A DNA stretch of 64,000 bases. Origin: Heterodontus francisci (lineage: Eukaryota). The notes under the pieces were generated by a model. The model saw only the letters and a program-made list of their open reading frames with translations. It was not told the origin of the DNA and made no database searches. Shown in pieces: positions 1-64,000 of the stretch (positions are counted from its first letter, which is position 1; each line of letters begins with the position of its first letter). Location of the stretch: assembly GCF_036365525.1 (NCBI RefSeq), contig NC_090404.1:7936001-8000000 (forward strand). The letters run 5' to 3'. The position numbers were made by a program, and so were the translations under genes.

Positions 1-114
1 GAATCCCCCCTCCCCGCTCTTATTCCAATAGTGCTGGGGATTCTCCAGTAAAGTGACTGTGAAAATCCCAATACACTTTTCGAGCTTCCAGTCTTGCTTC
101 TGAACGGGCTGGCG

Positions 115-205
115 GGGCCTCGGTTAAACGTCTGATATGAAGGACGGCACCTCCGACCCGGCAGCTTCCCTCAGTCCGGCAACTGAGTGTCAGGTTACAA
201 TATGA
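115..205 (-). mobile_element. DeuSINE/SacSINE1-like SINE fragment
   Basis: Reverse complement reads ...ctgacactcag...ctgagggaagctgccgggtcggaggtgccgtccttcatatcagacgtttaaccgaggcccc, resembling from memory the central part of shark DeuSINE-type SINEs. Confidence 0.4.
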
Positions 206-817
206 GACAGTCCGGTGATATTGTCAACATCTAGGCAGATATACACAATATACACAATATATATCTCACTTTCCGCATCTCTCTTTTTAACTCTGCCTCA
301 CCCTGTCTGTTTAATTCGCTGCCTTCCTCAATCCCTCCCTCTCTCATTCACTCTTTATATCCCCTCTCCTCTCCCTCAGTAACATGCAAAGCGTAAAATA
401 ATAGAAATCAGTCTCAATCCTTTAACATTACTGCCAAAACCATTACTAGTCACAGTTTAAAGACCATGAGGGACATTATTTAGTGGACATCACTCTGTCC
501 TGAGATTTTTTTTTAATGTGACCTGACCGATCTACACCATAACCAGGACATGTACCTGTAGAAATTGATTATTTTAATCGTTCCAAAAATGTGAAGGTCT
601 GTGCTAACACTCGGGGTAAAAATGTCTGAATTTGATCCTAACTTAAAATGATTGAGGAATTTCACTGATCCCTGTACCGACAGCACTGACTGTAGAAACC
701 CGATTGGTCAGGTTGTAATTTCTCTTTCATTTTCTGTACAATCTCTGTGGAACCAAAGCCTGGTATTTTCCTGAGGTGCAACAAACCCGCCACCCACACA
801 GATACCGAGACTTGACC

Positions 818-856
818 TGTTTTTGTATTCGGCCCGAGGGACCCTCATTCACTTTG
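818..856 (-). other. 23-RSS of inverted V pseudogene, defective heptamer
   Basis: Minus strand: CAAAGTG (856-850) + 23-nt spacer + ACAAAAACA (826-818); the essential CAC is mutated to CAA. Confidence 0.85.
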
Positions 857-1298
857 GATCTCAAAACACAGTAATACAGGGCGCTGTCTGTGATCTTCTA
901 GTTTTTCATGGACGAATGAAAAGTGCCTTGTGTTCGACTGATTTTCCCGCTGAATTGCTCAAAGCCGGAATCCGTATCGTTTTACCAATAAATATCGGCT
1001 CTGAGCGCATAGCGAGGGGCTTGCTGTCGATAGCAGAACAAGTAATAGCTTGTAGCTGAATCTGATACAGAGTAACTGCAAGTTATTGCTAAATATGCAC
1101 TCCTTTCTGAACCGGCTCTTTGTTCTGACTGACCTACTCATCTCTGGAAATAAACAGCGGACACACAGCGGGTTGGACGGTGTAACAGAAAGAGAAAGTG
1201 ATGGAGATGGGAAATTATATAAAAATCACGAAATATTGTAGGAAGGCCCCAATATCACTGACTTGTGATCAGGACAGTAACCAGAACCAACCTCCATG
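857..1298 (-). pseudogene. TCR alpha/delta-type V pseudogene (inverted relative to neighbours)
   Basis: V exon ~1143-857 reads ...AITCSYSVSDSATSYYLFCYRQQAPRYALRADIYW*NDTDSGFEQFSGKISRTQGTFHSSMKN*KITDSALYYCVLR, followed by a 23-RSS. It has two stops and W>C in the WYRQ motif. Leader remnant WRLVLVTVLIT + GTCAGT donor at ~1298-1257 has no in-frame ATG. Confidence 0.85.
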
Positions 1299-1666
1299 GT
1301 TCCAGTCTGAACTCCTGAAACAGACTGTGATCATTATCTTTATGGAACCTGGAGTGGGGCAATGCCAAACAGCGCCAGATCTCATCTGCTCGGCAGGGAT
1401 TTCTTCTCCCCGCCCATTGTATCTCTCTGTGCAGCCACTTCCTGCAGCAGGGGACCATGATCGTTATCAAGTGATCAGAGAGCACCCTGCCGTGGAGAGT
1501 ACAAGGCTCACACCGAGCATTGGAAATCCGCACGGACAGGCACTGATAAACACGCAGGCACATACACAGATATACAGAGAGATAAACACAGTCGATAAAC
1601 ACACAAGATGCTGTTGAATTCTTTTAGCTAAACTGCAGAAACTCTGAGAACGCAATTTACCTCACA

Positions 1667-1685
1667 TTGCCACTAGAGGGAGCGC
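1667..1685 (+). promoter_or_regulatory. CTCF-like motif
   Basis: TTGCCACTAGAGGGAGCGC matches the core CCASYAGRKGGCRS with one mismatch; part of a ~45-bp element repeated at 2630-2675. Confidence 0.55.
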
Positions 1686-2641
1686 ACTCATTGTGTTTGT
1701 GTTTTCACTTCAGTAGATCAATCTCAAGGTCACAAGGTACTGGCAGATGAGGAAGGCCGTTCGTCCCATCTTATTTGGTCCTTCCAGCAAACCACACGCC
1801 CCTACAATTTCCGTTAGTTACAAAGGTAATTTCATGGTTTTGGACTCTGTCTCTTCGCGTGGAGGCCATTCCCATCTGTCCATCACTCTCTGACCAACAA
1901 TCAGTTGATATCAATCCTAAAAGACTGTTTTAGTTTTTTCCTATCAACTCAGACCATTCAAGCTGAAGAGTCAGCCTCCTGGATTAGCTGTGCAGTGCCC
2001 CCATGCTTGAATGTCTCCATTGTTCCTTTGCGGCCAGAACTAAATACAGCGCCCATGGTTCGGACAGGACTCCCTTTCACTTGTGTCTTTGTTGGTTCGA
2101 TGTTAAGCATCTGATTGGTGTTGTCGATTTCTCTCCTGAAATCCCTGCCCGTGTGGAATGTGATTTCAATGTCTTTATCGTAACTCTCTCTGTCTCGAAG
2201 ATCTCTCTCTCTCTCTCGCTCTCGCTTTCTCTGTTTCTGTCTATCTCTGCCGTGTTCCACGAATGTGCAGAGTGTAGAAAATTCAATTTCTCCCAGACTC
2301 TCGGTTCAATGAGTTTTTCGCATGAAGTACTCCATAAATAGTATCAGTTATAATGGATAAAAGATAATAACCACAGCTCAGAGGCTAGTTTAATGTAGCA
2401 GCATTGCTACTAAAGTCCCACAGTATATCGAATAGGCATAAATCATGAGACATGTTTACATCCATTTTATATGATCCGGTGATTAATGTTGTCTGTGATT
2501 TCATCTTTAAAACGACCAATATTACACCGTTATGGCATTTTAATAAGAATAACATGGATAACGTGACATAATCATGCAACAACATCCTTCAGTGGTTTGA
2601 GAATTCGTCCATTTCCCAGGCAGAGGGTCATTTACCTCACA

Positions 2642-2660
2642 TCGCCACCAGAGGAAGCTC
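2642..2660 (+). promoter_or_regulatory. Weaker CTCF-like motif (paralogue of 1667-1685)
   Basis: TCGCCACCAGAGGAAGCTC within the duplicated atttacctcacat.gccac.agagg.agc.c.ctcat.gtgtttg element. Confidence 0.35.
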
Positions 2661-2699
2661 CCTCATCGTGTTTGCAGGTTCACTGCGACAGATCAATTA

Positions 2700-3040
2700 C
2701 TAGAATCATAGAAGGTTTAAGGCACAGAAAGAGACCACTTGGCCCATCCTGTCTGTGCCGGCTGAAAAACAATCCGCCTATTCTAATCGCACTTTCCAGC
2801 ATTTGGTCCGTAGCCCTGCAGATTACGGCACTTGAGGTACCTATCCAGACTCATACCAGATCACAAGGCACTGGGCAGGCCGTTCTTCCCGGCTGTTCTT
2901 TCCATCTTTTAGTGTCGTTGGTAATACCAGCATTTATTACCCATCCATTTTGCCCTTGAGCAGTTGGTGGTGAACCGCCTTCTTGAACCGCTGCAGTCCA
3001 TGTTGTGTACGTACACCCACCGTGCTGTTAGGGAGGGAGT
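2700..3040 (-). mobile_element. CR1 and L2-like LINE 3' tail fragments
   Basis: tagaatcatagaaggtttaaggcacagaaagagaccacttggccc... matches the CR1 tail at 40742; ccagcatttattacccatcc...cttgaaccgctgcagtccatg matches the LINE tails at 26890 and 56335. Confidence 0.7.
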
Positions 3041-3094
3041 TTCTACATCAGTTCTCAGACAGTTGTACTGTTTCGATTCAAAAAATGAGAAGTA

Positions 3095-3113
3095 GGGCCA
3101 CCAGAGGGCGCAG
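3095..3113 (+). promoter_or_regulatory. CTCF motif upstream of V leader
   Basis: GGGCCACCAGAGGGCGCAG, near-consensus core, ~180 bp 5' of the leader ATG at 3292. Confidence 0.7.
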
Positions 3114-3291
3114 AACTAAGACAAACACGTCAGCATCGGATTGTTCCCTAACCCTGAGTGAAAATATGAGGTAGTTACGTTCATACCTAGCAGAAAATAA
3201 TACCATCAATTGCACATCGGAATCATCCCAAATTAAATCGATTTTCCAGTAATATTGCTGATCGGCCGAGCACAGAAACCAGGAAAACGCA

Positions 3292-3663
3292 ATGAATGAA
3301 ATAGCAATTGTCACTTTTTTGATTTTATCTGAGTGTTTTGTGCAGAAAAGAGTTCGCCGTTAGAGCATGTTTGCCCGTTTCTCACTATATGTCTGTTATG
3401 TATCGACAGTTATCGGCGGAGAAGCTGAGATCCAGCAACCACAGCAGATGTTTGCACAAGAGACAATCGATTGAAATCCAGCGGCACGGACAGTATCCAC
3501 TGGTACAGAGAACCGTGGCCCCAAATTCATTCTGTCCACCATCAGTGGCAACACCATTGACTGGTGGTTCAGATTCTTTACCGGTCCAAAAAGAAGTTAC
3601 AACATTCTCGGTATTGGCAGCACCGCGGTATCAGACGTTGGAGTGTATTACTGGGCAGTGAGG
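3292..3663 (+). pseudogene. TCR alpha-type V pseudogene (TRAV4/TRAV26-like framework)
   Basis: Leader-like MNEIAIVTFLILS at 3292; acceptor AG 3408-3409. Frameshifted pieces IGGEAEIQQPQQMFAQE / SGTDSIHWYR / RGPKFILSTISGNTIDWWFRFFTGPKRSYNILGIGSTAVSDVGVYYWAVR. First Cys region deleted and second Cys>Trp. Confidence 0.8.
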
Positions 3664-3702
3664 CACTGTGAGACAAAGACTGAGCGCTCCAATACAATAT
3701 CG
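3664..3702 (+). other. 23-RSS
   Basis: CACTGTG + 23 nt + ACAATATCG directly after ...YYWAVR. Confidence 0.75.
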
Positions 3703-3796
3703 ACTGCAGGTTCCTATCAGACAATCTCTACACATCTATTTTTCTCTCCTGAATGTGTTGACTCCTATATTGGGTAGAGTTCCACGGGCTCCATTC

Positions 3797-6280
3797 ATCC
3801 TATAAGCAAAGTCCTCCTTACATACATCTGGGGGCTTGTGCCAATATTGCGAGAGATGTCCCACAGACCACTCAAGCAACAGCCTGGCGTAGTCATACTC
3901 ACGGAATCATACCTTACAGACAATGCCCCAGACACTGCCATCACCATCCCTGGGTATGTCCTGTCCCACCGGCAGGACAGACCCAGCAGAGCTGGCAGCA
4001 CAGTGGTATACAGGAGGGAGGGAGTTGCCCTGGGAGTCCTCAACATCGACTCTGGACACATGAAGTCTCACAGCATCAGGTCAAACATGGGCAAGGAAAC
4101 CTCCTGCTGATTACCACCTACCGCCCTCTCTCAGCTGATGAGTCAGTACTCCTCCATGTTGAACACCACTTGGAGGAAACACTGAGGGTGGCAAGGGCAC
4201 AGAATGTACTCTGGGTGGGGGACTTCAATGTCCATCACCAAGAGTGGCTCGGTAGCACCACTACTGACAGAGCTGGCCGAGTCCTAAAGGACATAGTTGC
4301 TAGACGGGGTATGCAGCAAGTGGTGAGGGAACCAACAAGAGGGAAAAACATACTTGACCTCGTCCTCACCAATCTGCCTGCTGCAGAAGCATCTCTCCAT
4401 GATACTATCGGTAGGAGTGACCACCGCACAGTCCTTGTGGAGACGAAATCCCGCCTTCACATTGAGGCTACCCTCCATCGTGTTGTTTGGTACTACCACC
4501 ATGCTAAATGGAATAGATTTCGAACAGATCTGGCAATGCAAAACCGGGCATCCATGAGGCGCTGTGGGTCATCAGCAGCAAAATTATACCCATCCACAAT
4601 CTGTAACCTCATGGCCCGGCATATCCCCCACTCTACCATTACCATCAAGCCAGGAGACCAACCCTGGTTCAATGAAGAGTGCAGGAGGGCATACCAGGAG
4701 CAGCACCAGGCATACCTCAAAATGAGGTGTCAACCTGGTGAAGTTACAACACAGGACTATCTGCGTGCCAAACTGCATAAGCAGCATGTGATAGACAGAA
4801 CTAAGCGATCCCATAACCAACGGATCAGATCTAAGCTCTGCAATCCTGCCACATCCAGCCGGGAATGGTGGTGGACAATTAAACAACTAACTGGAGGAGG
4901 TGGCTCCATAAATATCTCCATCCTCAATGATGGGGGAGCCCAGCACATCAGTGCAAAAGATAAGGCTGAAGCATTTGCAACAATCTTCAGCCAGAAGTGC
5001 CGAGTTGATGATCCACCTCGGCCTCCTCCTGAAACCCCTAGCATCACAGATGCCAGACTTCAGCCAATCCGATTCACTCCGCGTGATATCAAGAAACGAC
5101 TGAAAGCAGTGGACACTGCAAAACCTATGGGCCCTGACAATATTCCGGCCAAAGCACTGAAGACCTTTGCTCCAGAACTTGCCGTGCCCCTAGCCAAGCT
5201 GTTCCAGTACAGCTACAACATTGGCATCTACCCGGCAATGTGGAAAATTGCCCAGGGATGTCCTGTACACAAAAAGCAGGACAAATCCAACCCGGCCAAC
5301 TACCGCCCCATTAGTCTACTCTCAATCATCAGTAAAGTGATGGAAGGTGTTATCAACAGTGCCATCAAGCGGCACTTGCTTAGCAATAACCTGTTCAGTG
5401 ACGCTCAGTTTGGGTTCCGCCAGGGCCACTCAGCTCCTGACCTCATTACAGCCTTGGTTCAAATATGGACAAAAGGGCTGAACTCAAGAGGTGAGGTGAG
5501 AGTGACTGCCCTTGACATCAAGGCAGCATTTGACCGAGTATGGCATCAAGGAGCCCGAGCAAAACTGAGGTCAATGGGATTCAGGGGGAAAACCCTCCGC
5601 TGGCTGGAGTCATACCTCGTGCAAATGAAGATGGTTGTGGTTGTTGGAGGTCAACCATCAGAGCTCCAGGACATCACTGCAGGAGTTCCTCAGAGTAATA
5701 TCCTAGGCCCAACCATCTTCAGCTGCTTCATCAATGGCCTTCCTTCAATCATAAGGTCAGAAGTGGGGATGTTGTGATTGCACAATGCTCACCATTCACA
5801 ACTCCTCAGATACTGAAGCAGTCCGTATAGAAATGCAGCAAGACCTGGACAACATCCAGGCTTGGGATGATAAGTGGCAAGTAACATTCGTACCACACAA
5901 GTGCCAGGCAATGACCATCTCCAAGAAGAAAGAATCGAACCATCTCCCTTTGGTGTTCGCTGAATCCTATATCGCCTATCAACATCCCAGGGGTTACCAT
6001 TGACTAGAAACTGAACTGGAGTAGTCATGTAAATACCGTGGCTGCAAGAACAGGTCAGAGGCTAGTAATCCTGCAGCGTGTAACTCACCTCCTGATTCTA
6101 CAAATCCTGTCTACCATCTACAAGGTACAAGTCAGGAGTGTGATGGAATACTCTACACTTGTCTGGATGGGTGCAGCTCCAACAACACTCAAGAAGCTCG
6201 ATACCATCCAGGACAAAGCAGCCCGCTTGATTGGCACCCCATCTACAAACATTCAGTCCCTCCACCACCGATGCACAGAG
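3797..6280 (+). mobile_element. Non-LTR retrotransposon (CR1/L2-group), APE endonuclease + RT, defective
   Basis: ORFs 3838-4110 and 4170-5777 carry VILTESYL, VGDFNVHH, SDH, YRPISLL, ALDIKAAFDRVWH, AGVPQ. The FADD motif is destroyed by a deletion at ~5770; frameshifted continuation to ~6280. Confidence 0.9.
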
Positions 6281-6699
6281 TGATGTAACGATGGGGAACT
6301 GCATGATACGGTTCCGCATGATGTTCCCAGGATCTGTTACTCTGCAGTCGAGGAAAACGCCTATCGGAGCAGAAATACAGATGTCCGTCCCAGTGCACTG
6401 CTGGTCCAACCAATGGCCAAACAAGGAACAAAGCACAGGGGTAGAAATCTCTTCAATACCACGGCGGAAGCAAAGCGGGTCAGAGCGAGAGCAGTAAATG
6501 ATAACTGTGGGCGGGGTTGCTGGAAATGCCAAATTGAGGGAATTCAGGACTTGGTTAAATCGCAGAAGGTGCATGGTCTCGCTCGGCTGGACTCGGAGTT
6601 GATGGAGTGCCATGGAGATGGTGGGCCTTCGAGAATTCTGTGGCCAGAATGTTTCTTCTCACTGTTCAATTGACTGGGAACAATTAGTGTGGGAGGGTG

Positions 6700-6820
6700 A
6701 AATAAAAACAAGAAATGCTGAAAACGCTCAGCAGGTCTGGCAGTATCTGTGGAGAGAGAAGCAGAGTTAACGTTTCAGTTCTATGACCTTTCATCAGTTC
6801 TGATGAAACAGCCCGAAACC
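6700..6820 (-). mobile_element. Penelope-like pseudo-LTR remnant with hammerhead-like core
   Basis: Minus strand CTGATGA aaggtcatagaact GAAAC gttaac tctgcttctctctccacagat...; same repeat family at 26650, 30600, 33440, 42300, 56540. Confidence 0.6.
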
Positions 6821-8079
6821 CCCTCGACGTCGTCACTCTAAATCGGATCAAATAGACTCCACCGGAAGAGGGCGCCAAGTTCGACAATGGTAATTAGGAG
6901 ATCACGGGATGCCAAAGCCACAGCCAATACCGATCATAGCCGGAGTGAGGTCACAATGGGACCGCCTCCTACTGTGATCATTTCCACAAGCACTTCACAA
7001 CATAACTGAGCCGGAAATGTTGGCTCGACATTAAACAGCCCGCTTGAGATGAGGTTACCCGGACTACCTTCAACCGGTCACTGTTTGCAACTATTTTCCA
7101 ATATCATAAGCTTACCACTTTACAGCCTCCATCTATCTGTCAATTATTCATTTTAACATAACTATATCTCGTATAAATGCATAAATATCCACCGCAAAGA
7201 GGGGCGCACACACATTCAGAACACCGAGCAATTCCAGAGGACTAAACTGCTGCATTAACTCTCTCTATTATCACAATTCCTGCCTAAATAGGCATTTATA
7301 GAAGGGAATAAGATATATATCTGAAAGAGACAAATTTACAGGTCTATGGGGGATGAGCAGTGCAGTGACACTAGTCAAATGCCTTCACAGACACGATGGA
7401 CCGAATGGCCTCATCCATTGCAGTAGGATTCTATGAAATGAGCTCAGAAGGAAATTAAAGTGCGACTGGGGCGAGGGGGGGCGGGGAGGCGGTGGGGGTG
7501 ACATTGACACAGGAAAACTGGCATCATTCAGTCTCTGGCCAACTGTGGCTCTGGGGCGATTTGTCATAGACTTTCAGTCGTTATTTGTGATTAAAAATCA
7601 TTTACTGTCCCCGGGTAACGCCAAGGGTAGCTCAGTACTGTCTCTGTAAAATACCATTCCTACATGCAATGAACTGAATAACTGAGTGAGAGGGATTCTT
7701 TCCCTTTTCACTGAATACAATGAATCGCAAATCTTTCCACGATGGTTTCCGCTGACCCCTCTCTAAACTAACCTTAAATAAGTTCTTTGCGATTAAATTG
7801 TTGGAAAAAGAAATAGAGTTTACAAATTGGCTCGAAATACTGTCCAGTGGATTCTTCACTGAAACATTTCTCATGTTGCCTCACACACAGCGACCACATC
7901 AATTCTTCCTGTTCCCTGATGATGTAACATTGTCAATAACGGATATGACATGGCGGCAGAGTCAGTTCCCTTTCTATCACGGTCACAGGGTTAAATAGTT
8001 CAGCCTACTGCGGTGCTGGTGGCTGTTTTTGCCACTGTAGAGAAAGTGTCGATGCTCACATTGTGACTCGTGGACAGTG

Positions 8080-8529
8080 ATGTGTTTCTCTATTTATTTC
8101 AGTGTGGTTTTAGCCCTCTCTGTGTTGTGTAAGTACATGTGGAATCTGTGTACAAATAAACACTAACAGGTCTGGCTATTGAGGCGGCTATTTATAAATG
8201 TTCAATTTCTCTTCCAGCCGGCAGTGCTGGCGGCGATTCTGTGCATCAAGACTATTTGACCAGGACAGTGCGGGAAGGGGAAGCGGTGACGCTGAATTGT
8301 AGTTTTACAACAGATACAGACCCTTACCTTTCCTGGTACCGGCAGCTTCCCGACCGGACTCTGGTAAATGTGTTGTTTATCACCCAATACGGCACCTTCC
8401 CAGCCGACTTCTCCAAGGACAGTTTCACAGCAGAGCTGAGCACAGAGGAGAGCACGGTTCAGCTGAGAGTTTCTGCGGCGGAGCTGTCAGACAGCGCCGT
8501 GTATTACTGTGCTCTGAGAGCCACAGCTA
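8080..8529 (+). CDS. Intact TCR alpha/delta V gene segment (leader exon 8080-8128, V exon 8218-~8529)
   Basis: Leader MCFSIYFSVVLALSVL + GTAAGT donor (8129), phase-1 intron, acceptor AG 8216-8217. In-frame V: SGSAGGDSVHQDYLTRTVREGEAVTLNCSFTTDTDPYLSWYRQLPDRTLVNVLFITQYGTFPADFSKDSFTAELSTEESTVQLRVSAAELSDSAVYYCALRA. Both Cys and the Trp are intact; the CALR end is typical of TRAV/TRDV. Confidence 0.93.
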
Positions 8530-8568
8530 CACAGCTACACAGCTCCGTGTCCGCCCTGTACAAAAACC
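8522..8568 (+). other. 23-RSS with triplicated heptamer
   Basis: CACAGCT at 8522, 8530 and 8538; perfect nonamer ACAAAAACC at 8560-8568; spacers 31, 23 and 15 nt. Confidence 0.9.
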
Positions 8569-9174
8569 TCAGCACACTGTGTGTAACTAGAACTGTGTGT
8601 GACTGCACCACCCGCTCTGTGATGGTCTGAATTGGACAGTTATTCTCCGGATAGAATGTTCCCGCAGTGCAGCTCCCATTATCTCCGAATAGAGGAGTCA
8701 GATTTCAGATTTCATTCACTCTATAATGAGGAATCGACAGGCGAAAGCCTGCCAAAGTTTAGTAGGCCAACTTACCGGGTAATGTGTGTTAAATTGCAAG
8801 TCTCCCCTATTCACTGCCCATGTACTTTCCCGTTCTGTTTGTCATGTCGCTTTCACAAAGACACCAGAGGAAATCTTCCCCTTGTGTATCTTCAGCTGAA
8901 GATTAATCAACCCGATCCCCATCAACTAGCTCAGTCTGATTAGTAACAGCGAGTGAAATAAGCTGAACACCTACATTCAATGCCTTTGTTTCTTTGGGAG
9001 AACTTCCCTCAGATCAGGCAAAGATAAAACTTTCTCTCAGATCAATTGGAGATCAATCTGTCTCTCTGCTCAATTAGAGATCCATCTGCCCACGTTTGTT
9101 ACTCTTTCGCTCTGATGAGCAGAATGTGACTTTAATGCCTCAATTCTCTGAAATAAACACGAGCTTGTGGTTAA

Positions 9175-9250
9175 GGAAGTGACATCAGACCACTCAGAGC
9201 CACAATCCTCTCAGTTTTCTCTAATTGGTGCGCTGCAGGAAGTGACGTCC
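9175..9250 (+). promoter_or_regulatory. V-gene promoter: tandem ETS+CRE decamer elements
   Basis: GGAAGTGACATCA (9175-9187) and GGAAGTGACGTCC (9238-9250), with ATTGG between them, 80-155 bp upstream of the leader ATG at 9331. Confidence 0.65.
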
Positions 9251-9330
9251 GACCAGCCTCAGCTCTTTCTGTTTGATGTCCCGCAGGTTTCTGAGACGCA
9301 GAAAGTCCCTCGGATTCCGGAGCAGCAGCA

Positions 9331-10391
9331 ATGCGGCTCCCTGTTCTCGCCGTGCTCTTGGTAACATTTATAATCGGTAAGAGGTTTAAAACTTTAAAAA
9401 GGGATTAATTTCTAGAGAAATAAATTTGAAAAACAAGAGTTCATGGTAAACTTCTGTCGAACTTGGTTAGACCAGAATTGGGGCATTGTGAGCAGCTCTG
9501 GTCGCTGTATGACAACAAGGATGTAAGGGCAAAGGAGAAAATGGAAAAAAGATGATGCCGGAATTGAGAAATAATAGCTATCAGAAAACATTGTACAGGC
9601 TGGGGCTCTTTTCTCTCGTAAAGGGAAGACTGAAAGGTGATAGAAGCCTTTAAAATTATGAAGGTGCTCGATAGGCAGAACTGGAGAAGCTTTTGCCACT
9701 TGCGGTGCAAACAAAACAATGGGTCATAAATGTAAGAGTCACCAAAATATCCACCAGGGAATTCAGGAAAAAATCCTTACCCAGAGAGTCGTGAAAATGT
9801 GGAACTCGCTACCACAAGGAGTTGTTGAGGTGGACAGTATAGATGCATTTAAGGGGAAGCTGGATAAAGAGATGAGGAAGAAAGGGATGGAAGGATATGC
9901 CGACAGAGTGAGATGAAGAGGGGTGGGGAGTGTGAAACCTGGCATGGACCAGTTGGGCCGAATGACTTTTCCTGTGCTGTAAATTCTATTCAATCTTATG
10001 AAACACTGACTGTTAATTTTCACCATCAGTTGGGTTCAGTCGAAGTTTTAATCGATGATTTCTGCTTTCTTTAACCGTGTGTTCCAGATCTGAGCGATGG
10101 AGATTCTATTACTCAGCGGGAATCCTCGCTCACACTGACAGAGGGAGAAGATGTCACTTTAACCTGCACCTATACTGGAGATGTGTATTACTTATTCTGG
10201 TATCGCCAATACCCAGGCAGGCAGCCCGAGTTTGCAGTCCGGAGGTACACGAGCGGCGGTGATGAATTGAAGGCGGATTTCGCTCAGGACCGGTTTTCTG
10301 ATACAGTCCAGCAGTCAGACAAGTTGTACTGATTGACCATCACGGAACTGCGGCTGTCTGACACAGCGGTCTATTACTGCGCTCTGAGTCT
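9331..10391 (+). pseudogene. TCR alpha/delta V segment with a single premature stop (leader 9331-9376, V exon 10088-10391)
   Basis: Leader MRLPVLAVLLVTFII + GTAAGA donor; acceptor AG 10086-10087. V: DLSDGDSITQRESSLTLTEGEDVTLTCTYTGDVYYLFWYRQYPGRQPEFAVRRYTSGGDELKADFAQDRFSDTVQQSDKLY*LTITELRLSDTAVYYCALS, with TGA at 10330-10332. Confidence 0.92.
9440..9985 (+). mobile_element. Old CR1 3' fragment inside the V leader intron
   Basis: Translates to TQRVVKMWNSLPQGVVEVDSIDAFKGKLDKEM (CR1 ORF2 C-terminus), followed by the gggccgaatgact tail. Confidence 0.8.
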
Positions 10392-10430
10392 CACAGTGAT
10401 GGGAACGAGTTACAGCCTCGTACAATAACT
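10392..10430 (+). other. 23-RSS, consensus heptamer
   Basis: CACAGTG + 23 nt + ACAATAACT. Confidence 0.92.
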
Positions 10431-11370
10431 GCCGCAGGTTTCTGGGTCACAGCTGCTGTTTCTAACAGCGGATCACACACTGACACGTGAATACATTCCT
10501 GTGCGGGCAGAACCCGAGCACAATCCACATAAACACCATCTAAAATCATTCACATCGAACACTGATTCAGTCTGATTATCACATTAACTGTGTGAGGGCA
10601 GAATTGGCTGCTGTTTATTTGTGTATCTCTGGGAACTCGCCATTCACATTGAGAATACAAACTCCAGCAGGTGACCTGAAACTAGTTATATCCGTGTACC
10701 GCTACTTCCGATTTAACACACTGCAAATGAACAAATAATGTTTGGTTTAAAATATCAGTCTGCAGTGTAAACAGAGGTAAGCCAGGTGGGAAAGATCCTG
10801 ATAATTCTAACTTGATTAAATATTTCCTCGTGCTAAAAATGCTTACACATATTAAAACTAAGAATCCACAATAGAAACAGGTTCCAAGACGTCGTTTTCA
10901 GGATCAGATTGGAAGTTGCCTGATAATGATTAATGGACTAATCATCTGTAAGGACAGGAGTGGTGTGTTCTCGGCACCAGAAGACCGACTGAATCCAAAA
11001 AGGCCATTAAAAGGTATCAGAAAGTTTGTGATGGTGAGATACAAACCATGAACAGGACATTGTGCAAAGACTGGAAAACAACGCGGCACTCACTAAAGCG
11101 GGTGATATATTTTACAAGAAGATTTAATGGTTTAACATGCTCATTATTAACTAACAAATAACCTGAAGACATTGGAATGCTATCTAGTTAGCAAAATGTA
11201 ACTAAAATATAAAATATACAACACAAAAAATCTCAAAAATGTGAACGATGCAAGTTTGAGTCAGTGCAGAGCAAAAGATCAACACTACCAAAGGAAACGG
11301 ATAATATCAGTTCTGTTGTGTCTATTGTCTTACCTGGTAACATGCTTAGCAATCTGACTTGTTAACTGTG

Positions 11371-14210
11371 AACAAAGAACAAAGTACAGTACAGGACAGG
11401 AACAGGCCATTCGGCCCTCCAAGCCTGCGCTGATCTTGATGCCTGACTAAACTAAAACCTTCTGCACTTCCTGGGACCGTATCCCTCTATTCCCAACCTA
11501 TTCATGTATTTGTCAAGATGTCTCTTAAACGTCGCTATCGTATCTGCTTCCACCACCTCCCCGGCAGCAAGTTCCAGGCACTCACCACCCTCTGTGTAAA
11601 GAACTTGCCTCGCACATCCTCTCTAAACTTTGCCCCTCTCACCTTAAACCTATGTCCCCTAGTAACTGACTCTTGCACCTTGGGAAAAAGCTTCTGACTA
11701 TCCACTCTGTCCATGCCACTCATAACTTTGTAAACCTCTATCATGTCGCCCCTCCACCTCCGTCGTTCCAGTGAAAACAATCCGAGTTTATCCAACCTCT
11801 CCTCATAGCTAATGCCCCCCAGACCAGGCAACATCCTGGTAAACCTCCTCTGTACCCTCTCCAAAGCCTCCACGTCCTTCTGGTAGTGTGGCGACCAGAA
11901 TTGCACGCAATATTCTAAGTGTGGCCCAACTAAGGTTCTGTACAGCTGCAGCATGACTTGCCAATTTTTATACTCTATGCCCCGACCGATGAAGGCAATC
12001 ATGCCGGATGCCTTCTTGACTACCTTATCCACCTGCGTTGCCACTTTCAGTGACCTGTGGACCTGTACGCCCAGATCTCTCTTCCTGTCAATACTCGTGA
12101 GGGTTCTGCCATTTACTGTATACTTCCCACCTGCATTAGACCTTCCAAAATGCATTACCTCACATTTGTCCGGATTAAACTCCATCTGCCATTTCTCCGC
12201 CCAAGTCTCCAGCCTATCTATATCCGGCTGTATCCTCCGACAATCCTCATCACTATCCGCAACTCCACCAACCTTTGTGTCATCCGCAAACTTACTAATC
12301 AGACCAGCTACATTTTCCTCCAAATCATTTATATACACTACAAACAGCAAAGGTCCCAGCACTGATCCCTGCGGAACCCCACTAGTCACATCCCTCCATT
12401 CAGAAAAGCACCATCCCACTGCTACCCTCTGTCTTCTATGACCGAGGCAGTTCTGTATCCATCTTGCCAGCTCCCCTCTGATCCCGTGTGACTTCACCTT
12501 TTGTACCAGTCTGCCATGAGGGACCTTGTCAAAGGCTTTACTGAAGTCCATATAGATAACATCCACTGCCCTTCCTTCATCAATCATCTTTGTCACTTCC
12601 TCAAAAAACTCAATCAAATTAGTGAGACACGACCTCCCCTTCACAAAACCATGTTGTCTCTCGCTAATAAGTGCGTTTGTTTCCAAATGGGAGTAAATCC
12701 TGTCCCGAATAATCCTTTGTAATAATTTCCCTACCACTGACGTAAGGCTCAATGGCCTATAATTTCCTGGATTATCCTTGCTACCCTTCTTAAACAAAGG
12801 AACAACATTGGCTATTCTCCAGTCCTCTGGGACCTCACCTGTAGCCAATGAGGATGCAAAGATTTCTGTCAAGGCCCCAACAATTTCTTCCCTTGCCTCC
12901 CTCAGTATTCTGGGGTAGATCACATCAGGCCCTGGGGACTTATCTACCTTAATGCTTTGCAAGACACCCAACACCTCCTCCTTTTTGATAATGAGATGAC
13001 TGAGACTATCTGCACTCCCTTCCCTAGGCTCATCATCCACCAAGTCCTTCTCCTTGGTGAATACTGATGCAAAGTACTCATTTAGCACCTTGCTCATTTC
13101 CTCTGGCTCCACACGTAGATTCCTGTCCTTGAGTGGGCCAACCCTTTCCCTGGTTATCCTCTTGCTCTTTATATACGTATAAAAAGCCTTGGGATTTTCC
13201 TTAATCCTGTTTGCCAATGACTTTTCACGACCCCTTTTAGCCCTCCTGACTCCTTGCTTAAGTTCCTTCCTACTGTCTTTATATTCCTCAGGGGATTCGT
13301 CTGTTCCTAGCCTTCCAGCCCTTATGAATGCTTCCTTTTTCTTTTTGACTATGCTCACAATATCCCGCGTTATCCAAGCTTCCTAAAACTTGCCAAACTT
13401 ATCCTTCTTCCTCACAGGAACATGCTGGTCCTGGATTCTAATCAACTGACGTTTGAAAGACTCCCACATGTCAGATGTTTATTTACCCTCAAACAGCCGC
13501 CCCCAATCTAAATTCTTCAGTTCCTGTCTAATATTGTTATAATTTGCCTTCCCCCAATTTAGCACCTTCACCCGAGGACTGCTCTTATCCTTATCCACAA
13601 GTACCTTAAAACTTATGGAATTATGGTCACTGTTCCCGAAATGCTCCCCTACTGAAAGTTCGACCACCTGGCCGGGCTCATTCCCCAATACCAGGTCCAG
13701 TACGGCCCCATCACTAGTTGGACTATCTACATATTGTTTCAAGAAGCCCTCCTGGATGCTCCTTACAAATTCTGCCCCATCCAAGCCCCTAGCACTAAGT
13801 GATTCCCAATCAATATAGGGGAAGTTAAAATCACCCACCACTACAACCCTGTTACCTTTACATCTTTCCAAATTCTGTCTACATATCTGCTCCTCTACCT
13901 CCCGCTGGCTGTTGGGAGGCCTGTAGAAAACCCCCAACACCGTGACTGCACCCTTCCTATTCCTGAGCTCCACCCATATTGCCTCGCTGCATGACCCCTC
14001 CGCGGTGTCTTCCCGCAGTACAGCTGTGATATTCTCCTTAACAAGTAATGCAACTCCCCCACCCCTTTTACATCCCCCTCTATCCCGCCTGAAGCTTCTA
14101 AATCCTGGAACGTTTAGCTGCCAATCCTGTCCTTCCCTCAACCAAGTCTCTGTCATAGCAACAATATCATAGTTCCAAGTACTAATCCAAGCTCTAAGTT
14201 CATCTGCCTT
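11371..14210 (-). mobile_element. CR1 LINE, 5'-truncated, near-complete ORF2 (young family)
   Basis: ORFs 13479-14156 (endonuclease: TETWL, VGDFN, SDH) and 11535-13358 (RT: [19 protein letters not shown]), split by nonsense codons. Short-repeat 3' tail at ~11371. Closely similar to copies at 47368-50101 and 62866-64000. Confidence 0.95.
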
Positions 14211-14353
14211 GTCTTTGCTTTGTCTTGTACTAACTGCAACTATTTCATTATCACAACCGTTTTGGTGTCGTGCTCTTCAGAATGTCTTTTGAAAGAAACT
14301 GGTAAACAATAGCTCTTTGGATTGAAGGAAACTGCTGGGAGAAATTCTGATGT

Positions 14354-14372
14354 ATTCCACCAGATGGCAGCA
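14354..14372 (+). promoter_or_regulatory. Strong CTCF motif
   Basis: ATTCCACCAGATGGCAGCA; a weaker opposite-strand match CTGCCAGAAGGCGC lies at ~14489-14502. Confidence 0.6.
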
Positions 14373-14809
14373 AACACCGAGTAATCATCCCGCAGCAACT
14401 GTCTACAATTGCTGATCTCTGCCAATATTCTGCAGGTGACACTCAGAATCGCCCATTTACTGCTCCGCTGAGGCTCCTGGGGGTAACTGCGCCTTCTGGC
14501 AGGTCTGGGACTTGTCTATCAGAAACTCAGTGGTTTAAAATCTTCTTGTGCTCCTAGATCCGACTCGATTAAATTGGGGAGTTCACTTGTCTTCAGGGAA
14601 GTGGATTCTCCAGCCTGTCTCTGTCAATCTCGATGGTCCGTAGGTAAATAATAGACTCCGGTCACTTCTACAAATTCTAATACCCATTCTGTCAATATTC
14701 GCACAATCTGGTTTAAGATGATCCAGTGAGAAGTGTGAAATCCATTCGCACCACGAAACATAACCTTTGCCGAGTTTTCGCTCGCCTTTGGGGCTGTCTC
14801 AATTATTAA

Positions 14810-15290
14810 ATGCACTCGACACGATCTCTGTTTATATTATACTAGTCCCTATCTCTGTTTATATTACTCTAGTCCCTGTCCCTTTTTATATTAAACTAGA
14901 CCCAGTCTCAGTTATAAGCACCCGACCATTTCCTGTTCCGATTACACTTGGCCCAATCTCACTCATTGCTGCACGAGGCCATGTCTCTGTTCATAATACA
15001 GTAGACACTGTCGCTCTTTATGTTCAAATAGACCCTGTTTCAGTTATTACTGCACTAGACCATGTCGCTGCTAATTTTACATGAGTCCCTGGTATACCAT
15101 ACTAGGCCCTATCTCAATAATTTCTGCATTAGACTTGCCTCTGTTTATACTACATTAAGGATTATGTTTGTTGTGATTAGACCAGGTCATACCTCTGTTT
15201 ATATTACATTATACCTTTTCTCTTTTACATTATATTAGGCCCTATCTCAGTTATTGCTTCACTAGACCATGCCTCTGTTTATATTCTGCA
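14810..15290. repeat. Degenerate ~27-bp tandem repeat
   Basis: Unit like ctagtccctatctctgtttatattact, repeated with divergence. Confidence 0.75.
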
Positions 15291-15658
15291 GTACATTATC
15301 AGTACCGGTGCAGTGAGATGGAGAGTTTAAAGATACAGAGACAGATACCAACCTGACTGCAAGTCAGTGACTCTGAATTGCCCTCATATAGCAGAGGCCT
15401 GTCACTCAAATCCCGCTCTGCTCAGCCCAGAGCCCCTCACCTTCCAAGTAACAGCTTTCTGTATGTCAGACTACGTCCCCCAGGTGTGATAGAGTCCACG
15501 GGGCGTTGTCAGTATCCAGAATGGTTGTGGTGGGGGCCGTGGGGTGTGAGGAGTGGCTTCTGTCATGTGCCTGTGGCCTGAATGTTTCCTTCCTGGGCCA
15601 GTCTGAGGCCTCTGCTACTGGTGTCCAAGTCTCAGGGCTGCTGCCTGGGGATCATCTT

Positions 15659-16375
15659 TTAACCATTGAGTTCAGAGAGTCTCTGAGCTGATCCACTGAG
15701 AGAATCCGCACTCACCTGCACAGGAACATTGATCAGATCTCCTTTTCATTATGTATAATAGTTTTATTTTAACCTGTTGTTTGTTTTTCTCTGTTACCTG
15801 TCTGTTTTTCTTTTCAATCTCGCATTTTTAATGATTCCCCGCGACTGTTCATGACAATGAGGGAGCCTGGGGGTGTGAAGGGAATGGGGGAGATGGGGAG
15901 AAAGCAGCAAAAGGAAAAGCCGAATAGCTGGGGATAAATTGGGCTAAAAGAAAATCCGGTCAAAGCACAAAAAAAGAGACCGCTGGTTAAAATTGTGCAA
16001 GAGTGCAATGAAAGAAAAATCTGAGCAATTCACCAGTGGAAGTGAGTGAGGCCCCCCAGGGTTGATCAGTCCTACCCCTGCATGTGCTCAATGTTTAGAA
16101 ACTGAGCAATGTACCTGTGCAGCTGAGTGAAGCTCCCCAAGGCGGATCAGCTCAGTGCCTCTCTATACTCAATCATTAAAGATCTGAGCAATGTATCTTT
16201 GCAGGTTATTGATGTCCCTCACAATGGATCATCTGACTCAGATCTCAATGGTTTGAGATGAGATTTTTGCCTGTGCAGGTGAGTGCGGCCACCCACGGCG
16301 CATCTGCTGTGTACCTGTCTGCGTTCAATGGTTGAAGATTTGATCAATGTAGCTGTGCAGGTGAGTCAACCTCCC
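15659..16375. repeat. ~81-bp degenerate tandem repeat (16020-16375) plus one inverted monomer (15659-15741)
   Basis: ctgagcaat recurs at 16021, 16102 and 16184; the reverse complement of 15659-15741 (agatctgatcaatgttcctgtgcaggtgagtgc...ggatcagctc...ctcaatggtt) matches the unit. Confidence 0.75.
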
Positions 16376-17639
16376 TCCACCCCCAATAGTTTGGCCCCGT
16401 GCCTGTCTGTACACTCCACCAAGAGAGAATCGAACCACCTTGCCTTGGCATTCAACAGCAATACCATCGCTGAATCTCCCATTCTAGATTCATATTAGAA
16501 CGATGATATGTGCTGTTACTGAACAAACAACAAAACAGACATAAATAATAAACTCTCGCTGTAATTTAAACAGCGTTTCCCTGGTTTGCATTTATACGGC
16601 GATTTAAATCCTTTCTGGTAAATTCTGACATCTTTGTGTCCGTCATGATGAAGTTAAATATCCATAATCTAGAGATTCTGGATTTGAAATGAAAGAAAAT
16701 TGAGAGAGCGGTGCATCGGTTTATTTTTTAACATGGGCTGAAAGTGGCGGGAGCAGAGCGCGGGGAACGAGTTCAAAGCCTCCAGGGTGAGGTGTAGGGC
16801 GGATTCTCATTAACAAGAACCCAACACCAGCAGGACAGGAAAAACTGTCCTTTATAACTTTCACTCAGATTAGCAAAAGGAGGGAATCTGAAAAAGAAAC
16901 TAAATAGAGGCAGGGTTCGGTTAGTCTTTCTCTCCTGTAACATCGATCTCCACTAACGGTACAGTGAATGGATTCAGCAATCAGATCTCAGGGTGCGTGT
17001 TTCATTCACATTTTAATATTCTTTCCCCATCTTCTACACCTTCCATTCACAGGTCAGAGAGACAGCAGCAAAGGACGGTGCTAATGGGGGTAATATCCAT
17101 TTGTAAGGAATGGAATTGAATCATAATGTATCCATTTTAAATTATATAACTCGGCCTCTCTATAAGAGCTGCGGTACTGTCACATTCATTACATATTGGG
17201 GGAAAGCAGGCTTTGGCAGGAGTTGTGAGCATTATTATATTAAGCAATAAGCAAAATCTTCCTCGCTGAAGTTGTTTTTGAAGCAGAGCTGAATCTATGG
17301 GCAGTCGGGTTGAAGTGATTCTGAATGAAGGCACAGAGAAGTTGTTTATAACTGTAAACTAAAGAAGGAAATGTACACAATTGTGGGTAATGAATGGAGA
17401 CAGGGCGCACAAAGTAACACGTAGACAGGGAAAGGGCATCAAAAGACAAAAGGTGTACAAAGGCATCAGAAATCGAATTGTAAAACTCATTTTTCTGATA
17501 AATGCATGTTGCAGTCATGAATTAAAATAACTGCGCAAGTGGGCCTCGCCTGTTGTTGCTGAGGTTTGTGATTTGTTACAGTTTTAAGAAGGTGCTTGTG
17601 ACTCTCAATGTAGAAGCTGCATTATTGCTTCTGCTCAGA

Positions 17640-17805
17640 AAGGATGGATAGAAAATTGGTTGGCAGACAGGAAACAAAGAGTAGGGATAGGTCTTTTTCT
17701 GAATGGTAGGCAATGATGAGTGGGGTTCCGCAGGGAACGGTGCTAGGACCCCAGCTATTCACAATATATACCAACGATTTAGATGAGGGAACTAAATGTA
17801 ATATC
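17640..17805 (+). mobile_element. CR1 RT fragment
   Basis: [24 protein letters not shown]. Confidence 0.85.
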
Positions 17806-17811
17806 AATATT

Positions 17812-19572
17812 ACACACTGCACCCCACAGAGACATTACAAACTGCCCCCTCCCGGAGACAGCTCAGTATCAGACACTGAACACACAGCACCCCACAGAGA
17901 CATCACAAACTGCCCCCTCCCGGGGACAGCTCAGTATCAGACACTGAACACACTGCACCCCACAGAGACATCACAAACTGCCCCCTCCCGGGGACAGCTC
18001 AGGATCAGACACTGAACACACTGCACCCCACAGGGACATCACAAACTGCCCCCTCCCGGGGACAGCTCAGGATCAGACACTGAACACACTGCACCCCACA
18101 GAGACATCACAAACTGCCCCCTCCCGGGGACAGCTCAGGATCAGACACTGAACACACTGCACCCCACAGAGACATCACAAACTGCCCCCTCCCGGAGACA
18201 GCTCAGGATTAGACACTGAACACACTGCACCCCACAGAGACATCACAAACTGCCCCCTCCCGGGGACAGCTCAGGATCAGACACTGAACACACTGCACCC
18301 CACAGGGACATCACAAACTGCCCCCTCCCGGGGACAGCTCAGTATCAGACACTGAACACACTGCACCCCACAGAGACATCACAAACTGCCCCCTCCCGGG
18401 GACAGCTCAGGATTAGACACTGAACACACTGCACCCCACAGGGACATCACAAACTGCCCCCTCCCGGGGACAGCTCAGTATCAGACACTGAACACACTGC
18501 ACCCCACAGAGACATCACAAACTGCCCCCTCCCAGGGACAGCTCAGGATTAGACACTGAACACACTGCACCCCACAGAGACATCACAAACTGCCCCCTCC
18601 CAGGGACAGCTCAGGATTAGACACTGAACACACTGCACCCCACAGGGACATCACAAACTGCCCCCTCCCGGAGACAGCTCAGTATCAGACACTGAACACA
18701 CTGCACCCCACAGGGACATCACAAACTGCCCCCTCCCGGGGACAGCTCAGGATCAGACACTGAACACACTGCACCCCACAGAGACATCACAAACTGCCCC
18801 CTCCCGGAGACAGCTCAGGATTAGACACTGAACACACTGCACCCCACAGAGACATCACAAACTGCCCCCTCCCGGGGACAGCTCAGGAACAGTCACTGAT
18901 CACACAGCACCCCACAGAGACATCACAAACTGCCCCCTCCCGGGGACAGCTCAGGATTAGACACTGAACACACTGCACCCCACAGAGACATCACAAACTG
19001 CCCCCTCCCTGGGACAGCTCAGGATCAGACACTGAACACACTGCACCCCACAGAGACATCACAAACTGCCCCCTCCCGGGGACAGCTCAGGAACAGTCAC
19101 TGATCACACAGCACCCCACAGAGACATCACAAACTGCCCCCTCCCGGGGACAGCTCAGGATCAGACACTGATCACACAGCACCCCACAGAGACATCACAA
19201 ACTGCCCCCTCCCGGGGACAGCTCAGGATCAGACACTGATCACACTGCACCCCACAGGGACATCACAAACTGCCCCCACCCGGGGACATCTCAGGAACAG
19301 TCACTGATCACACTGCACCCCACAGGGACATCACAAACTGCCCCCTCCCAGGGACAGCTCAGGAACAGTCACTGATCACACAGCACCCCACAGAGACATC
19401 ACAAACTGCCCCCTCCCGGGGACAGCTCAGGATTAGACACTGAACACACTGCACCCCACAGAGACATCACAAACTGCCCCCTCCCGGGGACAGCTCAGGA
19501 TCAGACACTGATCACACTGCACCCCACAGGGACATCACAAACTGCCCCCACCCGGGGACATCTCAGGGTCAG
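17812..19572. repeat. 68-bp minisatellite, ~26 copies
   Basis: Unit acactgaacacactgcaccccacagagacatcacaaactgccccctcccggggacagctcaggatcag; starts at 17873, 17941, 18009... Confidence 0.97.
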
Positions 19573-20417
19573 TGTTACAACCAGGTGAGGAAGAGGACTC
19601 AGTCTCCCCATTCGCCCCTTCTATGGTTTGACCACAACAGGGTTTTCCGTTTCAACATGGTGATTTAGCTTACCAAATCAGTGAACACTTGCTCCTGTTA
19701 CTCTAATATAACAGTGAATGTAAACAGACAGGTTTTCTTGCATTTCAATAAGAAAGATGTAAGTTTATTAACCTTATCACTCGAAACGGAATAAAGTTAC
19801 TAAAGTGCGTGATGCATCCATACTCACATTCATACGAGAGGCACACCTACACAAATAGACACAGAAGGGGGAAAAGAGTTGGGAGATTAAAGTAAAGTCC
19901 ATAACAAATGGAATTCAAATAGTGAGTTTCAATGTCCTTTGATGAAGTTAAAGTCTTGAAGTCCTGGTTGGGTCACGCACAATTCGGGTTTGTTATTTCT
20001 AGTTCTGGAAGGCATGTCATGTCTCTTTGTTTGAAAGCAGAAGTTTCTGGAAGGATTTTTGAAATTCAAAGTTCTTCAGAGAAACTTGGTGGGGTTTGGG
20101 TGGCTCTTGCAAAGTCAATGGGTGTCGATGGCTTTTGATGGACAACATTGATAAAAACCATAAATAAAAGCAAAATACTGCGGATGCTAAAAACCATTGT
20201 AGGTCATTGAATCAGGGCACGCCCCTATTGTTCTGGTAACCACTTCTGTCTCCCAACCAGACTTTGGCTTCCCATGTGCAAATTTTGTGTGGCCACCTTT
20301 AGCTGTTCTGTTCTTTTTAAAAGTTGTTTGTAATAATGTCAAGTAAAACGTTCCAGGCAGCGTTTCATGTGACCGAAAGTCATATTTTCCATTTGGCGTG
20401 TGGGCTTTGCCGTCACA
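19573..20417. mobile_element. Solo LTR (845 bp) with 4-bp TSD
   Basis: Begins TGTTACA and ends GTCACA. Flanked by TCAG at 19569-19572 and 20418-20421. Splits a minisatellite unit, which resumes at 20418. Confidence 0.8.
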
Positions 20418-20479
20418 TCAGACATTGAACACACTGCAACCCACAGGGACATCACAAACTGTCCCCTCCCAGCAAGGCG

Positions 20480-20830
20480 GGGAAGAATCTGCCGCATGCG
20501 CAGTGCCACTTTGATCAGAGATGTGCGAGTCCTGGAGCCGCTTTTGCAGCGGGTGAGAGTCGGTCGGGCGCAGGGGAGGAATGGAGCCGGCGGGTGGGCG
20601 GGGAGTCTTCAGAAACACCTGGTGTAGGCCGCAAGCCCCGAATAAGAACCACCAGGTCCCGCGTTGCAGCACCGGGGCTTTTTCCCGGGAACAGGTCCAG
20701 GAAAACGGCCGCCATTCTGGTTGAGCGGGGAGAAGAGCGCATGCGCTGCCATCTTGGTGACGCCACAAAGAGTGGGCGGGGCCTCAGGGTCCCTGCGACC
20801 CGGAGAGAAAATCATTGACTGATTTGATTC
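20480..20830 (+). promoter_or_regulatory. CpG-rich promoter of ZNF cassette 1
   Basis: NRF1-like GCATGCGCA and GCGCATGCGC, YY1-like CCGCCATT and GCCATCTTGG, GC boxes; homologous to 57880-58130 on the opposite strand. Confidence 0.7.
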
Positions 20831-21434
20831 TCACTCTGCAACACAGGGGCTGGAGAACTGAACCCAGTCAGAGTAGAGGGAGGGAGAAAACTGGCAGTGG
20901 AGGAAAGAAATGGTGCAGATGCTGCGATGGGTTTGGATTTCAGCACAGGGAGGAGGGAGAGTGTGTGGGGGAACAAGGGGGGAAAAAATGTTCTATAGAA
21001 ACTAGAATTGTCTGTTCAGAATTTCTATCCTGTACTGACAGTGATGACTTTTGTAAACTCCTTATTTACAGGATATTAGAAGGGGAGTATTTGCAGACTG
21101 AAAACTCAAACCAAAGATCACATCAAGATCTGGCAGAGTCACTCGAATCATCAGGACCTGAATATCAGCAGTCTTTGAATGTGGAAGGCGAAATGTTTGT
21201 CTGTTCTGATTGTGGGAAAAGATTTCAGACATCAGTGTGACTGGAAAAGCACCGAGACACACACACACCCGAGTGAGAGTGTTCACTGCACTGACTGCGG
21301 AAAGATCCTTCACTCGTTACACAGACTAAATAAACATCGCAGCATTGACACTGGGAAGAAACAGTGCATGTGTTCTGTGTGGACTAGGCTTTAACTGATT
21401 GTCCTTGTGTCTCTCCAGGTTGGACACTCACCCC

Positions 21435-22109
21435 ATGGAGAAGCAGTGGAAATGTGGGGACTGTGGGAAGGGATTCAGTTACCCGTCACTTCTGGAAATT
21501 CATAGGCGCAGTCACACTGGGGAGAGACCATTCACCTGCTCTGTGTGTGGGAAGGGATTCACTCAGTCATCCCACCTCAAAACACACCAGCAAGTTCACA
21601 CTGGAGAGAGGCCATTCACCTGCCTTGAATGTGGGAAGAAATTTAATGCTTTATCAAACCTCCTGTCACACCAGCGGGTTCACTCTGATAAGAGACCGTT
21701 TAAATGTTCTGACTGTGAGAAGAGATTTAAAAGCAAAAACCAGCTTCTGCAACACCAACGTACTCACACTGGGGAGAGGCCGTTCACCTGTGCTGTGTGT
21801 GGGAAGGAATTCACTCAATTATGCCACCTTCTGAGACACCAACAGCTTCACACTGGGGAGAGACCGTTCACCTGCTCTGAGTGTGGGAAAGGATTCATTC
21901 AGTCATCCCACCTCACTGAACACCAACTTGTTCACACTGATCAGAGGTTTTTTAAATGTTCTGACTGTGACAAGAGATTTAAAAGTAAAAACAATCTGCT
22001 GAGACACCAGCGAGTTCATACTGGGGAGAGGCCATTCACCTGCTCTGTGTGTGGGAAGGGATTTGCTAATTCAAACAATCTGCTGAGACACCAGCGAATT
22101 CACAAGTGA
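21435..22109 (+). CDS. Tandem C2H2 zinc-finger protein, 8 fingers (cassette 1)
   Basis: [14 protein letters not shown]...HQRIHK*, 224 aa, TGERPF linkers. Preceded by an acceptor at 21070-21071 and decayed fingers with stops (21072-21420). Confidence 0.85.
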
Positions 22110-23339
22110 CTGCAGGGATTGGATTCTGCTGTTATTGCTGTTGTTAATCACATCCAGAAGTGAATCCTGACTGGAAGGCTGTTTCCAGTTGGATTTCCAC
22201 AGGGCTCATCACTCGGCCACCTGCTTTTTGTGGTATATATCAATGATTTAGACTTAAATGTAGGGGCCATGGTTAAAATGTTTGCAGATGATGCAAAAAT
22301 TAGTTGTGTGGTTGACAATGAAGAAGAAAGCAGTAGACTGCAGGAAGATGTCAAAGGACTGGTCAAGTGGGCAGAAAAGAAGCAAATAGAATTCAACTCA
22401 GAGATATGTGAAGTAATGCATTTGGGGAGGGAAAAGAAGGCAAGAGAATACACAATAAATGGTAGGATCCTGGAAAGTGCAGAGGAACAGAGGGACTTGG
22501 GGTGCAAGTCCATAGATGCCTGAAGGTATCAGGACAGGTAGATAAGGTGGTCAAGAAGGCATGTGGGGTACTTTCCTTTATTAGCCAAGGCCTAGAATAT
22601 AAGAGCAGGGAGATCATGCTAGAACCTTATAAAACACTAGTTCACCTCCCCTCCCACCGCACCCCCCTTCCCCCCACCCCTTCTCCACAGCGAAAGAATC
22701 TGATAACTACATTTAATCAACTGTAAAGTAAGACTAGATCAATTAATTACCACAAAACTGATGCCAATTTAATAGTTTATCATATAATTACTGGCAGCAT
22801 TAAATTAATCAATCAGATCTAAGGGATAAAGTTAAATAACAAGGGATACTGACAATAAAGGGTTCTGAATTTTTAAGTAAATTAAAATCTGAGATATATC
22901 CATAATATGTCAACTCCTTGCAAAATAAAGTGGCATCAGCACAAAGGAAGCAGCTGACCGGTGAGCAGCTGATGAGTCTTTATTTATTTCAATCTTAAGT
23001 TTATTCCAGTTAAGTCAGTTAATAGTCGAATTCCAAGTGGGAACTCAAGGACACGTCTCATGTCCTGGACAATCACATGTGCAGGAAGTGATGTCAGCAG
23101 CAGGAAGCTAAGGGTAATAGTCAAAAGGTGTTTTTATGACTGGAAGGCTGTTTCCCATGGGGTTTCGCATGGTTCAGTACTATCGCAATATCAGTGTCAG
23201 GAGATATCGATGATTGAAAGTAGGGGGCATGATTAAGATGTTTGCAATCTTGTGGTTGAAAAGAAGAAAGCTGTAGACTGTAGGAAGATATCAATGGACT
23301 GGTCATGTGAGCAGAAAAGAGGCAAATGGAGTTCAATTA

Positions 23340-26300
23340 TGGCAGTATGATATCATAGCTGTAACAGAAACATGGATTAAGGAGGGACAAGAGTGGCAGC
23401 TCAACGTTCCTCATTACAGGGTTTTCAGATGCGATAGGGAGGGGGATAAGAAAGGAGGGGAAGTGGCAATTTTGGTCAAGGAAACTATTACAGCTGTGAG
23501 GAGGGATGATATGTTGGAAGGCTCATCAAATGAGGCCATATGGATTGAGCTAAGGAACAAAAAAGGGGCAATCACACTGCTGCAAGTGTACTATAGACCC
23601 CAAACAGTCAGAGGGAGATAGAGGAGCAGATATGTAGGCAAATCTCTGAGAAGTGCAAGAAGAATAGGGCAGTAATAGTAGGGGATTTACATTACCCCAA
23701 TATTAACTGGGATAGTTTTAGTGTGGAAGGAATTGAGGGAGCAGAGTTCTTGAGGTGCATTCAGAAGAACTATTTTGCCCAGTATGTAGCAAGTCCAACA
23801 AGAGAGGGCGCAGTTTTAGACTTATTTTAGGAAGGAGTGGTAGTGATCATAATTCAGTCAGTTTTAACATAATTATGGAAATGGACAAAGATAGAACAGG
23901 AGTTAGAGTTCTCAACTGGGGCAAGGCCAATTTTAGTAAACTGAGGAGTGATTTAGCAAAAGTGGACTGGAACAGCTACTTGAAAGTAAATCAATGTCAG
24001 AGCAGTGGGAGGCATTCAAAGGGGAGATTCAAGGGGTTCAGGGTAAACATGTTCCCACAAAGAAAAAGGGTGAGGAGGCCAAATCTGTAGCCCCATGGAT
24101 ATCAAGGAGCCTACATGGTAAGATAAGGCAGAAAAGGAAAGCTTATGAGCAACACCAAGAACTCAATGCTACAGAAAGCAGAGAGGTGTATAGAAAGTGG
24201 AGGGGTGAAATCAAAAAGGAAATTAGGAAAGCAAAGAGAAGACATGAAAGAATATTGGCAAGCAAAATCAAGGTGAACCCATAGATGTTTTATCAATACA
24301 TTAAGAGTAAGAGGAAAACTAAGGAGAGAGTAGGGCCCATAAAAGACCAAAAAGGTAACTTATGTGTAGGAGCAGATGATATTGGGATGGTTCTTAATGA
24401 ATACTTTGCGTCTGTCTTCCAAAGAGGGGGGCGATGTAGATATTGTAGTTAAGGAGGAAGAGTGTGACGTATTGGATGTGATAAACATAGGGAGAGAGGA
24501 AGTATTAATGGGATTAGTATCCTTGAAAGTTGACAAATCACCAGGGCCAGATGAAATGTATCCTAAGCTGTTAAAAGAAGCAAGAGGGGAAATAGCAGAG
24601 GCTCTGACCATCATTTTCCAGTCCTCACTGGATACAGGTGTGGTGCTGGAGGATTGGAGAACTGCTAACGTTGTACCTCTATTTAAAAAGGGATCGAAGG
24701 ATAGACTGAATAATTACAGGCCAGTCAGTCTAACCTCAGTAGTGGACAAATTATTGGAATCTATTCTGAGATACAGGATAAACTGTCACTTAGAAAGGCA
24801 CAGGTAAATCAAGGATAGTCAGCATGGATTTGTTAAGGGAAGCTCTTGTTTGACCAACTTGATCGAATGTTTTGAAGAAGTAACAAGGAAGATAGATGAG
24901 GGTAGTGCAGTTGATGTGGTCTACACGGATTTTAGCAAGGCTTTTGACAAGGTCCCAACCTGTAGACTGGTTAAAAAAAACCATGGGATCCAGAGAAATG
25001 CAGCAAAGTGGATACAAAATTGGCTCAGTGGCAGGAATAATAAAAGGATAATTGTTGACGGCTATTTTAGTGACTGGATGACTGTTTCCAGTGGCGTTCC
25101 GCAGTGCTCAGCACTTGGTCCCCTGTTTTTTGTGGTGTTTAATGATTTGGATGTAAATGTAGGGGGCATGATCGAAGCACTTGTGGATGACACAAAGATT
25201 GGCCCTGTGGTAGATAGAGAGGCGGATAGCTGTAGGCTGCAGGAAGATATTGATGGTCTGGTCAGATGGGCAGAAAAGTGACCAATGGAATTCAACTTGG
25301 GGAAGTGTGAGGTGATGCATTTGGGGAGAGCAAACAAGGCAAAGGAATACACGATTAATGGGAAAATACCGAGAAGTGTAGAGGAAGTAAGGGACCTTGG
25401 AGTGAATGTCCACAGATCCCTGAAGATAGCAGGATAGGTCGATAAGGTGGTTAAGAAGGCATATGGAATCCTTTCCTTTATTAACCAAGGTACAGAATAT
25501 AAGAGCAGGGAGATTATGCTGGAACTGTATAACTCATTGGTTAGGCCACAACTTGAGTACTGTGTGCAGTTCTGGTAATCTCATTACAGAATGGATGTAA
25601 TTGGACTAGAGAGGCACAGTGGCACAGCAGTTAGCACCGCAGCCTCACAGCTCCAGTAACCCTGGTTCAATTCTGGGTACTGCCTGTGTGGAGTTTGCAA
25701 GTCCTCCCTGTGTCTGCGTGGGTTTCCTCCCACATGCCAAAGACTTGCAGGTTGATAGGTTAATTGGCCATTATAAATTGCCCCTAGTATAGGTAGGTGG
25801 TAGGGAAATATAGGGACAGGTGGGGATGTGGTAGGAATATGGGATTAGTGTAGAGTTAGTATAAATGGGTGGTTGATGGTCGGCACAGACTCGGTGGGCC
25901 GAAGGGCCTGTTTCAGTGCTGTATCTCTAAAACTAAGAGGGTACAGAGGAGATTTACGAGGATGTTGCCAGGACTGGAAAAGTGCAGCTATGAGGAAAGA
26001 TTGGATAGGCTGGGGTTGTTCTCCTTGGACAGAGAAGGCTGAGGGGAAATCTGATTGAAATGTACAAAGTTTTGAGGGGCCTGGATAGAGTGGAGGTGAA
26101 GGGTCTATTCACCTTAGCAGAGAGATCAGTGACGAGGGGGCATAGAGTTTTAGGCAGAAAAATTAGAGGGGAAATGAGGATAAACTTTTTCACCCAGAGA
26201 GTGGTGATGGTCTGGAGCTCACTGCCTGAAAAGATGGTTGAGGCAGAGACTCTCAACTCATTCAAAAGGAGTCTGGATATGCACCTCAAGTGCCGTAAAC

Positions 26301-26410
26301 TGCAGGGCTACGGACCAAATGCTGGAAGGTGGGATTAGAATAGATGGATCATTTTTCGGCTGACACATACACGATGGGCCAAGTGGCCTCTTTCTGTTCC
26401 TTAAACTTTC
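23340..26410 (+). mobile_element. Degenerate CR1 ORF2 (endonuclease to 3' tail)
   Basis: Frameshifted pieces [38 protein letters not shown]...WSSLP; further CR1 fragments at 22170-22640, 23110-23335, 26420-26840 and 28485-28930. Confidence 0.9.
25613..25936 (+). mobile_element. HE1-like V-SINE inserted into CR1
   Basis: tRNA-like head ggcacagtggcacagcagttagcaccgcagcctcacagctcc...ggttcaattc, V-domain-like tgtgtggagtttgca...tctgcgtgggtttcctcc, CR1-type tail gggccgaagggcctgtttcagtgctgtatctcta; the CR1 resumes on both sides. Confidence 0.8.
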
Positions 26411-26849
26411 TATGATTCTAAGTGTGAGGTAATGCATTTGGGGAAGGCTAACAAGGCAAGGGAATGCAATATTACTGGTAGAATACTGAGAAGTGTAGAG
26501 GAACAGAGAGACCTTGTAGTGCATTTGTACAGATCCCTGAAGGTAGCAGGACATGTAGATAAGGTGGTTAAGAACGCATATGGGATTCTTTCCTTTATTA
26601 GCTGAAGCATAGAATATAAGAGCAGGGAGTATTTTCAGCATTTTATGTTAATGACGGGTCACAGATCTGAAATGTTGACTGTTTCTGCCTCCACAGATGC
26701 TGCCAGACCTGCCAAGTATTCCCAGCATTTCCTGTTTTTATTACAAGAGCAGGGAGGCTATGCTTGATTTGCAACAAAGAAAAACACTAGTTAGGCCACA
26801 GCTAGAGTACTGCGTACAGTTCTGGTCACCGCATTACTGGGTAGGTTTT

Positions 26850-28468
26850 TTTTTATTCCTTCGGGGATGTGGGCATCGCTGGCAAGGCCAGCACTTATTG
26901 CCCATCCTAATTTCACTTGAGAAGGTGGTGGTGAACTCCTTTCTTGAATCGCTGCTGTCCATGTGGGGTAGGTATACCCACAGTGCTGTTAGGAAGGGAG
27001 TTCCAGGATTTTGACCCAGACACAGTGAAGGAACGACAATATATTTCCAAGTCAGGATTGTGTGTGACCTGAAGGGGAACTTGCAGGTGGTGGTTTTCCC
27101 ATGCATCTGCTACCCTTCTGCTTCTAGGTAGTAGAGGTCATGGATTTGGAAGGTGCTGTCGAAGGAGCCTTGGTGCATTGCTGCAATGCATGTTGTTGAT
27201 GGTGTGCACTGTGTGTCCAGTGGTGGAGGGAGTGAATGGCACCCCATGTACAACCAATCAAGTGGGCTTGCTTTGTCCTGGATGGTGGCGAGCTTCCTGA
27301 GTGTTGCTGGAGCTCCAGGCAAGTGGAGAGTATTCCATCACACTCCTGACTTGTGCCTTGTAGGTGGTGGACAGGCTTTGGGGAGTCAGGATGTGAGTTA
27401 ACCGCCACAGAATTCCCAGCCTCTGACCTGCTCTTGTAGCCACGGTATTTATATGGATACTCCAGTTCAGTTTCTGGTCAATGGTAACCCCAGAATGTTG
27501 ATAGTGGGAGATTCAGCGATGGTAATGCTGTTGAATGTCAAGGGGAGATGGTTAGATTCTTTCTTATTGGAGATCATCATTGCCTGGCAGTTGTGTGGCA
27601 CAAATGTTACTTGCCACTTGTCAGCCCAAGCCTGAATGTTGTCCAAGTCTTGCTGCATATGGACATGGACTGCTTCAGTACCTGAGGAGTTGTGAATGGT
27701 ACTGAACATCATACAACATCAGCAAACACCCCACCTCTGACCTTATGATGGAGCGAAGGTCATTGATGAAGCAGGTGAAGATGTTTGGGCCTATGACACT
27801 ACCCTGAGGAACTCCTGCAGCCATGTCCTGGGGCTGAGATCATTGGCCTTCAACAACCACAACCATCTTCCTTTCTAGGTATGACTCCAACCAGTGGAGA
27901 GTTTTCCCCCTGATTCCCATTGACTTTAGTTTGGCTAGCACTCCTTGATGCCACACTTGGTCAAATGCTGCCTTGACATCCAGGGCCATCACCCTCACCT
28001 CACCTCACCTCTTGAGTTCAGCTCTTTTGTCTATAGTTAGACCAAGGCTCTAATGAGGTCAGGAGTAGAGTGTCACTGGCGGAACCTATACCGAGCATCC
28101 AATAACCCAACAGGTTATTGCTGTTTAAGAGGCACTTAATACCACTATCAATGACATCTTCCATCACTTTGCTGATGATTGAGAATAGACTGATGGGGCA
28201 GTATTTGGCTGGATTGGATTTCCCTGCTTTTATGTGGACAGAACGTACTTGGGCACTTTTCCACATTTTTGGGTAGATGCCAGTGCTGTAGTTGTACTGG
28301 AACAGCTTGGAGCATAAGTCTTCGGAGATGTTGTCAAGACCCATAGTCTTTGCAGTATCTAGTGCCTTCAGCTGTTTCTTGATATCATGTGGAGTGAATC
28401 ATATAGGCTGAAGACTGGCATCTGTGATGCTGGGGACCTCAGGAGGAGGCCGAGATGGATCATCCACT
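26850..28468 (-). mobile_element. CR1/L2-group LINE, same family as 3797-6280, degenerate
   Basis: Minus-strand ORFs with LFQYNYSTGIYPKMWK, MQQDLDNIQAWADKWQVTF, STTYKAQVRSVMEYSPLAW. Confidence 0.85.
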
Positions 28469-29569
28469 GTGACATCACACCAGAGAGGGATGTTGCCAGG
28501 ACTGGAAAATTTTAGCTATGATGAAAGATCGACTAGGCTCGGATTGTTTTCTTTGGAACAGAGGAGGCCGAGGAGAGATTGAATTGAGGTATATAAAATT
28601 ATGAGGGGCCTAGACAGAGTGGATAGGAAGGACCTATTCCCTTGGAAGAAAGATCAATAAGAAGGGGGCATAGATTTAAAGTAATTGACAGAAGCATTAG
28701 AGGTAATGGAGAAATCATTTCAGCCAGAGGGTGGTGGAGGTTTGAAACTCACTGTCTGAAAGGGTGGTAGAAGCAGAAACCCTCATCATATTTTTTTAAA
28801 AAACACTTGGATTTGCACTTGGGGTGCTGTAACCTACAGGACTACAGACCAAGAGCTAGAAAGTGGGATTAGGCTGGATAGCTCTTATTTTAGCTAGCAC
28901 ATGTATGATGGGCTGAATGGCCTCCTGCTGTCCATGTTGCTATTTTGATGGTTGGAGTTTGTTTTTAACTGATGTTAATAAACCCTCTAACTGGGCTGAT
29001 AGCTCATCTTGATGAAAGATTTGAAATAAATCAGCTTTGGTTTGAACATATTGTTGTAGATTTTTGTCTTTCCCACCTGAGTGTTTAGCATCACCAGGCT
29101 GGAGCTCAGAAAGGACAATCTGGGGGGAGGATCATACGGCAGGAACAGAACTTCAGCCTGGACACAGTCCTTCAGGATCACACTGAGAGGGACAAACGGC
29201 ACTTTGGTCTTTCTCATCTCTCTTCACTGACAGCAAAGTCCCCGTGTGGGTTAATCCTGAGGCGTGTAACAAATGTGTCCCAGCCGCTCTCTTCCATGGT
29301 TCAGAGCTCCTAGGCATGGAACAGAAGGCTCCTTTACAACTGTGTTTAGAGGCAGGAAGAACAACAGTGAATGCTGGAAACGTGCTGTCAAATGAGAGAT
29401 TGGTGTAAAACTGTGATCTGTTCCTGACTGAAAGTGAAACGGCATGTTTAAGTTTCCAGTCTGAAAATGACTGTGGTTATCACTCTCCAAAGATTTAACA
29501 TGTTTCTGTGTCAGTCCTGAATTCATTATTTTAAGACAGGTATTAATTCACTTAAAATACAGGGATGAG

Positions 29570-29828
29570 AAATTTCCGCCAAATGGCAGATTTCCGACAT
29601 TGAGGTTCCTGGAAATCCACCATCGGCTTCTTCAAAACTGCCAAAGCTTCCAATGCAGCCCTGTCTGTGATTGGTCCGTGTCTGTAACTGGCAATGGGCT
29701 GCCTGGGTGGGGTGAGCGCTGATTGGTGGTTCAGGGTGCAGGCGCGTTGCGTTCGGCCCTCCCCTGCTGTTTTCAGGTGGATCGGTGGGTAAGCGGGTCA
29801 ATGGGAATGGCTGCTGCGGGGCAGAGGA

Positions 29829-29864
<36 letters not shown>

Positions 29865-29885
29865 GCTGAGGGGAGGAGGAAGTGG
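29570..29885. promoter_or_regulatory. Possible promoter (CCAAT boxes, CpG patch, (GA)n)
   Basis: Two GATTGG, gcaggcgcgttgcgttcggcc, (GA)n tract at 29832-29860. Confidence 0.35.
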
Positions 29886-30584
29886 GCCAGCACATAGCAG
29901 CCCAATATAATTCCACCTTCCAGCACCTGGTCCATAGTCTTGCCGGTTACAGCAATTCAGGTGCATATCCAGGTACCTTTGAAAAGAATTGAAGGTTTCT
30001 GCCTCCACCACCATTCCTGGCAGTGAATTCAAGACACCCACCACCCTCTGGGTGAAAAAGTGTTTCCTCATGTCCCCTCTAATCAGTCTCGGTGATCCTG
30101 TAAAATAGAGGAACACATGAGCAGGAGGAGGCCATTCAGCCCTTCCAGCCTGATCCACCATTCAATTACCTCATGACTGATCAATATCTCAACTACATTT
30201 ACCCAGTTTGGTTCCATATCCTTTAATAACCTTACCCAACAAAAATATATTCATCTCAAGATTTAAAATTCACTCTGTCTATCACGGTCAGTCTGTTGCT
30301 TCCTCTCTCTGTGTTTCACTCTCTTGGTCTTTCTCATTCCATCTGCCTGTCTCAATCTCTAATTATCTCTCACTCTCTCTGTCTATCTCTCTCGGTCTCA
30401 CAGACACAACTGGACCAATGTTCCCAGTCATTTCCAATCAGGGTCCGTGAAGCTGATGGTAGATAAGAACAGCATTAACCAGAGTGGAAGGAAATTGGAC
30501 TCATCCTGGTGTGAGTCAGGTGCTGACTTAAAGCCCCACTGATCTTCCCTTTTTGTGATATCACTGTCTCCTTACTATAAGTAT

Positions 30585-30757
30585 AAAACCAAAATAATGC
30601 AGATGCTGGAAATCCGAAATAAAAACAAGAAATGCTGGAAATACTCTGCAGATCTGGCAGCACCTGTGGAGAGAGGAGAGTTAACGTTTCCCTGCTTCTC
30701 TCTCCACAGATGCTGCCAGACCTGCTGAGTATTTCCAGCATTTCTTGTTTTTATTTC
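30585..30757. mobile_element. Penelope-type inverted repeat (hairpin)
   Basis: ~60-bp arms gaaataaaaacaagaaatgctggaaatactc...gtggagagag / ctctctccacagatgctgcc...tttcttgtttttatttc. Confidence 0.75.
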
Positions 30758-31488
30758 TTACGATGAGTGTTCGGAAAAGGCTGACTTCTGTGCAGCGGAA
30801 ATGCTGATTTATCCAGATATACCAAAATTGCCACAATATATATCCCAATTTCATTTTAAACATGTGAATAAAATGATTTCAACTAATTACCTACAGGTTT
30901 AGCTGTGGGTTTATAATGTTGGCACCTTTAGAAAGTCTCATCAGCCTAAAAGGCTCCTGTTAAATACATTTCCTGAGTGGATATAAATTTAAACCAGGTT
31001 TGCAGGCGTGATTCTCTATTCACACATCGAAGGTGAGAGAGATGCTGTGGGACACAGGCTAAGCCAAGTAACTGAAAGTGATTAACAGACTGGGTTTTGT
31101 GTTTAATGGTCTTGGGCGTGTTACTGATCCCTTCCCTGGATCCCAAGGCACTCTGGAAGGTATGTGGAGATGGGACTTGTCCATAAGAGTGACCGCAGGT
31201 ATGAGAACTGAAATAATCTCGAGTTAGAAAGGAGAAAAGGCCCAAAAATGGAGCAGTTGGTAACAGGACATCAATTAGCCTCTTCCTAGCTTGGAGAAGT
31301 TAAGGACACAGCACAGCGTGCATTTGAAAAAACATTAATACATTTGACAGATATCTGAATATTAATAACCCCTACAACTGGGCTGGAGTTTAACATTAGC
31401 AGAAGTAAATCCCACCTGTCAGAATGAACATGGTTCAGGCCTGGATGTGATTAACAGCAGCAATAACAGCAGAATCCATCCCCTGCAG

Positions 31489-32060
31489 TCACTTGTGAAC
31501 TCGCTGGTGTTTCAGCAGGTGGGATGATTGAGTGAATCCCTTCCCACACACACAGCAAGTGAATGGCCTCTCCCCAGCCTGAACTCGCTGGTGTGTTACC
31601 AGATCCTTTTTGCTTTTAAAGCTCTTCTCACAGTCGGAACATTTAAAAGGTCTCTGGTCACTGTGTACAAGTTGATGTTCAGTGAGCCAGGATGACTGAG
31701 TGAATCCCTCCCTACACACAGAGCAGGTGAATGGCCTCGCTATAGTGTGAACTCGCTGGTGTCTCGGCAGGTTCGCTGAGTGAGTGAATCCCTTTCCACA
31801 CACAGAGCAGGTGAACAACCTCTCCCAGTGTGAACTCACTGGTGTCTCAGTAGGTGAGATGGCCGAGTGAATCCCTTCTCACACACTGTACAAATGAACG
31901 GCCTCTCCCCAGTGTGAGTGCGCTGGTGTGTCAGCAGATCATTGCTGCTCTTAAAGTTCTTCCCACAGTCAGAACATTTAAATGGTCTCTGATCAGTGTG
32001 AACTTCTTGGTGTTGCTGAAGATTGAATGACTGAGTGAATCCCTTCCTACACACGGAGCA
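31489..32060 (-). pseudogene. C2H2 zinc-finger pseudogene, 7 fingers (cassette 2)
   Basis: TGA at 31838-31836 plus a 1-bp deletion in a TGER linker. The 5' part is deleted, so intron sequence (ctgtactgacagtgatgac) is fused directly to a finger at 32060/32061. Confidence 0.85.
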
Positions 32061-33189
32061 GTCATCACTGTCAGTACAGGATAGAAATTCAGAACAGGCA
32101 ATATTAGTTTTAGGGAACATTCTTTCCGCTCTCATTTCGCAAAGCTGTTCAGTTCTACACTCACTTGTTCCCCCCTCTCTCCTCCCCTGAAGGTGCTGGG
32201 TGGTTTCAGTTCTTCACTCACTTGTTCCCCCCTCTCTCCTCCCCTGAAGGTGCTGACTCTGGTTGGGTGTATGTGCTCTCTCCCCCCCTCCTCCAACACT
32301 CTGGCCCACCCTATTCATTGTAATATCTGCTAGTTTTGGTGATGGTCTCTCCCTGACCGCTCTCCATTTCTCCTTATATAGACACTCCCTGATCATCACT
32401 ATCCATGCAATCATACATCACAGAAGTAGGCCATTCAGTCCATCATGCTTGTGCTGGCTCTCTGAAACAGTAATCCATTTATTCTCATTTCTCTACTCTT
32501 TCCCCATAGCCTTGGAAAATGTCCCCTTTGAAGTTTTATCTAATTCTCATTTGAAAGTTTTTTTTAAAATCTGCTTCTTCCACCCTTTCAGGCAGTGCAT
32601 TCCAGATCAGAACAACTCACTGCCTAAAATCATTTCTACTGCCCTGCCTTCCCACTCCCAGCCCCACTGTTTATGGTCAATTATTTTAAGTCTGTTACTG
32701 ATTACTGACCGTCCTGTCACTGGAAACAGTTTCTCCCTCTCTGCTCTATAAAATCACCCAAAAATTTTGAACACCTCTATTAAATTTTCCCTTAACCTTC
32801 TCTGCTCTCAGGAGAACAATCCCAGCTTCTCCAGAGAACTGAAACCCCTCATCCCTGGGATCATCCTAGTAAACTCCTCTGCAGCCTCTCTGAGGCCTTG
32901 ATGTCCTTTCTAAAGTCTGGTACCCGGAACTAGACACATGACTCTAGCTGAGATCTAACTAGTGATTTAGAAAGGTTCACCATAATCTCCTCGCCTTTGT
33001 TCTCGGGTCGGCTTTTTAAAAAGCTTTGTCCTGTCGCCTTCAAAGATTTGTGTACGTACACCTCCAGGTCTCTCTGATCCCACAGTCCATTTAAAATTGT
33101 TCCATTTAGTTTACTTTTCCTTTCCTTAATGTTCCTTCCAAAATACATACTGCTTTTAGTAACCCACCTGCTGGAACCGCACATGCTCA

Positions 33190-33400
33190 GTTCACACCAT
33201 CCACCCAGCTGATTGACGGGGGATCCGGGCCAATAGGAAGCGCGGGCACACGGCTGGAGGCCCCTGCGAGCTGTGGATCCTCCAACCAATCGGAGAGAAC
33301 GAGGGGGCGGGGCTCGGGAGTCCTGAGTGGGCGAGTCCCTCACTGGTCATCCAGCCCCGCCCCCTCTTTCTATTGGTCGGGAGCTGTGGTCAATCACCAG
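33190..33400. promoter_or_regulatory. CCAAT/GC-box CpG promoter-like segment, probably of cassette 2
   Basis: ggccaatagg, ccaatcgg, gggggcggggc, ccccgcccc, ctattggtc. Confidence 0.5.
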
Positions 33401-33439
33401 GGCATTGTGAGCTGTCAGAGAGAGAAAGCTGCAATGATT

Positions 33440-33890
33440 TTCAATAAAATAAAAGCAAAATACTGCGGATGCTGGAAATCTGAAATACAGAATGAAAGTG
33501 GAGAGAAACCAGAGTTAACGTTTCAGGTGTGTGACCTTTTATCAGAACTGGCACAGGTTAGAAATTTAATAGATTCAAGTAAGTGAAGGGGGGTTGGGCG
33601 GGAGTGGGGAAGAGAGCAAAAGGGGAGATGTGTGATAGGACAGTGGGCCGGAGAGATTAAATGACAACGAGATCATGGGGCAAAGACAAAGGCAAGATTA
33701 AGGAAAGGCAAAGCTCATGGTGTGGTGGAGGAGGAAGTATTAGTGCAGACAGAGTGTTAATGACAGAATAATAAACAACCTAGTCAAAAGCACGGACATG
33801 AAAACCCCATTTTAAGGCAGGCACATGGTCAGAAAAATTGATAAAACAAAATAAAATGAAATTATAATAAATAATTAGAAAAATAATTTG
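33440..33890 (-). mobile_element. Penelope-like terminal remnant
   Basis: aaaagcaaaatactgcggatgctggaaatctgaaat...gagttaacgtttcagg...acctttt atcagaact, then a purine-rich body. Confidence 0.55.
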
Positions 33891-33966
33891 CGATAGCAGC
33901 TTTCTCCTATTCTGTCTCCCATAACAAAGTAGACAAACTGAAAGATCCTATTTATATACTTCAATG

Positions 33967-34403
33967 GCCATGTGAGCCGCATGGAAGATGGCAGGATCCC
34001 CAAAGACACATTGTACAGCGAGCTCGCCACTGGTATCAGACCCACCGGCCGTCCATGTCTCCGTTATAAAGACGTCTGCAAACGCGACATGAAATCGTGT
34101 GACATTGATCACAAGTCGTGGGAGTCAGTTGCCAGCATTCGCCAGAGCTGGCGGGCAGCCATAAAGACAGGGCTAAATTGTGGCGAGTCGAAGAGACTTA
34201 GTAGTTGGCAGGAAAAAAGACAGAGGCGCAAGGGGAGAGCCAACTGTGCAACAGCCCCAACAAACAAATTTCTCTGCAGCACCTGTGGAAGAGCCTGTCA
34301 CTCCAGAATTGGCCTTTATAGCCACTCCAGGCGCTGCTTCACAAACCACTGACCACCTCCAGGCGCGTATCCATTGTCTCTCGAGATAAGGAGGCCCAAA
34401 AGA
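33967..34403 (+). mobile_element. RTE LINE 3' fragment with TSD
   Basis: Identical to 54844-55280 except one base by eye; TSD ACTTCAATG at 33958-33966 and 34404-34412. Confidence 0.92.
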
Positions 34404-34412
34404 ACTTCAATG

Positions 34413-37400
34413 TGCACTGATAGCCATTACGGAGGCGTGGCTACAGTATGACGAGGACTGGGTCCTGAATATTGAGGGATATATAACATTCAAGAATAGA
34501 AAACTAGGGAAAGGTGGAGGGATAGCACTGTTAATCAAGGAAGGCATTGGTGCAATAGTTAGGGATGACCTTGGTTCAGGAGGTCAGGATGTAGAATCAG
34601 TTTGGGTGGAGATGAGGAATAGTAGGGGAAAGAGGTCACTAGTGGTAGTGGTCTACAGCCCCCCTAACAATAATCACAATGTAGGACAGAGTATGCAAAA
34701 AGAAACATTGGGTGCTGTGACAAAGAGACGGCAATAATCATGGGTGATTTTAATCTACATATAAACTGGAAAAATCAGATTGGCAATAGTAGCCTGGATG
34801 AGGAATTCATAGAATGCTTTTGAGATAGTTTCTTAAAGTACATAGGAGCAGGAGTAGGCCATTCAGCCCATTGAGCCTGCTCTGCCATTCAATACGATCA
34901 TGGCTGATCATCCACTTCAGTGCCTTTTTCCCACATTATCCCCATATCCTCACTGGTATTTAGATATCTGTCAATCTCTGCTTTAAACATACTCAAATGA
35001 CTGAGCTTCCACAGCCCTCTGGGGTAGAGAATTCCAAAGATTCACAATCCTCTGAGTAAAGACATTTCTCCTCATCTCTGTTCTAAGTGGCTTCCCCCTT
35101 ACTTGGAAATTGTGTCCCCTGGTCCTAGACTCCCCAACCAGGGGAAACATCTTAGCTGCATCTACCCTGTCTATCCCTATAGGTATTTTGTAGGTTTCAA
35201 TGAGAGAACCTCTCATTCTTCGAAACTCTAGAGAATACAGGCCCAGTTTCCCCAATCTCTCTTCATAGGACATTCCTGCCATCGCAGGAAGAAGTCTGGT
35301 GAATCTTTGTTGCACTCCCTCTATGACAATAATATACTTCCTAAGGTAAGGGGACCAAAACTGCACACAGTACTCCAGGTGCGGTCTAACCAAGGTTCTA
35401 TACAATTGAAGCAAGACTATATTAGACTTGATATTGTGTAATGTGACAGGATTAATTAACGACCTCAGAGTAAAGGCATCTTTAGATAGCAGCGACAACA
35501 ACATGATTGAATTTTACATCCAGTTTGAAAGAGGGAAGAGTGAGTCTAAGACTAGTATTTTAAACTTAAATAAGGGCAAATATGTGGGCATGAAAGTGGA
35601 GCTAGCTGAACCGGGATACTAGGCTAGGAGATAGATCATTAGAGAAGCAGTGGCAGACATTTAAGGGGATATTTCAGAATATTCAGAATAAGTATATTCC
35701 TACTAAAGAAAAATTCTAAGGGGAGGACCCACCATCCATCGTTAACTAAAGAAGTTAAGGAAAGCATCAAACGTAAGGAAAAAGCATATAAGAGGAGTGG
35801 CAGGTCAGATGATTGGTCAGAATACAAAGAATGGCAGATAATGACTAAAAGATTAATCAGGAGAAAGAAATTAGAGTATGAGAGGATGCTAACTAGAAAT
35901 GTAAAAACGAATAGCAAGAATTTCTACAGGTATTTAAAAAGGAAAAGAGTAAGTAAAGCGGGTGTTGGTCCTCTGGAGAGTGAGAATGGCAACTATTCAA
36001 GAGTTAATAGTAGATAATAAGGAAATAGAGGATGAAACAAACAAATATTTTGCTTCTTTCTTCACTATAGAGGATACAAACAAACATTCCAGTAATGGCT
36101 GTAAATCAGGAGGTGGAAGGAAGAGAAGAACTTGGTGAAATTACAATCACCAGAGTAATGGTACTGACCAAACAGATGGAGCTGTGTGCTGACAAGTCCC
36201 CGGGTCCTGATGGGCTTTGCTAGGGTCTTAAAAGAGGTGCCTAATGAGATAGTAGATACGTTGGTGTTAATTTTTCAAAATTTGCTAGATTCTGAAAAGG
36301 TTCCATCAGACTGGAAAGTAGCAAATATAACCCCTCTATTCAAGAAGTGGGTAGGGGGAGGCAGGAAACAGCTAACTATAGGCCAGTTATCATGAAATCT
36401 GTTGTGGGGAAGATGTTAGAATCAATCATTTAGGAGGTTGTAGCTGGGCACTTAGAAAAACTCAAGGTAATCGGGAATAGTCAGCATGGCTTTGTGAAAG
36501 GGAAATCGTGTTTAACCAATGTATTGGAGTTCTTTGAAGTAACATGCGCTGTGGATAAAGGGGAGCCCGTTGACGTACTGTACTTGGATTTCTAGAGAGC
36601 ATTTGACAAGGTGCCACATAAAAGGTTATTGCGCAAAGTAGGAGCTCATGGTGTAGCGGGTAACATATTAGCATGGATACAAGATTGGCTAGCTGACAGA
36701 AAACAGAGAGTATGCATAAATGGGTCCTTTTCTGAGTGGCAAAATGTGACAAGTAGCTTCCGGCAGGGGTCTGTGCTGGGGCCACAACTTTTTACAATTT
36801 ATATAAATGATTTAGATGAGGGGAGCGATGGCATGGTAGTTAAATTTGCAGATGACACACAGATAGGCAGGAAAGAATGTCGTGAAGAGGACAGAAGGAG
36901 GTTGCAGACCGATATAGATAGGTTGAGTGAGTGGGCAAAAATCTAGCAGATGGAGTATAATGTGGGAAAATGTGAAGCTGTTCACTTTGGCAGGAAGAAC
37001 AAAAAAGCAGAGTATTACTTAAATGGAGAATGACTGCAGAATTCAGAGGTGCAGATGGATCTAGGTGTTCTAGTGCATGAGTCACAAAATATTAGTATGC
37101 AGGTACAGCAAGTAATAAAGAAGGCTAATGGAATGCTATCCTTTATATGAGAGGAATTGAAAATAAAAGTAAGCATGTTATGTTTCAGTTACACAGGGCA
37201 TTGGTGAGACCACATCTCAAACAGTGTGTGCAGTTTTGGTCTCCTTATTTAAGGAAGGATGTGAATGCATTGGAGGCGGTTCAGAGGAGGTTTACTGGAT
37301 TGATACCTGGAATGAGCAGGTTGGCTTATGAAGAAAGGTTGGACAGACAGGGCATGTTTTCACTGGAGTTCAGCAGAGGGGAGACTTTATTGAAGTATAT

Positions 37401-37760
37401 AAGATCCTGAATGGTCCTGACAAGGTGAATGTGGAAAGGATGTTTACTCTTATGGGTGAGTCCCGAACTAGGGGTCACTGTTTGAAAATTAGGGGTTGCC
37501 CTTTTAGGACAGAGATGAGGGGAAATGTTTTTCTCTGAGGGTTGTGAAACTTTGAAACTCTCTGCCTCAGAAGGTGGCGGAGGTGGGGTCATTGAATATT
37601 TTTAAGGCGGAGGTAGATTGATCCCCTTGCCTAACAAGAATCTGATTGTCGGGGGTAGATGGGAGTGTGGAATTTGAGACAAACAGATCAGCCATGATCT
37701 TATTAAATGGCAGAGCAAGCTTGATGGGTTGAATGGCCTACTTCTGCTCCTTATTCATAT
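34413..37760 (+). mobile_element. Old CR1 ORF2, with an inverted CR1 3' piece nested at ~34840-35420
   Basis: Endonuclease and RT fragments ([31 protein letters not shown]); minus ORF 34983-35504 LVRPHLEYCVQFWSP. Confidence 0.88.
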
Positions 37761-37793
37761 GGTCATAATAACAGCAGAATCCAGTCCCTGCAG

Positions 37794-38720
37794 TCACTTG
37801 TGAACTCGCTGGTGTCTCAGCAGATTATTTGAATTAGCAAATCCCTTCCCACAGGCAGAGCAGGTGAATGGCCTCTCCCCGGTGTGAACTCGCTGGTGTG
37901 TCAACAGATTGCTTTTACTTTTAAATCTCTTCTCACAGTAAGAACACTCAAAAGGTCTCTTATCAGTGTGAACAAGTTGATGTACAGTGAGGTGGGATGT
38001 CGCTGTGAATCCCTTCCCACACATGGAGCAGATGAATGGTCTCTCCCCAGTGTGAACGCGCTGGTGGATCAGAAAGTTGGATAATCGAGTGAATTCCTTC
38101 CCACACTCAGTGCAGGTGAACGGTCTCTCCCCCGTGACAACTTGCTGGTGTATCAGAAGGTTGGATAATTGAGTGAATCCCTTCCCACACTCAGAGCAGG
38201 TGAACGGCCTCTCCCCAGTGTGAGTACGTTGGTGTTGCAGCAGCTCATTTTTACTTTTAAATCTCTTCTCACAGTCAGAACATTCAAAAGGCCTCTTATC
38301 TGTGTGAACAAGTTGGTGTCTCAGGAGGTTGGAAGGCTGAGCGAATCCCTTTCCACACATGGTGCAGGTGAATGGCTTTTCCCCAGTGTGAACTCGCTGG
38401 TGTGTCAGTAGGTTGGATAGTTTAGTGAATCCCTTCGCACAAATGGAGCAGGTGAACGGCCTCTCCCCAGTGTGAGTACGTTGGTGTTTCAACAGCTCAT
38501 TTTTACTTTTAAATCTCTTTTCACAGTCAGAACATTCAAAGGGTCTGTTATCTGTGTGAACAAGTTGATGATGAGTGAGGTAGGATGACCGAGCGAATCC
38601 CTTCCCACACACAGAGCAGGTGAACGGCCTCTCCCCAGTGTGGCTGCGTCGATGAATTTCCAGCTGAGACGGGTAATTGAACCCATTCCCACAGTCCTCA
38701 CATTTCCATGGTTTCTCTGT
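37794..38720 (-). CDS. Tandem C2H2 zinc-finger ORF, 11 fingers (cassette 3), family ATG replaced by ACA
   Basis: Open frame [23 protein letters not shown]...HQRVHK*. ACA at 38720-38718 where the paralogues have ATG. Upstream in-frame TGA; acceptor at ~39043. Finger 7 lacks its second His. Possibly a pseudogene. Confidence 0.6.
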
Positions 38721-40741
38721 GATGCAGGTGTCCTTGTCTCTCTCCAGGTTGAATGATCAGTTGTAACCTTGGCCACACACAGAACACGTGTACAGTTTCT
38801 CCCCGCTGTGAATGGTGCAATGGTTTTTTCACACTGGAACACTCTCACTCGGGTGTGTCTGTGTCTCAGTGCTTTTCCAGCCACACTGATGTTTGAAATA
38901 TTTTCCCACAAACAAGTGTTTCGCCTTCTACATTCAGTGACCACTGACATTCAGACACCGATGAACCGAGTGATCCTCCCAGATCTTGATGTAATGTTTG
39001 GTTTGAGTTTACCCCGTCTGCAAATCCTCCCCTTATAATAACCTGTGAAAGGAGTTTACAAAAGTCATCACTCTAAGTAGGAACATTAGAACAGGAGGAG
39101 GCCATTCAGCCCATTGAGCCTATTCTGGCATTCAGTTAGATTATGGCTGATCTGGATCATAACTCCATCTACCCAGCCTTGGTTCTGGAACCCTTATTAA
39201 TCTTGTCTAACAAAAATCTAATGAACATAATATTGAAATTTTCAATTGACCCACAGCCGCTCCACCTTTTTTGGTGGGGAGAGTTCCAGATTTCCACTGC
39301 CTCCTGACATCACTGAACAGCTGAGCTCTACTTTTAAAGTTATGTCCCCTGGTTGTGAACTCCCTCCCTAGAGGAAATAGTTTCTCTATATCTGTCCTAT
39401 CAATGCCTTTAATCATCTTAAACACCTCTATTAAATCACTCCATAATCTTCTGTATTCAGGAGAATATAACCCTAGACTATTTAACCTGTCCTTATAATT
39501 GACAAACGTCATCATTGTATGTACAGGATAGCAATTCAAAACAGACGGTTCGAATTTTTCTGGAACATTCTTTCCTCCTTTCCCTCTCCTAAGCTTTAAA
39601 TCACATAATCCCACACACTCTCCCTCCTTGCCACATCCTCAGTGCTTGAAATCCAGATTCATCACAGGCTCTTATTTTTGCCCCTTTCTCTCCTGAAGGT
39701 GCTGTGGGGTTCAGCCCCAGTCACTGTTTACCTTCCAGCACCTTGTCAATTGGACATTCTGAGCTTGTGATCCTATAATGAAGGTGCTGTTTGATGGTGG
39801 TATTCAGTCACTGTCACTATTTACCATCCAGTACCTTGCCAAGTGGTAATTCTGAACTTGTGACCATATACAGCAAGCACTAGCATTTCCACCTTGGGAT
39901 CTTTTAAAGTAGTAGAACATCTCAAGGTACATGACAAGAGCATAACCAGTCAAAGACTAACACAGAGCTAAAGAATCTAATCTTCGGGCCAAGGCAATGG
40001 AAGGAACGGTCATCCATGGTGGAATGAATTAGGCACATGAGGCCAGAATTGGAGAAATGCAGAGATCTTGGAGGGTTGTACAGCTGGAGAATGTTACAAA
40101 GATAGGGAGAGCAAAGCCTTGGAGGGATTTGAACAGAAGGAGGGAAATTATAAAGGCTGAAACCACCAGAATGTTGTGACTCACTGATAATAGGAAGGAC
40201 GTCACCTTAATGACTGCAAGTGCAACATTATCCCTCTGAATAAATAAATTGATGCATAATGAGGGGGAAATCAATCTCTGTATCTTTAACTAACAGCGAC
40301 AAGGAATGAAGGAAATAAATGACCTTTAAACACCTGGTCCACTTGGCAGTGAATTGTCTAAAACTTAGAAAAGGAAAACAAAATATTGACAAATGTTAAA
40401 CTGCTTTGTTGAAAAAAGAAATCTTGGTTTAAGTTTGTAAAGATAAATGATTTAACAGTGATTCACACTGACTCACCTGACTAGCCAACTCAGTTTTCAC
40501 CCCTCAAACTCCACGGCTGGTTACAGAACACGCTCCTCCCTTGGCCCTCCAGCCTCTGAGCTCGCTTCCTGTTGGTTTCCAAGAGAATCAATCACTGCTA
40601 TGTTCAGGGGCTCAGAGGAAGAAAAAAATTAGACCATTAATCTATGTTGGTAAATACAATTAGTGAAACATGATTCGATTTGTAGACTAAACTATTCATA
40701 ATCAAATAAAATCAAATGTAGCAATTGATTATTTATAAAAT

Positions 40742-41685
40742 AGAATCATAGAATGTTTAAGGCACAGAAAGAGGCCACTTGGCCCATGGTGTCAGTGCCG
40801 GCCAAAAAATGATCCGCCTATTCTAATGCCACTTCCAAGCATTTGGTCCCTAGCCCTGGAGATTACGGCACTTGAGGTGCATTTTCAAACTTCTTTTGAA
40901 TGAGTCAAGGGTTTCTGCCTCAACTACCCTTTCAGACAGTGAGTTCCAGACCCCCACCACCACCCTCTGGGTGAAAATGTTTTTCCTCATCTCCCCTCTA
41001 ATTTTTCTACCAATCACTTGAAATCTATGCCCCCTCGTCACTGACCTCTCTGCTAAGGTGAATAGACCCTTCACATCCACTCTATCCAGGCCTCTCAAAA
41101 TTTTGTACATTTCAATCCAATCTCCCCTCAGCCTTCTCTGTTCCAAGGAGAATAACACCAGCCTATCCAATCTTTCCTCATAGCTGCATTTCCTGGCAAC
41201 ATCCTCATAAATCTCCTCTGTACCCTCTCTGGTGCAATTACATCCTTTCTGTAACTACATGATCAGAACTGCACACAGTACTCAAGTTGTGGCCTAACCA
41301 ATGAGTTATACAGTTCCAGCATAATCTCCCTGCTCTTATATTCTATACCTTGGCTAATAAAGGAAAGGATTCCATATTTTTTTTTTATTTCCAAAATATA
41401 CTTTATTCATAAAAATGTGTAAAAATTACATTCCCAAACAGTTTAAAACAGCATCAAGTCAAAAAATACAAACTGTGCAAAGGTGATCAGTTTTCTTCTA
41501 TACAATTATGAGTTGCCTCACAACCCTTCCATTTCATTGTCATGCCATATACATTTTTACATTTACAGCACACAAAATTTTCCCGATACAGTAACCACCT
41601 TACCGACCTGTCCAGCTACCTTCGGGAATCTGTGGACATTCACTCCAGGCCCCTCACTTCCTCTGCACTTCTCAGTATTTTCCTA
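40742..41685 (-). mobile_element. CR1 3' portion
   Basis: Minus ORF 40850-41170 LFSLEQRRLRGD...FTQRVV...WNSL. Confidence 0.85.
41377..41592 (-). mobile_element. Polyadenylated retroposon 3' end (L1/Tx1-like) nested in CR1
   Basis: Minus strand ends ...tttttatgAATAAAgtatattttggaaataaaaaaaaaa; the CR1 resumes on both sides. Confidence 0.55.
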
Positions 41686-41799
41686 TTACGGGTAATGGGA
41701 GTTAATAATATCCACTGTTTTAGACCATTTGATTTTTCGATGATTCCCATGAACTGCCCCTCCAGTCTGTTACATGCAAATGGTGACAATCCTACCCAG

Positions 41800-42300
41800 A
41801 AGGCTCCGCGCGGGTGACTACGTCATAGTTCCATCAGTGTGGCTGCAACACGCAGGCGCCGGGACGCCCCGCCCCGCCCCCGGAGACCCGCCGTCTTTGC
41901 GCAGCAGGCGCTGTTTGGCTCTACGATGCTGACCGGGGTCGAGCGCTCGCTAAGCGACACCGGGTCTCAGTGGCTCTCGGGGCCCAAATAAGAACCGCGG
42001 GAACCGGCGGACATGCGAGGGCGACGGGGCAGGAGAAGAAACCATTAAACCGATGGTGCAGTGCCTCCCCTACCCTACCAGTCGCCTCCCGGTTTCTTCT
42101 CCCGTCTCCGCCAACTCCAACTCGGAACAAAGGACAAGACCGAGGATACCCAGAATGCCCCGCGCCTGTCCTTGGGAAGCATGCGCACTTTGAGCTAACG
42201 GCGGAAATCGAGCAGAGCGGTTTCTAGGGCGCAGAGGATTGTGGGTGCTGTGGCCGCCATTAGGCAACGGCTGTCGCTAAGTGATTTATTGCAGGCTGAT
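41800..42300. promoter_or_regulatory. CpG island / candidate bidirectional promoter between divergent ZNF cassettes 3 and 4
   Basis: High CpG, tgactacgtca, ccccgccccgcccc, agcatgcgca, ggccgccatt; aataagaacc motif shared with 20641. Confidence 0.6.
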
Positions 42301-42756
42301 GGTAAGTCAACGACCTGAAATGTTCACCCGGTTTCTTTCTCCATATATACTGCCCAACATGCTGAGTATTTCTAGCATTTTCTCTTTTTATTTTGTTATC
42401 TTTCATTATCTTTAGAATCCTCCACCCAGTGATTTGTGGATGTTCCATCGTTAAGCATATTTAATGCTGAAATAGACAGATTGCAGGCTAAACTGGAATG
42501 GAGATGGAGGAGAAGTAGCTTGTTTTAATCGCGAGTACCTCTGAGCTCAGTGGGGCCCAAAGATTTCAAATATTCGGCCTGTCAAAGGCGGTAGATACTA
42601 GGAAAGATTCCGTTGTCAAACAGGTACTGTCCGTTGTGTAAAAGAGTATTGTTTAAGGCACAAGTATTTCTGCAGAGACTCTTAATCCATTTTACATGTA
42701 CAGATTTTAAAAAAATTCTGGGGATTTGGGTTGTTATGACAATCTGACTGCTTTCA

Positions 42757-45350
42757 TAGAGTCATAGAGTTCTACAGCACAGAAACAGACTCTTTGGCCC
42801 ATCGTGTCTGTGCCGGTCATCAAGCACCTAACTATTCTAATCCCATTTTCCAGCACTTGGCCCATAGCCTTGTATGCTATGGCATTTCAAGTACTCATCT
42901 AAATACTTAATAAATGTTGTGAGGGTTTCTGCCTCCACCACCTCTTCAGGCAGTGCGTTCCAAATTCCAACCACCCTCTGGGTGAAAACATTTTTCCTCA
43001 AATTCCGTCTAAACCTCCTGCCCCTTACCTTAAATCTATGCCCCCTGGTTATTGACCCCTCTGCTAAGGAAAGAAGTTTCTTCCTATCCAACCTATCAAA
43101 GCCACTCATAATTTTGTATACCTCAATCATGTCCCCCTCAGCCTTCTCTGCTCTAAGGAAAACAACCCTAGCCTATCCAGTCTCTCCTCATAGCTGAAAT
43201 GCTCCAGCCCAGGCAACATCCTGGTGAATCTCCTCTGCACCCTCTCCAGTGCAATCACATCCTTCCTATAGTGTGGTGCCCAGAACGGTACACAGTACTC
43301 CAGCTGTGGCCTAAGTAGTGTTTTATACAGCTCCATCATAACCTCCCTGCTTTTATATTCTATGCCTCGGCTGATAAAGGCAAGTACCCCATATGCCTTC
43401 CTAACCACCTTATCTACCTGTGCTGCTGCCTTCAGTGATCGATGGACAAGTACACCAGGATCCCTCTGATCTTCTGTACTTCCTAGGGTCCTACTATCCA
43501 TTGTACTTTGCATCGGTATTCACCGAGGAGAGGGACATGAAGGATGTTGAGGTTAGGAACAGATGTTTGATTACTCCAGGTCAAGTCGGCATAAGGAGGG
43601 AGGAAGTGTTGGGTATTCTAAAAGGCATTAAGGTGGACAAGTCCCCAGGTCCGGATGGGATCTATCCCAGGTTACTGAGGGAAGCGAGAGAGGAAATAGC
43701 TGGGGCCTTAACAGATATCTTTGCAGCATCCTTAAACACGGGTGAGGTCCCGGAGGACTGGAGAATTGCTAATGTTGTCCCCTTGTTTAAGAAGGGTAGC
43801 AGGGATAATCCAGGTAATTATAGACCGGTGAACCTGACGTCAGTGGTAGGGAAGCTGCTGGAGAAGATACTGAGGGATAGGATCTATTCCCATTTGGAAG
43901 AAAATGGGCTGATCAGTGATAGGCAACATGGTTTTGTGCAGGGAAGGTCATGTCTTATCAACTTAATAGAATTCTTTGAGGAAGTGACAAAGTTGATTGA
44001 TGAGGGAAGGGCTGTAGATGTCATATACATGGACTTCACTAAGGCTTTTGATAAGGTTCCCCATGGCAGGCTGATGGAGAAAGTGAAGGCGCATGGGGTC
44101 CAAGGTGTACTAGCTAGATGGATAAAAAACTGGCTGGGCAACAGGAGACAGAGAGTAGCAGTGGAAGGGAGTTTCTCAAAATGGAGACGTGTGACCAGTG
44201 GTGTTCCACAGGGATCCGTGCTGGGACCACTGTTGTTTGTGATATACATAAATGATTTGGAGGAAAGTATAGGTGGTCTGATTAGCAAGTTTGCAGACGA
44301 CACTAAGATTGGTGGAGCAGCAGATAGTGAAGGGGACTGTCAGAGAATACAGCAGAATATAGATAGACTGGAGAGTTGGGCAGAGAAATGGCAGATGGAG
44401 TTCAATCAGGGCAAATGCGAGGTGATGCATTTTGGAAGATCCAATTCAAGAGTGAAGTATACAGTAAATGGAAAAGTCCTGGGGAAAATTGATGTACAGA
44501 GAGATTTGGGTGTTCAGGTCCATTGTTCCCTGAAGGTGGCAACGCAGGTCAATAGAGTGGTCAAGAAGGCATACGGCATGCTTTCCTTCATCGGACGGGG
44601 TATTAAGTACAAGAGTTGGCAGGTCATGTTACAGTTGTATAGGACTTTGGTTCGGCCACATTTGGAATACTGCATGCAGTTCTGGTCGCCACATTACCAA
44701 AAGGATGTGGATGCTTTGGAGAGGGTGCAGAGGAGGTTCACCAGGATGTTGCCTGGTATGGAGGGCGCTAGCTATGAAGAGCGGTTGAGTAGATTAGGAT
44801 TATTTTCATTAGAAAGACGGAGGTTGAGGGGGTCCTGATTGAGGTGTACAAAATCATGAGAGGTATAGACAGGTTGGATAGCAAGAAGCTTTTTCCCCAG
44901 AGTGGGGGATTCAATTACTAGGGGTCATGAGTTCAAAGTGAAAGGGGAAAAGTTTAGGGGGGATATGCGTGGAAAGTTCTTTACGCAGAGGGTGGTGGGT
45001 GCCTGGAACACGTTGCCTGCGGAGGTGGTAGACGCGGGCACGATAGCGTCTTTTAAGATGTATCTAGACAGATACATGAATGGACAGGAAGTAAAGAGAT
45101 ACAGACCCTTAGAAAATAGGCGTCATGTTTAGATAGAAGATCTGGATCGGCGCAGACTTGGAGGGCCGAAGGGCCTGTTCCTGTGCTGTAATTTTCTTTG
45201 TTCTTTGTTTGTATATTCCCTTGCCTTGTTCGTCCTCCCAAAATGCATCACCTCACACTTCTCAGGATTAAATTCCATTTGCCACTGCTCTGCCCATCTT
45301 ACCAGTCCATCTATATCATCCTGTAATCTAAGGCTTTCCTCCTCACTATT
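42757..45350 (-). mobile_element. CR1 3' portion (minus) interrupted by a younger CR1 (plus, ~43505-45210)
   Basis: Minus ORFs 42837-43513. Plus RT ORF (YFASVFTEE...KFADD...RRRLRG) with a short-repeat tail at ~45190-45210, then the minus element resumes; ttgta-like TSD. Confidence 0.88.
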
Positions 45351-45830
45351 TCAGTCTTTTTTTCTCTAGTGCCAGCCCGACAAATTCCCATTTCATTAAG
45401 GTCCATTTCACATCCTGTCTTTGTGTTTCTGTTTGCTCTCTCTCTCACTTTTTCCTGCTTTAAATTCGTTTTACAGGATATTTGACGGGCAGATTTTCAG
45501 ACAGAAAACTCAAACTAAGCATCACATCAAGATCCAACAGAGTCACTCAATTCATCAAGACATGAATATGGTCTTTGTGCAAAAAGAAATGTTTATTTAA
45601 TTAGTCTGTGGGAAAAAGATTTCAAACATCAGTGTGAATGGAAAAACACTGAGACACACACACCTGAGTGAGAGTGTTTCAGTGCATTGACTGTGGGATC
45701 AACTTTAACCAGTTATCCAGCCTGAAAAAAATTGCACAATTTACATCTTGAAGAATCTGTACTCGTGTTCAGTGTGTGGACAAAGCTTTGACTGATCATC
45801 CAACCTGGACAGATACAAGGACACTGAATC

Positions 45831-46421
45831 ATGGAGAAACCATGGAAATGTGAGGACTGTGGGAAGGGATTCGATTACCCATCCAAACTGGAAACACATC
45901 GGCGCAGTCACACTGGGGAAAAGCCGTTCACCTGCTCAGTGTGTGGGAAGGGATTCACTCTATTGTCCAACCTCCAGACGCACCAGCGAGTTCACACAGG
46001 GGAGAGACCATTCACCTGCACTGAATGTGGGCGGGGTTTTACTACTTTATCCAACTTGCTGAAGCACCAGCGGATTCACACAGATCATAGACCTTTTAAA
46101 TGTTCTGACTGTGAGAAGAGCTTTAAAAGCAGAAATGAACTACTGACGCACCAACGCACTCATACAGGGGAGAGGCCATTTACCTGCTCCATGTGCAGGA
46201 AGGGATTCACTCAATTATCACATCTTCTGAGACACCAGCCAGTTCACACGGGGGAGAGGCCATTCAGCTGCTCAACATGTGAGAAGGGATTCACAAATTC
46301 ATCTGAGCTTCTGAGACACCAGCCAGTTCACACGAGGGAGAGGCCCTTCACCTGCTCAGTGTGTGGCAAGGGATTCACTCGATCATTCACCCTGCTGAAA
46401 CACCAGAGATCTCACACGTGA
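45831..46421 (+). CDS. Tandem C2H2 zinc-finger protein, 7 fingers (cassette 4)
   Basis: [23 protein letters not shown]...HQRSHT*, 196 aa; acceptor AG 45475-45476 and decayed upstream fingers homologous to cassette 1. Confidence 0.85.
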
Positions 46422-46814
46422 CTGCATGGGTTGGACTCTGCTGTTAATCACAGCCTGAACTGGATCATATTCATTCTGTTAGTCATCTGAACACACAAAG
46501 AGAAGTAGCCCATTTAGCCCCTCAGGTCTGTTCCACCATTCACTGAGATTCTGACTGATCTGTGAACTAACGGAATTTACCCTAATTTGCCCAATAACCC
46601 TAATACCTTTCTCCTGACCTTGGGATCCAGGGAGAACAGAGGCTTCGCAAACACAGAGTGTGGGTCAGACTCTAATCGAAAACTGTGAATATTCAGGAGA
46701 GGGAGGGGGAACCAGTGAGTGGAGAACTGAACCCAGCCATGTCAGCACCTTCAGGGAGCAGAGAGAGGAGAACTGAACCCAGCCATGTCAGCACCTTCAG
46801 GGGAGGAGAGGTAC

Positions 46815-47075
46815 ATTGCCGAGGGAGCTTTACTCCGTATCTAATCTGTGCTGTACCCGCCCTAGGAGGGTTTAATGGGGCAATATAGAGGGAGCTTTAC
46901 TCCACACCTAACCGTTTGTTTTTTTCTTTTTCTAACCTCAGTGCTGTGCCTGCCCTGGGAGTGTTTAATGGGGACAGTGTGGAGGGATTTTTACTCTGCA
47001 TCTAACCCCGTGCTGTAACTGCCCCTGGAATGTTTGATGGGACCGTGCAGCGGGAGCTCTACTCTGTATCGAACT
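46815..47075. repeat. Degenerate ~67-bp tandem repeat
   Basis: gagggagctttactc...atctaac...gtgctgta...gccctgggagtgtttaatggggacagtgt repeated about 4 times. Confidence 0.7.
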
Positions 47076-47211
47076 CAAGGTGCATCTGATTAGAGAATGC
47101 TTCAAGCAGACACTCGATGCTCAGTAAGCCCCATTCCCCATCTCTGACAAACATCAAATTGATCAGAAGAACATTGAACCCAAAGATAAGAGAAACCCAT
47201 CTGTTTTATGG

Positions 47212-50200
47212 GTATCGGTAGCATGGTTGTCATATTCCTGGACTAGTAATCCAGAGGCCCAGGCAAATGCTCTGGAGAAGAGTTTAAATCCCACCATGGC
47301 AGTTGGTGGAATTTAAATTAAATTAATTAATAAATCTGGAATAAAATGCTAGTCTCATTAACAGTGAACAAAGAACAGTACAGCACAGGAACAGGCCATT
47401 CAGCCCTCCAAGCCTGCGCCAATCTTGATGCCTGCCTAAACTAAAACCTTCTGCACTTCCGGGGACCGTATCCCTCGATTCCCATCCTATTCATGTATTT
47501 GTCAAGATGCCTCTTAAACGTCGCTATCGTACCTGCTTCCACCACCTCTCCTGGCAGCAAGTTCCAGGCACTCACCACCCTCTGTGTAAAGAACTTACCT
47601 CGCACATCCCCTCTAAACTTTGCCCCTCTCACCTTAAACCTATGTCCCCTAGTAACTGACTCTTCCAACCCTGGGAAAAAGCTTCTGACTATCCACTCTG
47701 TCCATGCCACTCGTAACTGTGTAAACCTCTATCATGTCGCCTCTCCACCTCCGTCGTTCCAGTGAAAACAATCCGAGTTTATCCAACCTCTCCTCATAGC
47801 TAATGCCCTCCAGACCAGGCAACATCCTGGTAAACCTCTTCTGTACCCTCTCCAAAGCCTCCACACCCTTCTGGTAGTGTGGCGACCAGAATTGCATGCA
47901 ATATTCTAAGTGTGGCCTAACTAAGGTTCTGCACAGCTGCAGCATGACTTGCCAATTTTTATACTCTATGCCCCGACCGATGAAGGCAAGCATGCCGTAT
48001 GCCTTCTTGACTACCTTATCCACCTGTGTTGCCACGTTCAGTGACCTGTGGACCTGTACGCCCAAATCTCTCTGCCTGTCAATACTCCTAAGGGTTCTGT
48101 CATTTACTGTATACTTCCCACCTGTATTAGATCTTCCAAAATGCATTACCTCACATTTGTCTGGATTAAACTCCATCTGCCATTTCTCCGCCCAAGTCTC
48201 CAACCGATCTATATCCTCTGACAATCCTCATCATTATCCACAACTCCACCAACCTTTGTGTCGTCCGCAAACTTACTGATCAGACCAGCTACATTTTCCT
48301 CCAAATCATTTATATATACTACAAATAGCAAAGGTCCCATCACTGATCCCTGCGGAACACCACTAGTCACAGCCCTCCATTCAGAAAAACACCCATCCAA
48401 TGATACCCTCTGTCTTCTATGACCGAGCCAGTTCTGTATCCATCTTGCCAACTCACCTCCGAGTCCATGTGACTTCACCTTTTGTACCAGTCTGCCATGA
48501 GGGACCTTGTCAAAGGCTTTACTAAAGTCCATATAGATAACATCCACTGCCCTTCCTTCATCAGTCATCTTCGTCACTTCCTCAAAAAACTCAATCAAGT
48601 TAGTGAGACACGACCTCCCCTTCACAAAACCCTGCTGCCTCTCACTAATAAGTTCATTTATTTCCAAATGGGAGTAAATCCTGTCCCGAAGAATCCTCTC
48701 TAATAATTTCCCAACCACTGACGGAAGGCTCACCGGCCTATAATTTCCTGGATTATCCTTGCTACCCTTCTTAAACAAAGGAACAACATTGGCTATTCTC
48801 CAGTCCTCTGGGACCTCACCTGTATCCAATGCGGATACAAAGATTTCTGTCAAGGCCCCTGCAATTTCCTCCCTTGCCTCCCTCAGTATTCTGGGGTAGA
48901 TCCCATCAGGCCCTGGGGACTTATCTACCTTAATGCTTTGCAAGACGCCCAACACTTCCTCCTTATTCATAATGACATGACCCAGACTATCTACACTCCC
49001 TTCCCTCGACTCATCATCCACCAAGTCCTTCTCTTTGGTGAATACTGATGCAAAGTACTCATTTAGTTGCTCGCCCTTTTCCTCTGGCTCCACGCATAGA
49101 TTCCCTCCTCTGAGCTTGTGTGGGCCAACCCTTTCCCTGGCTACCCTCTTGCTCTTTATATCCATATAAAAAGCCTTGGGCTTCTCCTTAATCCTGTTTG
49201 CCAATGACTTTTCATGACCCTTTTTAGCCCTCCTGACTCCTTGCTTAAGTTTCTTCCTACTTTCTTGATTTTCCTCAAGGGCTTCATCTGTTCCCAGCCT
49301 TCTAGCTCTTACGGATGCTTCCTTTTTCTTTTTGACTAGGCTCACAATATCCCACGTTATCCAAGGTTCCCGAAACTTGCCAAACTTATCCTTCTTCCTC
49401 ACAGGAACATGCCGGTCCTGGATTCTAATCAACTGACGTTTGAAAGACTCCCACATGTCAGATGTTGATTTACCCTCAAACAGCCGCCCCCAATCTAAAT
49501 TCTACAGTTCCTGCCTAATATTGTTATAATTAGCCTTCCCCAATTTAGCACCTTCACCCGATGACTACTCTTATCCTTATCCACAGGTACCTTAAAACGT
49601 ATGGAATTATGGTCACTGTTCCCGAAATGCTCCCCTACTGAGACTTCGACCACTTGGCCGGGCTCATTTCCCAATACCAGGTCCAGTACGGCCCCTTACC
49701 TAGTTGGACTATCTACATATTGTTTCAAGAAGCCCTCCTGGATGCTCCTTACAAATTCTGCCCCATCCAAGCCCCAAGCACTAAGTGAGTCCCAGTCAAA
49801 ATAGGGGAAGTTAAAATCACCCACCACTACAACCCTGTTGCTTTTACATCTTTCCAGAATCTGTCTACATATCTGCTCCTCCACCTCCCACTAGCTGTTG
49901 GGAGGCCTGTAGTAAACCCCCAACATTGTGACTGCACCCTTCCTATTCCTGAGCTCTCTCCATTTTGCCTCGATGCATAACCCCTCCGAGGTGTCTTCCC
50001 GCAGTACAGCTGTGATATTCCCCTTAACCAGTAATGCAACTTCCCCGCCCCTTTTACATCCCCCTCTATCCTGCCTGAAGCTTCTAAACCCCGGAACATT
50101 TACAGTGATCACCAGATTGTTGTAAAAACCCATGTAGTTCACCAATATCTTTCAGGGTGGAAATCTGCTGTGTTTACCTGGTCTGGCATGCATGTGACTC

Positions 50201-50340
50201 CAGATCCACATCAATGTGGTTGATTCTTAACTGCCCTTTGAAATAACCTAGCAAGCCACTCAGTTGTAGGCAGCTCACCACCACCAGCTCAAGGGCAATA
50301 AATGCTGGCCAGCGTTGCTCATATCCTAAGGACAAAAAAA
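47212..50340 (+). mobile_element. Shark SINE (47212-47367 + 50102-50340) split by a CR1 insertion
   Basis: Head ctggactagtaatccagagg...aaatcccaccatggcag; body and tail resume at 50102 and end with a gcagctcaccaccacc...gggcaataaatgctggcc tail shared with the CR1/L2-group LINE; TSD ACAGTGA. Confidence 0.65.
47368..50101 (-). mobile_element. CR1 LINE, 5'-truncated, young family, 7-bp TSD
   Basis: ORFs 49696-49884, 48209-49456 and 47649-48224; ACAGTGA at 47361-47367 and 50102-50108. Confidence 0.95.
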
Positions 50341-50374
50341 TAATTTTATAGCAGTGCACTTAAAGAACAGTGGT

Positions 50375-51662
50375 AGAGTCAGCATGGATTTACGAAATCA
50401 TGCTTGACAAATCTACTAGAATTCTTTGAGGATGTAACTAGTAGAGTTGATGAGGGGGAGCCAGTGGATTTGGTTTATTTGGACTTTCAGAAGACTTTCG
50501 ACAAAGTCCCACATAAGAGATTAGCATGTAAAATTAAAGCCAATGGGATTGGGGGTAGTGTATTGCAATGGATAGGAAATTGGTTGGCGGACAGGAAATA
50601 AAGAGGACGGATAAATGGGTCTTTTTCCGAATGGCAGGCAGTGACTAGTGGGGTACCGCAGGGATCGGTGCTAGGACCCCAACTATTCACAATATACATG
50701 AATGATTTAGATGAGGGAATTAAATGTAATATCTCCAAATTTGCAGATGACACAAAACTGGGTGGGAGGGTGAGTTGTGAGGAGGATGCAGAGAGGCTTC
50801 AGGGTGATTTGGACAAGTTGAGTGAGTGGGCTAATGCATGGCAGTTGCAGTATAATGTGGATAAATGTGAGGTTATCCACTTTGGTAGCAAAAGCAGGAA
50901 GACAGATTATTATCTGAACGGCTATAAACTGAGAGAGGAATATGCAGCGAGACTTGGTTGTTCTCGTACACCAGTTGCTAAAGGTAAGCATGCAGGTACG
51001 ACAGGCGGTAAAAAAGGCAAATGGTATGTTGGCCTTCATAGCGAGAGGATTCGAGTACAGGAGCAGGGATGTCTTGCTGCAATTATACAGGGCCTTGGTG
51101 AGGCCACACCTGGAATATTGTGTGCAGTTTGGGTCTCTTTATCTGAGGAAGGATGTTCTTGCTGTAGAGGGAGTGCAGCGAAGGTTTACCAGACTGATTC
51201 CTGGGATGGTGGGACTGACGTATGAGGAGAGATTGAGTCGGTTAGGATTATATTCGCTGGAGTTCAGAAGAGTGAGGGGGGATCTCATAGAAACCTATAA
51301 AATTCTAACAGGACTTGACAGGGTAGATGCAGGTAGGATGGTCCCGATGGTGGGGGAGTCCAGAACCAGGGGTCATAGTCTAAGGATATGGGGTAAACCT
51401 TTCAGGACTGAGATGAGGAGAAATTTCTTCACCCAGAGAATGGTGAGCCTGTGGAATTTGCTACCACAGAAAGCAGTTGAGGCCAAAACTTTGTATGTTT
51501 TCAAGAAGGAGTTAGATATAGCTCTTGGGTCTAAAGGGATCAAAGGATATGGGACGAAAGTGGGAACAGGCTACTGAGTTGGATGATCAGCCCTGATCAT
51601 AATGAATGGCAGAGCAGGCTCGAAGGGCCAAATGGCCTACTCCTCCTATTTTCTATGTTTCT
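50375..51662 (+). mobile_element. CR1 RT/3' portion
   Basis: TNLLEFFEDVT, GVPQGSVLGP, KFADD, LVRPHLEYCVQF; tail ...ttctatgtttcta. Confidence 0.9.
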
Positions 51663-52168
51663 ATTAATTCTCAGCAGATGCAGATCTGGAGGGACAGTGA
51701 GTGTCCTGAACATTTTTGTACAGTCTGCTCAATATTTCATCCTTGGGCCTGAATAATTTGGTGATGATTTGCATTTGATGTCCTCTGGTTACTGACTCCC
51801 TGACCAGTGGAAATAGTTTTTCATTTACCTGATGAAATTTTGAACTCCTCCCTCAGATCTCCAATGACCCTTTGTTCTAATGAAAAGAGCCCCAGTATCT
51901 CTAATCTCTCCTGATAACTAAAGCCTATCTTCCCTGGTATCATCTCAGTGAATCTCTTCTGCACCCTCTGACATCCTTCCTGGTGTAAGAGGTCCAAACA
52001 TTGACCCAGTATTCTAACTGCAGCCTAACCAATGATTTGTACAGGTTTACATGACCTCTGCCCTTTTGTACTCTGCACCCTTAATTATAAAACCTAGGAT
52101 CCCATGTGCTTTTTAACCACTTTATCAACTTGTCCACCCAGTTTTAAAGGTTTGTGTATGTGAACCCC

Positions 52169-53079
52169 TGTAGTTTGAGATATTTACATAACCTATTTAA
52201 AATACATTGATATCAAACATCTTATGTAATGTGTATTATGGGAAAGAGAGGTTTATTCTAAGTTAGAAACTCAAACAGGCGCTTCACTGCAGCCAGGTCA
52301 CCATGGCAACACTGATGAGACATTCCATTCCACAGAATCCACTCAGTGGAAACGTGAATCAAATCAGGGGAAAGGACGGGATTTGTCTGTTATTAACCAC
52401 AATATAAATGTAAACCAGAGTGAGCAAGAGAATAGATTATATTATAATGTATGATGTTTGTATATATAATTGTGAAACTATAAGAAATAACACAATCAAC
52501 AGTAGGCAGGGGAGTTTAGAGATGGAGAAAATTACTGAAGAAAAGTAACTGCTGGGAACCAGGGAATGTGTCCTTGTAAATCACAGATTAGAGGAATTCC
52601 AGCTGTCTTTTCCTCACTTCCTGCCAAAACCCAGCAGAGAAGACAAAGAAGAGTCAGGTGCCGGAACTGGATCACTAGTGAGGGGATACTGCTGTAAGGG
52701 GGCAGTCGGGACTGGAGACACCGGAGATCAACCTCAGGGCACCCGAGGTTCCATCCAGTGGGCTGACCTCATGTAAGTGACTGTGGACACGTGGGACTTG
52801 CATGTTTACTCTGATTGATGGATCAATATAAGATGTGGTAGAGGACAGAGAATCTGCTCAGCTTATATTTCTTAATTTATTTAACTTGCTGACACTGGAC
52901 TCTGAAATAGGATTTCAAAGTGGATTTTATAATTTATGGGAAAATCAGGGCTCAATTAATCAATTTGCTAATTAATAAGACAAGATGTTAGCTCAAATCT
53001 TCCACTTCTTTACTGTTCTGCTTCTCTATTGCTTTTAAACTATACAATTTAATGAACATTTTATCTGTTTTAACTTACA
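52169..53079. mobile_element. Possible solo LTR inside an old CR1
   Basis: ~910-bp non-CR1 insert starting TGT and ending ACA between collinear minus-strand CR1 pieces; no TSD visible. Confidence 0.3.
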
Positions 53080-53997
53080 AAAGGTATCACCTCATATTTC
53101 TCTGTTAAACTTCATTGATATCTACCTATCCCATTTATTAATCTGTGAATTCACACTTGCAGTTCCCCACACTCCTTATTTTAAAATCATTTTGACCGTA
53201 TGCCCCTATATATCATTTCTCTATATTGAGATGAGCAATGGTACCAACATTGACCCTGGGGGACACCACTGTTTCCATCCCTCCAGTCTGTAGAACATCC
53301 ATTAACCATCGCGCCCTGTTTTCTGCCCTTTACCCAACTTCCTACCCACGCTGCTCCACTCCCCTTCAATATCGTGAGCTTTAATTTTATCCACAAGCCT
53401 CCTGTCCGGCAACTTATCAAACACCTTTTGACAATCCATCTACACAACGTCCACTGCATTTCCTTTCTCACTAAACTGTGTTATTCCCTCAAATAATCCC
53501 TGCTCTCTGTCTTGAATGAATCCATTTCACTAACAAATGTTGAAACGTTTGCTTCACACCCACAGGGGTTTCATCTGTTTAAAGCAACAGCAGAAAGGGC
53601 AGTTTGCTCCTGGAGTTTGAGAGAAATCAGGTTTCAAAATGATGCAGAGTTTCAGCCAATGAGGGAGATTGGGGCTCAGCCCCTCCTATTAGGTGCCACA
53701 GGTCTCTTTGCAGCCTCACTACATCCTCCCCGCAGCTTACCTTTCCACCGAGCTTTGTATCATCAGCAAACTTAGATACATTATTCTGTCTCTTCATCCA
53801 AGTCATTAATATAGAGTGTAAATAGCTGAGGCCCAAGCACTGATCCTTGCTGCACCCCACTATTCACTGCCTGCCAACTTGAAAATGCCGCATTTTTGCC
53901 CACTCTCTGCTTCCTGTCTGTTAACCAATCCTCTATCCGCGCCAATATATTACCCACCCAACACCATGAGCCCTTATCTTGCCTATTAATCTTTTAT

Positions 53998-55289
53998 ATC
54001 CACCAAAGCTACTAAGTATCATCACCTCATTCCATGACAATATGAAAGGCACAATTCAACATGGTGGCTCCTCATCAGAGCCCTTTCCTATCCTGAGTGG
54101 TGTGAAACAGGGCTGTGTTCTCGCACCCACACTTTTTGGGATTTTCTTCTCCCTGCTGCTTTCACATGCGTTCAAATCCTCTGAAGAAGGAATTTTCCTC
54201 CACACAAGATCAGGGGGCAGGTTGTTCAACCTTGCCCGTCTAAGAGCGAAGTCCAAAGTACGGAAAGTCCTCATCAGAGAACTCCTCTTTGCTGACGATG
54301 CTGCTTTAACATCTCACACTGAAGAATGCCTGCAGAGTCTCATCGACAGGTTTGCGTCTGCCTGCAATGAATTTGGCCTAACCATCAGCCTCAAGAAAAC
54401 GAACATCATGGGGCAGGATGTCAGAAATGCTCCATCCATCAATATTGGCGACCACGCTCTGGAAGTGGTTCAAGAGTTCACCTACCTAGGCTCAACTATC
54501 ACCAGTAACCTGTCTCTAGATGCAGAAATCAACAAGCGCATGGGAAAGGCTTCCACTGCTATGTCCAGACTGGCCAAGAGAGTGTGGGAAAATGGCGCAC
54601 TGACACGGAACACAAAAGTCCGAGTGTATCAGGCCTGTGTCCTCAGTACCTTGCTCTACGGCAGCGAGGCCTGGACAACGTATGCCAGCCAAGAGCGACG
54701 TCTCAATTCATTCCATCTTCGCTGCCTTCGGAGAATACTTGGCATCAGGTGGCAGGACTATATCTCCAACACAGAAGTCCTTGAAGCGGCCAACACCCCC
54801 AGCTTATACACACTACTGAGTCAGCGGCGCTTGAGATGGCTTGGCCATGTGAGCCGCATGGAAGATGGCAGGATCCCCAAAGACACATTGTACAGCGAGC
54901 TCGCCACTGGTATCAGACCCACCGGCCGTCCATGTCTCCGTTATAAAGACGTCTGCAAACGCGACATGAAATCGTGTGACATTGATCACAAGTCGTGGGA
55001 GTCAGTTGCCAGCATTCGCCAGAGCTGGCGGGCAGCCATAAAGACAGGGCTAAATTGTGGCGAGTCGAAGAGACTTAGTAGTTGGCAGGAAAAAAGACAG
55101 AGGCGCAAGGGGAGAGCCAACTGTGCAACAGCCCCAACAAACAAATTTCTCTGCAGCACCTGTGGAAGAGCCTGTCACTCCAGAATTGGCCTTTATAGCC
55201 ACTCCAGGCGCTGCTTCACAAACCACTGACCACCTCCAGGCGCGTATCCATTGTCTCTCGAGATCAGGAGGCCCAAAAGAAAGAAAGAA
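53998..55289 (+). mobile_element. RTE-clade LINE, 5'-truncated, uninterrupted ORF, 10-bp TSD
   Basis: GVKQGCVLAP, LLFADD, FTYLGS, LRWLGHV, C-terminal CSTC...H...C. (GAAA)n tail. TSD AATCTTTTAT at 53988-53997 and 55290-55299. Inserted into a minus-strand CR1. Confidence 0.95.
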
Positions 55290-55954
55290 AATCTTTTATG
55301 TGGTACCTTATCGAATGCCTTTTGAAAATCCAGGTATACTACATCTACTGGTTCCCCTTTATCCACCCTACTAGTTACATACTCAAAAAGCTCTTAATAA
55401 ATTTGTCAAACAGGAACGCCCTTTTGTAAAACCATGCTGACTTGTTTTAATCACACTATACTATTCCAAGTGCAATGTTAAGACTTCTATAATAGTTTCC
55501 AGCATCTTCCCAACGACTGATGTCAGGCTAACTGGCCTGTAGTTCCCTGTTTTCTCTCTACCTCCATTCTTGAAAAGCGATGTAACATTTGCCAACTTCC
55601 AATCTGATGGGACCATTCCTGAATCTAAGGAATTCTGTCTAACTCATCCTTGAACATATTCAATGACCCAGCCTCCACAACATGCTGGGGAAGGGAATTC
55701 CAAGCTCCAATGACCCTCAGAAGAAATTCCTCCTCATCTCCCACTTTAAATGGGAAACGCCTTAATTTGAAACTGCGCTCCATATTTCTAAACTCCCCTA
55801 TGAGGGGGAACATCCTCTCAGCATCTACCCTGTCAAGTCCCTTCAGAACCTTATACATTCCAATTAGATCACTTCTCAATCGTCTAAACTGCAACGAGTA
55901 TCGGCCCAACCTGCTCACCCTTTCCTCATAAGACAAACCCCTCCTCATCTGACT

Positions 55955-56290
55955 TTGCTGCTGCCTCAGCTCAACTATCTCGAAAACTTATAATAATGCA
56001 TTTGTTACCTTTCAGCTTGACTATTCTAACAGACTCCTGTCTGGCCTCCCACATTCTAATCTCTGTAAACTTCAGATGGTCCAAAACTCTGCTGCTTGTG
56101 TCCTCATTCGAACCATGTCCTGTTCACCCATCACCACTGTGCTCGTTGACCTACATAGGCTCCCAGTGAAGCAGCACCTCAATTGAAAAATTCTCATCCT
56201 TGCTTTCATATCCCTCCATGCCCTCAAGCCTCACTATCTCTATAATCTCTGCCAGCCCTACAACCCTCCAAGATATCAGCACTCACCTAA
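55955..56290 (+). mobile_element. L2 LINE ORF2 C-terminal fragment
   Basis: Reads AFVTFQLDYSNRLLSGLP...KLQMVQNSAACVL; a related fragment lies on the minus strand at ~40030-40140. Confidence 0.7.
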
Positions 56291-56299
56291 TTTTATTTC

Positions 56300-57430
56300 A
56301 TTCATTCATGGGATGTTGGTGTCACTGGCTAGGCCAGCATTTATTGCCCATCCCTGATTACCCTTGAGAAGGTGGTGGTGAGCTGCCTTCTTAAACCACT
56401 GCAGTCCTTGCAGTGTAGGTACACTCGCAATGCTGTTAGGAAGGGAGTTCCAGGATTTTGACCCAGCGACAGTGTAGTTCCAAGCGAGGATGGTATGTGG
56501 CTTGGAGGGGAACTTGCAGGTGGTGGTGTTCCCATGCAGTAAAAACAGAAAATGCTGGAAATACTCAGCTGGTCAGGCAGCATCTGTGGAGAGAGAAGCA
56601 GTGTTCACATTTTAGGTCTGTGACCTTTCATCTGCTGTACTTGTCCTTCTAGGTGTTAGAGGATGTGGGTTTGGAAGGTGCTGTCGAAGGAGCCTTGGTG
56701 AGTTGCTGCAATGGTACACACTGCTGCCACTGTGCATCAGTGGTGGAGGGAGTGAATGTTTAAGGTGGTGGATGGGGTGCCAATCAAGTGGGCTACCTTA
56801 TCCTGGATGGTGTTGAGCTTCTTGAATGTTGTTGGAGCTGCATCCATGCAGGCAAGTGGAGAGCATTCCAGCACACTCCTGACTTGTGCCTTGCAGATGG
56901 TAGACAGTCACTGGGGAGTCAGGAGCTGAGTTACTCACCGCAGAATTCCCAGCCTCTAACATGCTCTTGTCACCACAGTATTTATGTGGCTGGTCAAGTT
57001 CCGTTTCTGGTCGATGGTAACCCCCCAGGAATTTAATAGTGGGGGATTTAGCGATGATAATGCCATTAAACATCAAGGGGAGATGGTTAGATTTTTGCTT
57101 GTTTGCGATGGTCAATGTCTAGCACTTGTGTGGCGCAAATGTTACTTGCTACTTATCAGGCCAAATCTAGATGTAGTCCAGGTCCTGCTGCATCTGGACA
57201 CGGGTTGATTCAGTATCTGAGGAGTTACAAATGGTGCAGAACATTGTGCAATCATCAGTGAGCATCCCCACTTCTGACCTAATTAAGGTGGGAAGGTCAT
57301 TAATGAAGCAGCTGAAGATGGTTGGTCCTAGGACACTACCCTGAGGAACTCCTGCAGTGATGTCCTGGGACTGAGAAGAATAACGTCCAACAACCACAAC
57401 CATCTTTCTTTGTGCGAGGTATGTCTCAAA
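56300..57430 (-). mobile_element. CR1/L2-group LINE 3' half (family of 3797-6280) with a Penelope piece at 56538-56630
   Basis: DITAGVPQGSVLGPTIFSCFINDLPTLIRSEVGMLTDDCTMF. Confidence 0.85.
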
Positions 57431-57594
57431 GCAGCTGATCTTTCAATTTGGCACTTCAGTCTTCCAGACTCAACACAGAGTTCAACAATTTCAGATCATT
57501 TGAGTTACAATTCAGTGGAATGTAAAAAGTAACCCCAACACCTACAGGAGAGATGGCAGAAAACCCGCTGTGTGCAGAGTAAGAATAAAATCAA

Positions 57595-58130
57595 TGTCTG
57601 CAAATCCTCCCCTCCCAATCCCTGTAAAAAGAGTTTACAAAAGTTACCACTAAGTCCAGGATAGAATTCTCCATTCTGAATTTCTATTTTCTTTGGAAAA
57701 AATTTTCTCTCTCGTTCCTCCAAAGCTGTAAATCCCCGTCCCACACACTCTCCCTCCTGTTTGTGCTGACATCCAAAGGCATCGCATCATTTGCACCATT
57801 TCTTTCCTCCACTGCCAGTTTTCTCCTTCCCTGGGTTCAGTTCTTCAGCCCCTGTTTGCAGAGTGAGAATCAAATCAACAAGTCAATGATTTTCTCTCCT
57901 GGTCACTGGGACCCTGAAGCCCCGCCCGCTGTGTCGTCACCAAGGTGGCCGCGCATGCGCTCTGCTCCCCGCTCAGCCAAGATGGTGGACGTTGATCCGG
58001 ACCTGTTCCCTGGAAAAAGTCCCGAAGCTGCAAACGCGGGGCTTGTGGCCGACTCCAGGTGTTTTTGAAGCTCACCCGCCCGATTCCTCCCCTGCACCTG
58101 ACCGCAGCTGGTGAGCATGCGCGAATTATG
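57595..58130 (-). pseudogene. Orphan ZNF-cassette 5' module (promoter, intron, acceptor) lacking the finger exon
   Basis: Collinear with 20490-21100 in reverse complement, up to the tttacag acceptor (~57622) plus ~25 nt, then unrelated sequence. Confidence 0.75.
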
Positions 58131-58557
58131 CGATTGGGAAATATGGGAGGCGCGCGGAGGATTTTATTTCAGGTCGGGAAGTTTGAACGGGAAAAGGTTA
58201 ACGGTCGCCGGCGTTGCCATGGCTGCGGGGGCGGGGCTTGCTAACGGCGCGCGCCGGCACAGGTGGGCCCTCGAGCTGAGCGGCCAGGAGCAAGGCCGCG
58301 GAGAGAGCCTGGGGCTCGAGTGGGAGGTGGCAGCCGGCAGGCCTCTCTCCTGGGGAGGACACCACTCTGACTGGGGCCACCCAAAACACTGAAACACGGG
58401 GATTTTAATGTCACAGCCTTTGAGGGGGAGGCAATGGGTGCGAGAAAACCTGGTTGATAATTACTGAGCTTGGATGGGTTTTGGTGTCTCCAGTGGGTGG
58501 GCTTCAGATTTTCCACCAGTCCCTTTGAGGAAAGGACTGGCTGCAAGTTTTTACTAA

Positions 58558-59140
58558 TTCATTCTTGGGATGTGGGCATCGCTGGTAAAGCTGGTATTTA
58601 TTACCCTGTCCCTAGTCTCCCCTTGAGAAGGTGCTGGTGGTGGGCGGCCGCCTCCTTGAACCGGTTTCATACGACTGAGTGGCTCGTTCGGCCACTTCAG
58701 GGGCAGTTAATAGTCACCCATGTTCGTGTAAGACTTCAGACACATATACAGGCCCAGACCGGGTAAGGACAGCAGGTTTCCATCCGTCAAGGGGCATTAA
58801 TGAACCAATTTTATGCGAATTATGAAAAAGTGGCCTAGACAGTCCTTTATTCCTGTTGCTGTTTATGGGATCTTGCTGTGCGCAGCCTAGGCTACCCACA
58901 TTGTCCTACATTACAAGAGTGAGTACACATTTTAAAGATGCTTAATTAGCTGAAAAGCACTTTGGAACACCCTGAGATCGGGAAAGGTGCTGTATAAATG
59001 AACGTTCTTAGGCAATCCAGCAGCTTCATGGTCACTTCTACTGACAACCAGCTTTTTTATTTCCAGGTATTTTCTTCCAATTCTCAAACTGCCATGGTAA
59101 GATTCGAAATTACAGCCTCTGGATTAATGTCTCAGAACCA
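58558..59140 (-). mobile_element. Shark SINE (family of 47212) with a nested DeuSINE-like 3' part at ~58850-59010 (+)
   Basis: Reverse-complement similarity to 50102-50340 and 47212-47367; gggatcttgctgtgcgc...aaagcactttgg...aaaggtgctgtataaatg. Confidence 0.5.
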
Positions 59141-59769
59141 CGACTGAGTGCTGTGTGATAGAGTGCTTAATTCGGGAATTTGGTAAGTGTGGGAATTTCA
59201 AAGGTTGATCTCTTTCTAAAATCTAATCAAGTTTCTATTTAGCATTTAACTTGGCTTTAATATTATATTGTAGTTCCTTTCATTCTTAGTCAATGGTAAA
59301 CAAGCTGCTTGCTCATGTCAGCTGCACAGTTATCTACTTGGGTAGCTAGTTAGAACTGGTTCCCTAGTCAGTAGGGTCTGACTCAGGTCAGTGGAATTCT
59401 AATTAATATAAATACAGGAGGTTTTGCTAATGTACAAAGTAAGATCTGCTCAACCGCGCGACAGAGAGCTGAACTCGGGAATTTGGTGCAGTGAGGGAGG
59501 AGGTGCTGATCTGATCTTTTACAGAACAGCAGTGATCCAAGAGGGAGCTGGAGAGAGTGAGACCTGAGCGCTGAAGGCCAGAGGCCTTAATTAGCGAGTA
59601 GGTAGGTGATTGGTTGGTGTATTTTGATTTTTTTCCATTCTAAACTGGGTCAGTAGTTTAAACTAGTACTGGGGAGATATAAGTATTAAATATGGAAGTT
59701 AACTAGATAAATTACTAAATATAACTACAAATTATCAGTGATATTTCTAAACTTGGGACCTAATTAGTT

Positions 59770-61650
59770 AAATAAAACACAATAAAGATGGCAGGACATG
59801 TGTTGCAGCTGTAGCATGTGGGAGCTATGAATACCAGTGTGATCCACTGCAACCATATCTACAGTATGTGTCTGCAGCTCGAGGAACTTGGGCTCAGAGT
59901 TCATGAGTGGGAGTCCGACATTCAGACACTGCGATGTATCCGGGAGGGGGAAAGTCATCTGGACACTTTGTTCCAGGAGGCACTCACACCCCTTAGGCTA
60001 GTTACTTCAGATTTGGTCTGTGGTCAGGGACAGGGGGGTGTGAATATGAGTGAGGCAGGTATGGGGATCCAGAAGGTAGCAATGGAGGAGCCTTAGGCCT
60101 TGCACTTGTCCAACAGGTTCTTGCAGCTTGTGTAGACGAGAGAAAGGACTGCAGGGAGGATGAGCAAACTGACCGCAGCACAGTGCTGCAGGGACCATTC
60201 AAGTCGGGGGAGTGAAAGGGGATGTAGTTGTCGGGGACAGTGTATTTAGTTGGAGAAATACTGTTCTTTGCAGCTGAGAACATGAGTCCCAAGGGCTGTG
60301 TTGCCTGCCTGGTCCTCAGGGCTGGAGCGGAACTTGGAGGGGAAGGATCCAGTTGTCGTGATCCATGTGCGTAGCAACAACGTAGGTAGGACTAAGAAAG
60401 AGGTTCTGAGCGAGTATGAACAGCTGGGCGCTAAATTTAAAAAGCAGAACCACAAAGGTGGTAATCTCTGGATTACTATCTGAACCACAAGCAAATTGGC
60501 TTCGGGTAAATAAGATCAGAGAGTTGAATGCATGGCTCAAAGATTGGTGTGGGAGAAATGGGTTTTGATGGACAAAGGGACCTGGGTGTCCTTGTCAATA
60601 ATTCACTTAAAGCTAACATGCAGGTGCAGCAAGCAATTAAGAAGGCAAATGGTATGTTAGCCTTTATCAGAAGAAGATTTGAATACAGGAGAAGTGAAGT
60701 CTTGCTTCAGTTGTATAGATCTTTGTTAGACTGCATCTGGAGTACTGTGTGCTGTTTTGGTCCCCTTACCTTAGGAAGAATATTATTCCCACAGAGGGAG
60801 TGCAGCGAAGGTTCATCAGACTTGTTCCCGGGGTGGCAGGAATCTCCTATGAAGAGAGATTGGGGAAACTTGGCCTGTGTTCTCTAGAGTTTCGAAGAAT
60901 GAGAGGTGATCTCATTGAAACCTACAAATACATAAAGGGATAAACAGGGTTGATGCAGGTAAGATGTTTCCCCTGGTACGGGGGTCTAGAACCAGGGAGT
61001 ACAATTTCCAAATAAGGGGAAAGACACTTGGGACAGAGATGAGGAGAAATTTCTTTCCTCAGAGGGTTGTGAATCTTTGGAATTTTCTACCCCAGAGGGC
61101 TGTGGAAGCTCAGTCATTGAGTATGTTTAAAGCAGAGATTGACAGATTTCTAAATACAAATGACATAAAGGGATCTGTGGGGGGGAAATGCCATTTAAGT
61201 GGATGAGCAGCCATGATCAAATTGAATGGTGGAGCAGGTTCGATGGGCTGAATGGCCTGCTCCTATGTTCCGATGATTCATGGGTCACTGGCACCAGTAC
61301 TGAGGAAAGAGGGAGCTGTACATCACCTGAACTGCGCTGGGGCCAATGACCTGATGAATCATATGACTAGGGCTGTAGAGAGGTCTTTCAACTAAATAGG
61401 TTGGGAGGGAGTGGGTGTAGTAAGGGTCCACGTGAGTGGAGATTTGAAAAGTTAAAGAGAAAGGACAAGTCTATAGTGCAGGGTAGCGATTTGAGTAATG
61501 GTCACCAGGGTGTGATGGGAAGGGATAGAGTGTACAAACATAAGAGTGCACCAGTACATATGGTCAGAGTTGGGAAAAATGGCTTTAAACTAACAGGAGG
61601 GAAGAGGGTTCAGGTGAAGGGAGATTTAACAATCCCAAGATAAAAGTTGA
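59770..61650 (+). mobile_element. CR1 ORF1 region (decayed) with a nested CR1 3' piece (~60570-61270)
   Basis: Cys-rich start, coiled coil (LEELGLRVHEWESDIQTLRCIRE), esterase-like VVVIHVRSNNVG; nested FWSPYLRK...FFPQRVVNLWN. Confidence 0.75.
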
Positions 61651-61839
61651 GGGAATAGAAAAGTATATCGACCCCCAAACAGTGAGAGGAAGATAGAAGA
61701 ACAAATATGTAGGCAAATGTCTGAGCGCAAAAACAATAGGGCAATAATAGTTGGGGATTTCAACTGTCCTAATACCTGGATTACAAACAGTGTGAAGAGC
61801 ACAGAGGGCACAAAATTCTTGAACTGCATTCAAGAGAAC

Positions 61840-62400
61840 CCCCTTCAGAATGCCCCCTGTCCGTTCAGAGACATCCTTGACCCTGGCACCAGGGAGGCAA
61901 CATACCATCCTGGAGTCTCTTTCACGTCCACAGAAGCGCCTATCTGTGCCCCTGACTATAGAGTCCCCAATAACTATTGCTCTTCTGCGCTTTGTCCCTC
62001 CCTGCTGAACAACAGTGCCAGCCGTGGTGCCACTGCTCTGGCTGCTGCTGTTTTCCCCTGATAGGCCATCCCCCCCCGCCCAACAGTATCCAAAACGGTA
62101 TATTTGTTAGAGAGGGGGATAGCCACAGGGGATTCCTGCACTGACTGCCTGCCCCTTCTAGCGGTCATCCATCTATCTGCCTGCACCTTGGGTGTAACTA
62201 CTTCTCTAAAACTCCTGTCTGTGACACTTTCTGCCACCTGTATGCTCCTAAGTGCATCCAGTTGCCGCTCCAACCGATCCATGTGGTCTGTGAGGAGCTG
62301 CAACTGGGTACACTTCCTGCAGATGTCGTCGTCCGGAACGCTGGAAGCGTCACGGACCTCCCACATCTCTCAGGTGAAGCACATTTCCCCACTAACTGAC
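61840..62400 (-). mobile_element. CR1 ORF1 fragment (Cys-rich motif + esterase start)
   Basis: MWEVRDASSVPDDDICRKCTQLQLL...LSNKYTVL; MVCCLPGARVKDVSER. Confidence 0.75.
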
Positions 62401-62865
62401 ATTTCTAGCTCTAATTAGTTAATTAATATAAAATAAATAAATACTTATTAAATCCTTACTAAATTGTTATAATTAACTATCTGGTCCCTAGTGCTAGATT
62501 CCTACTATAAATATTAAATGCAAACTAAATAAAGTAATCTCCTCCCTCTGGTGCAGTTACTCTATTAATTAGTTACAGGAAACAGGCTCAGTGACAGGAA
62601 ACAAAATGTTAATGTTCGACGGATGTTTTTGTGAGTGGAAAGCGGTTTCCAATGGCGTTCCACAGGGCTCAGTGTTGGGTCCCATTGTTGGTGGTATATA
62701 TTAATGAATTGGACTTAAATGTGGGAGGCATGATAGCGAAATTTGCAGATGATACAAAAATTGGCCATTAGTTAATAGTGAGGAGGATAGGTATCGACTC
62801 CAGCATGGTTTAGTTGAGTGGATGGAAAAGTGGCAAATGGAATTCAAACCTGAGAAGTGTGAGGA

Positions 62866-64000
62866 AACCCTAGAATACTGAGGGAGGCAAGGGAAGAAAT
62901 TGCTGGGGCCTTGACAGAAATCTTTGCATCCTCATTGGCTACAGGTGAGGTCCCAGAGGACTGGAGAATAGCCAATGTTGTTCCTTTGTTTAAGAAGGGT
63001 GGCAAGGATAATCCAGGAAATTATAGGCCGGTGAGCCTTCCGTCAGTGGTAGGGAAACTATTCGAGAGTATTCTTTGGGACAGGATTTACTCCCATTTGG
63101 AAACAAACTAACTTATTGGCAAGAGACAGCATGGTTTTGTGAAGGGGAGATCGTGTCTTACTAATTTGATTGAGTTTTTTGAGGAAGTGACGAAGCTGAT
63201 TGATGAGGGAAGGGCAGTGGATGTTGTCTATATGGACTTCAGTAAAGCCTTTGACAAGGTCCCACATGGCAGACTGGTGCTAAAGGTGAAGTCACATGGG
63301 ATCAGAGGTGAGCTGGCAAGATGGATACAAAACTGGCTCGGTCACAGAAGACAGAGTAACAGTGGATGGGTGTTTTTCTGAATGGAGGGATGTGACTAGT
63401 GGTGTTCCGCAGGGATCAGTGCTGGGATCTTTGCTGTTTTGTAGTATATATAAATGATTTGGAGGAAAATGTAGCTGGTCTGATTAGTAAGTTTGAGGAC
63501 GACACAAAGGTTGGTGGAGTTGCGGATAGTGATGAGGATTGTCAGAGGATACAGCAGGATATAGATCGGTTGGAGACTTGGGCGGAGAAATGGCAGATGG
63601 AGTTTAATCCGGACAAATGTGAGGTAATGCATTTTGGAAGGTCTAATGCAGGTGGGAGGTATACAGTAAATGGCAGAACCCTTAGGAGTATTGACAGGCA
63701 GAGAGATCTGGGCGTACAGGTCCACAGGTCACTGAAAGTGGCAACGCAGGTGGATAAGGTAGTCAAGAAGGCATTCGGCATGCTTGCCTTCATCGGTCGG
63801 GGCATAGAGTATAAAAATTGGCAAGTCATGTTGCAGCTGTACAGAACCTTAGTTAGGCCACACTTAGAATATTGCGTGCAATTCTGGTCGCCACACTACC
63901 AGAAGGACGTGGAGGCTTTGGAGAGGGTACAGAAGAGGTTTACCAGGATGTTGCCTGGTCTGGAGGGCATTAGCTCTGAGGAGAGGTTGGAAAAACTCGG
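62866..64000 (+). mobile_element. CR1 RT portion, young family, runs off the window
   Basis: Near-identical to the reverse complement of 11790-12915; contains stops and frameshifts. Confidence 0.92.

Follow-up and report, generated by a model that had tools for sequence, protein, structure and literature searches.

Tandem Duplication of a Recombination-Signal Heptamer and a Predicted Shift of the Coding End in a Likely T-Cell Receptor Alpha V Gene of a Shark

Introduction

Where would RAG cut a V gene whose recombination signal offers three identical heptamers and a single nonamer? This question is raised by a stretch of 64,000 nt from Heterodontus francisci (the window, as the whole of the analyzed DNA is called here), in which the V gene at 8080-8529 runs into a tandem repeat of the heptamer CACAGCT. 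RAG1 anchors on the nonamer, and short repeats are expanded by replication slippage. Recombination signals pair according to the 12/23 rule (PMC6857471, introduction), and the spacer classes reported to be active are 11-13 nt, 21-25 nt, and, weakly, 34 nt (PMC7605257). In fish V-alpha genes the signal starts at position 15 counted from the Cys codon, and in cartilaginous and bony fishes alike joining is guided by T8-G9 microhomology (PMC10322711). In the bamboo shark, 86.8% of expressed V-alpha signals were placed at position 15, 8.7% at 14, and 2% at 18, with 0 at 19-25, and Fig. 3d of the same paper gives zero V-alpha signals at positions 22-25 in any clade (PMC10322711).

The V Gene and Its Neighbors

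Spliced to the exon at 8218-8529, the leader at 8080-8128 yields 120 codons with zero stops. The product contains a V-set domain (PF07686, E = 1e-13) with its two Cys and the FR2 Trp, and the gene has the leader-intron-V layout and an open frame (Table 1). TCR alpha chains 3tf7 and 1bwm were among the best single-domain matches to solved structures, and the best matches in the protein searches were V domains of bony fishes, alligator, and coelacanth with 35-45% identity; no entry among the matches was named as cartilaginous fish. In the portion of the PMC5931798 supplement that was available, the gene did not match the nurse shark rows aV1-7, 9, and 10, and 0 of 6 motifs were matched in its gapped rows. 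We consider it likely that the gene at 8080-8529 is a shark T-cell receptor alpha V gene.

The window holds four V-like segments, three of which are broken by stops or frameshifts. The cluster is likely TCR alpha/delta, because the neighboring V at 10090-10391 closely resembles, in a comparison by eye, the aV6/aV7 rows of nurse shark in the available portion of that supplement (PMC5931798). The heptamers of the other three Vs start 2, 0, and 2 nt past C/W-x-x-x (CVLR, WAVR, and CALS), in agreement with the 0-2 nt given in the first-pass annotation of this DNA, and their spacers are 23 nt; the heptamer on the minus strand is broken. The same annotation called the gene at 8080-8529 the only intact V, which holds within the window but not beyond it, since many paralogs are present elsewhere in the same sample.

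A motif-plus-signal scan of the window for J segments returned four motif matches, none of them with a usable signal. The 28 long frames scanned (of 41 listed) comprised 3 C2H2 zinc-finger arrays, 8 LINE-type reverse-transcriptase/endonuclease frames, and 17 frames without match, and 0 of the 28 encoded an Ig constant domain. As no J or C exon was found in the window, the Vs represent either the edge of a locus or orphons. Our literature search found no published shark locus map, and zinc-finger neighbors were not mentioned in the available portion of PMC12227049.

Table 1. Positions of the V gene, its recombination signal, and neighboring features in the window.
Feature	Position	Strand	Remark
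Leader exon, ATG to GT donor	8080-8128	+	donor GTAAGT next; in-frame splice
Leader intron, 89 nt, GT-AG	8129-8217	+	
V exon to ancestral coding end; V-set domain, no stop	8218-8521	+	second Cys codon 8508-8510
Ordinary embedded heptamer of FR3 (TACTGTG on plus strand)	8505-8511	-	VH-replacement orientation (PMC3526766)
T8-G9 patch of microhomology, a conserved feature of V-alpha ends in fishes	8515-8516	+	PMC10322711
Unit 1 (heptamer copy 1 plus A)	8522-8529	+	canonical position 15; 31 nt from nonamer; predicted part of coding end
Heptamer copy 2	8530-8536	+	position 23 from Cys codon; alone 23 nt from nonamer; predicted working heptamer
Spacer, 23 nt	8537-8559	+	opens with copy 3 (8538-8544, 15 nt from nonamer), the heptamer-like unit of the family
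Consensus nonamer ACAAAAACC	8560-8568	+	exact match
Broken V, inverted, mutated heptamer CAAAGTG	859-1150	-	
Broken V, without second Cys	about 3420-3700	+	
Broken V, one in-frame stop, consensus heptamer	10090-10430	+	
C2H2 zinc-finger arrays, directly downstream of V cluster	21399-22109, 31494-32060, 37794-38756, 45828-46421	both	
LINE-type endonuclease/reverse-transcriptase frames	3762-5777, 11535-14276, 24808-25281, 43405-44838, 48209-49501, 50602-51225, 53970-55229		

Three Heptamers and One Nonamer

On the plus strand CACAGCT starts at 8522, 8530, and 8538, and the nonamer ACAAAAACC that follows is the sole exact copy in the window. The spacers between the nonamer and copies 1, 2, and 3 are 31, 23, and 15 nt, just as the first-pass annotation had read them. 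Tandem Repeats Finder described 8522-8544 as a repeat of period 8 with 2.9 copies and 100% matches; no other perfect period-8 run of at least 22 nt exists in the window, and a perfect period-8 run of at least 23 nt appeared in 0 of 200 first-order Markov simulations. Copies 1 and 2 have an identical heptamer and the same next two bases.

The best candidates for other nonamers at 12 ± 1, 23 ± 1, and 34 ± 1 nt from any of the heptamer copies had at least four mismatches. One nonamer serves all three copies, and none of the additional heptamers has a nonamer of its own. A 3' recombination signal with a 23-nt spacer is formed by copy 2 and the nonamer at 8560-8568; these spacers, together with the lack of an alternative nonamer, bear out the earlier statement that the second copy alone has legal spacing. 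Copy 3 was ruled out as a 12-signal by its spacer of 15 nt, and copy 1 was ruled out as a three-turn signal by a spacer of 31 rather than 34 nt.

Origin of the Third Unit

Four of the 12 listed sequencing runs were compared with this region; X1 and X2 come from one sample and X8 from another. X1 and X2 contigs (depths of 16.5 and 15.2) cross 8488-8716 with 0 gaps, covering the 23-nt repeat with more than 31 nt on each side, while X8 gave 10 reads, all less than 95% alike and none crossing the signal. Short tandem repeats are prone to error, and the sample of X1 and X2 may be the source of the assembly itself, so that the runs are possibly not independent of it. Nevertheless, since all three units are present in both runs of this sample, we regard an assembly or consensus error as an extremely unlikely source of the third unit, and the contigs speak against the assembly error envisaged in the first-pass annotation. 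The contigs of X1 and X2 differ at 8682 though both have three units, which is a weak hint, given that contigs drop variants, that both haplotypes carry three units.

A two-unit paralog was found in X2 (record 14, 8427-8581, depth 7.5). It differs by 10 other letters and lacks 8 nt at 8522, and it has its heptamer at the usual place (position 15), a 23-nt spacer, and the same nonamer. The loose ends of paralogs behind 8528 (two contigs of X1 and two of X2), 8534 (three of X1 and one of X2), and 8497 (one of X2) read CACAGCT, then a purine and CACAG, then TT; those behind 8526 carry CACAGTG and come from a different family. Of 117 contig pieces and 28 loose ends, the 20 and 16 that were listed included no three-unit paralog. 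The 8-nt event fits 16 equivalent positions. Because a paralog lacks the 8 nt and the spacers of paralogs start with a heptamer-like unit, two units are the ancestral state, to which slippage likely added one more in this V, and the slippage duplication proposed earlier is supported by the two-unit paralog. The heptamer and a spacer opening with a purine and CACAG would form a near-repeat built into the signal of this family and inviting slippage.

At 8497, a paralog in X2 apparently lacks the Tyr-Tyr-Cys codons before an intact heptamer, and at 8536-8675 a paralog in the same run skips 138 nt, nonamer included. The V family appears to turn over quickly.

Predicted Cut Site and Coding End

Because copy 2 alone has legal spacing, and because copies 1 and 3 have no alternative nonamer, any RAG cut is likely to fall at 8529/8530, judging from rules worked out with mammalian RAG. 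RAG1 bound to the single nonamer would measure 23 ± 1 nt and direct the nick to this site. Copy 1 lies at position 15 and copy 2 at position 23 from the Cys codon, and a step of 8 nt is out of phase (8 mod 3 = 2); by geometry, the legal heptamer is displaced from position 15 and out of phase. The germline coding end, if cut at copy 2, would lie 22 instead of 14 nt from the Cys codon. Translation of 8508-8529 gives CALRATA with one base left over, and the extension is free of stops. The first-pass annotation held that the cleavage point had moved by 8 nt and that the germline CDR3 had become longer. This stands as geometry but not as actual cutting or rearrangement, since no rearranged junction or signal joint of the V at 8080-8529 was found in the reads compared.

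How much of the extension would survive in joints depends on trimming. In the bamboo shark, V trimming averages 2.98 nt, CDR3 averages 39 nt, and 28% of joints use microhomology, and joints without insertion account for 46% in shark versus 93% in zebrafish (PMC10322711). In a rough Poisson or geometric model of trimming with the bamboo shark mean of 2.98 nt, which is a model and not data, 90-99% of joints cut at copy 2 keep some added base and 20-44% keep the whole heptamer. The T8-G9 patch is 5 nt from the ancestral end and 13 nt from the predicted new end, and modelled trimming back to the patch occurs in 0-2% of joints from the new end versus 18-24% from the ancestral end. With about 3 nt of trimming, about 5 added bases would remain in most joints, and the patch would be mostly out of reach. 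Because end-anchored stereotyped joints would fall out of frame, productive joints would depend on trimming and N bases, and according to the model they would exceed the 39-nt mean by about 2-3 residues. In zebrafish, Vs with a displacement of -2 or +1 mostly give out-of-frame joints, and the class at position 20 is hardly expressed (PMC10322711). Since N addition is more extensive in sharks than in zebrafish, the frame penalty would be milder in the shark. An 8-nt shift also falls within ordinary variation, as N/P bases number 0-34 in the alpha joints of nurse shark (PMC5931798).

The strength of the heptamer was judged from SARP-seq, which used 12-nt-spacer signals and mammalian RAG (PMC9723617). 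Of the 16 CACAGCT-NN forms, seven were reproducibly active, each of them at row 930 or lower, and the medians were 0.0014% for CACAGCTAT versus 0.28% for CACAGTGAC; in the available portion of these data CACAGCTAC, which is found in both copy 1 and copy 2, was not among the reproducibly active signals (PMC9723617). By analogy, this points to CACAGCT as a weak signal. "Weak" may be overstated, because the assay concerned 12-nt spacers and mammalian RAG and because several shark paralogs share this heptamer; shark RAG or the 23-nt context may tolerate CACAGCT.

Traces of Rearrangement and Expression

Run X5, which is only guessed to be RNA, gave four records. It contains a V-J junction (8427-8515, depth 24.7) that is trimmed to C-A-L and ends in K-L-I-F, apparently one expanded or amplified clonotype. 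This junction was ruled out as that of the V at 8080-8529 itself: it belongs to a paralog, because it mismatches at 8476 and overlaps a contig with eight differences whose flank is also in a DNA run. A paralog junction in X5 means, therefore, that the V family rearranges. The same run holds an exact 156-nt piece of the exon at depth 2.9, which could derive either from DNA or from a transcript of the V at 8080-8529; the reads compared gave no other hint that this V may be expressed.

Competing Explanations

We favor, at somewhat better than an even chance, the reading that an 8-base tandem duplication moved the RAG cut 8 bases later in a V that is probably weakly used and has a slightly longer, out-of-phase end. 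The duplication is probably a variant of one gene rather than a new mechanism. A weak heptamer and a site among broken Vs by a zinc-finger cluster would keep usage low and make the change near neutral. The main rival, which we regard as unlikely though deserving serious attention, is that the signal is effectively dead or the V inaccessible, so that the gene contributes nothing to the repertoire and the duplication is drift toward a pseudogene. The surroundings of the gene would fit this rival: of the four Vs in the window three are broken, zinc-finger genes and LINE-type elements lie in the 50 kb downstream, and no J or C exon was found. So would the place of its heptamer form outside the reproducibly active SARP-seq signals and of its predicted cut beyond any position occupied in the expressed V-alpha sets. 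Against it, the frame is open, the splice sites are intact, and the nonamer is perfect, which among broken neighbors suggests that selection may keep this V; moreover, a close paralog rearranges, and one exact exon piece is present in the possible RNA run.

Selection might also have favored the duplication itself, either for the longer germline CDR3 start (C-A-L-R-A-T-A) or through a balanced polymorphism of unit number that tunes CDR3 length, the first-pass annotation having suggested that unit number may be polymorphic and tune this length by allele. The extension is without stop, its length and net effect equal those of the duplication in bovine IGHV1-7 (PMC5994613), and the X1 and X2 contigs are both three-unit across the hint of two haplotypes. 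We nevertheless find this quite improbable: no listed paralog shares the third unit, 8 nt is small beside the N/P additions of nurse shark alpha joints (PMC5931798), the fish V-alpha signal is tightly conserved at position 15 (PMC10322711), and nothing comparable to the long bovine D is evident as a partner segment. Duplication without any effect on the coding end would result if RAG still cut at copy 1, across a 31-nt spacer or with one unit looped out, and would then be silent or merely less efficient. Copy 1 does keep the canonical position and the original coding flank, and rare mis-targeted cuts have been documented (PMC6857471). But 31 nt is outside every active spacer class reported in the available portion of PMC7605257, copy 1 has no alternative nonamer at 23 ± 1 or 34 ± 1 nt, and the same heptamer with the same next two bases is offered at 23 nt, which makes a cut at copy 1 very improbable in our judgment.

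Proposed V Replacement and Hypothetical Re-Cutting

The first-pass annotation also saw in the embedded unit a cryptic site for V replacement, a proposal that has to be given up. The heptamer used in VH replacement is oriented opposite to the signal of the V itself (PMC3526766), and 8522-8544 has CAC on the plus strand only, with no GTG on that strand. The added unit points forward and cannot serve known V replacement, because this needs a heptamer in the opposite orientation; V replacement through the added unit is thus ruled out by orientation. The only embedded heptamer in the opposite orientation is the ordinary TACTGTG already present at 8505-8511, for which no nonamer within four mismatches was found at 12 ± 1 or 23 ± 1 nt.

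A forward role can be imagined. After a join at copy 2, copy 1 would be a forward cryptic heptamer at which the same V receives a second cut and is then joined, with the canonical end, to a downstream J, a course that we consider highly improbable. If true, it would allow a second try at J replacement that keeps the V, whereas normal alpha editing discards the V, and in a fifth to two-fifths of joints copy 1 would survive exactly where the ancestral cut lay.

Comparison with Known Systems

The closest likeness in fishes is to the zebrafish "rogue" V-alpha genes TRAV11_6 and TRAV52_1 and the position-20 class, which are likewise displaced from position 15 and out of phase and for which stereotyped in-frame joints are similarly predicted to be lost (PMC10322711). 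The rogue genes are shifted by -2, +1, or +5 nt, while the shark V is shifted by +8 through copying of the heptamer, with the old heptamer left at 15, and its position 23 exceeds any position in the expressed sets given in PMC10322711.

In bovine IGHV1-7, an 8-nt duplication at the 3' end of the V also lengthens the germline CDR3 start and alters the frame of the last codons (PMC5994613). There, coding sequence ahead of the signal was copied, while in the shark V it was the heptamer and one base; the 8-nt lengthening is shared if the cut falls at copy 2, but there is no coding-sequence unit before an unchanged signal. IGHV1-7 is moreover the dedicated partner of the ultralong D, and the shark gene is likely a TCR alpha V without such a partner. 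In mouse TRBJ1-7 and TRBJ1-2, a cut at a second heptamer leaves the "expected" heptamer in the coding joint, as predicted here, but the alternative signals of these J segments have their own nonamer 31-39 nt away (PMC6857471), while the shark copies share one nonamer and spacing alone decides. With the heptamer as its duplicated unit and a single nonamer for all copies, the shark V is a strict member of neither the IGHV1-7 nor the TRBJ kind. It also resembles the cryptic signal at the 3' end of VH genes, a heptamer near the V end that survives rearrangement (PMC3526766), except that the added unit is not reverse-oriented. A published V with a tandemly duplicated heptamer was not found in the literature covered, which left out most subscription journals, so that absence is not proven.

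The V at 8080-8529 is unlikely to matter for the repertoire of the animal, because it is one gene among many paralogs. Its value lies elsewhere. Because three identical heptamers share one nonamer, the gene is a natural experiment on spacer measuring by RAG, and its junctions would show how strictly shark RAG measures 23 nt in vivo. They would also show whether a cut away from T8-G9 lowers in-frame joining in cartilaginous fish, as it does in zebrafish. In addition, a heptamer-like spacer start and one slippage event would provide a simple route by which the position of a signal can jump from 15.

Other Features of the Window

The signal of the V at 3652 is followed, after about 60 nt, by the start of one of the LINE-type frames. 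A 68-nt repeat (1655-1722 and 2630-2697, 79% alike) lies between two Vs and contains a CTCF-like motif. The CTCF-like pattern scanned for had two further exact matches nearby, at 3098-3111 and 14357-14370; three matches in the whole window compare with 1.05 expected, and 11 of 100 shuffles reached three, so that the number is not significant. At 17812-19572 there is a minisatellite with a CAC-rich unit of 68 nt, in 25.9 copies with 95% matches.
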